Shown: piece by piece, positions 1 through 64,000 of the stretch | Layout: each line of letters starts with the position of its first letter | How positions within the stretch are numbered: position 1 is the first letter of the stretch | Assembly: GCA_017468385.1 (NCBI GenBank) | Contig: JAFUIQ010000011.1 | Location: 1,622-65,621, forward strand | DNA length: 64,000 bases | From: Clostridia bacterium | GTDB taxonomy: Bacteria > Bacillota > Clostridia > Oscillospirales > CAG-272 | Direction: 5' to 3' | The notes under the pieces: model-generated | Told to the model about the DNA's origin: nothing | What the model saw: the letters and a program-made list of their open reading frames with translations, nothing else | Database searches by the model: none | Program-made: the position numbers and the translations under genes

Positions 1-19
1 AAAAACCTCCTGCTTCCGG

Positions 20-48
20 TTGACAAAACGGTTGTTTTCTGCTATACT
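20..48 (+). promoter_or_regulatory. SigA-type promoter (TTGACA-17 nt-TATACT) for the permease gene
   Basis: TTGACA at 20-25, 17-nt spacer, TATACT at 43-48, about 35 nt upstream of the ATG at 82. Confidence 0.6.
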
Positions 49-81
49 GACAGTCGAAATTTCGGGAAAGGATGTGGAGAT

Positions 82-1197
82 ATGGTTTTTATCGGACGGC
101 TGAAAAAGTTCGTACGCGTCAATCTGGTGTTTGTCATCGCCCTGTGCGCGGCGATCGTCACATCCTGCATCGTTTTGCCGGACAGGGAGTATCTGGGCTA
201 TTTTGATTTCCGGACACTGACCTGCCTGTTCTGCACATTGGCCGTAGTGGGGGCTTTGGGCAACATCGGCTTTTTCTATGCATTGGCCAAGGATATTGTC
301 CGCCGCTTTACCAATTTGCGCTCGGCGGTGCTGGTGCTGGTGTACATCACCTTCATCGGATCCATGCTGATCGCCAACGATATGGCCCTGCTCACCTTTT
401 TGCCGCTGGGGTACTACGTGCTCCACGAAACGAAGAATGAGCGCCACATGGCCTTCACCTTCATCATGCAGAACATCGCCGCCAACCTGGGCGGCATGCT
501 GACTCCCTTCGGCAATCCCCAGAACCTGTATCTGTACAGCCGCTTCTCCATCCCCACCGGGGAGTTTATGTCCATCATGCTCCTGCCGTTTCTTTTGTCG
601 GTGGGGCTGATCACGGTGTGCTGCATCGTGTTCACGCCGGCAACGAAGCTGGAGTTGGGCGCGGCACCGCCGAAGCTGGATCGTCGTCGGACGATTTTGT
701 ATCTGCTCCTGTTTGCCTATTCCATCGCCATCGTGTTTCGCGGCATCCCCTACTGGACGGGATGGATCGTCATCCCCCTCAGCCTCTTTTTCCTGGATCG
801 GGAGGCCCTCAAGCGGGTGGATTATCCCCTGCTGGGCACCTTCGCCGCGTTTTTCATCTTCTCCGGCAATATGGGACGGATCGGCGCGGTGCGGGAATTT
901 TTCGCTATGCTGCTCTCAAAGAATACGCTGATCTTCAGCGCGATCTCCTGCCAGTTCATCAGCAACGTCCCCAGCGCGATCCTGCTTTCCCAGTTTACGG
1001 AGGAGTACGCGCCGCTTCTGGTGGGGGTGAACATCGGCGGATGCGGCACGCTGATCGCGTCCCTGGCCAGCCTGATCACGTTCCGGTCCTTTTTGTGCAA
1101 CGCGCCCCATCAGGGCAAGAAATATTTCCTTATGTTCACGGCGTTCAATTTCGCGTTTCTCTTCATCCTCGGTGCCGTGATGTCCTTTGTGTATTAA
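82..1197 (+). CDS. ArsB/NhaD-superfamily (SLC13/CitMHS-like, YbiR-like) anion permease
   Basis: 371-aa polytopic membrane ORF. GNPQNLYLYS motif typical of this permease superfamily. GTGGAG RBS before the ATG and a terminator hairpin downstream. Confidence 0.7.
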   Translation: MVFIGRLKKFVRVNLVFVIALCAAIVTSCIVLPDREYLGYFDFRTLTCLFCTLAVVGALGNIGFFYALAKDIVRRFTNLRSAVLVLVYITFIGSMLIANDMALLTFLPLGYYVLHETKNERHMAFTFIMQNIAANLGGMLTPFGNPQNLYLYSRFSIPTGEFMSIMLLPFLLSVGLITVCCIVFTPATKLELGAAPPKLDRRRTILYLLLFAYSIAIVFRGIPYWTGWIVIPLSLFFLDREALKRVDYPLLGTFAAFFIFSGNMGRIGAVREFFAMLLSKNTLIFSAISCQFISNVPSAILLSQFTEEYAPLLVGVNIGGCGTLIASLASLITFRSFLCNAPHQGKKYFLMFTAFNFAFLFILGAVMSFVY

Positions 1198-1205
1198 AAT
1201 CTCAT

Positions 1206-1232
1206 AGCGCAGGCTTCGGCCTGCGCTTTTTT
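1206..1232 (+). terminator. Rho-independent terminator hairpin (AGCGCAGGC-TTCG-GCCTGCGCT + T-run)
   Basis: 9-bp GC-rich stem, 4-nt loop and a T6 tract directly after the permease stop. A near-identical copy lies at 2065-2090. Confidence 0.7.
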
Positions 1233-2031
1233 ATTCGGCATCCAACCGGGCAAGCAATTCCTTCGCCTTTGTGACGGCGTACAGTTTGTTTCCCTTTTCG
1301 ATGACCAGCTGCAGATTCTTTCGAGCCAGTTCCTTTTCACCCAGCGCCAGGTAATTCTCGCCCAACTGCATATGGAGATCCACTTCGCCGATCCGGTTTT
1401 GCGGTGTTACAGTGTCCAGCAATTCCAGGGCTTTTTCATACTCACCGGCATAATAGTGGTGATCGATCCGGGTGAAAAGAACCACGGGGGCCATGCTTCT
1501 TTTTGGTTTGCTGTCGGGCAGATCGTTGTAGATCTGCATCATCTTCGTGTACCAGATCTCCGCCTCTTCGTGCAGGTTCAGACAGCGGCATTCCGCGCAG
1601 AGATTGTTGTAGTAAACGGCCTTGTTGAGCGGTACCATCCCGGCATGCTTGTCAATATTTAGTGATGAAAGGGTATCGTACGCCAGCTGGAAATTGCCTA
1701 CGCTGTGCAGGGCAACGCAGTAGTTGATGACCATCGTCTGCCGGAGCAGGGGGGACAGCTTATCCATGGGGAGGCTGTGCATCTCCCGGAGCAGCGGATA
1801 GGGATCGCATTGCTCATGCAGAGCTTTCATGGGCTCCTGCAGCCACGCATCCGGTGCGGCAATCGCTATAAGGGCAGAGAGAAGATACAGAATAAAAAGT
1901 GCAATTCCCAAAATCCACGGGGGAATGGAAATCAGATTGTTCAGGGAAAAAGCGCCTGTGGTGTAAATGATGGCCAGAATAATGAAGGTGGGAATTCGGT
2001 GCAGCATCACCCATCGCTGAAGTTTTCTCAT
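1231..2031 (-). CDS. Hypothetical membrane-anchored protein with TPR-like C-terminal repeats
   Basis: 266-aa ORF with two N-terminal hydrophobic helices, then helical repeats rich in A/L/Y (YYAGEYEKALELL, LGENYLALGEKELA). Confidence 0.55.
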   Translation of the reverse strand: MRKLQRWVMLHRIPTFIILAIIYTTGAFSLNNLISIPPWILGIALFILYLLSALIAIAAPDAWLQEPMKALHEQCDPYPLLREMHSLPMDKLSPLLRQTMVINYCVALHSVGNFQLAYDTLSSLNIDKHAGMVPLNKAVYYNNLCAECRCLNLHEEAEIWYTKMMQIYNDLPDSKPKRSMAPVVLFTRIDHHYYAGEYEKALELLDTVTPQNRIGEVDLHMQLGENYLALGEKELARKNLQLVIEKGNKLYAVTKAKELLARLDAE

Positions 2032-2093
2032 AAAGACGTTCCTTCCATTCGTGTCAGTTTTTCCGCGCAGGCTTTGGCCTGCGCTTTTTTGTT

Positions 2094-2948
2094 TCAGGTA
2101 TTCTCCCGAACGAAATTCTGTATTTGTGCGTACAGATTATCTAACGTTTTTATATCTGCCAGGGCGATGGTCGTATCTACACCGGTGTCAATGGCATCCA
2201 TATGGAAGGATTCTTCGTCTATGTCGAAGTAGATTTCGTACCCGTTCCGTACGAGAATTATATCCAGCATATCCACAGAATTTTCCTCAAAAGTCCATTC
2301 TAAGGAGATTTCGGTGTATTCGTCAAACAGTTTCTCAAAAGCGCCCGTTTCGTATGCCTGCCAGATTTCCGCCCACAAGCCGCTGCGTGCGGGCTGATCC
2401 AGGTCCAGTGTTAGTGAAGTGCCGACGGACGTGTGCAAGGGAGGGCACGCTGCCTGCTTTTTTCGGATTTTTCTCGGCAGGCTTCGGTCGGCTGCTATCA
2501 GTGCAATCTCGAACGTGTCACCGATAATAACTAACTTATTGTTTGTACTGCCGCTGTAACGGCTGCGCTCCCATCGTATTGCGTTTTTCATATCCGCGAT
2601 GGCAAAGTAGGGCAAACTTCCCGAGCAATGGAGCATGGTCGTTTTGCGGGGAGAGTTTTCATAATATTTTGTGAACGCCGCCCGGAAGAAGTACAGCCTG
2701 TCCTCGCCCAGAATGCAGAGCAGTTTTCGCAGCCAGATCCGCTCGCAAAGAAGAAGCAGGAGAACCACCCCGGCCGTCAATAAAACAACGTCCAGGCTGC
2801 GGCCGATCACTTCCTTGGTGGGATGATCGATCAGCGCGGACGCTACCGCCCCCAAGGAGAGGAAAGCCAGCAGGGATGCGACATAGGCAAGCGGATGGGT
2901 GTATATGCGTTTGCCTTCGATGTGGCTGTATTTATTATCCGATTTCAT
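2094..2948 (-). CDS. Hypothetical 2-TM protein, translationally coupled to the upstream MFS gene
   Basis: ATG at 2948 overlaps the MFS stop (ATGA overlap at 2945-2948) and is preceded by AGGAGAG. No family recognised. Confidence 0.55.
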   Translation of the reverse strand: MKSDNKYSHIEGKRIYTHPLAYVASLLAFLSLGAVASALIDHPTKEVIGRSLDVVLLTAGVVLLLLLCERIWLRKLLCILGEDRLYFFRAAFTKYYENSPRKTTMLHCSGSLPYFAIADMKNAIRWERSRYSGSTNNKLVIIGDTFEIALIAADRSLPRKIRKKQAACPPLHTSVGTSLTLDLDQPARSGLWAEIWQAYETGAFEKLFDEYTEISLEWTFEENSVDMLDIILVRNGYEIYFDIDEESFHMDAIDTGVDTTIALADIKTLDNLYAQIQNFVRENT

Positions 2949-4243
2949 TGTGCTCTCTCCTTTTTTGCCCCCGCTTTTCTCACGCATGCCAGCAGTACCG
3001 CCAGCACAGCGATCACGGCCAAAGCCGCCAGAAAGATGTTCTCGTTGGGAACGAAGGATTTTGTGCCGTCGTTGTTCACGATCATCTCCGCATTGGCAAG
3101 AACAGTCTTGCCGATGAAGGGGCCAACCACGCCGGGGATCAGCACCTGAGAGAAGATCCGCACGCCCTGGAACCGGCCGGCCTTTCCTTCGGGGGTGAGA
3201 TCACGGATCCGGGCGCCGAACACAGCCATGCCGCACAGATAACCGCACATCATTAGCAGCGATCCGGCGAACACCAGCGCCGTGTGACGGAAGAAGTACA
3301 GAAGAACATATCCCGCCGCCAGAGCGATCAAGCTCCAGAGAACGGAAAAGCCAAATCCCCGCCGGTCGTATACCTTGCCCCACAACGCGGTGGCCACCGA
3401 CGCCAGAATGATGGCGGGAGCCATGACGAATACGTAATCCGTCATGCCCAGGGATACCTCGTAGTAGAGGATCAGATAGGGCATGAAAATCTGGATGGAG
3501 ATGTTGAACAGAATGAAGGCGATGAGGGACAGATACAGCGCGGCATTCGCTTTGATCGTGGCGGGGCGGAATCCGTGGATCACCGTGGAGAAATACCCCT
3601 CCTCCATCTTGGGGAGCGCCGGATCCTTTATGAGGAAGAATCCCAGTACGCCGATGATAGTGACCACGCCGCCGATGATGGCGAAGATCGCCGTCCAGCT
3701 GGACGCCTGATCCAGATCAAAGGCCATAAATCCGCCGAATACCGCCAGAATGGCCACCAGCGGCATCATGGCGTTGATACCTTCGGCGGCGCCTCGGTTG
3801 GTGGCGTCGGTGCTGTCCGTCAGCCAGGCGTTGAAGGCCGCATCGTTGGCGGTGGAGCCAAAGAAGGTCATCACGCAGTCCAGAACGATCACCAGGGTGA
3901 TGCCGATGGCGGAAACGGATGCCGCCATGGGGAAAGCGGCGTGGATCAAATCCTCCCGAAGCAGGGTGAAGCCCAGAATGGAGATGCCCCACAGTATGTA
4001 TCCGCCGCAGATGAAGATTTTGCGGCGGCCGATCTTGTCGGACAGCGCGCCGATCAGTACGGTGGTCAAGGTTGCGGCCACAGCGCTGGCGGCCACCATG
4101 GCGGAGATATCCCCGGCTGTGGCGTGGAACATCTTGTACATGAATACATTCAGGTACATGTTCTCCACCACCCAGGCGATCTGCCCGATCAGGCTGAAAA
4201 GAGTGAGGGCCACCCAGAATTTTTTCGTCAGTTTCGTTTTCAT
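2945..4243 (-). CDS. MFS transporter
   Basis: About 12 predicted TM helices and the MFS loop motif GALSDKIGRRK. Start taken at MKTKLTKK (ATG 4243, AAAGGA RBS) rather than the track start at 4270. Confidence 0.85.
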   Translation of the reverse strand: MKTKLTKKFWVALTLFSLIGQIAWVVENMYLNVFMYKMFHATAGDISAMVAASAVAATLTTVLIGALSDKIGRRKIFICGGYILWGISILGFTLLREDLIHAAFPMAASVSAIGITLVIVLDCVMTFFGSTANDAAFNAWLTDSTDATNRGAAEGINAMMPLVAILAVFGGFMAFDLDQASSWTAIFAIIGGVVTIIGVLGFFLIKDPALPKMEEGYFSTVIHGFRPATIKANAALYLSLIAFILFNISIQIFMPYLILYYEVSLGMTDYVFVMAPAIILASVATALWGKVYDRRGFGFSVLWSLIALAAGYVLLYFFRHTALVFAGSLLMMCGYLCGMAVFGARIRDLTPEGKAGRFQGVRIFSQVLIPGVVGPFIGKTVLANAEMIVNNDGTKSFVPNENIFLAALAVIAVLAVLLACVRKAGAKKERAQ

Positions 4244-4357
4244 ACAAAAGTCCTTTCGGCGGATGTACATCTTATGTTTTTACTATACCATAAACTTCCC
4301 CCGGATGCAAGGGAATGGGAAAAAGAAAGCCATACGGCGGGGGCCGTATGGCGGTTT

Positions 4358-4606
4358 TCAAAAATGCTGGAATCCGTATTCCGGCTTATAAACATAGTGT
4401 GTATCTAAATCCATTACGTAGTGGGCTTTCATGTGGGGATCAAAAGGAAGCACTTCATAACCATAATGCATACCGAAAGCGGAAGGGAACTCTTTTTCGC
4501 TGACAGTATTCAGTAATTCCTTCATTTTTTGGCGCAGTTCCGCTTCGCCCATTCGCTTTCCGTGAAGCAGTACATCACCATATACGGATTCTATTCTCAA
4601 TATCAT
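4358..4606 (-). CDS. Hypothetical small protein (82 aa)
   Basis: ATG at 4606 lies 8 nt after AAGGAG. An upstream TTGCAA-18 nt-TATAAT promoter (extended TG) is present on the minus strand at about 4664-4698. No family recognised. Confidence 0.5.
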   Translation of the reverse strand: MILRIESVYGDVLLHGKRMGEAELRQKMKELLNTVSEKEFPSAFGMHYGYEVLPFDPHMKAHYVMDLDTHYVYKPEYGFQHF

Positions 4607-4718
4607 ACAGCACACTCCTTTGCGGTGGGGTGGTTCGCTTCGTGATTATTTGCCCCACCGCCTTTCTGCATTCATTATACCACACCCGCAGGCGCGCTTG
4701 CAACGATAAATATACGCC

Positions 4719-4745
4719 GCTGGACTCAGAACCATGGTTTTCGCC
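4719..4745. repeat. 27-nt repeat (pseudo-tRNA-Gln T-arm-like GCTGGACTCAGAACCATGGTTTTCGCC), copy 1
   Basis: Identical to 6966-6992. On the minus strand it reads ...GGTTCTGAGTCCAGC, a degenerate version of the tRNA-Gln(TTG) T-arm GGTTCGAGTCCAGC. Confidence 0.8.
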
Positions 4746-4775
4746 GAGGTGCTGCGGATTCAGAGGCGGGTGCAT

Positions 4776-4845
4776 GTAGGGGCTGGCGCCCACGACAGCC
4801 CGTTTGTGCGGCGGATGTTCGGGTCGTCGAGGCGCCGACCCCTAC
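4776..4845. repeat. 70-nt GC-rich extended hairpin inside the 3' flank of the XRE gene
   Basis: GTAGGGGCTGGCGCC ... GGCGCCGACCCCTAC outer arms (15 bp with a 2-nt internal mismatch). Inner arms are CGACAGCCCG / CGGGTCGTCG. Confidence 0.6.
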
Positions 4846-4887
4846 CGCGATGATGGTGGGTGCTTGGCCGCTATCTTCCGGGGCAGG

Positions 4888-4923
4888 ACGCCATGCTTGC
4901 AACGACAACCTATGTAATTATTT
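4888..4923. repeat. Conserved post-stop element, copy 1 (ACGCCATGCTTGCAACGACAACCTATGTAATTATTT)
   Basis: Similar to 6118-6153. Both copies abut the stop codon of a minus-strand cargo gene. Homology continues more weakly for about 100 nt (CCATCATCGC..GGGGT block). Confidence 0.7.
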
Positions 4924-5751
4924 CTCGAAAGCATAGTCGGAAATCATAGACGTATCTCTCACAACCGTCCAGCAAGCATCCTCGGACAACAATTCGGCAA
5001 GCCTGTAGATTGCATGAGCATACAAGGCGTTTGAAATCAAAAATACATATTTTTTTGTTTTAGTTGCCGTGTCGGTGTAAACTTCATTGATGCCGGTATC
5101 CTTTAGTAGTCTTAAAGCTGCTGCGGTTTCATCCTCTGTGAGATTGCAACCGGTCATAATCTCATCAAAAGAAAATTCTGTATTATTCACCTTTGATCTT
5201 TCAAAAGCTGTCTTGTACTGATAATAAAAAACTTTTCGGAAGTTCTTATCAGTCAAATACATAAGCGTATAATCATCAGTTTGGCTTTTAATGACATTTT
5301 CACTATTGGCGGCTTTATAGGTGTTATCAATGAACGAAAAATCCTCCGTTGTTACGATTGCACCTTGAGTATTGGATAGACAACCAATTCTGCAACCATC
5401 CATTAACTTTTTGATTTGAAATTCCAATTGCTCTTTGTCCGATGAACCAATATGCGTGAATCGCATTTTTGTGTTATAGTAAAATAGTTCAATGAGTTTT
5501 TGATGACAGAAAGCCGGGAAATCATCGGCTGAGCAAGATATCCTTTCGGGTTCTTTTGCTATGCCGTACAGATCATCCAATGTAATATTCAAAGCGTATG
5601 CAATTTCGGGAAGAAGCATCACGTCGGGCATCGAAACTTCCGATTCCCATTTCGAAACCGCTTGATTGGTTACTCCAAGTTTTGCACCTAATTCCTCTTG
5701 CGTTAATTCTTTTGCTTTTCTGTATTTTGCAATATTTTTTCCGATACTCAC
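4918..5751 (-). CDS. XRE-family helix-turn-helix transcriptional regulator with an unknown C-terminal domain
   Basis: N-terminus IAKYRKAKELTQEELGAKLGVTNQAVSKWESEVSMPDVMLLPEIAYALNITLDDLYG is a canonical Cro/C1 HTH. The region is visibly AT-richer than its flanks. Confidence 0.85.
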   Translation of the reverse strand: MSIGKNIAKYRKAKELTQEELGAKLGVTNQAVSKWESEVSMPDVMLLPEIAYALNITLDDLYGIAKEPERISCSADDFPAFCHQKLIELFYYNTKMRFTHIGSSDKEQLEFQIKKLMDGCRIGCLSNTQGAIVTTEDFSFIDNTYKAANSENVIKSQTDDYTLMYLTDKNFRKVFYYQYKTAFERSKVNNTEFSFDEIMTGCNLTEDETAAALRLLKDTGINEVYTDTATKTKKYVFLISNALYAHAIYRLAELLSEDACWTVVRDTSMISDYAFEK

Positions 5752-5915
5752 AATCGTTAGCCTCCTTTTCTTTTGTGATTAAATTATAGCATCTTGTCCG
5801 CTTGAAATGAAGATATCATTTGTCGAATTAGCAAATTATTACCCAATTAAAATCGCCAAATGGTTGGAAAATACATTTCGAAGGTTCGAACCTGGCCACG
5901 GTTTTGGTGCCGCAT

Positions 5916-5989
5916 GGCATCGGAGTAGTTCTTCGTCGGATATGCAAACGATAAAAAGGGAGAACACATCCGTGTTCTCCCTTTTTATG
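5916..5989. repeat. 74-nt direct repeat, copy 1 (includes the terminator hairpin GGGAGAACAC-ATCC-GTGTTCTCCC)
   Basis: Matches 7045-7118 with one mismatch seen by eye. Copy 2 is the sequence immediately downstream of the intact tRNA-Gln(TTG). Confidence 0.85.
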
Positions 5990-6117
5990 TGACGTGTGGC
6001 CGATTTAGATGCAAAACCGTTTGTAGCTGATTTAGATGCAAGCTGATTTTGCAGAGGGTAGACTAACCCCTTGGCGATGATGGGGGTTAAAAGTATCCGC
6101 GTTCTACCGGACTTTTA

Positions 6118-6153
6118 ACGCCATGCTTGCAAACGAGGCCTATGTATTTATTT
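6118..6153. repeat. Conserved post-stop element, copy 2
   Basis: ACGCCATGCTTGCAAACGAGGCCTATGTATTTATTT, the homologue of 4888-4923, abutting the DUF4304-like gene stop. Confidence 0.7.
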
Positions 6154-6655
6154 GTTTGTTTTCAAATCTTTGCATCCACTTAAATGCTTTGATAAGTTGT
6201 TTGTTGACTTCTTGACATATTTGATTAGCGGTGTTCTCGTCAAATTTTTGAACAAGCTTGTACCCGGCAGGAACAGATTCTGGGGGTGTATTTTCACTAA
6301 TATCAATATAATCTTTCCCAAAGCCAAAAATATATTTGCTGTATAGGTCACGATAATAAAACCAACCATCGTACATACCTTTTAGTCGGTAACGAATATT
6401 GGTATCCCATACATTCAAATCTTTTATTTCCTTGTCATTGTACAAAACGTAATTTTTGTTTTCTTTATTAGGAAAAACAGCCGATACTTCTACGGTAAAA
6501 GAGCCGCCATACTTATTCGTTTGAAAAGTGATAAGTTCAATACAGTTTTCTTTTTCTCTTTTAAAGTGAGGATATTTTCCTATATAACCTTGGTCAATGA
6601 GAGGTTGAATAACCTTGGTTTCTAAACACTTTCTCATAAGTTGAATATTGGTCAA
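6140..6655 (-). CDS. DUF4304-like protein
   Basis: 171-aa ORF. The pattern ...GYIGKYPHFKREKENCIELITFQTNKYGGSFTVEVSAVF... resembles DUF4304 family proteins. This is the most AT-rich coding stretch in the window. Confidence 0.65.
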   Translation of the reverse strand: MTNIQLMRKCLETKVIQPLIDQGYIGKYPHFKREKENCIELITFQTNKYGGSFTVEVSAVFPNKENKNYVLYNDKEIKDLNVWDTNIRYRLKGMYDGWFYYRDLYSKYIFGFGKDYIDISENTPPESVPAGYKLVQKFDENTANQICQEVNKQLIKAFKWMQRFENKQINT

Positions 6656-6749
6656 ATTGAATCACCGCCTTTCTTAATTTATTATACCAAAACTTTGTAA
6701 ACATTTCAACCGTTTCGTCGGTCCGAATCTGTCGAGGGACCCGAAAAGA

Positions 6750-6918
6750 ATGAAATCGTGCGTTGCACGATGAAATCCTCACTCCGTTCGGATGAAATCT
6801 TCGGCGTTCCGCCTCAGATGAAATTAAATCCGCCTCTATCTCCTGCCGTAAGGCAGATTTCATCGCGCAGCGATTTCATCCACCACAGGTGGATTTCTTC
6901 CGCCAACGGCGGATTTAG
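6750..6918. repeat. Iteron-like array: 4 x ATGAAATC/T then 4 x inverted GATTTCAT/GGATTTC/GGATTTAG
   Basis: Forward motifs start at 6750, 6770, 6792 and 6818. Inverted motifs are at 6856, 6872, 6891 and 6911. Spacing is 16-26 nt and several motifs are followed by 4-5-bp mini-hairpins. Confidence 0.7.
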
Positions 6919-6921
6919 TTG

Positions 6922-6953
6922 AAAAAAGCACTTGCTTGCGCAAGTGCTTTTTT
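6922..6953 (-). terminator. Bidirectional hairpin terminator following the pseudo-tRNA fragment
   Basis: A6-AGCACTTGC-TTGC-GCAAGTGCT-T6. Confidence 0.6.
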
Positions 6954-6954
6954 C

Positions 6955-6992
6955 TGGCTGGGATAGCTGGACTCAGAACCATGGTTTTCGCC
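6955..6992 (-). repeat. Pseudo-tRNA-Gln 3' fragment (decayed copy of the tRNA-Gln(TTG) 3' end, plus 27-nt repeat copy 2)
   Basis: 6955-6974 (TGGCTGGGATAGCTGGACTC) is identical to 7117-7136 of the intact tRNA. The T-loop then degenerates and no anticodon arm or 5' acceptor strand is present. Confidence 0.8.
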
Positions 6993-7044
6993 CATGCGCA
7001 GCGGGGGCGCTCGTTCACCCATGCGAAAACCTTATCCGATGCGG

Positions 7045-7118
7045 GGCATCGGAGTGGTTCTTCGTCGGATATGCAAACGATAAAAAGGGAGAACACATCC
7101 GTGTTCTCCCTTTTTATG
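7045..7118. repeat. 74-nt direct repeat, copy 2
   Basis: See 5916-5989. Confidence 0.85.
7082..7115 (-). terminator. Bidirectional terminator of tRNA-Gln(TTG)
   Basis: A5-GGGAGAACAC-ATCC-GTGTTCTCCC-T5 immediately 3' of the tRNA CCA end. Confidence 0.8.
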
Positions 7119-7192
7119 GCTGGGATAGCTGGACTCGAACCAGCGATGCAGGAGTCAAAGTCCTGTGCCTTGACCGACTTGGCGATATCCCA
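7117..7192 (-). tRNA. tRNA-Gln (anticodon UUG), CCA encoded
   Basis: The reverse complement folds as a cloverleaf. Acceptor TGGGATA/TATCCCA; anticodon stem CAGGA/TCCTG with loop CTTTGAC; T-arm GCTGG-TTCGAGT-CCAGC; discriminator G + CCA. Confidence 0.9.
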
Positions 7193-7203
7193 CCGTACGG
7201 ATT

Positions 7204-7233
7204 ATTATATCACAACTGCCTCTGTCCTGTCAA
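7204..7233 (-). promoter_or_regulatory. Promoter of tRNA-Gln(TTG) (TTGACA-18 nt-TATAAT on the minus strand)
   Basis: TGTCAA at 7228-7233 and ATTATA at 7204-7209 on the plus strand. The -10 element ends 11 nt before the tRNA 5' end. Confidence 0.6.
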
Positions 7234-7330
7234 CGAATTGTTTTCATTTTTCCGGCTTTTGCCGATTCCCCGGCAGAAGAACACTTTTTGAATCATAATA
7301 TTTTCTTATGTATACATAAATAACAATTGC

Positions 7331-7359
7331 TTGACTAATGTGTCGAGCGGTAGTATACT
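7331..7359 (+). promoter_or_regulatory. Promoter of the ABC uptake operon (TTGACT-17 nt-TATACT)
   Basis: Hexamers at 7331-7336 and 7354-7359. The roughly 80-nt leader contains the hairpin CCAAGTG..CACTTGG. Confidence 0.6.
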
Positions 7360-7441
7360 GGTATTACTTTAATTCCAAGTGTTATTTGCGGCACTTGGGG
7401 AAACATACGAATACGATCTCTCAATTAAAAGGAGCTATACC

Positions 7442-8404
7442 ATGAGCATCAAACGAATTCTTTCCGCCGCCCTTGCCGGGCTGATGATTGCTGCCGCCGG
7501 TGCGGCACTGACCTCCTGCAATACCTCCACCGCGGATTACAACATCGGTATTTGCCAGTTGGCGGAGCACGATGCGCTGGACGCCGCTACCAGGGGCTTC
7601 CAGGATTATTTGACAGAAAAACTGGGCGAGAAGGTTTCCTTTGATCTGAAGGTGGCGCAGGGTGAGTTGACCAACTGCACCACCATCGTCAGCAACTTTG
7701 TGGCCGCCGATGTGGATCTGATCATGGGCAATGCCACCAACGCCGTGAAGGCCGCCCGCGAAGCCACCGATAAGATTCCCGTTGTGGGTACGTCCGTAAC
7801 GGATTACGTTTCCTCCGGTATTGTTGCCTCCGACGAGAAGCCCGGTGCCAATGTGACCGGCGTGTCCGACGGCAACCCTGTTTCCGTGCAGGTGGAATTG
7901 ATGAAGACGCTGTGCCCGGCGGTAAAGACCGTGGGTATCGTATACTGCTCCGGTGAGGAGAACTCCCAGATCCAGGCCGATGAGGCCAAGGCGGCCTTCG
8001 AGGCAGCCGGCTACACCGTGAAACTGTACACCGTGGCCGATTCCAACGAGATTCAGGCCGTGGTTACCAAGGCGTGCACCGAGGTAGATGGCTTCTATGA
8101 GCCCACCGACAATCTGATCGCCGCCAATGTGTCCGCCATGTCCAATATCACCACTCCCGCGAAGAAGCCTGTCATCTGCGGTGAGGAAGGTATGTGCAAG
8201 GCAGGCTTCCTGGCTACCTACTCCATCAGCTACTATGAGATCGGCCGCCGCGCCGGTGAGATGGCTTACGAAATTCTCGTAAACGGCAAAAACCCGGGCG
8301 ATATTCCGATCTTCCACTTCGACGCCGCCAGCCTGAACCTGATCATCAATGCAGAAAATGCAGCCGAGATGGGCATCACCATTCCGGATTCGCTGAAGAA
8401 GTAA
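7442..8404 (+). CDS. ABC transporter substrate-binding lipoprotein (PF04392 ABC_sub_bind type; TrpX-like)
   Basis: Start at MSIKRIL (AAAGGAG RBS). Signal peptide with lipobox LTSC. YNIGICQLAEHDALD... is typical of this family. Confidence 0.85.
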   Translation: MSIKRILSAALAGLMIAAAGAALTSCNTSTADYNIGICQLAEHDALDAATRGFQDYLTEKLGEKVSFDLKVAQGELTNCTTIVSNFVAADVDLIMGNATNAVKAAREATDKIPVVGTSVTDYVSSGIVASDEKPGANVTGVSDGNPVSVQVELMKTLCPAVKTVGIVYCSGEENSQIQADEAKAAFEAAGYTVKLYTVADSNEIQAVVTKACTEVDGFYEPTDNLIAANVSAMSNITTPAKKPVICGEEGMCKAGFLATYSISYYEIGRRAGEMAYEILVNGKNPGDIPIFHFDAASLNLIINAENAAEMGITIPDSLKK

Positions 8405-8407
8405 GAT

Positions 8408-9328
8408 ATGAATATTATTGCTTTATTGAATTCACTTCCCGGCGCCGCGGCGCAGGGACTGATCTGGGGTGTCATGGCCATCGGCGTGTACATCTCCTAT
8501 AAGATTCTGGATTTCGCCGATTTGACCGTGGACGGCAGCTTCTGCACCGGCGGCGCCGTTGCCGCCGTGCTGATTGCCTCCGGTATGAATCCCCTGCTGG
8601 CGCTGGTGTTTGCGTTGATCGCAGGCATGGCGGCAGGACTGATCACAGGCCTTCTGCATACCGTGTTCGGCATCCCGGGGATTCTCTCGGGTATTCTTAC
8701 CCAGCTGGCGCTGTATTCCATCAATATGCACATCATGCACGGCAAGTCCAATGTGACCATCAGCCGTACCCAGTTTGATCTGCTTCTGACCAGCGCGTCC
8801 ATTGGCCGCGCCCTGATCGTGGCAGGCATTGCGGTGCTGGCCACGGTGGGGATCCTGTACTGGTTCTTCGGCACATCCCTCGGCGCCACGATCCGCGCTA
8901 CCGGCAGCAATGAGCGGATGTCCCGTGCCCAGGGTATCAACACCAACTATACCAAGGTCCTCGGCCTGGTGATTTCCAACGGATTTGTGGGCCTGGCCGG
9001 CGGCATCCTTGCCCAGTATCAGGGTAATTCCGACATCAACATGGGCCGCGGCGCCATCGTCATCGGCCTGGCCGCTGTCATTATCGGCGAGGTGGTGCTC
9101 GGACGTGTCTCCAATTTTGCCCTTCGCCTGGGCGCTACCGTGTTCGGCGCGGTGGTGTACTATGCGGTTCTTGCCTTCGTTCTCTGGCTGGGACTGAATT
9201 CCATGGATCTGAAGCTGTTCTCCGCCGTCACGGTGGCGATCTTCCTGGCGTTCCCCTACCTGAAGGGAAAATATCTGAAAAAGAAAAAAACGGCGGTAAA
9301 GGAGGAACAACATGCTTCAGCTCAATGA
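8408..9328 (+). CDS. ABC transporter permease (BPD_transp_2 type)
   Basis: 306-aa polytopic protein, 4 nt after the binding-protein gene. Its end overlaps the ATPase start. Confidence 0.85.
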   Translation: MNIIALLNSLPGAAAQGLIWGVMAIGVYISYKILDFADLTVDGSFCTGGAVAAVLIASGMNPLLALVFALIAGMAAGLITGLLHTVFGIPGILSGILTQLALYSINMHIMHGKSNVTISRTQFDLLLTSASIGRALIVAGIAVLATVGILYWFFGTSLGATIRATGSNERMSRAQGINTNYTKVLGLVISNGFVGLAGGILAQYQGNSDINMGRGAIVIGLAAVIIGEVVLGRVSNFALRLGATVFGAVVYYAVLAFVLWLGLNSMDLKLFSAVTVAIFLAFPYLKGKYLKKKKTAVKEEQHASAQ

Positions 9329-10106
9329 GATTCGCAAAACCTTCAACGCCGGTACCGTCAACGCCAAGGTGGCATTGGACGGGGTGACCCTTACGCTGAA
9401 CGACGGCGATTTCGTGACCGTCATCGGCGGTAACGGCGCCGGCAAATCCACCATGCTCAACATTGTGGCCGGCACCTATCCCGTGGATTCCGGCACGATC
9501 CGGTTGGATGAAGAAGATATCACTGCCCTGCCCGAGTATAAGCGGGCCCGCCTCATCGGCCGTGTGTTCCAGGATCCCATGACGGGTACCGCGGCGGATA
9601 TGTGGATCGAGGAAAATCTGGCCATTGCCGCCCGCCGCGGAAAGCGGCACGGCCTGGGCTGGGCCATCACCCAGAAGGAAAGGGTGGCCTACCGGGAGAT
9701 GCTGAAAAGTCTTGATCTGGGGCTGGAGGATCGGCTGTCCACCAAGGTGGGGCTGCTGTCCGGCGGCCAGAGACAGGCACTGACCTTGCTGATGGCCACG
9801 ATGAATCATCCGAAGCTGCTGCTCCTGGACGAGCATACCGCGGCGCTGGACCCGAAAACCGCCGCCAACGTCCTGGCCTTGTCCGATAAATTCATTGAGG
9901 AAGGCAAACTGACAGCACTGATGGTCACCCACAATATGAAGGACGCCATTGCTCACGGCAACCGTCTGATCATGATGAATGCGGGGCGCATCATTCTGGA
10001 TGTGAGCGGTGAGGAGAAAAAGGCGCTGACTGTGGATGCCTTGCTGGAAACCTTCGCAAAAGCCAGCGGCACGGAATTTGCCAACGATCGAGCATTGCTC
10101 GCGTAA
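9312..10106 (+). CDS. ABC transporter ATP-binding protein
   Basis: Walker A GGNGAGKST, signature LSGGQRQ, Walker B LLLLDEHTAALD. AAGGAGG RBS. Confidence 0.95.
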   Translation: MLQLNEIRKTFNAGTVNAKVALDGVTLTLNDGDFVTVIGGNGAGKSTMLNIVAGTYPVDSGTIRLDEEDITALPEYKRARLIGRVFQDPMTGTAADMWIEENLAIAARRGKRHGLGWAITQKERVAYREMLKSLDLGLEDRLSTKVGLLSGGQRQALTLLMATMNHPKLLLLDEHTAALDPKTAANVLALSDKFIEEGKLTALMVTHNMKDAIAHGNRLIMMNAGRIILDVSGEEKKALTVDALLETFAKASGTEFANDRALLA

Positions 10107-10116
10107 AAATATGGAT

Positions 10117-10153
10117 AAAACAAGAAGGAGTCCGCAGGACTCCTTCTTGTTTT
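10117..10153. terminator. Bidirectional terminator between convergent genes
   Basis: ACAAGAAGGAGTCC-GCA-GGACTCCTTCTTGT, a 14-bp perfect stem flanked by A- and T-runs. Confidence 0.8.
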
Positions 10154-11081
10154 ATGGATCTGTGAACGCCTTGATTTCCTCGGGGGTGTACAGAATTTCC
10201 GTGTAATCCTCCTGCATATATTCCGGTAGTTTTTCCAAAAGGAATCGGATAAAATGCTTGGTGGCCACGGGCAGCATGGCCTGATCGCTGTACGCCAGGG
10301 ATATGGTGCGCTTGATGGGCGGATCGGTGGGAATGCGGCACACACGGTACATACTGCGATCCAGAATCATGTCGGGCAGTATGCTGACCCCCAGCCCCTG
10401 CTCGATCATGGACAGAATTGTATAGTCGTCGTGGATGCGGTAGGGAATGGGCGGGGTGATGCCCCGGGGCGTCAGCGCGTTCAGAACCGTATTGATGCTT
10501 CCTTCTTCCACCAAAATCAGCGGCACGTCGGAAAATTCTGCGAGCGGAATGACTTCATAGCGGGCCAGCGGATGCGCCTCGGGCACCGCGGCGGCAAAGG
10601 AATCCCGGAATAAAGTGATCTGGGACAGATTGGCGGCCACCTCGGGATAAATGAAGGCGAAATCGATGATGCCTGCCTTGATCCATTCCGGCAGGGTGGA
10701 GTTGTCGCCCATCTGGAGCACGAAGCGGGCCTTGGGATAGAGCAGGCTGAAATCGCGCATCAAACGGGTCAGCACCCGCTGGGACATGCTGGGGAAGGTG
10801 CCGATGCGGATTTCTCCCGACTCCAGGCCGTTGATCTCCCGCACCCGATCGGTCAGCTCTCTTTGATCGGATACGATCTTGCGGATGAGCGGGTACAGCT
10901 TCTTTCCCTCCGGAGTCAGCTTGACACCGGAACGGGTGCGCACCAGAAGGGTCATGGAAAACTCGTTTTCCAGCGAGCGGATCATCTGGCTGATGGCCGC
11001 CTGGGTGTAGCCCAGGGATTCGGCGGCGCGGGTAAAGCTGCCCAGTTCCATAATGCGGCAGAAGGCAATATAGCGGGTCAT
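10152..11081 (-). CDS. LysR-family transcriptional regulator
   Basis: Start at MTRYIAFCRIMELGSFTRAAESLGYTQAAISQMIRSLE (LysR HTH), with GGAGGT RBS. The track ORF extends upstream without support. Confidence 0.9.
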   Translation of the reverse strand: MTRYIAFCRIMELGSFTRAAESLGYTQAAISQMIRSLENEFSMTLLVRTRSGVKLTPEGKKLYPLIRKIVSDQRELTDRVREINGLESGEIRIGTFPSMSQRVLTRLMRDFSLLYPKARFVLQMGDNSTLPEWIKAGIIDFAFIYPEVAANLSQITLFRDSFAAAVPEAHPLARYEVIPLAEFSDVPLILVEEGSINTVLNALTPRGITPPIPYRIHDDYTILSMIEQGLGVSILPDMILDRSMYRVCRIPTDPPIKRTISLAYSDQAMLPVATKHFIRFLLEKLPEYMQEDYTEILYTPEEIKAFTDP

Positions 11082-11242
11082 AGATACCTCCCGGACGTAA
11101 TTCACTGGAATCAGTATACCCGTTTGCGGCGGCTGTGTCAAGGGTGGTGGGGAGAATTGATCCGTATTGACAGGCCAAACCATGTATGTTATAATGTTTT
11201 AAAACGAGCGATATTTGTCAATAACATCATTTGGAGGTATTT

Positions 11243-12214
11243 ATGGCATTACAGAATCAGCGCGTACAAGCACCGCAAACAGGAAGCCGCGGGGCTTATG
11301 AGGTAACCTACGTGAAATCCCGTTCCAATCTGCTGGCGGTGGCGGCGTTTACTTTGGTAAACGTGATCCTTGCTCTGGTTGGCTCGGATTCCTATTTTTT
11401 ATTCTCTGCATCCGTTCCGTATTTTGTGTCGATTTTCGGCCGCGCTTTCTTCGAGGAACTGGGATCCGCGGTTTATCTGATTATCGCCGGCGTGATTTCT
11501 CTGGTGATTACGGGCCTGTATTTCCTGTTCTGGGCCATGACCAAGCGGCACCGTGAGTGGCTGGACGCCGCCACCGTGTGCTTTGGTGTGGATTGCCTGG
11601 GACTGGTTTTGTGGACCGTGCTTTTTGGATTTGATGCGTCTCTGATCATCGATTATGTATTCCACGCATTTGTCATGTTTTATCTGATCAGCGGATCCAT
11701 TGCCGCCCATAAATTGATCAAGATGCCCCCGGTGGAACCTGTCTCCATGGAAGCCGGTATCCCGCAGATGGTGAATGAAACGCCCGCTGGGGAAACGGCG
11801 GAAGAACTGCCTGCGGAAGATGCATCTGCCGTGGAAACGCCCGCCGAGGAACCCGCCGAGGAAGTGCCCGCTGCCGCGGAATCGGATGAAGCCGCCGCGA
11901 TTGAAGGAGAGCCCGTTCCCGATGAAACGGGAAAAAAGGACTATCGCGGTAAAACCATTCCCGCGAATTACTACAGAGGATTGGAAGCGGTCGGCGGCAA
12001 ACTGGCTTTTGACGACCGGGGCATGACTTTCCGCTCCCATGCGCTGAACATCCAAACGGGAGAAACCAGAATCGAATACAAGGATATTCTGAACGCACAG
12101 ACGAGGGGGCTCCTGACCGAGATATCCGTATACACGAAGGATGGGGCGGAGCATCGGTTTGTCGTATATCACCGGAAAGATGTAGTTGCTTTCCTGGAAA
12201 GCGTAAAAGGATAA
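11243..12214 (+). CDS. Hypothetical 4-TM membrane protein with an acidic P/A/E-rich linker and a possible GRAM/PH-like C-terminal domain
   Basis: ATG at 11243 follows GGAGG (the track start at 11231 is a TTG inside the RBS). The domain call is tentative. Confidence 0.55.
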   Translation: MALQNQRVQAPQTGSRGAYEVTYVKSRSNLLAVAAFTLVNVILALVGSDSYFLFSASVPYFVSIFGRAFFEELGSAVYLIIAGVISLVITGLYFLFWAMTKRHREWLDAATVCFGVDCLGLVLWTVLFGFDASLIIDYVFHAFVMFYLISGSIAAHKLIKMPPVEPVSMEAGIPQMVNETPAGETAEELPAEDASAVETPAEEPAEEVPAAAESDEAAAIEGEPVPDETGKKDYRGKTIPANYYRGLEAVGGKLAFDDRGMTFRSHALNIQTGETRIEYKDILNAQTRGLLTEISVYTKDGAEHRFVVYHRKDVVAFLESVKG

Positions 12215-12302
12215 AGTACATATCAAAAACCAAAAGCAGGACTTGACAACTCCTGCTTTTTTTTATCAAAGTTTTTGAGGGGTGTGGCATCGTATTCCTT
12301 AT

Positions 12303-13292
12303 TTATTCCCCATACGCCGCGGCGGCGCGCTTCAGCAGATTTTGCATCTTCTCCCGCACGTCCGTGGGGGATTCGATTACGATCCCATCGCCGAAGGCGG
12401 CGATCCATCCGAGAAATTGGGGACTAACGATGACGCGTACCGCCACGGTAAAGGAATCCGTCCCGGCCTGTATCCGTACATCCGTGCCGAACTGATCCAG
12501 AATCGCGCCGGCCAGATCGGCGCGGCACCGCAGAACGAGGAGCTGTTCCTCCCCGCCGTACATGCCGAATACCTTCTTGGAAAATTCAGCGGTATCAAAA
12601 TCGGAAAAATGCTCCCCGCCCAGCCGGGGCTGATCGGTGACGTTCACGCGGAGGATCTTATCCACCCGGAAGTATTTCACGGCATCTGCCTCGCCGTCGT
12701 AGGCGAGCAGATAGTAATTCTCGTCCTCCCACGTCAGTGCCCAGGGGCTGACGTGATAGATTTTGCCGCCGTGGCGCAGAACCTTTTCCTTTTTCATGTT
12801 CCAGGAAAAATACTGGAAGGTGATGGTGCGGTTTTCCTGCATGGCCCGGTGCAGATGGTCCACCGTGTAATAGATGCTCTCGTTCATGGTCTTCACGCGG
12901 CCGGCCACAAATACCTGACGGGACAACTTTCGTGCCTCGTGGGTGCTGGTCAACCCCTCCAGCTTGCGGATCAGCTCCGCGCTTTTTTTGTGGGTGATGA
13001 ATTTGGAGGACTGCACCGCGTCCACCAGCAGTTTCAGCTCTGTCAGCTCCAGTGTCCTGGATGCTACATAATATCCGGGACAGCGTCCGGCGGTCATCTC
13101 AATATCCATCCCGAATTCCCGCAGGGTGGCCAGATCGCTGTAGATGCTTTTCCGCTCGGCCGGGATCCCATATTCCTCCCCCAGAATCCGCAGGATGTCC
13201 GCCATGGACAACGCGTGATCCTCGTCGGTGCGCTCGTGCAGCATGCGGGCCAGGTAGAGCAGTTTCGCTTTTTGACGTTCGTTTTTCGGCAT
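12303..13292 (-). CDS. WYL-domain transcriptional regulator (HTH-WYL-WCX architecture)
   Basis: Start at MPKNERQKAKLLYLARML (AGGAGA RBS). N-terminal wHTH and a central WYL-type block ...TFQYFSWN...YHVSPWALTWEDENYYLLAYD. Confidence 0.8.
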   Translation of the reverse strand: MPKNERQKAKLLYLARMLHERTDEDHALSMADILRILGEEYGIPAERKSIYSDLATLREFGMDIEMTAGRCPGYYVASRTLELTELKLLVDAVQSSKFITHKKSAELIRKLEGLTSTHEARKLSRQVFVAGRVKTMNESIYYTVDHLHRAMQENRTITFQYFSWNMKKEKVLRHGGKIYHVSPWALTWEDENYYLLAYDGEADAVKYFRVDKILRVNVTDQPRLGGEHFSDFDTAEFSKKVFGMYGGEEQLLVLRCRADLAGAILDQFGTDVRIQAGTDSFTVAVRVIVSPQFLGWIAAFGDGIVIESPTDVREKMQNLLKRAAAAYGE

Positions 13293-13436
13293 AGTTTCTC
13301 CTAAAGGATCGTTTTTTGTGGATTGAGTCCCGTTTATCGGACACATAAAAGGGTATACTGATACCAGGAAAGGGGCAAGGGACATACTCCCCGGCCTGTC
13401 CGCATAGAATGTATCAATGAAATGGGGGATTGCATC

Positions 13437-13637
13437 ATGAAAAAAGGACAAAGAAACACCCGTGCCGCACGGGAATTGCGGGGAACCTTCTGGGGCGTGG
13501 CCGCCATGCTGGTGGCGTACGTTAGCTTTGTTTGTATCGTGAAGGATCACGGATCTGCCATGGTGTGGGTGGCAGTGATTGCCACTCTTGTGGGCGGCGG
13601 GGCACTGGAGATCTTTACCCGGTTTGCCAAGGAATGA
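13437..13637 (+). CDS. Hypothetical small 2-TM protein (66 aa), divergent from the WYL regulator
   Basis: ATG at 13437 lies 7 nt after GGGGA. Basic N-terminus followed by two hydrophobic helices. No homology recognised. Confidence 0.4.
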   Translation: MKKGQRNTRAARELRGTFWGVAAMLVAYVSFVCIVKDHGSAMVWVAVIATLVGGGALEIFTRFAKE

Positions 13638-14026
13638 TTGGCAGGGACTCCTTTATATCCTACCACGGGATTCATTCGTTGTCAAATGAGTACATCAAAA
13701 TGAATGGACGAAAAACAGGAGACCGTATTTGCGCACGACTACCGATGGTTATATTCAGCGTAAATCACTGTGATAATATCAACGAATAGTGTGAAAAGCG
13801 CAATGGACTGCGGGGAATTTGTGTGATATAATCAACATATTAGAGATATCATTAGCGATATACATGAAAAAGGCGGTCAGCCGTTTCTACAAGACTTGAC
13901 GCCATGGTGAGTGTTTCCATTGTTTTTGCCTGTAAATCCATTGAATCGTGTATAGAAATGATTTGCTGACTGTGCTGCACTGGTGTCGTGTGATATCCTA
14001 AAAAAAATTAAAGGAGAAAGATTGCA

Positions 14027-15538
14027 ATGACTGCGAAGAGAATTTTAGCAGGGCTTCTGGTGCTGCTTATGTTGGTCCCCGTGTTCTGTGCTTGTAATCC
14101 GGACATGCCCGACACACCGGATGTCCCCGGCAGTGACTCCGATACCAACCCGGAAGATACGACTCCTCCGGAAGATAAGGGATTGGTTCTGGATGTTACG
14201 GATTTTGACGGCACTGCCCTGCGTATTTATGGCTTGAGCAAAGATTACGCCTACGGTTACTATGCTACCGACGACATCTGGATTGAGGCTGACTCCTCGG
14301 ATCCTATGGAATCCGCTGTGTACAAACGTGTACAGGATTGTATCAATAAATACAATTTCAACATTCAGTATACAGAAACCTCGGGCAACGGTGTGAATGA
14401 TCTGTCCGGACTGGTTGCAGGCGGTCTGGATGAAGCGGATTTCTTCTTCTTGAACTGGCGATTTGCTTACGCTGCTTCCAAGGCCGGTCAGTTTTTGGAT
14501 ATGAGAGAATGCCCGACGATCGATCTGAACAACGAGTGGTGGGATCAGAACGCAATTCGTGATCTGGCTATTGCCAACCGTGTGTTCTATACTGCCGGTG
14601 ATATCATTTCCCGTGATGATCAGAATACCCGTATGCTGTTCTTCAACAAGACTCTTGCTGAAAATAAGCATTTGGCATCTCCTTACGAGATGGTAAGAAA
14701 CAACGAGTGGACCTTTGATAATTTTGCTCAAATGTGCCGCGACGTGAAAGACGATGTGGATGGTAACGGTGCTCTGGATGAGGACGATATCATTGGATTC
14801 TTCTGGGAAGAATATCTGTTCAACTATCTGATGGTGGCCGCGGGTGAGCGCTACTGCACAGTTTCTCCCCAGGGTGAGATCACGTATACCTGGCTGCAGA
14901 ATTCCGAAGCCGCTACAAAGATGGAAACCATTGCAGGGTTGATGGTAGAACCCGGTATTACATTCAGTGTACATGACTATACGGACATCGGTGCTTATTC
15001 CAACAAATATGCATACGGTCGCGGCAAATTCAGTGCAGGTAAGCATCTGTTTACTTTGACCGCCGCTGATGCAGTATCTGAGGTTGCTGACATGGAAGAC
15101 GATTTCGGTATGCTTCCGCTGCCGAAGTGGTCCTCGGATCAGACTACGTATTACCACACAGTAGATATTGAAACGCCTCTTGGCGGTATCCCCAACACCA
15201 AGGTCGATACCACTATGATCGGCTATATGCTGGAGTATCTTTCCTACGAAGGTCGCGAAACAATTCGTCCTGCATTCTACGATCAGATGCTGAAGCGCCG
15301 TTATGCTCAGGATTCCGATAGCCAGGATATGCTGGATATTATCTTCTCCACCAAGACGTTTGACGTTGCATTTGTTTGTAACTGGAGCGGACTTCTGAAC
15401 ATTGCAGACAACAGCATTCGTTCCGGTAAAATTCCGTCCGCTACTCCCTTTACCAGAGCCGGAAGAGTTGTTCTGGGCCAGATCGAAGATGAGTATAACA
15501 ACTTTTTGAATGTGGGCTTGGAAGAAGTAACGGAATAA
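14027..15538 (+). CDS. Large extracellular solute-binding-type lipoprotein (family-1 SBP, LplA/LipO-like), orphan
   Basis: AAAGGAGAAAG RBS. Signal peptide with lipobox FCAC followed by a D/P/T-rich linker. The roughly 500-aa size and composition fit sugar SBPs. No permease genes are adjacent. Confidence 0.7.
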   Translation: MTAKRILAGLLVLLMLVPVFCACNPDMPDTPDVPGSDSDTNPEDTTPPEDKGLVLDVTDFDGTALRIYGLSKDYAYGYYATDDIWIEADSSDPMESAVYKRVQDCINKYNFNIQYTETSGNGVNDLSGLVAGGLDEADFFFLNWRFAYAASKAGQFLDMRECPTIDLNNEWWDQNAIRDLAIANRVFYTAGDIISRDDQNTRMLFFNKTLAENKHLASPYEMVRNNEWTFDNFAQMCRDVKDDVDGNGALDEDDIIGFFWEEYLFNYLMVAAGERYCTVSPQGEITYTWLQNSEAATKMETIAGLMVEPGITFSVHDYTDIGAYSNKYAYGRGKFSAGKHLFTLTAADAVSEVADMEDDFGMLPLPKWSSDQTTYYHTVDIETPLGGIPNTKVDTTMIGYMLEYLSYEGRETIRPAFYDQMLKRRYAQDSDSQDMLDIIFSTKTFDVAFVCNWSGLLNIADNSIRSGKIPSATPFTRAGRVVLGQIEDEYNNFLNVGLEEVTE

Positions 15539-15604
15539 TCCCAGATATGTGTCATGGCTGTCTGGAATGATCGGGGTTATGACGCAGACTGAAGAAACAA
15601 CTGA

Positions 15605-15640
15605 GAAGGTGCCGCATCCTACCATGCGGCACCTTCTTTT
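15605..15640 (+). terminator. Terminator of the SBP-like gene
   Basis: GAAGGTGCCGCAT-CCTACC-ATGCGGCACCTTC + TTTT. Confidence 0.75.
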
Positions 15641-15661
15641 CCTGTTTTTTACAAGGAAGAA

Positions 15662-15698
15662 AACAGTGGCTGTTGCATTTAATGCAACAGCCACTGTT
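15662..15698 (-). terminator. Long perfect palindrome, likely the terminator for the CotH operon
   Basis: AACAGTGGCTGTTGCATT-T-AATGCAACAGCCACTGTT. On the minus strand it is followed by GTTTTCTTCC. Confidence 0.6.
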
Positions 15699-15796
15699 GC
15701 CTGTGTTCAGGCGGCTTGCTTGAATTTGTCGAGTGACGAAAATGGAGTTCCGAGCCTACGGAACAGTTCCTTGGCAAAGTCTACCGGTTACGCTGC

Positions 15797-18163
15797 TCAG
15801 TCTTTTTTTGTTTCGTAGAATTTGCTGTCGATCAGACTGCGGCGGCAGACGTAGCCGGCGTGCAGATCGATGACGGGGATCTCCTCCAGAATTTCGTATT
15901 CGTAGGAGAGATACAGCGTCTCGCCGGTTCTAAGGCTGAAGGAGGTGCCCATCTGATGGAGCGCTTCCTTGCCTACGTAATCCTTGCAGTAGACCGTGAC
16001 CGTCTCACCGGGCTGAACGATCTTGTTCGGCAGGGTATAGGCACCCAGCTTGTTCTCGGAATCGCTGAGCTGATATCCGCCGGTGGAGAGGGGGGTATCG
16101 TAGGGATTGTACAGCGTGATGTAGTCTTGAGATCCGGAGGCGGAGTATTCATACACCGTCAGGTGGAGATCCTCCGTCTTGCGCACTACCACGGGAGTCA
16201 CAGTGATGTGATTGTCCACGGTGTCCTCGAAATCCAGGGACAGCACCCGATCGTACACGATGGTCTCGCCGCCCACGATCCAGTGGGAGAATTCGTATCC
16301 CACATGGGGGAAGATCTCGTAATCCTCGCCGTATTCCACGATGTAGGTACCGTTGAATTCCTTATCGATCTTCCAGTGGCCTGCCATGATGTAGGCATTC
16401 TCCGGTGCGGAGATGGAAATGGTATAGGTTTTGCCGCTGGTCTTGAATGCGGGACGAAGCTCACTCCGGACCAGATATTTCGGGCGGTTCAGGGCATAGT
16501 CTTTCAGATTGGCCAGCACTCTTTCGATGTTCTCGATGGTGGTGTAGCGGCCGTAACTGCTGGTAGCGTTGGCCAGGGCTGCCTCTGCTTTGCGGGATTC
16601 GTGCATCTCGTCGATGAGTGCGCTGTAATTCTCGTAGGAGAAAGCGCCGTTCATCAATTCGATCATGTACTGGATGAAGGTATCCACGCACTCCTGCCGC
16701 TTCATCAGTGCCTGGAACAGTTCGCTGCGGCGATCGGCATACTTGCTGAGCAGATCGTTGTTCAGCAGATTGCCGTTGTAGCCGCGGACATTGTCCAGAT
16801 CGTGCATTATGAAGCGCCAGCGTCCGTCAAAGATGGTGCCGGGCTGGTATTCCTCGCCCTCGGCGGCGTAGTAGCGATAGGCCTTGTGATTGTTGTAGGG
16901 CCAGTCGTTGTTGTTCAAATAGGTATTGATGGCGTAGTAGAAGAGATAATCGTCCACGTCGAAGACTTGGAGGAACTCCTCATACACCGCATCGTCCGTC
17001 ATGTCGGCCACCTTGTACTTGTTGTACATGTTGTTCCAGTCGTCGTACATGAACTGGTCTTCTTCCATGGAGTCGATCTCATAACGGGTATCGGGCTTGC
17101 TCATCTCGGGACCGGAAACGATGCCCATGATGCCGGGATACTCGCCGTAGTTCTCAATGAAGAAATCGTCGGAGACGATATCATGCATCCACATACTGCC
17201 GTAGTAATCTCCGTTCAGATACACAGAGCAGGGACGCACCGCCTGGGACATGGCAAATCCGGCCATGGCGGCGGCGGTCTGATTCAACTCATCCTTGATC
17301 TGTGCGCCGCCCAGATCGTTGCCGGTGCTGCGCAGCAGTACCCGCTTGAAATCCAGACGGAGACGGCCGGTGCCGTCCAGGGTATACAGATCGCCGTAGA
17401 AGGGATAGTCAAAGCGGAAGTTCACCTCTTCGTAATCCTTGCGGGCGAAGAGCTTCAGGGATTTCAGCCTTTGCGCGCGGGAATAGGCACCGGATACGCG
17501 CACGCCCACGTTCTGATTGATAAGCTGATTGCCCTCCGTGTCAAAGAATTCCACATTCACCTGCCGCTCGGATTTCCATCCGCGGAGATTGAATCCCGAG
17601 GGGGAAATGGCGATGGGGGATACACCGGGGTTGGCGGCCAACCAATCGTCACGGGTCTTGCCCAGCACCAGAATGCCATTTTCATATCCGAAGAGCTTAT
17701 CGGGATCGCAGGTGATAAACACCGCCATGGTGGTGAAGCGGGAGTCCGCTCCCTCACCCACCACGTAGGTACTGCAGATGGGCTCGCCCCAGGATCCGTC
17801 GGGGTAATAGGCGCGGGCCGTGATGCTGCTGTATTTGATCTGTCCGTCGATGGCTTTCAGACGGATGCCTTTTTCCTTGGAATACAGGCGGATGCTCCCC
17901 TTCATCTCCGGGGAGGTAGGCTCAGTGCCGTTGGTGGAGTAGTAGATTTCGCAGTTTTCCGCGTTGTTGAAGAATACGACGATGTCATCCGTATAGAAGC
18001 CGGGTTCTGTCGCGAAGGAGATGGAGGGATATTTATCGCTGTCGGGCGCATCCTCCCCCCACTCGTCCGTCACTCCGGTTATGTGAAGAGATGCAAGCAT
18101 CAGAAAGAACACACCGAAGAACAGCACCCATAAAAGGGAAAAACGAATTACTTTATTCTTCAT
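15797..18163 (-). CDS. CotH-family (atypical kinase-like) protein with N-terminal TM anchor, chitobiase/Fn3-associated-like module and C-terminal lamin-tail-like domain; paralog 1
   Basis: 788 aa. CotH-type blocks FARKDYEE..FRFDYPFYG, LLRSTGND, YLNNNDWPYNNHKAYRY and WRFIMHDLD. N-terminal hydrophobic helix. Confidence 0.8.
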   Translation of the reverse strand: MKNKVIRFSLLWVLFFGVFFLMLASLHITGVTDEWGEDAPDSDKYPSISFATEPGFYTDDIVVFFNNAENCEIYYSTNGTEPTSPEMKGSIRLYSKEKGIRLKAIDGQIKYSSITARAYYPDGSWGEPICSTYVVGEGADSRFTTMAVFITCDPDKLFGYENGILVLGKTRDDWLAANPGVSPIAISPSGFNLRGWKSERQVNVEFFDTEGNQLINQNVGVRVSGAYSRAQRLKSLKLFARKDYEEVNFRFDYPFYGDLYTLDGTGRLRLDFKRVLLRSTGNDLGGAQIKDELNQTAAAMAGFAMSQAVRPCSVYLNGDYYGSMWMHDIVSDDFFIENYGEYPGIMGIVSGPEMSKPDTRYEIDSMEEDQFMYDDWNNMYNKYKVADMTDDAVYEEFLQVFDVDDYLFYYAINTYLNNNDWPYNNHKAYRYYAAEGEEYQPGTIFDGRWRFIMHDLDNVRGYNGNLLNNDLLSKYADRRSELFQALMKRQECVDTFIQYMIELMNGAFSYENYSALIDEMHESRKAEAALANATSSYGRYTTIENIERVLANLKDYALNRPKYLVRSELRPAFKTSGKTYTISISAPENAYIMAGHWKIDKEFNGTYIVEYGEDYEIFPHVGYEFSHWIVGGETIVYDRVLSLDFEDTVDNHITVTPVVVRKTEDLHLTVYEYSASGSQDYITLYNPYDTPLSTGGYQLSDSENKLGAYTLPNKIVQPGETVTVYCKDYVGKEALHQMGTSFSLRTGETLYLSYEYEILEEIPVIDLHAGYVCRRSLIDSKFYETKKD

Positions 18164-18223
18164 AATAGCACACCGTTTGATGAATACAGCCGCTCGGGGG
18201 AGCGGCTGTATTATGTTATGGAG

Positions 18224-20590
18224 TTAATCTTTTTTTGTTTCGTAGAATTTGCTGTCGATCAGACTGCGGCGGCAGACGTAGCCGCTGTGGAGATCGATGA
18301 CGGGGATCTCTTCCAGAATTTCGTATTCGTAGGAGAGATACAGGGTCTCGCCGGTTCTCAGGTTGAAGGAGGTACCCATCTGATGGAGCGCTTCCTTGCC
18401 CACATAATCCTTGCAGTAGACCGTGACCGTCTCACCGGGCTGAACGATCTTGTTCGGCAGGGTATAGGCGCCCAGCTTCTGATCGGAGTCGCTGAGCTGA
18501 TAGCCCTCGGTGGAGATGGGGGTATCGTAGGGATTGTACAGCACGATATAGTCCTGGGAGCCGGAGGCGGAGTATTCATACACCGTCAGGCGGAGATCCT
18601 CCGTCTTGCGCACCACCACGGGGGTGACGGTGATATTCTTTCTGTCCACCGCATCCTCCACGTCCAACGAAAGCACCCGATCGTACACGATGGTTTCGCC
18701 GTTTACGATCCAGTGAGAGAATTCATATCCCACATGAGGAAAGATCTCGAAATCTTCACCGTATTCCACGATATATAGACCGTTGAATTCCTTGTCGATC
18801 TTCCAGTTGCCTGTCATGATGTAGGCATTCTCCGGTGCGGAGATGTGTATGTTGTAGGTGTCCCGGCTGGTGCCGAAAGCTATGGGCAGATCGATACGGG
18901 TCAGGGACTTGGACCGGTTCTTGGCGAACTGGTAAAACTCCTTCAGTCTCAATTCGATGTTCTCAATGGAGTTGGTGGCGTAGCGGCTGGTGGCGTTGTA
19001 CAGAGTGGCCTCTGCCTTGCGCATTTCGTGCATGGTGGAGATCAGATTGCTGTAATTCTCCTGGGAGAACGCGCCGTTCATAACCTCCATCAGATCCTCG
19101 ATGAAGATATCCACGCAGTCCTGACGCTTCATCAGTGCCTGGAACAATTCACTGCGGCGGGCGGCGGTCTTGCTGAGCACGTGCAGGTTCAGCAGATTGC
19201 CGTTTTCACCGAAAGTACCGTCGGTATCGTGGACTACAAAGCGCCAGCGACCGTCAAAAACGGTACCGGGCTGGTATTCCTCACCCTCGGCGGCGTAGTA
19301 GCGGTAGGCCTTGTGGTTATTGTAGGGCCAGTCGGCGTTGTTCAGATAGATATTGATGGCGTAGAAGAACAGATAATTCTCCACATCCACAACCTGACAG
19401 AATTCCTCAAATACAGCGTCATCCGTCATGTCGGCGACCTTGTACTTGTTGTACATAGCGTTATAGTCGTCGTATATGTACTGCTCTTCCTCGATGGAGT
19501 CGATTTCGTAGCGCTCGTCGGGCTTTTGCATCTCCGGTCCGGATACCACGCCCATTACGCCGGGATACTCGCCGTAGTTCTCGATGAAGTAGTCATCGCA
19601 GATTACGTCGTGCATCCACATGCATCCGTAGTATTCGCCGTTCAGATAGACAGAGCAGGGACGTACCGCCTGAGTGACCGGGAATCCGGCCATGGCGGCA
19701 GCGGTTTGGTTCAGTTCATCCCGGATCTGGGCGATGTACACATCGCTGCCGGTGCTGCGCAGCAGCACCCGCTTGAAGTCCAGACGGAGACGGCCGGAGC
19801 CATCCTCGGTATACAGATCGCCATAGAAGGGATAGTCAAAGCGGAAGTTTACTTCTTCGTAATCCTTGCGGGCGAAGAGTTTCAGGGATTTCAGAACGAC
19901 AACACGGGAATACGCGCCCGAAACGCGCACGCCCACATTCTGATTGATGACCTGGTTTCCCTCCAGATCGAAGAATTCCACGTTGACCTCTCGCTCGGAT
20001 TCCCATCCGCGGAGATTGTATCCGGCGGGGGAGATAGCGATCGGTTCCACGCCGGGATTGGCAGCCAACCAATCGTCACGTGTCTTGCCCAGCACCATAA
20101 TACCTTCCTCATAGCCGAAGAGCTTGTCGGGATCGCAGGTGATGAACACGGACATGGTGGTGAAGCGGGAGTCCGCTCCCTCACCTACCACATAGGTGCT
20201 GCATACCTCCTCGCCCCATGTCCCATCGGGATAGTAGGCGCGGGCGGTGATGCTGTAATACTTGATTTTGTCACTGTACGCCCGGAGCATGATTCCCTTA
20301 TCCGGGGAATAGCGGCGGATGGCTCCCTTGATTTCGGGGGATTCGGGAACCACACCGTTGGTGGAGTAATACACCGTGCAGTTCTCCGCACCGTCCAGAA
20401 ATACCGTTACATTTTCGTTATAGAAACCGGGCGTGGTAGCAAAGGAAAGGGCGGGGTACAATTCATTGTCCGGGATTTCGTTATCCGGCACAGCGGGCGT
20501 AATCGATGCACGGAACGCCGCCAGCATCAGAAAGAAAACACAGAAAAACAGCACCCACAAAAGAGAAAAGCGAAGCAGGTTTTTCTTCAT
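18224..20590 (-). CDS. CotH-family protein, paralog 2 (tandem duplicate)
   Basis: Also 788 aa with the same architecture. Collinear with paralog 1 and contains long identical nucleotide runs near the 3' end. Confidence 0.8.
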   Translation of the reverse strand: MKKNLLRFSLLWVLFFCVFFLMLAAFRASITPAVPDNEIPDNELYPALSFATTPGFYNENVTVFLDGAENCTVYYSTNGVVPESPEIKGAIRRYSPDKGIMLRAYSDKIKYYSITARAYYPDGTWGEEVCSTYVVGEGADSRFTTMSVFITCDPDKLFGYEEGIMVLGKTRDDWLAANPGVEPIAISPAGYNLRGWESEREVNVEFFDLEGNQVINQNVGVRVSGAYSRVVVLKSLKLFARKDYEEVNFRFDYPFYGDLYTEDGSGRLRLDFKRVLLRSTGSDVYIAQIRDELNQTAAAMAGFPVTQAVRPCSVYLNGEYYGCMWMHDVICDDYFIENYGEYPGVMGVVSGPEMQKPDERYEIDSIEEEQYIYDDYNAMYNKYKVADMTDDAVFEEFCQVVDVENYLFFYAINIYLNNADWPYNNHKAYRYYAAEGEEYQPGTVFDGRWRFVVHDTDGTFGENGNLLNLHVLSKTAARRSELFQALMKRQDCVDIFIEDLMEVMNGAFSQENYSNLISTMHEMRKAEATLYNATSRYATNSIENIELRLKEFYQFAKNRSKSLTRIDLPIAFGTSRDTYNIHISAPENAYIMTGNWKIDKEFNGLYIVEYGEDFEIFPHVGYEFSHWIVNGETIVYDRVLSLDVEDAVDRKNITVTPVVVRKTEDLRLTVYEYSASGSQDYIVLYNPYDTPISTEGYQLSDSDQKLGAYTLPNKIVQPGETVTVYCKDYVGKEALHQMGTSFNLRTGETLYLSYEYEILEEIPVIDLHSGYVCRRSLIDSKFYETKKD

Positions 20591-20601
20591 GATGCAGAGG
20601 A

Positions 20602-21267
20602 TCAGTTGTCACCCGTGTACTCGATGAGCATAGCGGAGGTAACACCTTGAATGGCAGTCAGCTGCTCGGTGAGAGCGGTGGATTTCTTCTTGGCATGAAT
20701 CTGCACAGTCAGTTCATTGCCGGACTGGGAAGAAATGCTGTTCTTCAGCGTGTGACGAACACCGGCAAGAGCCTGTGCAACGGCTTCCTTGGCGGAGGCG
20801 TCATACTTCACAACCAGCAAAAACCGCTTGGCGCCGAAGCGGAGCAGAACGGAGAGAATGTAGATGATGGCAATAAACACCGTGCAGAGCAGAGCGATCT
20901 GATAGAGACCGGCGCCGCAGGTAATGCCGATGGCCACAGACCAGAACAGGAAGCCCACGTCCAGAGGATCCTTTACCGCGGAGCGGAAACGGATGATACT
21001 GAGGGAGCCCACCATACCCAGGGACAAAACGATGTTGGCCGAGATGGTCATGATGATGAACGTGGTGATCAGGGTGGTCATGAGAAGCAGCAGATTGAAG
21101 TTTTCGCTGTAGCAGCTTCCGCGGTAGAAGATGCGGTATACGGCGTAGATCACCAGACCGCAGAGCAGAGCGATGGAGATGCATACAAAAATGTACTGGG
21201 GAGTCAGATCCAGCAGGAGGCCGGAGGCGGCCAGACTGTCTTTAAAGGCGTTGATCAATGATTTCAT
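20602..21267 (-). CDS. DUF4956-domain membrane protein
   Basis: 221 aa, multi-TM. The block SLGMVGSLSIIRFRSAVKDPLDVGFLFWSVAIGITCGAG is characteristic of DUF4956. Confidence 0.75.
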   Translation of the reverse strand: MKSLINAFKDSLAASGLLLDLTPQYIFVCISIALLCGLVIYAVYRIFYRGSCYSENFNLLLLMTTLITTFIIMTISANIVLSLGMVGSLSIIRFRSAVKDPLDVGFLFWSVAIGITCGAGLYQIALLCTVFIAIIYILSVLLRFGAKRFLLVVKYDASAKEAVAQALAGVRHTLKNSISSQSGNELTVQIHAKKKSTALTEQLTAIQGVTSAMLIEYTGDN

Positions 21268-22033
21268 GGTGTACTTTCTCTCCTGAATAAATATATTGTG
21301 TATGGGAAACGGTGTACATGTGGGATGCGATCAGCGCATCACAGCAAAGGGTGAATTTGGAGGCCGCCACGGGGCTGTGCTGGAAGGACAGCAGACTGCT
21401 TATGTAGGCTGGCAGGTACTCGTCGTACTTGACCTCGAGAATGACCTCGCCCCGGGGATAAATGAAGCGTGTCATCAGATCGGGGGAGAACAGATCGCCT
21501 GTGTTGACGCCCGCACTCAGTTCGCAGTCGAATGTGATACGGGTGTTGGACAAGGGATGCAGATAGGCTTCCCGCCGGTAGTTGACAATGACCCGGGGCA
21601 TCAGTCCCCGTTCTCTGTGCAAGGCATAGACCTTCTTTGCCAGAGGCTCACTCCGGTCGGCCAGCAGGCGGAAATCGCCCCGGGCCACGCCGTCGTAGGT
21701 GGCGCGGTCGATGCGCACAGATTCCTTTTGGATCATGTTTTTGTGCTTCTCTTTGCACTCCAGGGTAATGTAGGAGTCGTCAAAGTTATACGCACGGAGT
21801 CGGTACTTGCTTCGGTTGGCGGTACCGGCTATTTTTTCATAGTATGAAGAGTTGTACTGGTCATCCAGATACAAACTGCTGATTACATATCCGCTGGGGT
21901 CAGATGCGTGCTTATCCATCGGCAAAACCGCACGGATGCGGGCAGACAAAATCAGATATTCTTCATACGTGAGCAAATACTTGATTTCGTTTCGCAGCAA
22001 ATATCTCCCTCTTTTCACCAAAATTTTATACAT
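21242..22033 (-). CDS. VTC-domain (CYTH-like, polyphosphate-polymerase-like) protein
   Basis: The block RNEIKYLLTYEEY...SLYLDD...YRLRAYNFDDSYITLECKEKH fits the VTC/CYTH tunnel fold. The start is uncertain: ATG 22033, TTG 22000 (after GAGGGAGA) or TTG 22060. The 3' end overlaps the DUF4956 start by 26 nt. Confidence 0.7.
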   Translation of the reverse strand: MYKILVKRGRYLLRNEIKYLLTYEEYLILSARIRAVLPMDKHASDPSGYVISSLYLDDQYNSSYYEKIAGTANRSKYRLRAYNFDDSYITLECKEKHKNMIQKESVRIDRATYDGVARGDFRLLADRSEPLAKKVYALHRERGLMPRVIVNYRREAYLHPLSNTRITFDCELSAGVNTGDLFSPDLMTRFIYPRGEVILEVKYDEYLPAYISSLLSFQHSPVAASKFTLCCDALIASHMYTVSHTQYIYSGEKVHHEIIDQRL

Positions 22034-22269
22034 TATAACATAGGTAGGTTTAATAATCAACTGCTTACATAAATTTCGATTCCTTTTTCATAAAAATTTA
22101 TAACATATTACCAATGTATTCCTCGAAATGATATTTTTTTGCAATCGTTCTTGATTTACTGATAGAAATGCTGTATAATAAACAGTGTACGGGCATTTTT
22201 CCGTTTTTTAGCGGAATCTGTCAGTGCCTGCTTTATGATTCTAATTTACAGAAGGAGTATACAGTTTCT

Positions 22270-22971
22270 ATGAGCGAACTCATTTACACCAGCGAAGTAG
22301 AAGAAATGTGCTGTGTGAAGCAGGGCCCCAATCACGGTCCCGCTCCGATCCCCGAAGAGGGCAAATGGGTAAAGGCAAAGGAAGTAAAGGATATTTCCGC
22401 CCTGACCCACGGTATCGGTTGGTGCGCACCCCAGCAGGGCGCGTGCAAGCTGACCCTGAACGTAAAAGAGGGTATCATCCAGGAGGCTCTCGTTGAGACC
22501 ATCGGATGTTCCGGTATGACCCACTCCGCCGCTATGGCCGCTGAGATTCTGCCCGGCAAGACCGTGCTGGAAGCGCTGAACACCGACCTCGTTTGCGACG
22601 CGATCAATACCGCTATGCGCGAATTGTTTCTGCAGATCGTATACGGCCGCTCCCAGTCCGCTTTCTCCGAGAACGGTCTGAGCGTAGGTGCAGGTCTTGA
22701 GGACCTGGGTAAGGGCTCCCGCAGCCAGGTTGGTACCATGTACGGCACCAAGGCAAAGGGCGTTCGTTATCTGGAGATGGCTGAGGGTTACGTTACCCGT
22801 ATGGCACTGGATGCCGACGATCAGGTGATCGGTTACGAGTTCGTTTCTCTGGGCAAGATGACCGACTTCATCAAGAAGGGCGACGATCCGAACACCGCTT
22901 ACAACAAGGCAATGGGCAAGTACGGCCGCTTCGACGATGCGGTTAAGTACATCGATCCCAGAAAGGCGTAA
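22270..22971 (+). CDS. NifU-N-like Fe-S scaffold-related protein (usual partner of GGGtGRT proteins)
   Basis: Start at MSELIYT (GAAGGAG RBS). Cys-containing blocks GIGWCAPQQGACKLTL and ETIGCSGMTHSAAMA resemble the NifU/IscU N-terminal domain. Confidence 0.7.
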   Translation: MSELIYTSEVEEMCCVKQGPNHGPAPIPEEGKWVKAKEVKDISALTHGIGWCAPQQGACKLTLNVKEGIIQEALVETIGCSGMTHSAAMAAEILPGKTVLEALNTDLVCDAINTAMRELFLQIVYGRSQSAFSENGLSVGAGLEDLGKGSRSQVGTMYGTKAKGVRYLEMAEGYVTRMALDADDQVIGYEFVSLGKMTDFIKKGDDPNTAYNKAMGKYGRFDDAVKYIDPRKA

Positions 22972-22984
22972 GGAGGTACATACA

Positions 22985-23983
22985 ATGGCATTGTTTGAGA
23001 ACTACGAAAGACGCGCTCCCAAAATCAACGCCGTGCTGGCTGAGTACGGTATTTCCTCCATCGAGGAGTGCAAGGAAATCACTCTGAAGGCAGGCGTGGA
23101 CTGCGATAAGATCGTTCGCGAGACCCAGCCTATCTGCTTCGAGAACGCTGTTTGGGCGTATACCGTTGGTACCGCCATCGCTATCAAGTCCGGCTGCAAG
23201 AAGGCCGCTGACGCCGCTGCCGCTATCGGTATCGGTCTGCAGGCATTCTGCATCCCCGGCTCCGTTGCCGAGAACCGCAAGGTTGGTCTGGGCCACGGTA
23301 ATCTGGGCAAGATGCTCCTCTCCGAGGAGACCGAGTGCTTCTGCTTCCTGGCAGGTCACGAGTCCTTCGCCGCTGCTGAGGGCGCTATCAAGATCGCTCT
23401 GAATGCAAACAAGGTTCGTACCAAGCCCCTGCGCGTTATCCTGAACGGCCTGGGCAAGGATGCTGCGTTCATCATTGCCCGCATCAACGGCTTTACCTAC
23501 GTACAGACCGAGTTCGATCCCTACGCCGAGGAAGTGAAGATCGTTAAGGAAACTCCTTATTCCAACGGTCCCCGTGCGGATGTTCGCTGCTACGGCGCGG
23601 ACAACGTACCCGAAGGCGTTGCTATCATGAAGCTGGAGCACGTTGGCGTTTCCATCACCGGTAACTCCACCAACCCCACCCGCTTCCAGCATCCCGTTGC
23701 CGGCACCTATAAGAAGTGGTGCACCGAGAACGGCGTAAGCTACTTCTCCGTTGCTTCCGGCGGCGGTACCGGCCGTACTCTGCATCCCGATAACATGGCA
23801 GCAGGTCCCTCCAGCTACGGTATGACCGACACCATGGGCCGTATGCACTCCGACGCACAGTTCGCAGGTTCCTCCTCCGTTCCCGCCCACGTAGAAATGA
23901 TGGGTCTGATCGGTGCAGGTAACAACCCCATGGTTGGTATGACCGTTGCATGTGCAGTTGCAGTAGAAGAGGCTTGCAAGTAA
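22985..23983 (+). CDS. GGGtGRT-family protein (function unknown)
   Basis: AAGGAGG RBS. Contains the eponymous motif SVASGGGTGRTLHPDN. Begins 13 nt after the NifU-like gene. Confidence 0.8.
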   Translation: MALFENYERRAPKINAVLAEYGISSIEECKEITLKAGVDCDKIVRETQPICFENAVWAYTVGTAIAIKSGCKKAADAAAAIGIGLQAFCIPGSVAENRKVGLGHGNLGKMLLSEETECFCFLAGHESFAAAEGAIKIALNANKVRTKPLRVILNGLGKDAAFIIARINGFTYVQTEFDPYAEEVKIVKETPYSNGPRADVRCYGADNVPEGVAIMKLEHVGVSITGNSTNPTRFQHPVAGTYKKWCTENGVSYFSVASGGGTGRTLHPDNMAAGPSSYGMTDTMGRMHSDAQFAGSSSVPAHVEMMGLIGAGNNPMVGMTVACAVAVEEACK

Positions 23984-24092
23984 TTGTAAAAACCACGTGG
24001 GGAAAACTTTTGCAAAAGTTTTCCCCACACCCTTTTCAAAATCTTTAATAAAAAATGGGACACACCGCGTGCGCGATGTGTCCTTTTTCCAT

Positions 24093-24899
24093 TTATTTTC
24101 CAATATGAAACTGATTTTCCTCCGTTAACCCCAGACGGTCGGCGAAGCATTGGGCTATAGCCTTCTGGCCCACCAACTGGGCGGGATGATGGGCATCGGT
24201 GCCGATGTAGAATTTGCATCCGCACTCCTTGGCCACCGTGTAGAAAGCGGTTACGGCCTGTGCTTCCTCCTCGCTTCGGAACGCAAGACAGCTGGTGTTC
24301 AACTCAATGCCCACGCCCAAAGCGGCGGCTTTCTTGAACAGTTGTCGAAGGTGATCTCCCGTGATCTGCCGCAGCACCTGGCAATACATGGACAGATCCC
24401 GGCCGCCGAGGGTATCGTTGGCCAGATGTGCCAGGCCGATTTTGTGATGGGGCAGGGGCATGGCAAGCACCGCCTCCAGCTTGGTGAGGAATCGGTTGGC
24501 CCGACCCTCCACGGTGGCGGCATCCTCCTCGGACAAAGCGAATCCCACCATATGAAAATGGCTGACGGGCACGATGATGAAATCAAAGGCATCGTACCGC
24601 TCGGGGGAGATGCCCAAGATATTGTCCTTCGTCATCTCCGTTTCCACACCGAACAGGAACTCAACCCCCTCCGCCCGGGGCAGGGGGAGAGATTTTCGCA
24701 CATGATCGTAGTTCTGCGGGGCATACCAGCGGGATGCACCGGGCACCGTCTCGTCCCAGAAATGATCGGTCAGGCAGATCTGCCCGTAGCCGTTTTCCAT
24801 CGCATACTGCAGAATGTGGGCGGTGGACTGCGCCGGATCCTTCGAGCAGGCGGACAGTGTCGAGTGAATATGATAATCGTGGTCAACTGTAAATTTCAT
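24093..24899 (-). CDS. PHP-domain metal-dependent phosphoesterase (histidinol-phosphatase family)
   Basis: Start at MKFTVDHDYHIHSTLS (GAGGTG RBS). The HxH motif and later H/D residues are typical of PHP domains. Confidence 0.75.
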   Translation of the reverse strand: MKFTVDHDYHIHSTLSACSKDPAQSTAHILQYAMENGYGQICLTDHFWDETVPGASRWYAPQNYDHVRKSLPLPRAEGVEFLFGVETEMTKDNILGISPERYDAFDFIIVPVSHFHMVGFALSEEDAATVEGRANRFLTKLEAVLAMPLPHHKIGLAHLANDTLGGRDLSMYCQVLRQITGDHLRQLFKKAAALGVGIELNTSCLAFRSEEEAQAVTAFYTVAKECGCKFYIGTDAHHPAQLVGQKAIAQCFADRLGLTEENQFHIGK

Positions 24900-24919
24900 G
24901 ATTTCACCTCGTGCAGGAT

Positions 24920-26266
24920 TTACATCCGCAACCCTTTCGGATAGTGATTCTTCGCCCGGCCGCCGGAGACTTTTGCGCCGCCCACGGTGCATCCGTCCAC
25001 CGTGACCACGGCCCATCCATTTTTCGCGTCGGTTTCGATTTCCTCGCCGTGGAGATAGCGGGCCAGAGCCTCGCTGTCCGCCGTCAGTTCGATTTTTCGG
25101 CGGAAATCACGGCCCATGGCCATGAAGAACTGATGGTGGGGCTGGATGTAGTTCTTCCGGATCTCCCCGATGGTGACGCCGCAGGCGAAAGCCACGCCTT
25201 TCTCAATCGGCAGATCCGGGGTGAAGTACACGGGGGATCCGTTGTACATCCGCACGTGATCTTTTTCGTAGGTGATCAGTACGTCATCCAGAAACGCCGT
25301 GACAGCGGGATCGATCTTCTCCGTCTTGGCGGGCTTGATGATCCGGGGGGAGGCTTCGCCGGTGTGGTGGAGCACCGCCATGAACTGCCCCTCGCCCCGT
25401 CCCGTGTGGGGATAAAACCGTCTTGCGTAGTGGATATTCTCGCATCGGCATCCGTCGAAGGCGATGCCGTCTGCCGTGTGGGCGCGCACCGCTTCCTTCA
25501 CCGGCACAATCTCGAACTCCGGATGGGCGGTGAGGAACGCATCCACGGTCCTCTCGTTTTCCTCCAGGGAGAAGGTGCAGGTGGCATAAATGATGTATCC
25601 CCCATCCCGCAGAGCGCGGGCGGCGTTGTCCAGAATTTCCGTCTGCCGATCGGCGCACATGGCTACGTTTTCGGGCGTCCACTCGTCGATGGCGATCTCT
25701 TCCTTGCGGAACATGCCCTCACCGGAGCAGGGGGCATCCACCATGATCAGATCAAAAGTGTGGGGGAAGATCTTTGCCAGCCGTTTCGTATCCATGCAGG
25801 TGGTGACGGTGTTGCGCAGTCCCAGCCGCTCGATGTTGCCGGTCAGGATTTTGCAGCGGGATGGAATGATCTCGTTGGACACAAGAATCCCGCCCTCGCC
25901 CAGCTTGTTTTTCAGCTGGGTGCTTTTTCCACCCGGGGCGGCGCACATGTCCAGCACCCACCAGTCGCGATCCACATCGATGCACTCCGCCGGTGCCATG
26001 GCACCCGGCTCCTGCACATAGACCATGCCCGCGTGGTGGTAGGGATGGTTGCCGATCTTCCCATTCAAATAATATCCGCCGGGGACGTAGGGAATGGCCT
26101 CGCCCCCAAAAGCGCCCAGCTTCTCAAAGTCCGCGACGGATATCTTCGCCGTGTTCACCCGGTAGGCTTTTACAGGATCCTCCCGCAGGGCGGCTTCGTA
26201 GGCGGCAAAATCCTCGCCCAGCAGATCCATCATCCGTTCCCGGTAAGCCAAAGGCAGTTCTTTCAT
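24920..26266 (-). CDS. RsmB/RsmF-family rRNA cytosine-C5 methyltransferase (NOL1/NOP2/Sun)
   Basis: The blocks VLDMCAAPGGKSTQL, DAPCSGEGMFRK and YATCT are the SAM-binding and catalytic Cys motifs of this family. Start at MKELPL. Confidence 0.85.
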   Translation of the reverse strand: MKELPLAYRERMMDLLGEDFAAYEAALREDPVKAYRVNTAKISVADFEKLGAFGGEAIPYVPGGYYLNGKIGNHPYHHAGMVYVQEPGAMAPAECIDVDRDWWVLDMCAAPGGKSTQLKNKLGEGGILVSNEIIPSRCKILTGNIERLGLRNTVTTCMDTKRLAKIFPHTFDLIMVDAPCSGEGMFRKEEIAIDEWTPENVAMCADRQTEILDNAARALRDGGYIIYATCTFSLEENERTVDAFLTAHPEFEIVPVKEAVRAHTADGIAFDGCRCENIHYARRFYPHTGRGEGQFMAVLHHTGEASPRIIKPAKTEKIDPAVTAFLDDVLITYEKDHVRMYNGSPVYFTPDLPIEKGVAFACGVTIGEIRKNYIQPHHQFFMAMGRDFRRKIELTADSEALARYLHGEEIETDAKNGWAVVTVDGCTVGGAKVSGGRAKNHYPKGLRM

Positions 26267-27018
26267 GCGTCCTCCTCCGTCAGATGCATCTCCGTGTGGA
26301 GCATGCACATGCCCACCGCTGTGATGGCGGCGGTTTCCGTCCGCAGAATCCGCCGGCCCAGGGAGATGGCACGGCCGCCGGCACGGATGGCGTCCTCAAT
26401 CTCGGATTCGGAGAATCCGCCCTCCGGGCCGATGAGGATACCGACGGACATGCCCGGCCGGATCTCACTCAGCGCGGCGGCGGTGGGGGCCATGCCGTCT
26501 TTATTCTCGTAGGGGACAAGGAACAAGTCCATCTCCCCCGCCAGCGTCATGGCATCCTTGTAGGAGATGGCATCGTGTACTACGGGAATGGCGCTCCGCT
26601 TGCTCTGCTTGGCGGCGCTTTCCGCGATGGCCTGCCAGCGGGCGGTCTTGCTCTTCTTTTTGGAATCGTCCAGCTTGACGATGCAGCGGCTCATGGCCAC
26701 GGGATAGATCCCCTCCACGCCCAATTCCACCGTTTTCTGGATGATCCACTCCATTTTGTCCGCCTTGGGCAGGCCCTGGAACAGATAGATTTTCACGGGG
26801 AGAGATGTATCCCCATAGTTTTCCTCCAGAATTTCCGCCACCGCGGTGTCGGATTCGTATTCTGCCAGGCGGCACAGATACCGAATCCCCTCACAGCTGA
26901 CGATAAAGGAATCGCCCGCCCGCATCCGCAGAACGTTTTTTATGTGATTGAAATCCCCGTCCGTGATGCGGAACGTGTTCTCCGCCCGGCGGGATTCGTC
27001 AACGAAAAAATTATGCAT
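26263..27018 (-). CDS. rsmE: 16S rRNA (uracil1498-N3)-methyltransferase
   Basis: MHNFFVD...FRITDGDFNHIKNVLRMRAGD N-terminus and C-terminal LIGPEGGFSESE..ISLGRRILRTETAA (SPOUT knot). 4-nt overlap with the downstream gene. Confidence 0.9.
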   Translation of the reverse strand: MHNFFVDESRRAENTFRITDGDFNHIKNVLRMRAGDSFIVSCEGIRYLCRLAEYESDTAVAEILEENYGDTSLPVKIYLFQGLPKADKMEWIIQKTVELGVEGIYPVAMSRCIVKLDDSKKKSKTARWQAIAESAAKQSKRSAIPVVHDAISYKDAMTLAGEMDLFLVPYENKDGMAPTAAALSEIRPGMSVGILIGPEGGFSESEIEDAIRAGGRAISLGRRILRTETAAITAVGMCMLHTEMHLTEEDA

Positions 27019-27126
27019 ACCGTACCGTCCTTGTTGATCTGTCAGTATTATAGCAGACAAATTTCCCCTTGGCAATGGTGTGATGGGGCGGATGCGGAAT
27101 TTTTTGAAAAATTACGGCGCACCCAC

Positions 27127-27177
27127 TTGACAGCGTAACAATGTTATGCTATAATTGATACCGTAACAATGTTACGG
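27127..27177 (+). promoter_or_regulatory. Consensus promoter (TTGACA-17 nt-TATAAT) carrying two copies of the palindrome GTAACAATGTTA(C/T)
   Basis: -35 at 27127-27132 and -10 at 27150-27155. Palindrome copy 1 (27135-27147) sits inside the spacer. Copy 2 (CCGTAACAATGTTACGG, 27161-27177) is just downstream of the -10. Confidence 0.75.
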
Positions 27178-27189
27178 AAGGAGATGGCC

Positions 27190-27594
27190 ATGAATCAAGA
27201 TCACTTGATTTCCAAAAAGGATCTGTTGGTACGGTACGGGATTTCCTACGGCGCGTTGTACCGCTGGAAGCGAAAGGGGCTGATTCCCGACGAGTGGTTT
27301 ATCAAAAAATCCACTACAACGGGGCAGGAGACCTTCTTCCCCGAAAAGCTGGTCTGCGAACGGATCGAGATGATCCAGAAAATGAAGGAGGATGTTTTGC
27401 TGGATGAGCTGGCAAAGCAGTTCTCCGGTGAGGAGCGGCGGAATGAAGCGATCCTTCTTAATACCGAATTCGGGGAAAAGAGTTTTCGGTGGTGTGACGT
27501 AAAGGAAATCTTTCTTATGCGAAAAAACGGTGAACGGGTAGATATTACCGCCGCCGTAAAGGAATTGTTGGAAGAAAAGGAAAGGCAGGAGTAA
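27190..27594 (+). CDS. YhbD-like (DUF4004) MerR-type HTH protein
   Basis: [43 protein letters not shown] matches the YhbD/DUF4004 pattern. AAGGAG RBS. ATG 27184 or 27190 are both possible starts. Confidence 0.65.
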
Positions 27595-27596
27595 GT

Positions 27597-28331
27597 ATGC
27601 AGCTGGCAGGAAGCGGTGTGATTCCCGCAGGGGAATATAACGAGAAAATATCCATCAGCGGAAGCGGAAGAATCCAGGGAAATGTGCGTTGTACGGCACT
27701 TTCCGTGGCAGGTTCCGCATCAGCGCAGGGCAGTGTTTGGTGTGAGGAGGATATGAAAGCGTCCGGCTCTGCCCGGATGGAGCATTCGCTGCACGCAAAG
27801 AACGTGCACGTCAGCGGTTCGTGCCATGTGGGCGAGGACTGCACGGCGGAGGAGACGATCAAAGCGGCGGGATCTTTTCGCTGCGGCGGCAACGTCCGGT
27901 GCCACACACTGCGGGCGGCAGGCAATATGCAGGCCAGCAGCGTGGAAGCGGAGGATGTAAAAATCTCCGGCGGCATCGACTGCGCGGGGCTTTTGAACGC
28001 GGAGCGGATCGAGATCCGGATCGAGCGGGCCTCCAGCCGCGTGGGCAGTATCGGCGGCAGCGATATCAAAATATACAGCGAAGGGGCTGTGGGTAAGATT
28101 GTCCGTATGCCTCTTCTGGCCAAAATGCTCGGGGGCGGCATGGGCGGTGTGGATGTGGCGGAATCCATCGAGGGCGATACCATCGCCATTGAACGGGTAA
28201 GCGCTCCGCTGGTCGTAGGCCGAATCGTGGCTGTCGGTGCGGATTGCTGTGTGGATTTGGTCCAGTACAGCGAAACGATCGAGATCCATCCCGACGCCAA
28301 GGTAGGCAGATACGAGAAAATCGGGGGATAA
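27597..28331 (+). CDS. Bactofilin-like polymer-forming cytoskeletal protein (YhbE/YhbF-like)
   Basis: Repetitive beta-helix-type pattern (ISISGSGRIQGNVRC..LSVAGSASAQGSVWC..). Starts 2 nt after the YhbD-like gene. Confidence 0.7.
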   Translation: MQLAGSGVIPAGEYNEKISISGSGRIQGNVRCTALSVAGSASAQGSVWCEEDMKASGSARMEHSLHAKNVHVSGSCHVGEDCTAEETIKAAGSFRCGGNVRCHTLRAAGNMQASSVEAEDVKISGGIDCAGLLNAERIEIRIERASSRVGSIGGSDIKIYSEGAVGKIVRMPLLAKMLGGGMGGVDVAESIEGDTIAIERVSAPLVVGRIVAVGADCCVDLVQYSETIEIHPDAKVGRYEKIGG

Positions 28332-28454
28332 TATATCCCGACCGTGCGGGTCGAGTTCCGGTTTTCCCCTGTAAGCGGTATATGGGTAACGGATCTGGTG
28401 CACGAAAAATAAAAACGCCGGCACGTATATTGTGCCGGCGTTTTTTGCTGTTGC

Positions 28455-29609
28455 TTATTCTTTTATCCCCGTTTTCTTTCGTGTTTCAGCCCATGTGTCA
28501 CTCATGACCTTGGCTTCCGCTACGATCTGAACAAACCGCTGATCCTCGCGAACGGAGTTAAACCATTCCCAGCCGCGGCGGATGGTCAGCAGATTGTAAA
28601 GATAGTGTGGGTTCTGCATATAGTAGCTTTCCGCATCCATCTCCACGGAGAAGGTATCGCATAAACCGGCTACCATATGTTTTGTCACTGTGATATCCCC
28701 AAAAAATCCGGGGGCGCCCAAGGAAAGCGGTACATCATCAGGCAGAGAAAAGGTCTTTTTGTAGGCGGCTATGGCCTCGTCCAGCATGGCAAATCCTTCG
28801 TCGATTTTGCCCGCGCCAAACAGAGCTGCCGCGTTTCGCATGGTGATAAAGGCGTACTTGCCTATCCATCCGTCCGGAATCTCGCCGTTTTCGCCGAAGG
28901 TGCGGATTACCTTCCGCAGGTATTCATTGTGCCCGATGGAAATATTCGGGTTTCCCATATGGGTGACCGGTCTTGCGATTACATGGAGCATCAGGCTCAG
29001 GTTGTTTTTGTGCATCTGAGGGCGCATTTCCTCATATTTTCCTTGGTTCAAAAGCCGTTCCTCATAGATTTCGCCGCGGGTGTATCCGTAATTTTTGGGA
29101 TTCATGTCCAGCCAGCGGTCTGCTTCGCTGTCATCGGCGTAGCGGCTCATGGCGGCTATGGCGCGGAAACGAATGTTGTTGTCAGTGCAGTGTTCGATGA
29201 TTCTCTCCGCCGCTTCCCGCATAAGAGCAAAGTGTTTCGGCGTCTCGGCAAAGCCCCAGCCCGAGATGACCGTTATCAGGGTGTCGGCGATGTCATGTGC
29301 ATTGGGGTATTTACGGTAGTATTCCGTGGCAAGAGCCAGTTTTTCCCGCGCGTCCAGTTCCCGGAGGGTTTTGTAAAACTTTTCAATATCTGCCTGTACG
29401 CCCATTTCGTCATTACCCATCAGTTCGTCGATGGTGATGCCGAGGGCATGAGAAAGTCCGGGCAGAAGGGTGATATCCGGGTAACCGCAATTTCGCTCCC
29501 AGCCAGAAACTGCCTGCGGGGATACACCGATCTGGTTTGCCAGGTCTTCCTGGGTCATGTCGTTCTTTTTTCTGTAGTGTTGGATTTTTTCACCGATAAG
29601 AAGTTTCAT
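28455..29609 (-). CDS. XRE-family HTH regulator with a large helical (TPR-like) C-terminal domain
   Basis: IQHYRKKNDMTQEDLANQIGVSPQAVSGWERNCGYPDITLLPGLSHALGITIDELMG. Confidence 0.8.
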   Translation of the reverse strand: MKLLIGEKIQHYRKKNDMTQEDLANQIGVSPQAVSGWERNCGYPDITLLPGLSHALGITIDELMGNDEMGVQADIEKFYKTLRELDAREKLALATEYYRKYPNAHDIADTLITVISGWGFAETPKHFALMREAAERIIEHCTDNNIRFRAIAAMSRYADDSEADRWLDMNPKNYGYTRGEIYEERLLNQGKYEEMRPQMHKNNLSLMLHVIARPVTHMGNPNISIGHNEYLRKVIRTFGENGEIPDGWIGKYAFITMRNAAALFGAGKIDEGFAMLDEAIAAYKKTFSLPDDVPLSLGAPGFFGDITVTKHMVAGLCDTFSVEMDAESYYMQNPHYLYNLLTIRRGWEWFNSVREDQRFVQIVAEAKVMSDTWAETRKKTGIKE

Positions 29610-29794
29610 ATGCTTATCTCCTTAAAGAGGTATCGCGGGCCCTCGATCCGATTTCATTATAGATGCTTTATTCCCGCTCGTCAATAACGGCTCTCTGTAG
29701 AAGGACTAAAGGATTTCTTTATTTAATACGGGATTTCTTTATATCTGGTGCAAAAAGAGGAGCTGATGTATTTGGATACAGCAGCTCCTTTCCT

Positions 29795-31210
29795 TTACTC
29801 CGTTTCCCGATAAGCGTCCCAGGCGGGCTTCTTTTCGGCCAACTCGTCGGAATCCGGCTTCCGCCGCCACAGGCCCAGATTGAGTCCTCCCTCGTCCACG
29901 TTATCCGTGTGAGAATAGTAGATGAAGGCATCGATTTCGGGAATCTCCCCCGCTTTTCTGTATGCCCGCACCAGAGCCTCTTTTTGGATTGCCTCACCCG
30001 CTGCGGTAAAGTTGGAATGGAATCCCGCCTCGGAGAAGATCATCCGCCGGGATTTGCCTTCCAGGAGCAGGGGCGACTGGGCCAGGAAATCCCGCAGGAC
30101 CTCTGGATTCTTCATGGTGATAAAGGGGGTGTCGGGGGAATCGGTCACATTCTCCTCATTCCAGAAATCTGCCCGGGCGGGATCGGCGGAGTAGGGATGA
30201 TAGGCGATGTGGAAGGGAATCTCCCCCTCCCGGGTCGCGTAGGATACCACGGACGCGAGCAGATCCCGTCCGGGATAGAACCGGCGGGGCTCCTCCTCCA
30301 TGGGGCGTGCCCAGTGATGATCCAGCGACACATAGATGCGGATGTTTTTCCAGATCACGGAGGCGCACTGCCATGCGATCCGCAAGGCGGATGTGTACAT
30401 CTCCGCGAAGACGTGCATCTCGCACTCGCCCACGTTGGCCCAGATCCAGGGAGTGTTGACCTCGTTGCCCACGATCATGCCGGTGATGTTGCCGTACATC
30501 CCGTCCTCCCGGGTATACCGGTCGGCCAGGAAGGATACGAACGCCCGATAGTAGGCGCATCCCTCCTCCCGGAAAGTGTCAAAGAGGGAAGCGGCCCCCT
30601 CCTCCTCAAAACCGGGATGGCGGATCTTCTCCCAGAAATCCTCGCCCACCTGGGTCAGCCAGCTTTGGCAGTTGAGCAGGATCAGATTTACATTCACGCC
30701 CGCCTCAGACAGGGGCTTGATACAGCTGTCCGTATATTCTGCCGCCCGGCGGCGGATGTAATAATCCTTTCCCTCAAAGCGGTAATAGAGGGTGTTTCCT
30801 CCGTCGGGATATTCCATCATGAAATCTCCCAGATTCACGCTCAAAGCGGCATGACGGATGCCCAATGCCAGCGCATCCTCCGTCAGCGTGACCTGCAGTC
30901 CCTTTTTGGAGGTCTGCTCGGGGTAGGGATAATCATAGCGGGCGGGGAGGATCTCCTCCACGTATTTCTTGCCCGCCACCTCGCCGTTTTTGTCCGCGGT
31001 CACGTAACAGAAGGTGATGCCGTCCCGGCCGGCGATGCGGCGGGATACGGAAAAAGAATCCCCGGAAACACTCAGGGAGAGGGAACAGATCTCCACCTCT
31101 TCCCCCAGGGCGGGGGAGTACATGGACACCCGCAGTTTTTCCCCGGTGACGGGGGCATCCAATGTAAAACGGATTTCCTCCCCGGTGGCGGTAATGCGCG
31201 TGATTTTCAT
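29795..31210 (-). CDS. Putative glycoside-hydrolase-like TIM-barrel protein (DUF5722-like, tentative)
   Basis: Start at MKITRIT (ATG 31210, 9 nt after AAGGAG). The family assignment is from general resemblance only. Confidence 0.5.
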   Translation of the reverse strand: MKITRITATGEEIRFTLDAPVTGEKLRVSMYSPALGEEVEICSLSLSVSGDSFSVSRRIAGRDGITFCYVTADKNGEVAGKKYVEEILPARYDYPYPEQTSKKGLQVTLTEDALALGIRHAALSVNLGDFMMEYPDGGNTLYYRFEGKDYYIRRRAAEYTDSCIKPLSEAGVNVNLILLNCQSWLTQVGEDFWEKIRHPGFEEEGAASLFDTFREEGCAYYRAFVSFLADRYTREDGMYGNITGMIVGNEVNTPWIWANVGECEMHVFAEMYTSALRIAWQCASVIWKNIRIYVSLDHHWARPMEEEPRRFYPGRDLLASVVSYATREGEIPFHIAYHPYSADPARADFWNEENVTDSPDTPFITMKNPEVLRDFLAQSPLLLEGKSRRMIFSEAGFHSNFTAAGEAIQKEALVRAYRKAGEIPEIDAFIYYSHTDNVDEGGLNLGLWRRKPDSDELAEKKPAWDAYRETE

Positions 31211-31407
31211 AAATCCCATCTCCTTTTGGCCGTTGTTTTCTGTATTGTAATATAATTCGCCCCCGATGTCAAGTTGCGGCGAAATCTCCCGGGGGAAATC
31301 CGCTGTTTTGCCCCCCAAGTTTCGCGCAAAGAATTGACATTTGCGTCTGTATTATGTATAATTTACTCTGAAGTATTAGATGCTTTTTGCCATCATGGAG
31401 ATTTGTT

Positions 31408-32778
31408 ATGACATTTTCCAGCGCATCGTTCCTGTTTTTGTTTTTGCCCATCGTATTTTTATTGTATCTGATCTCCCCCTCGCTGCGGCTGAAAAACGGT
31501 TTGCTGGCCGCTGTCAGCGTATTTTTCTACGCCTTCGGCGAGCCTGTATATGTAATTCTTCTTCTGGTATCTGTCGTGCTGAACTATGTGTTTGCCCGTC
31601 TGGTGGACCGTACCCACAGCAAGTGGATCCTCGGTGTGTCCGTGGTTTTGAATCTACTTATGCTGGGCGTGTTCAAGTATGCGGCCCTCGCGGTGGATGC
31701 GGTGAATCTGATCCCCGGCATGTCGCTGACGGTGCCTGCCATCGCTTTGCCCATCGGTATCTCCTTCTATACATTCCAGATCCTTTCCTATGTGGTGGAC
31801 GTGTACCGGGGAGACGCCAGGGTGCAGACCAATGTGGTGGATCTTCTTCTGTATATTTCGTTTTTCCCGCAGCTGATTGCGGGCCCCATCGTCAAATATC
31901 ATGATATCGATCAGCAGATCGCGTGTCGGTCGATGACGGCGGAGGGCTGTGCCCGGGGTATCCGCCGCTTCGTTCTGGGATTGGCCAAGAAGCTGCTTCT
32001 GGCCAACGCCTGCGGACTGATCGCCGATACCGCCTTCGGCGCGGAGCATCCCGGCACGGCTCTGGCCTGGCTGGGTGCCGTGGCATACTGCCTGCAGATC
32101 TATCACGACTTTTCCGCCTATTCGGATATGGCCATCGGCCTCGGTGCCATGTTCGGCTTTGCAATTCCCGAAAACTTCCGTTATCCGTACATATCGGGCA
32201 GCGTGCAGGAGTTCTGGCGCCGGTGGCACATCTCCCTCTCCACCTGGTTTAAGGAATATCTGTACATTCCGCTGGGGGGCAACCGGAAAGGACGTGCCCG
32301 GAAACTGCTCAATAAGACCATCGTGTTCTTTTCCACCGGCCTGTGGCACGGTGCCAGTCTCAGTTTTATCCTGTGGGGATTGTGGCACGGCGCGTTCCTC
32401 ATTCTGGAGGATTTTGTCAAGCCCAAGAGCAAAAAATGGCTGTCCGTTCTGTGGTGGCCGGTTACCTTGTTTGCCGTTTTGTTCGGATTTGTTTTGTTCC
32501 GCGCGGAATCTCTGTCCGCCGCCGTGGCCTATCTGGGGGCTATGTTTAGTGCCGCACCCATCACATCCGCCTTTGCATCCTGCGTGGAGGGATACGATCT
32601 GGCCATGCTGGCCATCGCGGCCATCTTCTCCTTGCCGGTGATTCCCTGGCTGAGGGAGCGCATGGGAAACCGGACCTCCGAGATCGTGGGATATACCGCC
32701 AGCCTGCTTTTGTTTGCGGTGTGCGTGATCTCACTCTCTTCCACTACGTTTAATCCGTTTATCTATTTCCGCTTCTGA
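31408..32778 (+). CDS. MBOAT-family membrane O-acyltransferase (AlgI/DltB/PatA-like)
   Basis: Start at MTFSSASFLFLFLP. Polytopic. Conserved blocks FWRRWHISLSTWFKEYLYIPLGGNR and GLWHGASLSFILWGLWHGA include the catalytic His region. Confidence 0.9.
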   Translation: MTFSSASFLFLFLPIVFLLYLISPSLRLKNGLLAAVSVFFYAFGEPVYVILLLVSVVLNYVFARLVDRTHSKWILGVSVVLNLLMLGVFKYAALAVDAVNLIPGMSLTVPAIALPIGISFYTFQILSYVVDVYRGDARVQTNVVDLLLYISFFPQLIAGPIVKYHDIDQQIACRSMTAEGCARGIRRFVLGLAKKLLLANACGLIADTAFGAEHPGTALAWLGAVAYCLQIYHDFSAYSDMAIGLGAMFGFAIPENFRYPYISGSVQEFWRRWHISLSTWFKEYLYIPLGGNRKGRARKLLNKTIVFFSTGLWHGASLSFILWGLWHGAFLILEDFVKPKSKKWLSVLWWPVTLFAVLFGFVLFRAESLSAAVAYLGAMFSAAPITSAFASCVEGYDLAMLAIAAIFSLPVIPWLRERMGNRTSEIVGYTASLLLFAVCVISLSSTTFNPFIYFRF

Positions 32779-32786
32779 GGGACGAA

Positions 32787-33869
32787 ATGAAAAAACTGTT
32801 TCCGATTTTATATTGCAGCGTGTTTATCGCGCTGTGCCTGGTCCTTGGCCTGGGCGCATTCCTTATCCCGGTGGATGCAGATGCGGAGGGGCGGGATCTG
32901 GCGCCCTTTCCGCCCTTTGTGACGGAGGGGAAGTTCAACACCGATTTCTTCAACGAATTTGACGCCTGGCTCACGGATCATTTCACCGCCCGCCAGTTCT
33001 TCATCAATCAGAACAGCGCGGTGATGGAAAACGTCTTCCATACGGGAAGCGATCAGGTGATCGTGGGCGAGGACGGATTTCTGTTCTATAACGCCACCAC
33101 CGCCGACTACTGCGGGGAGAGTATCCTGACCGGGGAGGAGATCGACGCCATTGCCGATTCGCTGGCGCAGATGTCCGAAAAGGCCGCCGGCTACGGCGCG
33201 AAGCTGATCGTGGCGGTGGCTCCCAACAAGAACACCGTCTACGGGGAGTACATGCCAGCCGCCTATCGGGCGGTCCGCGAAAACGCTGCCCATGTGTCCA
33301 ATATGGATCTTCTGTACGAGGCACTGGCGGAGCGGGGGATTCTATATGCGGATCTGCGGCCCTGTCTGACGGATGCCGATCCGCTGAATTATCACAAGCG
33401 GGATACCCACTGGAACGGCGCCGGGGCTCTGGCGGCGTACAACACCATTCTGGATGCGCTGGAGATCCCCCATGAGAATTACGCATCCTATCCCCTTGTT
33501 CATACCGCGGATTTCCCCGGCGATCTGGACGGAATGCTTTATCCGGGAGCGGGAAAAACGGACGACAATTATATGCCGGATTACGATTTTTCCTCCGCCT
33601 TTGTGTATACATCCGCCGGGAATTCTCCCATGGATATGACGATCACCACCCGCGGAGGCGGGCAGGGCAGCCTGCTTGTGTTCCGCGACTCCTTCGGATC
33701 TGCCATGATCCCCTATTTTTCCGCATCGTTCCGGGATGTGCGCTACGAGCGCGCCATGCCCTACCGCGTCGATCTGCTGGCACGATATCCGGCGGATGCG
33801 GTGATTATTGAAATTGCCGAGCGGAATATTCCGCTTCTGATACCCGATGCCGCCTCCATCGACGGCTGA
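32787..33869 (+). CDS. AlgX/AlgJ-like (SGNH-like, DHHW-related) extracytoplasmic acyltransferase partner
   Basis: N-terminal TM helix. The HKRDTHWNGAGA motif matches the D-x-H-W block of AlgJ/AlgX-type proteins. 8-nt gap after the MBOAT gene. Confidence 0.7.
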   Translation: MKKLFPILYCSVFIALCLVLGLGAFLIPVDADAEGRDLAPFPPFVTEGKFNTDFFNEFDAWLTDHFTARQFFINQNSAVMENVFHTGSDQVIVGEDGFLFYNATTADYCGESILTGEEIDAIADSLAQMSEKAAGYGAKLIVAVAPNKNTVYGEYMPAAYRAVRENAAHVSNMDLLYEALAERGILYADLRPCLTDADPLNYHKRDTHWNGAGALAAYNTILDALEIPHENYASYPLVHTADFPGDLDGMLYPGAGKTDDNYMPDYDFSSAFVYTSAGNSPMDMTITTRGGGQGSLLVFRDSFGSAMIPYFSASFRDVRYERAMPYRVDLLARYPADAVIIEIAERNIPLLIPDAASIDG

Positions 33870-33879
33870 TAAGGAGGTT

Positions 33880-34977
33880 ATGATCTTGCCGAAATACATC
33901 CGGCGTGCCGCCGCTGTCCTTGCGCTGGGCGCATTGCTTCTGCCTTTGAGCGGATGCGCTACCCGCGCCAACGGCGGATACTACTACGAAAATCACAGTT
34001 TCCGGAATTTTGACATCCGTTCCCTGCAGGGGAACGCAGAGGATGCCGCACTGACGGATACGGACAATATTTCCCTCATTTCCTCGGATAAATCGTCCGC
34101 GGGCACCACCGTTAAAACAGCGGAGGAAGTGTTTCATCGGGCCACCGTGTCCGATGCGATGCTGAACGTCTATGTGAGCCCCACCCGCTCCAGCCGCGTG
34201 GCCATGAATCTGGGTGTGGGCGAGGAAATCGAGCTGGCGTATTATAACGACGCCTTTCTGCAGGTGAAGAAGCAGGGCGTTCTGCTCGGATACTGTGAGC
34301 CGGGCAATACCTACAGCGGCATCTGGGACAACTACTTCGGCTTTCTGCCCGAGGAAGCCGGCATGGCCAAGAATAAGAACAGCGAGCTGGTGCCCGCCAC
34401 CTCCAAACTGGTGGATGTGCGCCTGTACACCGATAAGCTGGAAATCAAAATGAAGCTGGCCACCAACGGCACCTCTATCGGTGAGCCCTTCTATCACCGC
34501 AACCTCTGCATGCTGCAGGAGGATACCCTGGTGAAGCTGATGGACGCCATCAAACTGTTTGAGGCGGACGGATACAAGATTGTTATTTACGATGCGTACC
34601 GCCCCACCAGCGTACAGCAGAGATGGTTTGACGTGGTCCGCGTCCATAAATGGGTGGCGGATCCCTCCATCGGCATGGGCGGCATCCATGACCGCGGCGT
34701 GGCGGTGGATATGACGCTTATGGATAAAAACGGGGTGGAATTGGATATGCCTACGGCCATGCATACCTTTACGGATGCAGCCAGCCGCTGGTCCAAGATG
34801 ACGTCCACCCAAAGAAAAAACGTGGACTACATGACGGACATCATGACCCGGTGCGGATTCACCTACATCAATTCCGAGTGGTGGCATTTCCAGGACAGCC
34901 TGATTGAAAATTACCTGCCCACCGATCATCCCATCGATGAGATCCCGCTGGTATACATGGAAAGGAGCGGTTCATGA
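33880..34977 (+). CDS. Lipoprotein with SH3b-like N-domain and VanX-type (M15D) D-Ala-D-Ala dipeptidase domain
   Basis: AAGGAGG RBS and lipobox LSGC. YDAYRPTSVQ, HDRGVAVDMTL (HxxGxAxD) and EWWHFQD are the VanX/DdpX zinc-site motifs. Confidence 0.8.
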   Translation: MILPKYIRRAAAVLALGALLLPLSGCATRANGGYYYENHSFRNFDIRSLQGNAEDAALTDTDNISLISSDKSSAGTTVKTAEEVFHRATVSDAMLNVYVSPTRSSRVAMNLGVGEEIELAYYNDAFLQVKKQGVLLGYCEPGNTYSGIWDNYFGFLPEEAGMAKNKNSELVPATSKLVDVRLYTDKLEIKMKLATNGTSIGEPFYHRNLCMLQEDTLVKLMDAIKLFEADGYKIVIYDAYRPTSVQQRWFDVVRVHKWVADPSIGMGGIHDRGVAVDMTLMDKNGVELDMPTAMHTFTDAASRWSKMTSTQRKNVDYMTDIMTRCGFTYINSEWWHFQDSLIENYLPTDHPIDEIPLVYMERSGS

Positions 34978-37217
34978 AAACAACGGCACAAAAGAACCGG
35001 CATCCCGGACGTGTGTTCCTGGCGAAAAGCAAAAACCGCCCCTATCTGGCGGCCTGTCCCGTACATATTGTCAACGCGGAGTTCTTTCTGGATCTGAAGC
35101 TGCAGAAGAAAGTGATGAAACTGCGGATGCAGAACCGGGGCGACGCGGCGGTGGCGGGAATGGTGATCTACGCCCGCTATCTGGATCGGGACGGAAACGT
35201 GATCGGCGCGGACAACGGATACATTGTTCTGAATTTTTCCAACATCTACTGCGCGCCCAACGAAACCACTCTCGGCTCCAAAACCGTAGTCCTGCCGTAT
35301 CAGGATATCTGCGGCATTGAGGCCTATGTCGGATCCCTTACCTTTGCCTCCGGCAAAACGGCGGAGTTCCATGTGGAGGATTACTCCCTCATGCCCGCCC
35401 AGGATATGCTGGAGAATCACATGAGCGAGAAGGAATTTGCCCTCCTGCGCCGCCGTTTCGGCAAACGGTGCGTGTTTGTTCCCCATATGGGAAAAGACAC
35501 CATGTGGCTGTGCTCCTGCGGTGCGGTCTGCCAGGACGGCATCTGTGCCGCCTGCGGCATGAAGAAAAAGCACGCCGCCTATCTGGCCTCGCGGAAAACC
35601 ACTCCCACGCTTCTGCGGCTTCTGCAGATCCGCTACGGGGCACTGCGTGCCCTGCCGTATGTGGCTGCGCTGATTCTGCTTGTGTCCGGCTTTGCGGTGC
35701 TGCGGCAGTATGCGGATCGGTATACCAATGTGACTTTGCCCGCCCAGCGGCTCAAAGTTACCCGCCAGTTTATGGAGGAGCACCGCTATAACGAAGCGCT
35801 GGGCTACAGCGTGAACAAGAATCAGGGCCTGCTGTATGAGGAGATTCTGGACGCGGCGGTTGCCCATTACTGCGAGATCGGTGACTTCGACAGTGCCGCC
35901 GATTACGAAAAGTGCCGGGAATATCCGGAGTACGAGGCCATCTATCGGGCGGCTGCCCGGCGGTATCTGCAGGAATCCGATGAGGGCTGCACCGAATACG
36001 CCCTCAGCACCCAGGATGCGGATCTGCGCAATCAGGTCCTGCGGAAAATGGCGGAAGACAAGCGGACGAAGGGGGAGCGGGATGCGGCCTGCGCGCTGGC
36101 TCTCATGATGAGCGGTGCGGAGGGGCAGAGTTATGCGGATACGGTCCTGTATGAAACCATTGCCGCCTACCTGGAGGAGTCCGATCACGAAAGAGCGGTG
36201 GCCTACATCGCCTATCTGACGGATAAGAGCCGGGTAGCCGAGGTTTGTCAGGGTATTGAGGCGGAGCTGCTGGACAAGGGACAGTACGAAAACGCCTTTG
36301 CGGTGGCCAGCATCACGGGAGATACCGGCGTGTTTGAGGCGGCTTATCCCCATGCCACCTCCGTCATGGTGCGTCGCTACTACGATAAATTCTTCCCCTT
36401 TATGAGTGCGGCGGATAAGATGACTTTCCTGGCCGCGGCTATAGCGGCGGAGGACGATGTGGCTGCTATCACATCGGGCGGCAAAGCCATCCACTCCTCC
36501 TTAGGTGAGTTGTGCGATAACGCCCTTTCCGTGGCTTGCGGAGACAAGTATGTGCTGGTTCTGCAGAACGACGGTACGGTGCGCTTCTTCGGTGAGGATA
36601 CTCATGGCCAGGGCAAGTGCGACGGCATCAGCAGCGTGATCGACATCGCCGCGGGGGAGGGACATTCCCTGCTTCTGCTGGCGGACGGCACGGTGCGTGC
36701 CTACGGCGATAATTCCGTTGGCCAGTGCGATGTGAGCGAGTGGCGCAACGTGGTCGATATAGCGGCCGGCGATCGCCATTCCGTGGGACTTACCTCCGAC
36801 GGAAAGGTGCTGGTCTGCGGATCGAATCAGTCCGGCCAGTGCGCCGTGACCGAATATACCGATGTGGTGGCCGTGGCCGCCGGGGATTATACGACCGTGC
36901 TTTTGTTCCGTGACAGCACGATGGCGGTGGAGGGCAATCTGTCCCTGGACGCTCTCGCTTGCCGCTCGTGGAATGATATCGTCCGTGTCAGCGTGTCCAA
37001 CGGACACCTGGTCGCATTGAACAGCGTGGGCCGCGTCATGTACGCCGGTGCCTCTGCCACAAAATCCGCATCGGCGGTGGACGGATGGGTCCGCGTGCGC
37101 CATATCGCGTGCGGTGACCGTGCCTCCTATGGTATCGATGCGCACGGTAAGATTTTGAGCTGCGGGGAAGATATCCCGAATCTGAACGGCAGCGGATGGG
37201 AGTCTCTGAAGCGATGA
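34974..37217 (+). CDS. Zn-ribbon / single-TM / helical-repeat / RCC1-repeat beta-propeller protein
   Basis: 4-nt overlap with the previous gene. CSCG..CAACG ribbon and a TM helix (YVAALILLVSGFAVL). C-terminal repeats DIAAGxxHS..L..DGTV...G.N..GQC are typical RCC1 blades. Confidence 0.75.
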   Translation: MKTTAQKNRHPGRVFLAKSKNRPYLAACPVHIVNAEFFLDLKLQKKVMKLRMQNRGDAAVAGMVIYARYLDRDGNVIGADNGYIVLNFSNIYCAPNETTLGSKTVVLPYQDICGIEAYVGSLTFASGKTAEFHVEDYSLMPAQDMLENHMSEKEFALLRRRFGKRCVFVPHMGKDTMWLCSCGAVCQDGICAACGMKKKHAAYLASRKTTPTLLRLLQIRYGALRALPYVAALILLVSGFAVLRQYADRYTNVTLPAQRLKVTRQFMEEHRYNEALGYSVNKNQGLLYEEILDAAVAHYCEIGDFDSAADYEKCREYPEYEAIYRAAARRYLQESDEGCTEYALSTQDADLRNQVLRKMAEDKRTKGERDAACALALMMSGAEGQSYADTVLYETIAAYLEESDHERAVAYIAYLTDKSRVAEVCQGIEAELLDKGQYENAFAVASITGDTGVFEAAYPHATSVMVRRYYDKFFPFMSAADKMTFLAAAIAAEDDVAAITSGGKAIHSSLGELCDNALSVACGDKYVLVLQNDGTVRFFGEDTHGQGKCDGISSVIDIAAGEGHSLLLLADGTVRAYGDNSVGQCDVSEWRNVVDIAAGDRHSVGLTSDGKVLVCGSNQSGQCAVTEYTDVVAVAAGDYTTVLLFRDSTMAVEGNLSLDALACRSWNDIVRVSVSNGHLVALNSVGRVMYAGASATKSASAVDGWVRVRHIACGDRASYGIDAHGKILSCGEDIPNLNGSGWESLKR

Positions 37218-38884
37218 CAGCCAGTACCGATACACAAACCAAACCCACCCCGAAGCGGATCGCTGTGCGGGTAATATGCATCGCCGCCGCGAGTTTGCTG
37301 TTGCTGTTTCTCGCGGTGAGCGGGATAATACTTTCGTGGGGATTGGTGCCTCTCACCGTGGAAGCGGGCGAGAACACCCCGCAGGCCGCGGAATTCGTGC
37401 GGTTCCCCCTGGCCCCGCTTTCCTGTGAAAGCGATCTGACGGACGGTGCCTATGCCCAAATCGGTGAGCACACCGTGCACTTCTCCCTGTGGGGCATTTC
37501 CATGCAGACGACGCTGACGGTGCAGGATACGGTGCCACCCCGCTTTACGGTGAAGCATCACGGTATCCAGCCCGGCGATCCGGTATCGGCGGCGGATTTT
37601 ATCGCCGAAGCGCAGGACTTCTCGGCGTACACGGCGGAGGTGCTCCTGCCGGAGAATATCGACAGGGCCGGTGAATACCCGGTGCAGATCCGTCTGACGG
37701 ACGCATGGGGAAATTGCGGGGAGCAGAGCGCTTCGCTGTTCGTGTTCTCCTTGCCGGATGTTTTGCTGATGGAGGCCGGATCCGATGCGGATACCCGTCT
37801 GGATGTTTTGCAGAACGCGGTCCCCGGTGCTGTTTTTGCGGAGGAGATTTCCGTGGAGAAGCGGGGACAGAAGTCCGTGGCCATACAGATCAACGGCTTT
37901 ACCTTCCCCCTGACTCTTGACATCCATGATACCCGGCCGCCGATGGCCCGCACCCTGTCGCTGACGGTACCCGGCGGATCGGATGAGATACCGGAGCCGG
38001 CGGACTTTGTGACAGAGGTTTCCGATGCTTCGGCGGTGACGGTTGCGTATGCCAAAACACCGGATTTCGAGACCCCCGGCAAGCGGGGCGTCACGCTGAT
38101 TCTGACCGACGAAGTGGGAAATGTGACCAAGCTTCGTGCCTCGTTTACCGTGACGGCGCCGGAGGAAGAACCGCTTCCGCCTCCCGTGGAGGTGAAGCTG
38201 CCGGTCATTCAGGGCGTGAAGAATCTTTTCATGAACGTGGGCACATGGATTTCCTACAAAAGCGGCGTCAGCGCCGCGGACAGTGAGGGAAATCCTCTCA
38301 CCGTGGAAGTGAATTCCTCCGCGGTTAAGAGGAACGAGCCCGGCGCATACACGATTACCTATACTGCCACCGATAAAAACGGAAATACCGCCTCGGCGCA
38401 GGCCACGGTTACCGTGTACGAGATCACGGAAGATATCCTGCGGCCTTATGTGAATAAGGTGCTGAACAAGATCCTGACGGAGAACATGACCCAGCTGGAA
38501 AAAGCCCGGGCCATCTACGACTGGATGAAGGCCCATGTGTCCTATACGGCCTATGCCTATAAGGATCATTGGATGCGCGCCGCCTATTCCGGATTTTTGA
38601 ACGGACGGGGCGACTGCTATGTGTATTACGCCATGGCCCGCAGCCTTTTGGATGCGGCGGGGATCGAAAATATGGAAATCTGCCGTGACAATCCCGCCAA
38701 ACCCCACTACTGGAATCTGGTGAACTGCGGGGACGGATGGTATCATTTCGATACCTGCCCCCACTATAGACAATATCCCCTGGAATCCTTTATGCTGACC
38801 GATGCGGAAGTGAAGGCCTATTCCGAAAACTGCGTGAAAGATTACTACAGTTTCGATGCCTCGCTGTATCCCGCTACCCCATAA
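37214..38884 (+). CDS. Membrane-anchored protein with Ig-like repeats and a C-terminal transglutaminase-like cysteine-protease core
   Basis: ATGA overlap with the RCC1 gene and an N-terminal TM helix. The blocks GRGDCYVYYAMARSLLDAAGIE ... HYWNLV ... WYHFDT give a Cys-His-Asp arrangement of the transglutaminase-like fold. Confidence 0.75.
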   Translation: MTASTDTQTKPTPKRIAVRVICIAAASLLLLFLAVSGIILSWGLVPLTVEAGENTPQAAEFVRFPLAPLSCESDLTDGAYAQIGEHTVHFSLWGISMQTTLTVQDTVPPRFTVKHHGIQPGDPVSAADFIAEAQDFSAYTAEVLLPENIDRAGEYPVQIRLTDAWGNCGEQSASLFVFSLPDVLLMEAGSDADTRLDVLQNAVPGAVFAEEISVEKRGQKSVAIQINGFTFPLTLDIHDTRPPMARTLSLTVPGGSDEIPEPADFVTEVSDASAVTVAYAKTPDFETPGKRGVTLILTDEVGNVTKLRASFTVTAPEEEPLPPPVEVKLPVIQGVKNLFMNVGTWISYKSGVSAADSEGNPLTVEVNSSAVKRNEPGAYTITYTATDKNGNTASAQATVTVYEITEDILRPYVNKVLNKILTENMTQLEKARAIYDWMKAHVSYTAYAYKDHWMRAAYSGFLNGRGDCYVYYAMARSLLDAAGIENMEICRDNPAKPHYWNLVNCGDGWYHFDTCPHYRQYPLESFMLTDAEVKAYSENCVKDYYSFDASLYPATP

Positions 38885-38906
38885 TCTGATTTTGGAGAAA
38901 TGTGTT

Positions 38907-39452
38907 ATGAAAAAACTTGCCGTTTTGCTGATCCTGAGCATGCTGATTTTCGGTGCCTGCACCCCCGCGGAAGTGCCGGTTACCCCCGACGATACGGATC
39001 CTGTTGTGTCCGATACCGCCGGTGATTCCGAAACGACTCCGCCCGCCCCCACTGCGGAGGACGGATTTGCCCTGACGTATAAGGATGCGCGCCTGATCCC
39101 CGGGGTACATATGGACGTGGAAGCCGTGCTCGGCGCCCCCGTCGATAAAACGGAAGCGCCCAGCTGCCTGCACGACGGCAATGATACCGTGTATTTCTAT
39201 GAGGATCTGGAGATCGTTACCTCTCCCTCCGCCCAGGGCGAGTACATCGTGTCCGTCACGGTGATCTCTCCGGCTGTGGCAACGGAGGAGGGAATCACCC
39301 TCGGTGCCAGCATCAGCGATGCCATTGCCGCCTGCGGCGAGGCAGAGGAGGCGTTTGGCCGCTATCTGTTCACCCGGGGCAATACCACCCTCACCATGAT
39401 GACCGATGACGACGGCGTCATCCTCTCCATCTCCTACGCCTTGGCGGAGTGA
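38907..39452 (+). CDS. Hypothetical small lipoprotein
   Basis: MKKLAVLLILSMLIFGAC lipobox, then a D/T/P-rich linker. Last gene of the operon. Confidence 0.6.
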   Translation: MKKLAVLLILSMLIFGACTPAEVPVTPDDTDPVVSDTAGDSETTPPAPTAEDGFALTYKDARLIPGVHMDVEAVLGAPVDKTEAPSCLHDGNDTVYFYEDLEIVTSPSAQGEYIVSVTVISPAVATEEGITLGASISDAIAACGEAEEAFGRYLFTRGNTTLTMMTDDDGVILSISYALAE

Positions 39453-39467
39453 AATATGCAATACAAT

Positions 39468-39500
39468 CGGCAGAGAGGTAGTCTCCCTGCCGGTTTTGTG
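39468..39500 (+). terminator. Terminator of the six-gene envelope operon
   Basis: CGGCAGAGAGG-TAG-TCTCCCTGCCG imperfect stem followed by GTTTTGTGTT. Confidence 0.6.
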
Positions 39501-39505
39501 TTATA

Positions 39506-40051
39506 ATGAATAGGGTGATGACAACGGATAATGAATTGCCGAAAAGAAAAAGCATTCGGTTAAAGAATTTTGATTATAGCACTGCCGGAGCATATTTTGT
39601 CACGATATGCTCAGAAAACAGGGAGAATTATTTTTGGAATGCCGGAATTGATCTGCAAATGTTCAAGTGGGAATCTGTAGGGGCGAACTGTGTTCGCCCG
39701 CAAAATCTTCCCCTATCCAATGTTGGAAAGATCGTTGCCGAAGAATTGGAACGGTGGGACAAAACATACGCTCCGGTTTTGTTACAGTCCTATGTGATCA
39801 TGCCGAATCATTTGCATATGATCGTTGTGATATCGGCGGATGAAAACGGGCGACCACAGGTCGCCCCTACATTGGATAGAATGGTTAAACAATTCAAAGG
39901 GGCTGTTACCAAGAAGGTCGGGAAACCAATTTGGCAAAAATCCTTTATAGAACATATCATTCGTGACAGAGAGGATTATGAAGCGAGACAAAAATATATC
40001 CGCGACAATCCGATTCGGTGGTATTATGAGAGATTGAATGCAGGAGAATAG
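39506..40051 (+). CDS. REP-associated tyrosine transposase-like / IS200-like Y1 transposase family protein (solitary)
   Basis: YVIMPNHLHMIVVI (HUH motif) and WQKSFIEHIIRDREDYEARQKYIRDNPIRW (catalytic Tyr region). No flanking terminal hairpins or REP clusters recognised. Confidence 0.75.
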   Translation: MNRVMTTDNELPKRKSIRLKNFDYSTAGAYFVTICSENRENYFWNAGIDLQMFKWESVGANCVRPQNLPLSNVGKIVAEELERWDKTYAPVLLQSYVIMPNHLHMIVVISADENGRPQVAPTLDRMVKQFKGAVTKKVGKPIWQKSFIEHIIRDREDYEARQKYIRDNPIRWYYERLNAGE

Positions 40052-40136
40052 TGGGTGACTATTAGGATAGGTTGGTAATACAAAGGCGACGCTGGTGATA
40101 GACAGAAGGATACATAATGATTTGACGGAGTACAAG

Positions 40137-40565
40137 ATGCATAGAATTTTTGGAGTAAAAGAAAATGCTGAATACTTAGACCGTGAGGGTATATACTTCA
40201 TTCCTTGCCGCAATACTCAAGTCGGTGTAGTTCAAACTTCCAAAGGTTACTTTTTCTTAGGCGGCGGTTTAGAGAGTGGAGAAAGTCACTTGGATTGTAT
40301 TAAGAGAGAGTGCATTGAAGAAGTAGGATATTCCCCCCGTGTTGAGGGCAGATTATGTTCTGCCGAAGCATATATCAAACATCCGACGATAGGATACTTT
40401 CATCCAATTCAAACATACTACTTCGGAACATTGCTTGATTGTAAATCTACCCCCACAGAAAAAGACCATGTTCTGTGCTGGATAGAATATGACCAACTAA
40501 AGGGAAAGATGTTTGTTGAAATGCAGAATTGGGCATTAGAGCAACTATCTGCATATTCGAAGTAA
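40137..40565 (+). CDS. NUDIX hydrolase
   Basis: Nudix box GGGLESGESHLDCIKRECIEEVGY (GX5EX7REUXEEXGU). ATG 40137 follows GGAG (the track start at 40095 is a GTG). Confidence 0.8.
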   Translation: MHRIFGVKENAEYLDREGIYFIPCRNTQVGVVQTSKGYFFLGGGLESGESHLDCIKRECIEEVGYSPRVEGRLCSAEAYIKHPTIGYFHPIQTYYFGTLLDCKSTPTEKDHVLCWIEYDQLKGKMFVEMQNWALEQLSAYSK

Positions 40566-40659
40566 ATCAACCAATTCCAGTTTATTAAGCGGATAAAAGA
40601 AATCCCCGACAGACGCTGAAAGTCTGCCGGGGTTTTAAAATTGTTAGATCAGCCCTTCC

Positions 40660-40854
40660 TCAATTTTCCTTCTCCGGAATGACCGCCTTGGCGGGATCAA
40701 TCTTCCCGTGGCACCGCTCAAAATAGGCGATGTTGGTGCGGATCAGGTGGAGCATCTGATTGTTCAGCGACCGGCCTTCCTCCGCCGATGCCACCAGCAA
40801 TTTCTTGTACAGCTCCTCGTCAATGCGTACCTCAAAGGTTACTTTGTTCTTCAT
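40660..40854 (-). CDS. Arc/CopG-type ribbon-helix-helix DNA-binding protein (64 aa)
   Basis: The pattern KVTFEVRIDEELYKKLLVASAEEGRSLNNQMLHLIR is a typical RHH beta-strand plus two helices. No toxin partner is adjacent. Confidence 0.65.
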   Translation of the reverse strand: MKNKVTFEVRIDEELYKKLLVASAEEGRSLNNQMLHLIRTNIAYFERCHGKIDPAKAVIPEKEN

Positions 40855-40965
40855 ATCGTTCTCCTGCCGGATGATGTTTTTTCTTTATTATACCGATTCC
40901 CTGTTGTCATTTGTTGAATATTGTGTTAAAATTTTCTTATATGAGATGCGTCATCAGGAGGATTT

Positions 40966-42489
40966 ATGCTTTCCGTTACCTATACAGCCGCCCTCAGCGG
41001 CCTTGAAGGATATCTTGTCACTGTGGAGTGCAGCGGGCAGAACAATTTGCCCCTGCTGGATATCGTGGGTCTGCCGGATATGGCGGTCCGCGAGGCACGC
41101 CAGCGGGTGAAAGCCGCGTGTGAGAGCTGCGGGATCCCCTTTCCCGAGATGGAATTGGTGGTGAATCTGGCGCCCGCCAATCGCCGCAAGGAAGGCTCCG
41201 CCTTCGATCTGGCCATGCTGACCGCCATCCTCCAATGCGGCGGCATCATCCCTCGGGATATCTCCATGGAGAATTTTTGCTTCATTGGCGAATTGTCCCT
41301 GTCCGGCCACGTCCGTGAGGTGTGCGGAGTTTTGAATATGACGCTGTCCGCCTATGAGGCGGGAAAGCGGGAGATCTTCGTGCCCGTGGGCAACGTGGCC
41401 GAAGCGGCCGCCGTGGAGGGGATGACCGTGTACGGCGTGCCCAGCATCGGTGCGCTGATCGATCATCTGACGGGCAGAGAAAAGCTCACGCCTGTGATCC
41501 CGAAAGCGGTGGATCTGAACGCCATCCCCGAGTCGCTGGACTTCTGCGATGTGAAGGGACAAAAGCGAGTCAAGCGTGCCTTGGAGATCGCCGCGGCGGG
41601 GAACCACAATATTCTCATGATCGGCGCCCCGGGATCGGGTAAATCCATGCTGGCCAAGCGGATGCCCTCCATCCTGCCGCCCTTGACCTTCCCCGAGGCG
41701 GTGGAGACCACGAAGATCCATTCCGTAGCGGGGATGCTGGGGGACGGCGGCCTGGTAACTACCCGCCCCTTCCGCGCACCCCATCATACCATGAGCGCCG
41801 CGTCTCTGGTGGGCGGCGGCAAGATTCCCGAGCCGGGCGAGATCGCTCTGGCGTCGGGCGGTATTCTGTTTCTGGATGAGCTGCCCGAATTCTCCCGCAC
41901 GGTGACGGAAAGCCTTCGTCAGCCACTGGAGGACGGACAGGTGACCATCACCCGCGCCGCGGGACGGTTCACGTTCCCCTGCCACATCATGCTGGTGTGC
42001 GCCATGAATCCCTGCCCCTGCGGCTATTACGGAAGCGAAGTGCGGCAGTGCACCTGCAAAAAGGACGCTATCGCCAAATATCTGGCCAAGATATCCGGTC
42101 CTCTCTTGGACCGCATTGATATGCACGTGGAAGTGCCCTCTCTCACCTTTGATGAGATGAGCCGTGCCGAAAAAGAAGAACCTTCCGCCGCCATCCGAGA
42201 GAGGGTAGTGCGGGCCAGAGAATTTGCCGCCCGCCGCTTTGCCGACGGAAACGGAGTGCCCAACGGTATGCTGACGCCTGCGCAGATTCAGGAAATGTGC
42301 ATCCCCGACGAGGCGGGCAAGGCGATCCTTCGCCGGGCCATGGATAAGATGGGGCTGTCCGCCCGGGGCTACGACCGGATTCTGCGGGTATCCCGTACCA
42401 TCGCGGATCTGGCGGGCAGTGAAGCCATCACCGCCGCCCACGTGGCGGAGGCGGTACAGCTCCGCGCGCTGGATCGGAAATATTGGTAA
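40966..42489 (+). CDS. yifB: YifB/ComM-family Mg-chelatase-like AAA+ ATPase
   Basis: N-terminal Lon-like domain, Walker A GAPGSGKSMLA, Walker B ILFLDELPEF, Zn-finger-like CPCGYYGSEVRQCTC and C-terminal SARGYDRILRVSRTIADL. Confidence 0.95.
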   Translation: MLSVTYTAALSGLEGYLVTVECSGQNNLPLLDIVGLPDMAVREARQRVKAACESCGIPFPEMELVVNLAPANRRKEGSAFDLAMLTAILQCGGIIPRDISMENFCFIGELSLSGHVREVCGVLNMTLSAYEAGKREIFVPVGNVAEAAAVEGMTVYGVPSIGALIDHLTGREKLTPVIPKAVDLNAIPESLDFCDVKGQKRVKRALEIAAAGNHNILMIGAPGSGKSMLAKRMPSILPPLTFPEAVETTKIHSVAGMLGDGGLVTTRPFRAPHHTMSAASLVGGGKIPEPGEIALASGGILFLDELPEFSRTVTESLRQPLEDGQVTITRAAGRFTFPCHIMLVCAMNPCPCGYYGSEVRQCTCKKDAIAKYLAKISGPLLDRIDMHVEVPSLTFDEMSRAEKEEPSAAIRERVVRAREFAARRFADGNGVPNGMLTPAQIQEMCIPDEAGKAILRRAMDKMGLSARGYDRILRVSRTIADLAGSEAITAAHVAEAVQLRALDRKYW

Positions 42490-42502
42490 AAAGGAGAATG
42501 GT

Positions 42503-43231
42503 ATGCTTGCGAAAGTGATAACGGAAGATAATCGCGGATACTACTCCACGGTGTTTGGTAGTTTTGGCGAGGGTTGGTACCGGCTTCTGATTACATACGA
42601 CGATGCCAAAGATTGCTTTGATGCGGTGTACATGTACCGTACGGAGCCCCACGTTACACGCAAGGTGTTCATTCTTGACTGTGACGAATCCGAATGGAAA
42701 ACCAGTGATGCCGTGTATCTGGAGGGGGGATTGTCCGATAAAGATGCCAAAGGCTATCCGTGGCTGTTGGATAATCCGGAGTTGGTATCCCGGATCTTTC
42801 ACGGTGAAGCAGTGGATGCATCCTACAAGGCCATCGCCAAGGAAATGAACGCCGCGTTGCGTATTGGAGAGTGGAAGTACGTGGAAACGGAGACCGATGC
42901 GGAGAACCTTATGAGTGCCGCCTGGGGATTCCATGACGGGATTATTCAAGGGATTTCCTATAAAACGGACACATATGATACTTCCAGAGTGGAAGTGGTG
43001 TTCGGCGGGTGCTGGAACTGCACGGTTACTCTTGTGTTTGAAGGAGATATCGTGGCCCATTATGCACGGTTGGAACGGTCGGATATTTACATCTTTGAGG
43101 CCACTCTGTTGTTTGAGAACGGATACGTGTATTGGGTTAATTGTGTAGTGAAGTCTACCGACGAAATCTCGGAAAATTGTATCTATTTCCGGGGAAGATC
43201 CCTGAAATGGAAGATCGAAACGGAAGAATAA
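42503..43231 (+). CDS. Hypothetical protein (242 aa)
   Basis: AAAGGAGAA RBS and coding-like composition, followed by the terminator at 43238-43261. No family recognised. Confidence 0.55.
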   Translation: MLAKVITEDNRGYYSTVFGSFGEGWYRLLITYDDAKDCFDAVYMYRTEPHVTRKVFILDCDESEWKTSDAVYLEGGLSDKDAKGYPWLLDNPELVSRIFHGEAVDASYKAIAKEMNAALRIGEWKYVETETDAENLMSAAWGFHDGIIQGISYKTDTYDTSRVEVVFGGCWNCTVTLVFEGDIVAHYARLERSDIYIFEATLLFENGYVYWVNCVVKSTDEISENCIYFRGRSLKWKIETEE

Positions 43232-43271
43232 AGAAAAAGCATCCCGCATGGGATGCTTTTTGTGTGGTTGG

Positions 43272-43367
43272 ATAGGGATTCGGTCTCGCCTGCGGGCTCG
43301 GTCAGGGTGCGGGAAAACCGTCCACTGGACGCTTTTCTTACACGCACCCGTTCGAATCCCTTTCAAT
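43272..43367. repeat. tRNA-Gln(CTG)-derived structured repeat unit, copy 1
   Basis: I saw no mismatches against 43423-43518 by eye. The arms AGGGATTCG...CGAATCCCT and GGGTGCG...CGCACCC pair, and there is an inner hairpin CGTCCA-CT-GGACG. Confidence 0.85.
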
Positions 43368-43412
43368 CCAAACAAAACAAAAACAGACACCGGATGGTGT
43401 CTGTTTTTATTT

Positions 43413-43518
43413 TGGCTGCCGAATAGGGATTCGGTCTCGCCTGCGGGCTCGGTCAGGGTGCGGGAAAACCGTCCACTGGACGCTTTTCTTACACGCACCC
43501 GTTCGAATCCCTTTCAAT
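43413..43518. repeat. tRNA-Gln(CTG)-derived structured repeat unit, copy 2 (retains the full tRNA 3' end TGGCTGCCGAATAGGGATTCG)
   Basis: The first 21 nt are identical to 43565-43585 of the intact tRNA gene. The remainder is identical to copy 1. Confidence 0.85.
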
Positions 43519-43531
43519 TTCAACAAAACAA

Positions 43532-43564
43532 AACGGGCATCCCGAATGGGATACCCGTTTTCTT
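43532..43564 (-). terminator. Terminator of tRNA-Gln(CTG)
   Basis: AACGGGCATCCC-GAAT-GGGATACCCGTT with T-rich tracts on both strands. Confidence 0.7.
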
Positions 43565-43638
43565 TGGCTGCCGAATAGGGATTCGAACCCCAACAAACAG
43601 AGTCAGAGTCTGTCGTGCTACCGTTACACAATTCGGCA
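43565..43638 (-). tRNA. tRNA-Gln (anticodon CUG), CCA encoded
   Basis: Reverse complement TGCCGAATTGTGTAACGGTAGCACGACAGACTCTGACTCTGTTTGTTGGGGTTCGAATCCCTATTCGGCAGCCA. Anticodon stem ACAGA/TCTGT with loop CTCTGAC; T-loop TTCGAAT. Confidence 0.9.
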
Positions 43639-43658
43639 ATGTCCTTCGAACGGATAAT

Positions 43659-43687
43659 AGTATAGCATTGTCCGGTTCGTTTGTCAA
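43659..43687 (-). promoter_or_regulatory. Promoter of tRNA-Gln(CTG) (TTGACA-17 nt-TATACT on the minus strand)
   Basis: TGTCAA at 43682-43687 and AGTATA at 43659-43664 on the plus strand. Confidence 0.65.
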
Positions 43688-43980
43688 GAGGATTTTGAAA
43701 AAAATCGAAAATTTTCTATCGGTTTCCTGCGACAGGGTGAAAATATTTCCGCCGCCGTTTACAAGTGCGCATAAATGTGGTAAAATATTCTCATACTAAC
43801 GGCACGGGGTACGGGAATTATCTTCTCCGAATCTCCGGAAACTATACGCGGAGAATACTATTTTGAGTGATTTTTTTCGCAGCTTTGCCGTTGGCTTTGC
43901 CATCGGGATGGCGACGCTTGTGGCATTTTTTGCCGTCGTCTTCCTTTTGTTTCTGATTTTTTAATCGGAGGTCGTTTCTT

Positions 43981-44700
43981 TTGCGATTGGATAAATATCT
44001 GGGACAATCCGGTGTGGCCACCCGCAGTGAGGCCACCAAGTTTATCCGCGCCCGGCGGGTATGTGTGGACGGTGCGGTGGTGCGGGATCCTGCCGTGCAT
44101 ATCGATCCGGACACCGCATCGGTGACGCTGGACGGACAGGTAGTGGTGTGGCGGGAATTCACCTACGTCATGCTCAACAAGCCCACGGGATACGTCAGCT
44201 CCACGGAGGATCGGGGTCCTACGGTGATGGAGCTGCTGCCGCCGCAATTCGTGCGGATGGGGCTGTTCCCCTGCGGCCGGTTGGACATCGATACGGTGGG
44301 ATTTCTGCTCGTCACCAACGACGGTGTGCTGGGGCACGAGCTGCTGTCCCCGAAGCATCATGTGGACAAAACGTACCGCTTCCGGTGCGATCCCCCCATC
44401 GGGGAAGAACAGCGTCGGCAATTGTGTGCCGGAGTGGACATTGGTGATATCGTGACGGCGCCGGCGGAGGTGGTTCTCTATGGGGATCTGCCCGCCTGCG
44501 AGGGGGAGATCACCATCCGCGAGGGCAAATTCCATCAGATCAAAAGGATGTTCCATGCCGTGGGATCGGAGATCACCTATCTGGAGCGGATCCGCTTCGG
44601 CGGTCTTTCGCTGGATACATCCCTTGAGTGCGGAGAGTGGCGGTATCTGACACCGGAGGAGGAAGCAGTTTTGCGCCGCTCGGCCGGACGAAATGCGTAA
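43981..44700 (+). CDS. rsuA: 16S rRNA pseudouridine synthase (RsuA/RluB family)
   Basis: TTG start 8 nt after GGAGG. S4 domain MRLDKYLGQSGVATRSEA, catalytic GRLDIDTVGFLLVTNDG, and KTYRF / EGKFHQIKRMF. Confidence 0.9.
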   Translation: MRLDKYLGQSGVATRSEATKFIRARRVCVDGAVVRDPAVHIDPDTASVTLDGQVVVWREFTYVMLNKPTGYVSSTEDRGPTVMELLPPQFVRMGLFPCGRLDIDTVGFLLVTNDGVLGHELLSPKHHVDKTYRFRCDPPIGEEQRRQLCAGVDIGDIVTAPAEVVLYGDLPACEGEITIREGKFHQIKRMFHAVGSEITYLERIRFGGLSLDTSLECGEWRYLTPEEEAVLRRSAGRNA

Positions 44701-44717
44701 AGAACAGGAGATTACAT

Positions 44718-46870
44718 ATGGAAATTTTGGAGATACTTTGCAGTGAATTGAATATCCGCCGCACCCAGGCGGAAGCGGCGGTGAAACTGCTGGATGACGG
44801 CAACACCGTGCCCTTTATTGCCCGTTACCGTAAGGAGGCCACGGGCGGTCTGGATGACGATCAGCTTCGCGCCCTGACCGATCGGCTGGCCTATCTGCGG
44901 AATCTGCAGAAGCGGCGGGAGGAGGTTCTGTCCCTCATCGGGGAGCAGGGTAAGCTGACGGAGGAAATTGAGGCGGCGGTGGCGGCCGCATCCACTTTGA
45001 CGGAGATTGACGATATCTACCGTCCCTTCCGCCCCAAGCGGAAGACGAGAGCGTCCGTGGCAAGAGAGCGGGGACTGGAGCCGCTGGCGGCACTGCTGAT
45101 GGCCCAGGAGGCATCCTACACGCCGGCTCTTGAGGAAGCGGCGGAGCAGTATATTGATGAAGATAAGGCGTGCCCGACGGAAAATCCGCTCTGGCCGGCG
45201 CCTGCGATATCATCGCCGAGGATATCTCCGACGACGCGGACTACCGCCGGGAGATCCGCGCTTTGACCATGGAGTACGGCTTGCTTTCTTCCAAAAAGGA
45301 TGGGGAGAGCAATCCCACCTACGAGATGTATTTCGACTACTGTGAGAAGCTGTCTGGCATCCCGTCCCATCGGGTGCTGGCGGTAAATCGGGGCGAGGCG
45401 GAGGAGTGTCTCAAGGTATCGGTGTCCGTAGACAGCGATATCATTCTCAATTATATGTTCGCCCAGGTGATCACCCGCTACGGCAGCCCCGCCTTCAAAT
45501 ACGTGGCATCCGCCGTGTGCGATGCGTATGACCGGCTGATCGCTCCGTCCATTGAGCGGGAGATCCGGGCGGCGCTGACGGAAACGGCCAGCGAAAATGC
45601 CATCAAGCTGTTTTCCGACAATCTGAAGCATCTTCTCATGCAGGCACCCCTGAAGGGCAAGACCGTTCTCGGATACGACCCCGGCTACCGCACGGGATGC
45701 AAGCTGGCCGTGGTGGACAAAACCGGCATGGTCATCGATACCGCCGTGATTTATCCCACCAAGCCCCATGAGAAGATCGCCCAGAGCAAAAAGATCGTTA
45801 CCGATCTGGTGAGAAAATACGGGGTGGATGTGGTGGCCATCGGCAACGGCACCGCCTCCGGTGAGAGCGAGATGTTCATTGCCGAAACCCTCTCTGAGAT
45901 CGGCGGTCATACCAAGTATATTGTAGTCAGCGAAGCGGGGGCGTCTGTCTATTCCGCCTCCAAGGTGGGCGCGGAGGAGTTCCCCGATTTCGATGTAACC
46001 CAGCGCTCCGCTGTGTCCATCGCCCGCCGTTTGCAGGATCCCCTGGCGGAGTTGGTAAAGATCGATCCCAAATCCATCGGCGTGGGCCAGTACCAGCACG
46101 ACATGCGGGAGGCTCGCCTGGATGAGGCACTCTCCGGCGTGGTGGAGGACTGCGTAAACGCCGTGGGCGTGGATCTGAATACGGCGTCCTATATGCTGCT
46201 TTCCTATATCGCCGGCATCAACGCCACCAGTGCGAAGAATATCGTCAAATACCGGGACGAGAACGGCGAGTTCACCTCCCGTGCCCAGGTATTGAAGGTG
46301 CCCCGCATCGGTGCGAAGGCCTACGAGCAGTGCGCCGGATTCTTGCGCGTGCCCGGATCGGGGGAGATTCTGGACAACACCGGTGTCCATCCCGAATCCT
46401 ACGCCGCCGCACGGAACGTGCTGAAGGTGTTCGGATTCACCGAAGAGGATGTGCGCCTTGGCCGTCTGGCCGGCCTGAAAAAGAAGGCGGAGGGGTACGG
46501 CATGGCCAGACTGGCCGGCGAGGTGGGATGCGGCGAGGCGACTCTTGCCGATATTCTCGGTGAATTGGAAAAGCCCGGCCGGGACGTCCGCGACTCCTTG
46601 CCCCAGCCCCAGCTGCGGGAAAAGGTGATGACCATGGAGGAATTGACGCCCGGCATGGTTCTCACCGGTACGGTCCGCAACGTCATCGATTTCGGCGCGT
46701 TCGTGGATATCGGCGTCCATCAGGACGGACTGGTTCACGTGTCCGAGATCGCCGATCGGTTCATCAAGCACCCAAGCGAGGCACTGTCCGTGGGCGATGT
46801 GGTGCAGGTGCGCATCAAAGGGGTGGATTTGAAGAAAAAGCGCATCGCGCTGTCTATGAAAGGAATCTGA
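44718..46870 (+). pseudogene. tex: tex (S1-domain transcription accessory protein) interrupted by a 1-nt frameshift at about 45167-45168
   Basis: Frame A (44718-45266) carries the Tex N-terminus (LDDGNTVPFIARYRKEATGGLDD). Frame B (45170-46870) carries the YqgF, HhH and S1 parts. The frames join if GATAAGGCGTG is read as GATAAGGGCGTG, giving ...DEDKGVPDGKSALAGACDIIAE... Confidence 0.85.
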
Positions 46871-47093
46871 TTCTAATAAAATTAGAGTTTCCGCCGCTCT
46901 CCGGATTTTCACCCGGAGAATAAAAAGTGAATCGTTTGTGCGAAGTGCACAAACTCATAAAACAAAATTTGGAGAAAAAAACTCTTTCCATTTGCGCGGA
47001 TTTTTGGTACAATATATATCAGTTAAAACTGTGCGAAGATGCCCTTTTGTCTTCATGCGGTAAAAATGTGATATTATCTAGGAGGATATATAC

Positions 47094-48203
<1,110 letters not shown>

Positions 48204-48325
48204 TTGTATCCTTTACCGCGCTCCGTTTGGAGCGCGGTTTTTTCTTCCTTATATTCGCAATGCGGATATCCGCGCATAGAATGTCATTGGACTTTCGGCA
48301 TTTGCAATTCCACGGGGGTGATGCC

Positions 48326-49159
48326 ATGCGGGCAATGAAAAAAGGAATACATCGGCTGCTGGGACTGTGCCTGACGCTGTTCTTGGTGTGCTCTTTGTGT
48401 GTTCTGCCGCTGTCGGCGGCGGAGTATACCGAGGGCGAGGTGCTGTTTGCCGCCCGATATGAGGATTATACATCCATCCGTGACACCGGATTGCGGTTCG
48501 GTACGGCATCCTGGTCCGGCGCCGGTGCGGATCTGTCGGACGGATCGCTGTGCATCCGCTCCGCCAGCGATCGGAAGACCTACCTTTTGCTGCCGGAAGA
48601 TATCCCCTTTACGGATACATATACCATCATCTACGAATTCCGCTTCGCGGAAATTGCGGAGATGGGAGGATACTGCGGCTTCATTCTGACCAGTTCGGGC
48701 GATGCTCCCTCCAACCGGACGGAACTTCTTTTGCGGGCCAGCGGTGCCTGCGATGGAGCTGGGCAGTTCGGGGAGGCGATTTCCGCCGCCTTGACAGCGG
48801 GAGAGCCGGTGCAGGTGACGATTCCCATCCGCCACGGTATGATGAGCGAGATCCGCTTGCGTGCAGGCGATGCGGAGGAAACACTGGCGATGGATAACGT
48901 GCGCACAGTGGCCGCCGGCCGTCGGGGGTTCGTGCTCCGTAATGTATCTGTGGACATTCATACGGTGAAGATCGTGTCCGGCGTGGATTACGAGACGGAA
49001 AGCGGATACTACGCGGAACATTCCTACATAGCACCCCAGCCGGAGGACCCGGGATTGGTATCTCCTCCCACTGGCGATGGCGTGTGGATTGCTTTCCTTC
49101 CTGTCGGTTGTGTGTGCGCTGCTCTCTGCCTTCTGGTGAGACGGCGGCGGAGTGCATAA
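48326..49159 (+). CDS. Secreted cell-wall-anchored protein of unknown function (sortase substrate)
   Basis: Signal peptide MRAMKKGIHRLLGLCLTLFLVCSLCVLPLSAAE. C-terminal SPPTGD, a hydrophobic helix and RRRRSA form a sorting signal of the (S/P)PxTG type. Confidence 0.6.
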   Translation: MRAMKKGIHRLLGLCLTLFLVCSLCVLPLSAAEYTEGEVLFAARYEDYTSIRDTGLRFGTASWSGAGADLSDGSLCIRSASDRKTYLLLPEDIPFTDTYTIIYEFRFAEIAEMGGYCGFILTSSGDAPSNRTELLLRASGACDGAGQFGEAISAALTAGEPVQVTIPIRHGMMSEIRLRAGDAEETLAMDNVRTVAAGRRGFVLRNVSVDIHTVKIVSGVDYETESGYYAEHSYIAPQPEDPGLVSPPTGDGVWIAFLPVGCVCAALCLLVRRRRSA

Positions 49160-49193
49160 CCCTGACGAAACCGTAAAAAATAGATATGCGATC

Positions 49194-49230
49194 TGCGGGA
49201 CTGCGCGATTTTGCGCAGTCCCGCACTTTT
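49194..49230 (+). terminator. Rho-independent terminator
   Basis: TGCGGGACTGCGC-GATTTT-GCGCAGTCCCGCA + CTTTT. Confidence 0.75.
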
Positions 49231-49327
49231 AGTGATAAAAAATCGGCCAGTTCATAAAATGTTAACGAATTGTATTTATATTAGTGTTGAATTTATAGGG
49301 CTAAAATGGTAAATTGTTAGTCGAAGG

Positions 49328-49354
49328 TTAGCACTTGATCAAACCGAGTGCTAA
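49328..49354 (+). promoter_or_regulatory. CIRCE operator (HrcA binding site)
   Basis: TTAGCACTT-N9-GAGTGCTAA. There is one mismatch to the consensus TTAGCACTC-N9-GAGTGCTAA. It lies directly upstream of hrcA. Confidence 0.9.
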
Positions 49355-49409
49355 AAACAATCATCTGCAAAGCAGAAATTCCCACGGAACGGAAGGAGAT
49401 GTGCGAACC

Positions 49410-50521
49410 ATGACAGCCGGCGAATTGAGTGAACGGAAAAAGTGGATATTGAAAGCAGTGATCGAGGCGCACATCGAAACGGGCGAACCGGTGGGCAGCA
49501 AATATCTGATGCAGTATAAGCAGATCGCCTACTCCTCGGCCACCATCCGCAACGAGATGGCGGAGCTGGAGGAAATGGGATATCTGGAACAGCCCCATAC
49601 ATCCGCCGGCCGCGTGCCGTCGGAGGCGGGCTACCGCTTCTATGTGGATTCCCTCATTGAAGATTATAACATGACGGCCCGCGAGGTGACGGAATTGAAA
49701 ACCGCACTCCGCTCCCGTCAGTCGGAATTGGATAACATTCTGGAGGAGGCCATGCGACTGGCATCGTCCATGACCAACTATACCGCATTGGCACTCCGGC
49801 CCCGCAGCACACGGAATACGGTCACCCAGTTTGAGGTGATCCGCGTGGCGGAGCGGAAGCTGATTCTGGTCATGGTCATGGCCAGCGGCGTGGTCAAGAG
49901 CAAATACATCCTGACGGAAACCCCGATCCCTGCGGACGCGGCGGAGCGGCTGGCACGGATTCTCAACGAATCCATGGTATCCGTCGGAGCCGAGGAGATC
50001 ACGCTGCCGCGGCTGATGGATATGGAGCGGAAGATGGGCGTGTACGCCTATCTGGTCAATCCGGTTTCCAAGTGCGTGTACGAGACGCTTACTTCCTTTG
50101 AAGAAGGGGAGTTGAAGTTTGAGGGCGTGAACCGCCTGCTTTCCTATCCCGAGTATTACGATATCGACCGCCTCAAGCAGATTTTGGCCATGATCGAGCA
50201 GAAGGATGATTTCCTGCAGCTCATCTCCCGGGAAACCAAGGCACTGGAGCAGGCCGATGACGATGGGAAAGTACAGGTATATATCGGACATGAAAATCTG
50301 GTGGAGATCATGGACAACTCCACATTGATTTTAAAGACAGTCAAGAGCGGCGGACGGGTGGTCGGTACCATCGGTATCATCGGCCCTACGCGCATGGATT
50401 ACTCCAAGGTCATCTCCATGATCGACCATTTGTCGGCAGGAATCCGGGACGCTCTTGGGGATGGCGGCTATGACGATGACCGATCGCCGCCGAAATTGAC
50501 AAACGGACAAGGTGGATTTTG

Positions 50522-50522
<1 letters not shown>
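49410..50522 (+). CDS. hrcA: Heat-inducible transcription repressor HrcA
   Basis: ERKKWILKAVIEAHIETGEPVGSKYL...SSATIRNEMAELEEMGYLEQPHTSAGRVPSEAGYRFYVD. Confidence 0.9.
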
Positions 50523-53025
<2,503 letters not shown>

Positions 53026-53118
53026 AATACAGTGATGCGCAGTGGGGCTGTCCGTCCGGGGCAGCTCCCCTTTGCGCGTTTTGATTTCCTCCGGTTGACG
53101 GAGAAAGGTAGGTCAGCT

Positions 53119-54252
53119 ATGGCTGAAAGCAAGAGAGACTATTATGAGGTGCTTGGCGTCGACAAATCCGCGGATGAAGCGGCGATCAAGCGGGCATACC
53201 GATCGCTGGCGAAAAAGTATCATCCCGACGTGAATCCGGGAGACAAAGAGGCAGAGCAGAAGTTCAAAGAGGTGAACGAGGCCTATGCCGTTTTGTCCGA
53301 TGCGGAAAAGAAGGCCAAGTACGACCAGTTCGGCCATGCCGCTTTTGAAGCGGGCGGTGGCGGCGGCTACGGCGGCTTCGGCGGTTTTGGAGATATGGAT
53401 TTCGATATTTCCGATATCTTCTCCAGCTTCTTCGGCGGCGGTATGGGCGGCGGCAGTACCCGTCGCGGGCCTGTGCGGGGTGAGGATATTACCGTGCGGC
53501 TCACCTTGTCCTTTGAGGAAGCGGTGTTCGGCGTAAAAAAGGAGATTTCCTACCAGCGCATCCAGAAATGTGCCGAGTGCTCTGGCAGCGGCGCCGCCAA
53601 GGGAACCTCTCCCAAGACCTGTCCCACCTGCGGCGGATCCGGTCGGATCCGTGTGCAGCAGCGCACGCCCCTGGGTATCATGCAGACGCAAAAGGCCTGC
53701 GATGCCTGTCGGGGAACGGGTAAGATCGTGGAGAAGCCCTGCGAATCCTGCCGCGGCAACGGATATGTGCGCGTGACCAAAAAGCTGGACGTGTCCATTC
53801 CCGCCGGCATCGACGACGGACAGAGAGTGGTCCTCAGTGGGCAGGGAAGTGAAGGCCGTGAGGGCGGTCCTGCGGGAGATCTGTACATTTACGTAAACGT
53901 CCGTCCCCATGCCGTGTTCGAGCGGGACGGGTATGATATCTATTGCGAGGTGCCTATTTCCTTTACGGAGGCGGCACTGGGTGCGGAGATCGATATTCCC
54001 ACTTTGGAGGGTACGGAGATGTACCAGATCAAGGAGGGAACCCAGACCGGCACCACCTTCACCATTCGGGATAAGGGCGTGCCCGTGGTCAACAGCAAGC
54101 GGCGGGGCAATCTGCATATCACCGTGAAGGTGGAAGTGCCGAAGAACCTCAATTCCGAGCAGAAGGACCTGCTCCGCAAATTTGCGGAAAGCTGCGGCGA
54201 GGGAGAAACCGGCGGAAACCGGAAAAACTTCTTCAAGCGATTCTTCAAATAA
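53119..54252 (+). CDS. dnaJ: Molecular chaperone DnaJ
   Basis: J-domain DYYEVLGVDKSADEAAIKRAYRSLAKKYHPD, a G/F region, and four CxxCxGxG zinc motifs. Confidence 0.95.
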   Translation: MAESKRDYYEVLGVDKSADEAAIKRAYRSLAKKYHPDVNPGDKEAEQKFKEVNEAYAVLSDAEKKAKYDQFGHAAFEAGGGGGYGGFGGFGDMDFDISDIFSSFFGGGMGGGSTRRGPVRGEDITVRLTLSFEEAVFGVKKEISYQRIQKCAECSGSGAAKGTSPKTCPTCGGSGRIRVQQRTPLGIMQTQKACDACRGTGKIVEKPCESCRGNGYVRVTKKLDVSIPAGIDDGQRVVLSGQGSEGREGGPAGDLYIYVNVRPHAVFERDGYDIYCEVPISFTEAALGAEIDIPTLEGTEMYQIKEGTQTGTTFTIRDKGVPVVNSKRRGNLHITVKVEVPKNLNSEQKDLLRKFAESCGEGETGGNRKNFFKRFFK

Positions 54253-54272
54253 TCACAGGACAGGACAGAGAT

Positions 54273-55193
54273 ATGGAAGAGAAAAATTGGATCCGCATCC
54301 GCGTCAGCGCGGCGTGCGAGCATTTGGATACCATCACCGCCATCATGAGCATGATCGATAACGCCTTGATGATCGAGGATTTCTCCGATGTGGAAAAGGA
54401 CCTGGACGGCGTGTACGGCGATCTCATCGATGAGGAGCTCCTGCAGCAGGATCGCACCACCGCGGCGGTGTCCGTATTCGTCCCCGATGAAAAATCTCCC
54501 CGGGAGGCGGAATTGTACATCCGCTCCCGCCTGGAGGAGTGCGGAATCGATGCGGAAGTCACCTGCAGCGGCGTCTGCGAGGACGACTGGGCGGATTCCT
54601 GGAAAAAGTATTACAAGCCCATCAAGACCGGCAAGCGGCTGGTGATCGTTCCCGTGTGGGAGAATTACGATCCCGCCCCGGAGGAGATTACGGTGCTGAT
54701 GGATCCCGGTATGGCTTTCGGTACGGGTACCCATGAGACCACAAGACTGTGCGCGGAGCTGCTGGAGAATTATGTGAAGGACGGCTCCACCGTGCTGGAT
54801 GTGGGATGCGGCAGCGGCATTTTGGCCATCTGCGCTTCCAAATTGGGCGCGTCGGAGTGCTTCGCCTGCGACATCGATCCCGTGGCGGTGCGCATCGCCG
54901 GGGAAAATGCGGAGGTGAACGGCACGGCCAACGTGAGATGCGCCGTATCCGATCTTCTGAAGGATGTGCCGGATAAGAAATACGACGTGTGCGTGGCCAA
55001 CATCGTGGCGGACGTGATCATCCGTATGGCACCCGATATCGGCAAGTATATGGCAGAGAACGGCGTGCTGATCGTCTCCGGCATCATCGAGGAGCGGGCC
55101 GAGGAGGTTGTGGCGGTTCTTTCCGAAAACGGATTCACCGTGGCGGATTTTCGCCGGGAAAACGGCTGGTATGCCGGCGTCGTCAGAAAATAA
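54273..55193 (+). CDS. prmA: Ribosomal protein L11 methyltransferase
   Basis: IDPGMAFGTGTHETTRLC and VLDVGCGSGILAI motifs. Conserved position after dnaJ. Confidence 0.9.
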   Translation: MEEKNWIRIRVSAACEHLDTITAIMSMIDNALMIEDFSDVEKDLDGVYGDLIDEELLQQDRTTAAVSVFVPDEKSPREAELYIRSRLEECGIDAEVTCSGVCEDDWADSWKKYYKPIKTGKRLVIVPVWENYDPAPEEITVLMDPGMAFGTGTHETTRLCAELLENYVKDGSTVLDVGCGSGILAICASKLGASECFACDIDPVAVRIAGENAEVNGTANVRCAVSDLLKDVPDKKYDVCVANIVADVIIRMAPDIGKYMAENGVLIVSGIIEERAEEVVAVLSENGFTVADFRRENGWYAGVVRK

Positions 55194-55200
55194 ATTTTAT

Positions 55201-55236
55201 CACCTGTCCGGGTAAGTCCGGACAGGTGCTTTTTTC
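55201..55236 (+). terminator. Terminator of the dnaK operon
   Basis: CACCTGTCCGG-GTAAGT-CCGGACAGGTG + CTTTTTTC. Confidence 0.85.
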
Positions 55237-55328
55237 TTACCGCGGCGCACCTGAGGTGGAATTTTCCCATGAATGACGGGATTTTTTGCGGTTTTTTATC
55301 AAAGAAATGCTTTTTCTTTGAAAATAAT

Positions 55329-55357
55329 TTGACAAAATGCTTCGGATATAGTATAAT
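55329..55357 (+). promoter_or_regulatory. Consensus promoter (TTGACA-17 nt-TATAAT) preceding a roughly 140-nt structured leader
   Basis: Hexamers at 55329-55334 and 55352-55357. Confidence 0.65.
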
Positions 55358-55505
55358 ACTATGGTATTATACGATACGTGCGGGCATGCCGCACGGTACC
55401 AATGGATTCATTGGCAAGAATGTACGCAAACAACCCGATTGGGATTTTACCGCATAATAAAATTGGAAAAGGAGCGGATCCGTCACACTTGGTACGACGG
55501 GTGCA

Positions 55506-55958
55506 ATGAAGATGGTTATGGCAAAGGAAAGTTTGAGCCGCAAAAAGAATATATCGACCCCCAAATCCGTTTCCCGTAAGGAAATGACGCATATCGTTGC
55601 TGTCCGTCTTATGATCATGGCGGCCATTGATCTGGTAGGCATTGCCACCCTGCTTTCTGTCCGCAGTGAAGCGATCGTGGAGTTGGCCTTCGTCAATTAC
55701 TGGCTTCTGCCTCTGGCCATCGTGTTCGGTGTGCTGACCGCGTGCGCCGTGGCCTATCAGGTGCTGGTGGCTGTGAAGAAAATTGACATCACCCGCCACT
55801 ACTTTACCCCCGCTATGATGCTGTGCGTGTCGCTGTTCTGCCTGATCGCGTGCCTGGTGTACAAGCATGTGATCGTGGGAACGCTGATCATCGCATCCGT
55901 GGTGGCAACCATTCTGTTCGGCGTGTACTGCCTGTACGTTCACGTTTTCTATCGCTGA
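55506..55958 (+). CDS. Hypothetical 4-TM membrane protein (150 aa)
   Basis: Basic N-terminus then four hydrophobic helices. The SD is weak and the start uncertain. Confidence 0.5.
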   Translation: MKMVMAKESLSRKKNISTPKSVSRKEMTHIVAVRLMIMAAIDLVGIATLLSVRSEAIVELAFVNYWLLPLAIVFGVLTACAVAYQVLVAVKKIDITRHYFTPAMMLCVSLFCLIACLVYKHVIVGTLIIASVVATILFGVYCLYVHVFYR

Positions 55959-56056
55959 GCATCCGGCAGATTGGCCAATTTGAGGATTTTTTCGTCAATC
56001 TGCGGAGAAATATTCAAAATTGCGTGGCGTAATTGGAAAAAATACAAAAAATCCTA

Positions 56057-56085
56057 TTGAAAAATCACAAAAAATGATGTAAAAT
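56057..56085 (+). promoter_or_regulatory. Promoter (TTGAAA-17 nt-TAAAAT) of the PucR/CdaR-like gene
   Basis: Hexamers at 56057-56062 and 56080-56085. Confidence 0.5.
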
Positions 56086-56151
56086 ATAGTGTAGTATACA
56101 CAATGCATACCAATCGCAGTTGATTTTTTGTTAGTTGAAAGGAGACGCCAT

Positions 56152-57237
56152 ATGTCGAGCCGTCTTTTCCAGGGCATAATTCATCAGATGAGGGATACGA
56201 TCGACCGTGTAACCGGCGTTATCGACGAGAACGGTGTAATTATTGCCTGCAGTGAACTGGTGAAAATCGGTGAAATGCGTCAGGGCGTGCGGGAAGAATT
56301 GGCGTACACCACGGATTCCGTGACCATCGGCGGTTTCACCTACCGTCCTATCGGCGCGGGTGCCAAGTGGGAATATATCGTTTTCGTGGAGGGCGAGGAT
56401 AAGATGGCGGACAAGGTCGCCACGATCCTTTCCGTTACCTTTGCCAATATCAAAAATCTCTACGATGAGAAGTACGATAAGAGCTCCTTTATCAAGAATA
56501 TCATCCTGGACAACATCCTACCGTCCGATATCTACATAAAGAGCAAAGAACTGCATTTCAGCACCGACGAAGTGCGCATTGTGTTCCTGATCAAGTTCCA
56601 CTCCAAGGGCGAGGTTCTGCCCTACGACATGGTGCAGAACATCTTCCCCGATAAGAATAAGGATTACGTCATCAGCGTGGGCGAGCAGGATATTGTCCTC
56701 GTGAAGGAAATCAAGCCCAACACCCCCGTGAAGGAAGTGGAAAAGATCGCGAAATCCATCGCGGACACCCTCAATTCCGAGTTCTTCACCAAGGTGTCCA
56801 TCGGTATCGGTAAGCCGGTGGACAACATCAAGGATCTGGCCCGCTCCTACAAGGAAGCGCAGATCGCTCTGGAAGTCGGTAAGGTATTTGATACCGAAAA
56901 GAATATCGTCAGCTACGAGAATCTGGGTATCGGCCGCCTGATCTATCAGCTGCCTACCACTTTGTGCGAGATGTTCTTGCAGGAAGTGTTCAAGAACGGC
57001 TCCCTGGAGTCCCTGGACCGCGAAACCCTTATGACCATCCAGTGCTTCTTCGAGAACAATCTGAATGTATCCGAAACCTCCCGTAAGCTGTTTGTACACA
57101 GAAATACGCTTGTGTACCGCCTGGAGAAAATCCGCAAACTAACCGGCCTGGACCTGCGTGAGTTTGACCACGCGATCACGTTCAAGGTGGCTTTGATGGT
57201 AAAACGCTACCTCACTACCAAACCCATGAAGTTCTGA
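56152..57237 (+). CDS. PucR/CdaR-family transcriptional regulator
   Basis: Start at MSSRLFQG (AAAGGAGA RBS). The C-terminal PucR HTH is NVSETSRKLFVHRNTLVYRLEKIRKLTGLDLREFD. Confidence 0.8.
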   Translation: MSSRLFQGIIHQMRDTIDRVTGVIDENGVIIACSELVKIGEMRQGVREELAYTTDSVTIGGFTYRPIGAGAKWEYIVFVEGEDKMADKVATILSVTFANIKNLYDEKYDKSSFIKNIILDNILPSDIYIKSKELHFSTDEVRIVFLIKFHSKGEVLPYDMVQNIFPDKNKDYVISVGEQDIVLVKEIKPNTPVKEVEKIAKSIADTLNSEFFTKVSIGIGKPVDNIKDLARSYKEAQIALEVGKVFDTEKNIVSYENLGIGRLIYQLPTTLCEMFLQEVFKNGSLESLDRETLMTIQCFFENNLNVSETSRKLFVHRNTLVYRLEKIRKLTGLDLREFDHAITFKVALMVKRYLTTKPMKF

Positions 57238-57391
57238 GTGCGACCGGGTTTTCCGACCGGACGTGTTCATCCAATATTCGTCATTTAAGTAACGCGTCAG
57301 GCAGTCGTTTTGTCTGGCGCATTTCCTTGCATGAATTGGTTTAATACGGAAAAACAGGAATTTTTTCACTTCTCTGCCATATGGAGGATCT

Positions 57392-58069
57392 ATGATTGAA
57401 TTTAAGAATGTGAAAAAATTGTATCCCAACGGTACCCATGCTCTGAATGGGATCAATTTGAAAATAGAGGACGGCGAGTTCGTGTTTGTTGTCGGTCATT
57501 CCGGCGCAGGCAAGTCCACCATGATGAAACTGCTTTTGCGGGAGGAAAAACTCACCTCCGGCCGGCTGAAGGTGGGCGATTACGATCTGGCGAAGATGTC
57601 CTCCTTCCGCGTGCCGTACTATCGGCGGGAGCTGGGCGTGGTCTTCCAGGATTTCCGCCTGTTCCACGACAAAACCGTGTATGAAAACGTGGCGTTCGCC
57701 ATGCGTGCTGTGGGAACTCCCAACAAGATGATCCGCCGCCGCGTGCCCGCCATTCTCAATACCGTCAATCTGGCGGACAAGCAGAAATGCTTCCCGAAAG
57801 AATTGTCCGGCGGTGAGCAGCAGCGTGTCGCTTTGGCCCGCGCCCTCGCCAACAATCCCAAAATCATTCTGGCGGACGAGCCCACCGGCAACATCGATCC
57901 CCAGATGAGTCTGGAAATCATGAATCTGCTGGTGAAAATCAATAAGCTGGGCAAAACCGTCATCGTGGTTACCCATGAGCAGAGCCTGGTGGATTATTAC
58001 AAACAGCGCGTGGTGGTCCTGAAGGACGGCGTGATTACGGAGGATCGTGTGGGAGGTATGTTCGAATGA
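57392..58069 (+). CDS. ftsE: Cell-division ATP-binding protein FtsE
   Basis: GHSGAGKSTMMKLL, LSGGEQQRVALARAL and ILADEPTGNIDP. Confidence 0.95.
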   Translation: MIEFKNVKKLYPNGTHALNGINLKIEDGEFVFVVGHSGAGKSTMMKLLLREEKLTSGRLKVGDYDLAKMSSFRVPYYRRELGVVFQDFRLFHDKTVYENVAFAMRAVGTPNKMIRRRVPAILNTVNLADKQKCFPKELSGGEQQRVALARALANNPKIILADEPTGNIDPQMSLEIMNLLVKINKLGKTVIVVTHEQSLVDYYKQRVVVLKDGVITEDRVGGMFE

Positions 58070-58956
58070 GAAGATACAGTCCGAGTTATTTCGTATCCCA
58101 GGCCTTCAAGGGCATTTTCCGCAACGGCGTCATGTCCTTTGCCTCTGTGGCGGTTCTGATGAGCTGTCTCGTGGTGCTGGGCGGATTCGCCTTGCTGGTA
58201 CATAATATCAATGTCAACCTGGAGCAGTTCGGTCTGCTCAACGAGATTGAGGTCTTTGTGGAGTATAACGCCACGGAAGAAGAGATCCTGGCCATTGAGG
58301 AAAAGATCCGTTCCCTGGACAATGTGGCCAATGTGGTGCGCACGACCCGTGAGGAAGCATTCGCGGAGGCCAAAGAAGAGTTTGACGGCATGGAGCAGAT
58401 GTTTGAAAACGATCCCGAGGCCGTGAACCGCTTCTCCGACTCCTTTACGGTCACTTATGCGGACAACGACAAGGTGGTGACGCTGGCTTATCTTCTGAAT
58501 CAGATCGACGGCGTGCGCAAAGTCAACAACCGCATGGATCTGGCTACCACCATCTCTTCCTTCAAGCAGGGAGTTCTTTTGATCTTTACCTGGTTCCTTT
58601 TGATCCTTCTGGTGGTGACTTTGTTTGTCATCATCAATACCATAAAACTGTCCGTATTCTCTCGCCGGCATGAGATCAGCATCATGCGGTATGTGGGAGC
58701 CACCGGATGGTTCATTACCATGCCGTTTATCTTAGAGGGTATCATCATCGGCCTGTTCGCCAGCACCGCGGCTTACTTCATTGAGCGTTATTTCTACTTC
58801 TATGTGGAAAAAATGGTTATGAGCGATCTGCAGATGATTACCATGGTCCCCTTCGAGGCCGTGCAGATGCCTCTTCTGTATGGATTCCTCGGCGTAGGCG
58901 TGCTGGCCGGTATCGTGGGCAGCAGCATCTCTCTCGGAAAGTATCTGAAGGCATAA
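58066..58956 (+). CDS. ftsX: Cell-division permease-like protein FtsX
   Basis: ATGA overlap with ftsE. TM1, a large extracellular loop, three TMs, and RRHEISIMRYVGAT. Confidence 0.9.
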   Translation: MRRYSPSYFVSQAFKGIFRNGVMSFASVAVLMSCLVVLGGFALLVHNINVNLEQFGLLNEIEVFVEYNATEEEILAIEEKIRSLDNVANVVRTTREEAFAEAKEEFDGMEQMFENDPEAVNRFSDSFTVTYADNDKVVTLAYLLNQIDGVRKVNNRMDLATTISSFKQGVLLIFTWFLLILLVVTLFVIINTIKLSVFSRRHEISIMRYVGATGWFITMPFILEGIIIGLFASTAAYFIERYFYFYVEKMVMSDLQMITMVPFEAVQMPLLYGFLGVGVLAGIVGSSISLGKYLKA

Positions 58957-58968
58957 GGGAGGTAGCAT

Positions 58969-60204
58969 ATGAAAAACCAAATTTTGCATAAGGGATATCG
59001 CCTGATCACCTTGCTTTTGACTTGCGTGATCGTAGTGGGCGTGTGTCTGGCCGGCGGTGGATCTGTGGCGAACGCCGACTCCAAGCTGACGGACGCTACT
59101 GTACAGAAGTACGAAGAGCAGCTCGATCAACTGCATAAGCAGCAGCAGGATATCCAGAATACTCTGACCAAGATGGCTAAAGAGGGCAGTTCTCTGTCGG
59201 CGCAGAAGCAGCAAGTGGATACCTATATGGATACCACCCAGCGGAAGATCGCTATCGCAGAGACCCTTCTGGCGGAATTGCAGGGCAAGATTACCGATAC
59301 AAAGGCATCCATCGAAACTACCCAGGCGGAATACGACCGGATGTACGAGCAATTCTGGAATATCGTGGTGATGAACTACGAAGAGGGCGATGCCAGCTAT
59401 ATCGGCCTCATCCTTGGCGCGGACAGCCTGAGCGATTTTTTGACCCGCATGGATCATGTATCCAGCCTTCTTGCATATAATAAGTCCGTAATGGACACAC
59501 TGCAGCAAACCCAGACCATGCTGGAAGAGGATAAGCTCTCGCTGGAGGCGAAGATCGCCGTGCAGAACGAGACCCTGGAAACCCTGCAAAAGGACCGGGA
59601 GGATCTGGCGAAGCAGGAGGCGGACATCCTGAAAAAGATCGGGGATCTGGAAAAGGATCAGGCGGCCGCTCAGAAAGAATATTACGAAAACAAGAAAAAG
59701 GAAGACCAGCTGGATAAAGAACTGGAAGAATATCTGGCGGAACTCCAGAGAAAAAATCAGGAGAAGATGGAGAGCGGCGACTGGCTGTGGCCCATCAGCC
59801 TGAATGACTATCACTACAATTCCTCCGGCTATGGCTGGCGCTTGCTGTACGGCGTGTGGGATTACCATCGCGGATGGGATCTGGCGGCGTACCGCGGCAC
59901 GCCCATCCTTGCCTCCAAGGGCGGCAAGGTGGTCATTGCCCAGTATCACAACAGCTACGGCTACTACATTGTTATCGACCACGGCGACGGCGTCTCCACT
60001 GTGTACGCGCACTGCAGCAAACTGAACGTGGCCAAGGGCGATACCGTGAAGAAGGGCGACAAGATCGGCGAGGTGGGAACCACCGGCAACTCTACCGGTA
60101 ATCATCTCCATTTTGAGTTCCGTCTGAACGGAAAGTATACCGATCCCTTCAACTATATCAAGAATCCCCCCATTAAGGTTATTGCATCCCGTTACAATAA
60201 GTAA
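58969..60204 (+). CDS. Coiled-coil M23-family peptidoglycan DD-metalloendopeptidase (EnvC/PcsB-like partner of FtsEX)
   Basis: Long Q/E/K-rich coiled coil, then HRGWDLAA...IDHGDGVSTVYAHCS...GNSTGNHLHFE (M23 zinc motifs). Confidence 0.85.
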   Translation: MKNQILHKGYRLITLLLTCVIVVGVCLAGGGSVANADSKLTDATVQKYEEQLDQLHKQQQDIQNTLTKMAKEGSSLSAQKQQVDTYMDTTQRKIAIAETLLAELQGKITDTKASIETTQAEYDRMYEQFWNIVVMNYEEGDASYIGLILGADSLSDFLTRMDHVSSLLAYNKSVMDTLQQTQTMLEEDKLSLEAKIAVQNETLETLQKDREDLAKQEADILKKIGDLEKDQAAAQKEYYENKKKEDQLDKELEEYLAELQRKNQEKMESGDWLWPISLNDYHYNSSGYGWRLLYGVWDYHRGWDLAAYRGTPILASKGGKVVIAQYHNSYGYYIVIDHGDGVSTVYAHCSKLNVAKGDTVKKGDKIGEVGTTGNSTGNHLHFEFRLNGKYTDPFNYIKNPPIKVIASRYNK

Positions 60205-60246
60205 GGCGTTTTCATACGCTGAGACGAAAACAGGTGAAACTATAGT

Positions 60247-61461
60247 ATGAAAAAGAAAATTTCCGTTGGGGCATCCCTTGTCCTCATCCTGCTGGCTGCT
60301 CTGCTCACGTTTCAGGTGACGTTTACCGTTATGTCCCTGAAGCATCGGGAAGAGATGAGCGCGGCTTATGCCCATCTGGAAAACTACAATAAACTGCTGG
60401 AAGTGGATGCACTGTTCCGCAGTCAGTACGTCAAGGATATCGACGAGACGAAACTGATGGACGGCATCCTGGCCGGATATGTGGCCGGAGCGGGCGACCG
60501 GTTCGGCGCGTATTATCCCGCCGAGGAGTTCCAGACCTACATGGACAGCCTGAACGGCGATATGCAGGGTATCGGCGTCAACGTCATCTACAACTCCGAA
60601 TACGGCGCCATCGAGATCATCAACGTCATGCCGGATTCCCCAGCCCTTGAAGCGGGCGTGGAGCCGGGAGACCTGATCATCTACGTGGGCGAGGAAATGG
60701 AAAGCGTGGCCGATCTCGGATACTACGGCGCGCTGACCAAGCTGCAGGGCAAGGCAGGCACCCTGGCGGTGTTCACCGTGGCCCGTGGCAAGCATTATGA
60801 GGAATCCCACTCCTTCTCCATCATGCGCGGCTATGTGACCGAACAGACGGTTCTGCATCACGTCTACGCACCGGATAACACGGTGGGTGTCATCAAAATC
60901 ACCGGCTTCGATAAAGCCACCCCCGATCAGTTCTTTGCCGCGGTGAAAACGCTGCTGGACGGCGGATGCACACGGCTGGTGGTGGACGTGCGGAACAATC
61001 CGGGCGGCGAGTTGACCGCCATCTGCTCCGTTCTGGATTACCTGCTTCCCTCCGGTCCCGTGATCCGTACCATCGACCGGGAAGGGAACGAGGAAGTGAT
61101 CTACCGCTCCGATGCCAAGGAACTGGATGTGCCGATGGCCGTTCTGGTCAATGAAAATACCGCCAGCGCAGGCGAGCTGTTCTGCTCTGCTTTGCAGGAT
61201 TACAAGAAGGCCGTGATCGTGGGTACCCAGACCTACGGCAAGGGCTCCATGCAGACCATCCGCCAGCTGTCGGACGGCAGCGGACTGAGCGTGACCTACC
61301 GCTACTACTGCCCGCCGTTCTCCGATAACTACGACGGCGTGGGCGTTGCCCCCGATGTGGTGGTAGAGCCGGCCGGCGCCATGCTGGAAAAGAATATCTA
61401 TAAGATCACCGATGAAGAGGACAATCAGCTTCAGGCGGCGGTCACCGAACTTAATAAATAA
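60247..61461 (+). CDS. S41-family C-terminal processing peptidase (Ctp)
   Basis: PDZ segment (GIGVNV...INVMPDSPALEAGVEPGDLI), VDVRNNPGGEL, and NENTASAGELF / GTQTYGKGS (Ser/Lys dyad region). Confidence 0.9.
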   Translation: MKKKISVGASLVLILLAALLTFQVTFTVMSLKHREEMSAAYAHLENYNKLLEVDALFRSQYVKDIDETKLMDGILAGYVAGAGDRFGAYYPAEEFQTYMDSLNGDMQGIGVNVIYNSEYGAIEIINVMPDSPALEAGVEPGDLIIYVGEEMESVADLGYYGALTKLQGKAGTLAVFTVARGKHYEESHSFSIMRGYVTEQTVLHHVYAPDNTVGVIKITGFDKATPDQFFAAVKTLLDGGCTRLVVDVRNNPGGELTAICSVLDYLLPSGPVIRTIDREGNEEVIYRSDAKELDVPMAVLVNENTASAGELFCSALQDYKKAVIVGTQTYGKGSMQTIRQLSDGSGLSVTYRYYCPPFSDNYDGVGVAPDVVVEPAGAMLEKNIYKITDEEDNQLQAAVTELNK

Positions 61462-61506
61462 TTTCTGTCCGTCACGGACAGCGTAATGACGAAAGGATCT
61501 CCGCCC

Positions 61507-61998
61507 ATGGAAAACCAGAAGAAAACACTGTATACGGAAGAGGGCTACAAGAATCTGGTAGACGAGCTTCAGTATCTGAAGGATGTCCGTATCCCCGAAA
61601 TCAAAGTGCAGATTGCCGAGGCAAGAGCCTTCGGTGACCTCTCCGAGAACAGTGAGTACGATGAAGCCAAGAACGAGCAGGCCAAGGCCGTTACCCGCAT
61701 TGCCGAATTGGAAAAACTGATCAACGAAGCCACCATCATCAACGAGAGCGAGATCCGCGCCGACGTGGTCAATCTCGGCTCCTTCGTGAAAGTATACGAC
61801 AGCGATATGGATGAGGAAGTGGAGTACAGCATTGTTGGCTCCAACGAAGCAGATCCCATGCAGGGCCGCATCTCCGATCAGAGCCCCCTGGGCAGCGCCA
61901 TGCTGGGTGCCAAGGTGGGCGAGGAAGTGACCGTGGTCGCTCCCTTCGGCGAATACAAGGTAAAGATTCTGGCGGTAAGCCGTTCCAAGGATAACTGA
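61507..61998 (+). CDS. greA: Transcription elongation factor GreA
   Basis: [51 protein letters not shown]. The start could instead be 61486. Confidence 0.9.
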
Positions 61999-62044
61999 CA
62001 CCACAGAAAGGAAGTTTCCGCTTCGGCGGATACAAAAGAGCGAT

Positions 62045-63550
62045 ATGGCAGAAGAAACCCGTAACAACCAAAATACAGTAAATGACGAAGCGCAGCTCAG
62101 CGAGATTCTGCAGGTGCGCCGCGATAAACTGAAGGCATTGCAGGACGCGGGATGCGATCCGTTCCAGATCACCAAGTTCGACGTGTCCCATCACGCCGAG
62201 GAGATCAAGGCACAGTATGATGCCCTGGAGAATAAAGAAGTGACCGTGGCCGGCCGTATGATGGCCAAGCGCATCATGGGTAAGGCATCCTTTGCCCACG
62301 TGCAGGATCTGAGCGGCAAGATGCAGCTGTACATCGCCCGCGACAGCCTGGGTGAGGAGCCCTATGCCGGCTTCAAGAAGATGGATATCGGCGATATCAT
62401 CGGCGTAAAGGGCAGTGTGTTCAAAACCAAGACCGGTGAGATCTCCCTCCACGTAACCGAGCTGACCCTGCTCTCCAAGAGCCTGCAGCCTCTGCCGGAG
62501 AAGTTCCACGGTCTGACCAATGTGGATACCCGCTACCGTCAGCGCTATGTGGATCTGATCACCAATCCCGAATCCAAGGATACCTTCATCAAGCGTTCCA
62601 AGATCATCAGCACCATCCGCCGTTTCCTGGATGCACAGGGCTTCATGGAAGTGGAGACTCCCATGCTGGTGTCCAATGCGGGCGGTGCCGCTGCTCGTCC
62701 CTTCGAGACGCACTTCAACGCTTTGGATGAGGATTTCAAGCTCCGTATTTCTCTGGAGTTGTACCTGAAGCGCCTCATCGTGGGCGGTCTGGAGAGAGTG
62801 TACGAGATCGGCCGCGTGTTCCGTAACGAGGGCCTGGATACCCGCCACAATCCCGAATTCACCCTGATGGAGCTGTATCAGGCATACACCGATTACCACG
62901 GCATGATGGATCTGACCGAGAATATGTTCCGCTATGTGGCAAAAGAGGTTCTGGGCACCACTACCATTACGTACAACGGCGTGGAGATGGATCTGGGCAA
63001 GCCTTTCGCCCGCATCACCATGGTGGACGCGGTTAAGCAGTATTCCGGTGTGGATTTCCACGAGATCCATACGCTGGAGGAGGCCCGTGCTGCCGCCGAC
63101 GCTCATCACGTGGAATACGAGGATCGCCACAAGAAGGGCGATATCCTGAATCTGTTCTTCGAAACCTTCGTGGAGGATCATTTGATCCAGCCTACGTTCG
63201 TTATGGATCACCCCGTGGAGATCTCTCCCCTGACCAAGCGGAAGCCCGACGATCCCGAGTACGTGGAGCGTTTTGAGTTCTTCATGAACGGCTGGGAGAT
63301 GGCCAACGCCTACTCCGAGCTGAACGATCCCATCGATCAGCGGGAGCGCTTCGCCGCACAGGAGGAGCAGTTTGCCGCCGGTGATGAAGAGGCCAACCAC
63401 ACCGATGAGGACTTCCTCAACGCCTTGGAAATCGGTATGCCCCCCACAGGCGGTATCGGCTACGGTATCGACCGTATGTGCATGCTGCTCACCGATTCCG
63501 CCGCTATCCGCGACGTGCTTCTGTTCCCCACCATGAAGACTCTGGACTAA
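62045..63550 (+). CDS. lysS: Lysine--tRNA ligase (class II)
   Basis: [32 protein letters not shown] and [15 protein letters not shown] (class II motifs 1-3). Confidence 0.97.
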
Positions 63551-63582
63551 GGCAAGCGAGCAGTAAGATTTTGCATAATATA

Positions 63583-63620
63583 AGCCATTTGCACCCCTTG
63601 CGGGTGCAAATGGCTTTTTT
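63583..63620 (+). terminator. Terminator of lysS
   Basis: AGCCATTTGCACCC-CTTGC-GGGTGCAAATGGCT + TTTTT. Confidence 0.85.
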
Positions 63621-63686
63621 GGTAGCATAGTTCACATTTGTATGATATAATAGAAAAAACCAACGGACTTTCTTAAGGATGGCTGT

Positions 63687-64000
63687 ATGAAAACAAAGAA
63701 ATTAACCTTTGTCGAATCGATTATGCTGGTAGCCGGTGCGGGAATCGGAACCGGCATATTGACGATTCCGTATGCTATAAGCAAAATCGGTGTGTTCGGT
63801 ACGATCACCGCTCTCGTGGCCGCCTATGCCGTGAGCGCGGTTATGTATCTGATCATCGCAGACCTCACGCGCAACTCTGCGAAGCCGGAGGATCTGCTGG
63901 CCATTCTTGATGAGCATCTGTTCAGCGGAAAAGGGAAAAAGACGCTTAATATGGCTTTCCTCATTCTGCTTGTATTGCTGTTGCTTGAGAATTTAGTGGT
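63687..64000 (+). CDS. Amino-acid permease (Trp/Tyr-permease-like), 5' part only; runs off the window
   Basis: Open frame from ATG 63687 to the window end, not in the ORF track. MKTKKLTFVESIMLVAGAGIGTGILTIPYAISKIG resembles the N-terminal TM1 motif of aromatic and hydroxy amino-acid permeases. Confidence 0.55.
   Translation, partial: MKTKKLTFVESIMLVAGAGIGTGILTIPYAISKIGVFGTITALVAAYAVSAVMYLIIADLTRNSAKPEDLLAILDEHLFSGKGKKTLNMAFLILLVLLLLENLV

Follow-up and report, generated by a model that had tools for sequence, protein, structure and literature searches.

A conserved six-gene cassette of uncultured gut and rumen Clostridia with a predicted role in wall-glycan O-acetylation and peptide-stem processing

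Results

The window, i.e. the whole analysed stretch of 64,000 nucleotides, contains six consecutive genes on the plus strand, g1 to g6, which are listed here together with their flanking signals and the divergent upstream neighbour.

29795-31210, minus strand: DUF5722 gene, divergent neighbour upstream of the cassette
31334-31362, plus strand: promoter-like site TTGACA-17 nt-TATAAT, 12/12 sigma-70 consensus, 45 nt upstream of the g1 start (a consensus match only)
31408-32778, plus strand: g1, MBOAT acyltransferase of the PatA/PatA1/AlgI type, 456 aa
32787-33869, plus strand: g2, AlgX/DHHW-type SGNH-like transferase, membrane-anchored, 360 aa
33880-34977, plus strand: g3, lipoprotein, M15D zinc peptidase of the DdpX/VanX type, 365 aa
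34974-37217, plus strand: g4, bitopic RCC1_2 propeller protein, 747 aa
37214-38884, plus strand: g5, type-II membrane protein with Ig-like stalk and transglutaminase-like domain, 556 aa
38907-39452, plus strand: g6, lipoprotein without annotated family, 181 aa
39468-39502, plus strand: intrinsic-terminator-like element by folding energy, with a hairpin at 39468-39492 followed by a T-tract

The genes are separated by 8 nt, 10 nt, a 4-nt ATGA overlap (g3/g4), a second 4-nt ATGA overlap (g4/g5) and 22 nt, and this exactly reproduces the six-gene plus-strand layout and the junction sizes given in a first-pass annotation, whose choice of start codons also agrees with the N-termini of the orthologues. 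A GGAG-like Shine-Dalgarno motif is present 6-13 nt upstream of every start codon. The terminator-like hairpin has a folding energy of -20.3 kcal/mol (z = -4.26), a stability that none of 200 shuffled sequences (0 of 200) attains; it is followed by GUUUUGUGUU, given as GTTTTGTGTT for the element that runs to 39502. A consensus scan revealed no strong promoter or terminator inside g1-g6, and with one strong promoter-like site and one hairpin it agrees with the single transcript with one terminator that had been postulated. The predicted topology, with about ten hydrophobic segments in g1, an N-terminal anchor in g2, lipoboxes in g3 and g6 and one transmembrane segment each in g4 and g5, places all products in the membrane or outside the cytoplasm and likewise fits the earlier view that each of them is embedded in or anchored to the membrane.

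The DUF5722 gene (Pfam DUF5722, 324.8 bits) has its own promoter-like site, TTGACA-17-TACAAT, at 31272-31244. It is found upstream of the cassette in L005, L008, L010, L011 and L012 and is absent from distant cassettes, i.e. it is a neighbour in closer relatives only and lies outside the universally conserved set.

Another 18 distinct loci, whose flanks are unrelated, contain the six genes in unchanged order (L001, L005, L008, L010, L011, L012, L014, L016, L017, L018, L019, L021, L024, L026, L028, L030, L031 and L034), and all shorter contigs were compatible with the order g1-g6. The cassette loci were found by independent searches starting from g4, g3 and g6, and all carriers found are metagenome-assembled genomes. 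The lowest identities to the window proteins are 50% (g1), 42% (g2), 45% (g3), 26% (g4), 37% (g5) and 35% (g6), and any one flanking gene family is common to at most five of the 19 loci. The set is therefore kept as a unit, the point that the first-pass annotation had proposed to check, and is neither scattered nor linked only in pairs; such conservation puts the arrangement far beyond chance. Judged from the sequences, the six genes are one operon, which is held together in many distant relatives, uncultured Clostridia of gut and rumen.

No full-length g3 orthologue was found outside the six-gene set, and of 58 loci whose M15D homologues are more distant, 56 are devoid of any partner gene. 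On a contig from rabbit gut (L098), the genes follow one another as M15D, TGase, MBOAT, ALGX, SH3-M15D, TGase, so that the enzymes are linked without g4. In L039, MBOAT and ALGX genes adjoin two SH3-M15D genes; g4 is missing and a possible g6-like gene is present. These two loci thus re-associate the MBOAT, AlgX-like and M15D genes, in L098 also the TGase, which supports a functional link between the enzymes. In L015, the MBOAT slot is filled by a soluble protein of 513 aa.

The g1 protein matches the Pfam family MBOAT with 103.7 bits. Its catalytic-histidine motif WRRWH (nt 32215-32229) is kept in all orthologues, and it ends with FIYFRF (nt 32758-32775), an FxYxxF acyl-shuttle motif that is terminal in all orthologues. 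An FxYxxF motif at the C-terminus is typical of acetyl-CoA-using MBOATs of the PatA type (PMC12148441). The g2 protein matches the Pfam families ALGX (64.1 bits) and DHHW (29.4 bits), and its motifs DTHW (Asp/His, nt 33402-33413) and RDSFG (Ser, nt 33684-33698) are invariant in the orthologues. Its best solved relative is PatB1 of Bacillus cereus (5v8d), at a remote similarity of E 2e-4, followed by 4nzk and AlgJ; both motifs align, in PatB1 as DxHW and DS.

The g3 protein has the lipobox LSGC (Cys26) and a peptidase domain (nt 34399-34896; PF01427, Peptidase_M15/VanX-type, 76.5 bits) with the motifs YDAYRP, HDRGVAVD and EWWH. After alignment to VanX (1r44), R71, H116, D123, E181 and H184 fall on conserved residues, and the zinc-site and catalytic residues are invariant in 26 orthologues. 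Of the earlier designation as an SH3b-VanX dipeptidase, the VanX type is thus confirmed by intact motifs, while the SH3b domain is probable only: SH3_3 was detected in 11 of the 26 orthologues (best E 1e-4), and g3 of the window stays below the threshold. In an outgroup, an SH3-M15D gene adjoins an S66 LD-carboxypeptidase gene.

The g5 protein, with Pfam matches to Bact_surface_Ig-like (40.1 bits) and Transglut_core (35.3 bits), comprises a transmembrane segment (aa 21-39), Ig-like stalk repeats and, at the C-terminal side, the triad domain (nt 38465-38752) with Cys468, His498 and Asp513. The triad lies in the conserved motifs G(D/N)C, H(Y/F)WNLV and WYH(F/L)D, and the orthologues range from 546 to 843 aa because the stalk length varies. 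The Cys-His-Asp core is shared with the transglutaminase-like cysteine peptidases (PF01841), from which g5 differs by its membrane anchor, the Ig-like stalk and a conserved C-terminal tail, YYSFD..YPxTP. Its relatives of solved structure (4xz7, 9crn and 3isr), uncharacterised proteins from structural genomics, show weak sequence similarity. In both the VanX-like and the transglutaminase-like domain, the catalytic residues are intact in all orthologues, so that the concern about their possible degeneracy can be put aside.

The g4 protein (Pfam RCC1_2, 108.9 bits; AF2 model with pLDDT 85.8) has the following domains.

aa 13-131: beta-sandwich, cytoplasmic
aa 166-194: Cys cluster
aa 224-242: transmembrane segment
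aa 272-486: extracytoplasmic all-alpha domain
aa 490-740 (nt 36441-37193): compact RCC1_2 beta-propeller

In the model, the nearest structural match of the propeller is BLIP-II, itself a propeller that binds proteins; the top Foldseek matches are 3qi0, 3qhy and 1jtd_B (E 1e-17, TM 0.73, 27% identity). BLIP-II of Streptomyces exfoliatus is likewise a compact RCC1-type propeller of about 250 residues, but it is a secreted single-domain protein, whereas g4 is membrane-anchored and has in addition the extracytoplasmic alpha-helical domain and the cytoplasmic beta-sandwich. The first-pass description as a Zn-ribbon/TM/RCC1 protein holds for the transmembrane segment and the propeller, but not for the Zn ribbon as a family feature: C166, C180, C182, C191 and C194 are invariant among close relatives and L015 only and are absent from L016-L019.

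The g6 protein, encoded by the last cassette gene in every case, consists of a lipobox (FGAC, Cys18), a disordered linker and an alpha/beta domain of 125 aa, and it had no Pfam, NCBIfam or PDB sequence match. The fold matches of its AF2 model (pLDDT 84.7 overall, above 90 in the globular part) are all weak, with TM 0.4-0.5 and E at best 1e-3; they are YjgB/DUF4309, YfeY and a putative BLIP. The invariant motif EAPSCxHxGxD (nt 39153-39185) could, with its Cys and His, equally be catalytic or metal-binding.

Discussion

It has been demonstrated which genes make up the set, that they are conserved together and that their catalytic residues are intact. Beyond this, we propose with a probability of about 0.55 that the operon encodes an extracytoplasmic system in which wall-glycan O-acetylation is coupled to the processing of peptide stems and two further proteins are non-catalytic partners. 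To judge from its motifs and by analogy to PatAB, g1 would load acetyl groups from cytoplasmic acetyl-CoA onto the tyrosine of FIYFRF at the outer face of the membrane. The serine of the Asp-His-Ser triad of g2 would pick up the acetyl group and pass it to a hydroxyl of the wall glycan, most probably peptidoglycan, otherwise a wall-bound secondary polysaccharide. Transfer from acetyl-CoA via Tyr and Ser to the polymer is established for PatAB and has been proposed for all MBOAT-SGNH pairs (PMC12148441). Outside the membrane, g3 would hydrolyse D-Ala-D-Ala, either as free dipeptide or at the termini of uncross-linked stems, and g5, held off the membrane by its variable Ig-like stalk, would act on wall peptides by cleavage or transamidation. 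Enzymes of the DdpX/VanX type are dipeptidases whose active site is closed, and an action of g3 on polymer-bound stems is therefore speculative. The transglutaminase-like fold can cut wall cross-links, as in the pseudomurein endoisopeptidases PeiW and PeiP. To judge from their fold resemblances, the g4 and g6 proteins, which carry no catalytic signature, may be scaffolds, protein-binding regulators or both, and would hold the enzymes in place or in check; for g4, the role as scaffold or sensor suggested earlier is a conjecture. Signs of wall targeting are SH3b in g3 orthologues, choline-binding (teichoic-acid-binding) repeats on the TGase-like protein of L098, and the outgroup SH3-M15D gene beside the S66 gene.

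PatA1/PatB1 of B. cereus and B. anthracis and the predicted clostridial CcsH/CcsI likewise pair a Firmicute MBOAT with a membrane-anchored DHHW/AlgX-type SGNH-like transferase, and g1 shares with PatA1 the histidine and the C-terminal FxYxxF. In contrast to PatA1/PatB1, the pair is fixed here with two peptidases, a propeller protein and a lipoprotein, and, while ccsZABHI has polymer synthase and polysaccharide genes attached, the cassette has none (PMC7710045). With the Gram-negative PatA/PatB/Ape1 system it shares a common logic, namely an acetyl-CoA MBOAT with Tyr shuttle, a transferase outside the cytoplasm and, in the same cluster, another enzyme that acts on the wall (PMC12148441). However, g2 is of the AlgX/DHHW type and is matched by no PatB chain in the PDB at E <= 1, and in place of an Ape1-type O-acetyl esterase the additional enzymes are peptidases. 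Among the M15D enzymes DdpX, VanX and PcgL, g3 aligns to the full NCBIfam DdpX model and keeps the Arg, His-x6-Asp and Glu-x-x-His, but it scores below both equivalog cut-offs (DdpX 132 < 176; 47.7 < 320), is a lipoprotein with an SH3b-like domain and has an O-acetyltransferase as operon partner instead of van genes or a dipeptide transporter. Salmonella PcgL is reportedly periplasmic, from work by Hilbert and colleagues in 1999, a precedent for the location of g3. PcgL is also mentioned in PMC7933661.

It is possible, though unlikely, that g1 and g2 acetylate a wall polymer other than peptidoglycan, e.g. an SLH-anchoring secondary polysaccharide as for PatA1/PatB1 or a teichoic-acid-like polymer, and that the peptidases are co-regulated wall housekeeping enzymes whose action has no direct mechanistic tie to acetylation. 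PatB1, the best solved relative of g2, acetylates secondary cell-wall polysaccharide and not peptidoglycan, polysaccharides are the substrates of the known MBOAT/DHHW pairs of Firmicutes (PMC7710045), and OatA is the usual agent of Gram-positive peptidoglycan O-acetylation (PMC12148441). The gene for a giant SLH-domain protein that directly precedes the cassette in L018 and the choline-binding repeats in L098 point in the same direction. However, the cassette has no conserved neighbour that encodes a glycosyltransferase or pyruvyltransferase, and mere co-regulation is hard to square with six genes that stay linked across large divergence and with the different re-association of MBOAT, ALGX, M15D and TGase in L098. 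Fairly improbable is a module for hydrolase control, in which g4 and g6 would be dedicated inhibitors or activators of the potentially lytic g3 and g5 and O-acetylation would mark or protect the glycan and thereby confine cleavage in space or time. This would suit the similarity of the g4 propeller to BLIP-II, the weak fold matches of g6, with YfeY, DUF4309 and a 'putative beta-lactamase inhibitor protein' among them, the lack of a catalytic family signature in both proteins and the ATGA overlaps on both sides of g4. But fold similarity does not demonstrate inhibition, BLIP-II targets serine beta-lactamases and not metallo- or cysteine peptidases, g4 is missing from the enzyme sets of L098 and L039 (albeit with the possible g6-like gene in L039), and the Cys/His motif of g6 might as well be catalytic or metal-binding.

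A scavenging module, in which g5 and g3 would degrade wall peptides extracellularly for uptake, like E. coli DdpX with the Ddp transporter, is very unlikely. The catalytic domain of g3 is DdpX-like over its whole length, an Opp-type ABC transporter is encoded convergently downstream in L016, L019, L028 and L034, and an LD-carboxypeptidase gene adjoins the outgroup SH3-M15D gene; yet the transporter is restricted to one sub-lineage, the enzymes are predicted to be membrane-tethered and wall-targeted and not secreted, and the universally linked MBOAT/AlgX-like pair, g4 and g6 would be left unexplained. Hardly credible, finally, is a Dlt-like system, in which g1 and g2 would esterify a polymer with D-alanine that g3 supplies from D-Ala-D-Ala. 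DltABCDX also has an MBOAT and SGNH-like relay with an acyl-Tyr intermediate, the DltB model is the best NCBIfam match of g1, and an enzyme of the D-Ala-D-Ala dipeptidase type is hard-wired to the pair. However, g1 reaches 165.7 bits, far below the equivalog cut-off of 375, and its FIYFRF ending argues against D-alanylation: the motif is fused to g1, whereas it is absent from DltB because DltB uses DltX (PMC12148441). In addition, no gene for DltA ligase, DltC carrier or DltX microprotein is present in cassette or flanks, and free extracellular D-Ala could not be activated without ATP. From the initial suggestion of acylation or D-alanyl-type esterification, the acetyl type is therefore retained and the D-alanyl type is dropped.

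The first-pass annotation knew of no described system with this composition, and none was found in the literature searched. The preferred reading of glycan O-acetylation coupled to peptide-stem processing would mean that these Clostridia unite a pair of acetylating enzymes, two peptide-cutting enzymes and two helpers in one cassette, a combination that is new to that literature.

Operon organization and gene products

The six genes of the cassette, g1 to g6, are listed together with further features of the window.

Features of the window
31408-32778, plus strand: g1, MBOAT
32787-33869, plus strand: g2, ALGX and DHHW
33880-34977, plus strand: g3, Peptidase_M15 (VanX/DdpX type)
34974-37217, plus strand: g4, RCC1_2
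37214-38884, plus strand: g5, Bact_surface_Ig-like and Transglut_core
38907-39452, plus strand: g6, lipoprotein without Pfam or NCBIfam family match
29795-31272 region, minus strand: DUF5722 gene (324.8 bits), divergent from g1, with its own TTGACA-17-TACAAT
15797-20590, minus strand: two tandem paralogues of 788 aa with CotH kinase and lamin-tail domains, one of them also with Fn3-associated / CHB_HEX_C
58732-62175, minus strand: ORF of 1147 aa without Pfam or NCBIfam match
14045-15694, 24911-26512 and 45116-46912: further long ORFs without Pfam or NCBIfam matches

The genes are tightly packed: spacers of 8 and 10 nt are followed by two ATGA overlaps and a spacer of 22 nt. Every start codon is preceded by a GGAG-like motif. 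The start codons chosen in the first-pass annotation coincide with the residues at which the orthologous proteins begin. A consensus scan revealed a complete sigma-70 consensus (12/12, TTGACA-17-TATAAT) at 31334-31362, and a hairpin at 39468-39492, followed by GUUUUGUGUU, has a folding energy of -20.3 kcal/mol (z = -4.3). No strong internal promoter or terminator was detected by the consensus scan on the plus strand within g1 to g6, which is no more than suggestive of a single transcript.

Searches against Pfam and NCBIfam agreed with the domain assignments that had been made from the sequence, and hydropathy profiles and lipoboxes place all six products in or on the membrane, as had been proposed. 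Two details were refined. The SH3b domain of g3 is below the threshold in the window protein and is detectable in 11 of 26 orthologues, and the cysteines of the zinc ribbon of g4 are kept only in the nearer relatives and in the distant cassette L015.

Downstream of the operon terminator, and before the ComM/YifB gene is reached, three ORFs are present (39506-40965): one that resembles REP-associated tyrosine transposases (62 bits versus a cut-off of 80), a NUDIX gene, and a small ORF on the minus strand. The corresponding stretch of L008, a near-identical locus, is no longer than about 357 nt, and the difference resembles an insertion polymorphism with a size of about 1.2 kb. The transposase-like gene is common to the window and locus L012. 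The DUF5722 gene, the product of which has no signal peptide, is present upstream of the cassette in closer relatives only (L005, L008, L010, L011, and L012).

Conservation of the cassette as a unit

The main test proposed in the first-pass annotation was whether the six genes are conserved as a unit, and the complete set was indeed found in 18 distinct loci besides the window. A word-based homologue search seeded with g4 yielded about 30 protein clusters with 46-93% identity, and all contigs inspected from this search show the order MBOAT, ALGX, M15, RCC1, Ig/transglutaminase-like, and small protein. The same search placed the cassette in seven GTDB species representatives, all of them metagenome-assembled genomes of faecal or rumen origin, which are labelled Eubacteriales, Oscillospiraceae, or Clostridiales. 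Locus L008 shares 89-100% identity with the window over the six proteins and two flanking genes in common, and the window probably derives from the same species or a near relative. Because g4 diverges fast, the numbers of about 30 clusters and seven species are an underestimate, and a wider spread of the cassette is evident from searches with g3 and g6, in each of which at least 222 clusters were obtained when proteins were grouped at 90% identity. Three distant relatives of g3 (45-51% identity) belong to identically ordered six-gene cassettes whose flanks are entirely different, and the two distant relatives of g6 that were looked up both terminate the same cassette. Named members are annotated as 'hypothetical protein' or 'M15 family metallopeptidase' and all stem from metagenome-assembled genomes; the carriers are gut and rumen Clostridia, and no cultured representative was found among the matches.

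A metagenome scan anchored on g3 yielded 80 loci, which were then analyzed by tblastn with all six families. In all loci with full-length g3 orthologues (L020-L038, L040, and L041) the contigs carry the partners, ordered as in the window, up to their ends, and eight of these cassettes are complete. Of 58 loci with distant M15D homologues (at most 38% identity), 56 are devoid of any partner gene, which rules out that any M15D gene attracts such neighbours. Two outgroup M15D genes were inspected and have neighbours other than cassette genes. One of them, on contigs common in the human gut (L087:7127-10603), encodes an SH3-M15D protein of 342 aa two genes downstream of a gene for an S66 LD-carboxypeptidase, and a 407-aa ORF without family match lies between the two. 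This context suggests that wall-peptide processing is a general theme of SH3-M15D proteins.

Mere lineage-wide synteny as an explanation for the conservation was rejected because the flanks differ between loci. Each flanking gene family is common to at most five of 19 loci, and the distant cassettes (L015-L019 and L026-L034) occupy unrelated contexts.

Re-association of the enzymes in other architectures

Two loci combine the enzymes of the cassette in different ways. In a rabbit gut contig (L098:2247-11691) the order is M15D (904 aa), a Transglut_core protein with choline-binding repeats, MBOAT, ALGX/DHHW, SH3-M15D (665 aa), and Transglut_core, so that the four enzyme families of the cassette are arranged in another way and have neither the RCC1 protein nor g6 beside them. 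In L039:397-6250 a tandem pair of SH3-M15D genes is convergent with an MBOAT gene, an ALGX gene, and a possible g6-like gene on the other strand; the latter is a 148-aa ORF with weak likeness, and the contig ends at the locus. The acetyltransferase pair and M15D thus occur together in both loci, the transglutaminase-like protein in L098, and the RCC1 protein in neither. This re-association in L098 and L039 is the strongest evidence for a predicted functional link between the enzymes that goes beyond synteny.

A deviation of another kind is found in L015, in which the MBOAT slot of an otherwise complete cassette (5301-6842) is occupied by a soluble protein of 513 aa that lacks MBOAT motifs and matches no family of Pfam or NCBIfam. 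The AlgX-like gene downstream of it has kept its catalytic motifs.

The putative g1/g2 acetyltransferase pair

MBOAT-SGNH pairs are the general route of bacteria to the acylation of envelope polymers, and their substrates are usually guessed from the neighbouring genes. The g1 protein matches PF03062 (MBOAT) with 103.7 bits versus a cut-off of 27, its catalytic histidine lies in the motif WRRWH, and W(R/K)RWH(I/V)SL is kept in all orthologues. Its C-terminus, ...NPFIYFRF, contains the FxYxxF acyl-shuttle motif defined by Anderson et al. (PMC12148441), and distant orthologues finish with FIYYIF. The tyrosine of this motif gives the acetyl group to the SGNH partner, and PatA-type MBOATs bear the motif themselves, whereas DltB lacks it and relies on DltX and DltC (PMC12148441). 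The fused motif argues that g1 would behave as a PatA/PatA1/AlgI-type acetyl-CoA enzyme and not as a DltB. The g2 protein has an N-terminal membrane anchor and matches ALGX (64.1 bits) and DHHW (29.4 bits). The motifs DTHW (DxHW) and RDSF (DS), which make up an Asp-His-Ser triad, are conserved and align to B. cereus PatB1. Among solved structures PatB1 is the best match, ahead of 4nzk and AlgJ, and there were no other PDB matches at E <= 1. Together, g1 and g2 pass every test at the sequence level for a putative MBOAT-SGNH O-acetyltransferase pair of the kind of PatA1/B1, AlgI/J/X, WssH/I, and CcsH/I.

Several known systems with an MBOAT protein were compared with the cassette. D-alanyl-type esterification had been put forward in the first-pass annotation as one option, and g1 does score 165.7 bits with the DltB model TIGR04091; however, the cut-off is 375, the shuttle motif is fused to g1, and no genes for DltA, DltC, or DltX are present near the cassette, so that a Dlt-like D-alanylation was rejected. 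In contrast to the Gram-negative PatA/PatB/Ape1 cluster, g2 is of the ALGX/DHHW and not of the PatB type, and the cassette has no esterase gene. The acetylation of an exopolysaccharide was also rejected, because loci of this kind (alg, wss, and ccs) contain genes for a polymer synthase or glycosyltransferases, and neither the cassette nor any of its conserved flanks has such a gene.

The peptidase-type enzymes g3 and g5

The g3 protein matches PF01427 with 76.5 bits, and its residues R241, H270, D277, E333, and H336 align to R71, H116, D123, E181, and H184 of VanX. The zinc ligands His/Asp/His, the catalytic Glu, and the substrate-binding Arg are invariant in 26 orthologues, and nothing else in the cassette is as well conserved as the catalytic domain. 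It covers the DdpX model (NF007557) end to end, with 132.2 bits versus an equivalog cut-off of 176, and reaches 47.7 versus a cut-off of 320 with the VanX model NF033115. While VanX and DdpX are cytoplasmic single-domain proteins, g3 bears a lipobox and is extended by an additional domain at its N-terminus. These scores make g3 a predicted member of the M15D family that is an equivalog of neither VanX nor DdpX. In one sub-lineage and not elsewhere (L016:16432-21134, L019:12610-20627, L028, and L034), genes for an Opp-type oligopeptide ABC transporter lie just downstream of the cassette in convergent orientation, which recalls the link between ddpX and ddpABCDF in E. coli.

The g5 protein consists of an N-terminal anchor, an Ig-like stalk of variable length (orthologues have 546-843 aa), and a C-terminal transglutaminase-like domain (PF01841, 35.3 bits versus a cut-off of 23). 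Its Cys-His-Asp triad (Cys468, His498, and Asp513) is conserved, also in the L098 proteins. Searches with the catalytic domain against Pfam, NCBIfam, and PDB returned nothing informative, with weak similarity to uncharacterised solved structures only. Degenerate catalytic residues in the VanX-like and transglutaminase-like domains would have spoken against the proposal made from the sequence, and in both domains these residues are conserved in the orthologues.

The putative binding-type proteins g4 and g6

The match of g4 to PF13540 (RCC1_2) has 108.9 bits. Its AlphaFold2 model (pLDDT 85.8 overall, above 90 in the propeller) begins with a beta-sandwich on the cytoplasmic side and a hairpin region rich in Cys; a single long transmembrane helix leads from there to an all-alpha domain and a compact propeller. 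The best Foldseek matches are chains of BLIP-II, the beta-lactamase inhibitor protein II of Streptomyces exfoliatus (E 1e-17, TM 0.73, 27% identity), ahead of UVR8 and RCC1; the likeness to BLIP-II is one of fold only. Foldseek gave no assignment for the beta-sandwich and the alpha-helical domain, as the output was dominated by the propeller. A PilZ-like N-terminus was considered and dropped because a single Arg of the would-be RxxxR is conserved.

The model of g6 shows a disordered linker and a confidently modelled alpha/beta domain of 125 residues, built from two helix-plus-four-strand units. Searches of g6 against Pfam, NCBIfam, and PDB sequences gave no match, and the Foldseek matches are weak (E 1e-3 to 1e-1, TM 0.4-0.5) and include YjgB/DUF4309, YfeY, and a 'putative beta-lactamase inhibitor protein'. 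The motif EAPSCxHxGxD (residues 83-93, window 39153-39185) is invariant in cassette-type g6 lipoproteins. An exhaustive profile search yielded 1608 clusters (50% identity) at E <= 1e-10, which places g6, as judged by profile similarity, in a large unannotated superfamily of predicted lipoproteins, for which no Pfam model exists. The top members outside of the cassette mostly lack the Cys/His motif.

Proposed function and acceptor polymer

Taken from the protein sequences, the comparisons establish one compact and conserved gene set, with products predicted to be extracytoplasmic or in or on the membrane, intact catalytic residues in four enzymes, and an acetyl-CoA-type shuttle motif on g1. By analogy to PatAB, an acetyl group would be passed from acetyl-CoA to Tyr453 of g1, then to Ser302 of g2, and from there to a hydroxyl of a wall glycan. 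Family membership and context suggest that g3 would hydrolyze the D-Ala-D-Ala bond at the outer face of the membrane, that g5 may act on wall peptides further out, and that g4 and g6 could be non-catalytic scaffolds or regulators.

Guilt-by-association from neighbouring genes has been applied to ccsHI (PMC7710045), and the same logic points to peptidoglycan as the polymer, as the partners of g1 and g2 would act on peptide stems. However, the nearest solved relative of g2 acts on a secondary wall polysaccharide, and such a polymer is the rival acceptor. Relevant to it is a Ruminococcaceae genome in which the cassette is directly preceded by the end of a gene for a very large protein with MBG_2 and SLH domains (L018:1-1517). 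Because the stem-acting partners favour peptidoglycan, while the relative of g2 has the other substrate, a coupled peptidoglycan-editing module is given a probability of about 0.55, somewhat better than even.

A further-reaching extension of coupled peptidoglycan editing seems rather unlikely. The six proteins might form one membrane-anchored wall-editing complex, in which the g4 propeller and g6 with its possibly BLIP-like fold would be dedicated binding subunits that tether or gate the D-Ala-D-Ala peptidase and the transglutaminase-like enzyme, possibly docked on penicillin-binding proteins. The O-acetylation of nascent glycan and the editing of stems would then occur together, and the cytoplasmic beta-sandwich of g4 would be an inside-out control point. 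If this were true, the BLIP-II fold would gain a native function at the cell wall.

Significance

No system of this composition had been known in the first-pass annotation, and full-text searches of the literature returned no description of one. The cassette is a known acylation relay that is embedded in a conserved, undescribed six-component module. The neighbours of g1 and g2 are not polymer synthases, but two wall-peptide enzymes and two binding-type proteins, and the set is widely conserved. Its six co-evolving proteins also make a well-defined target for biochemical work and the prediction of complexes. O-acetylation of glycans underlies the resistance to lysozyme and autolysins, and trimming of D-Ala-D-Ala stems has an effect on cross-linking and on the binding of glycopeptides. 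Provided that the coupling is real, these two processes would be linked in one machine, a DdpX/VanX-type enzyme would have an extracellular role in Gram-positive bacteria, and a physiological, wall-related role would be suggested for BLIP-II-like propellers.
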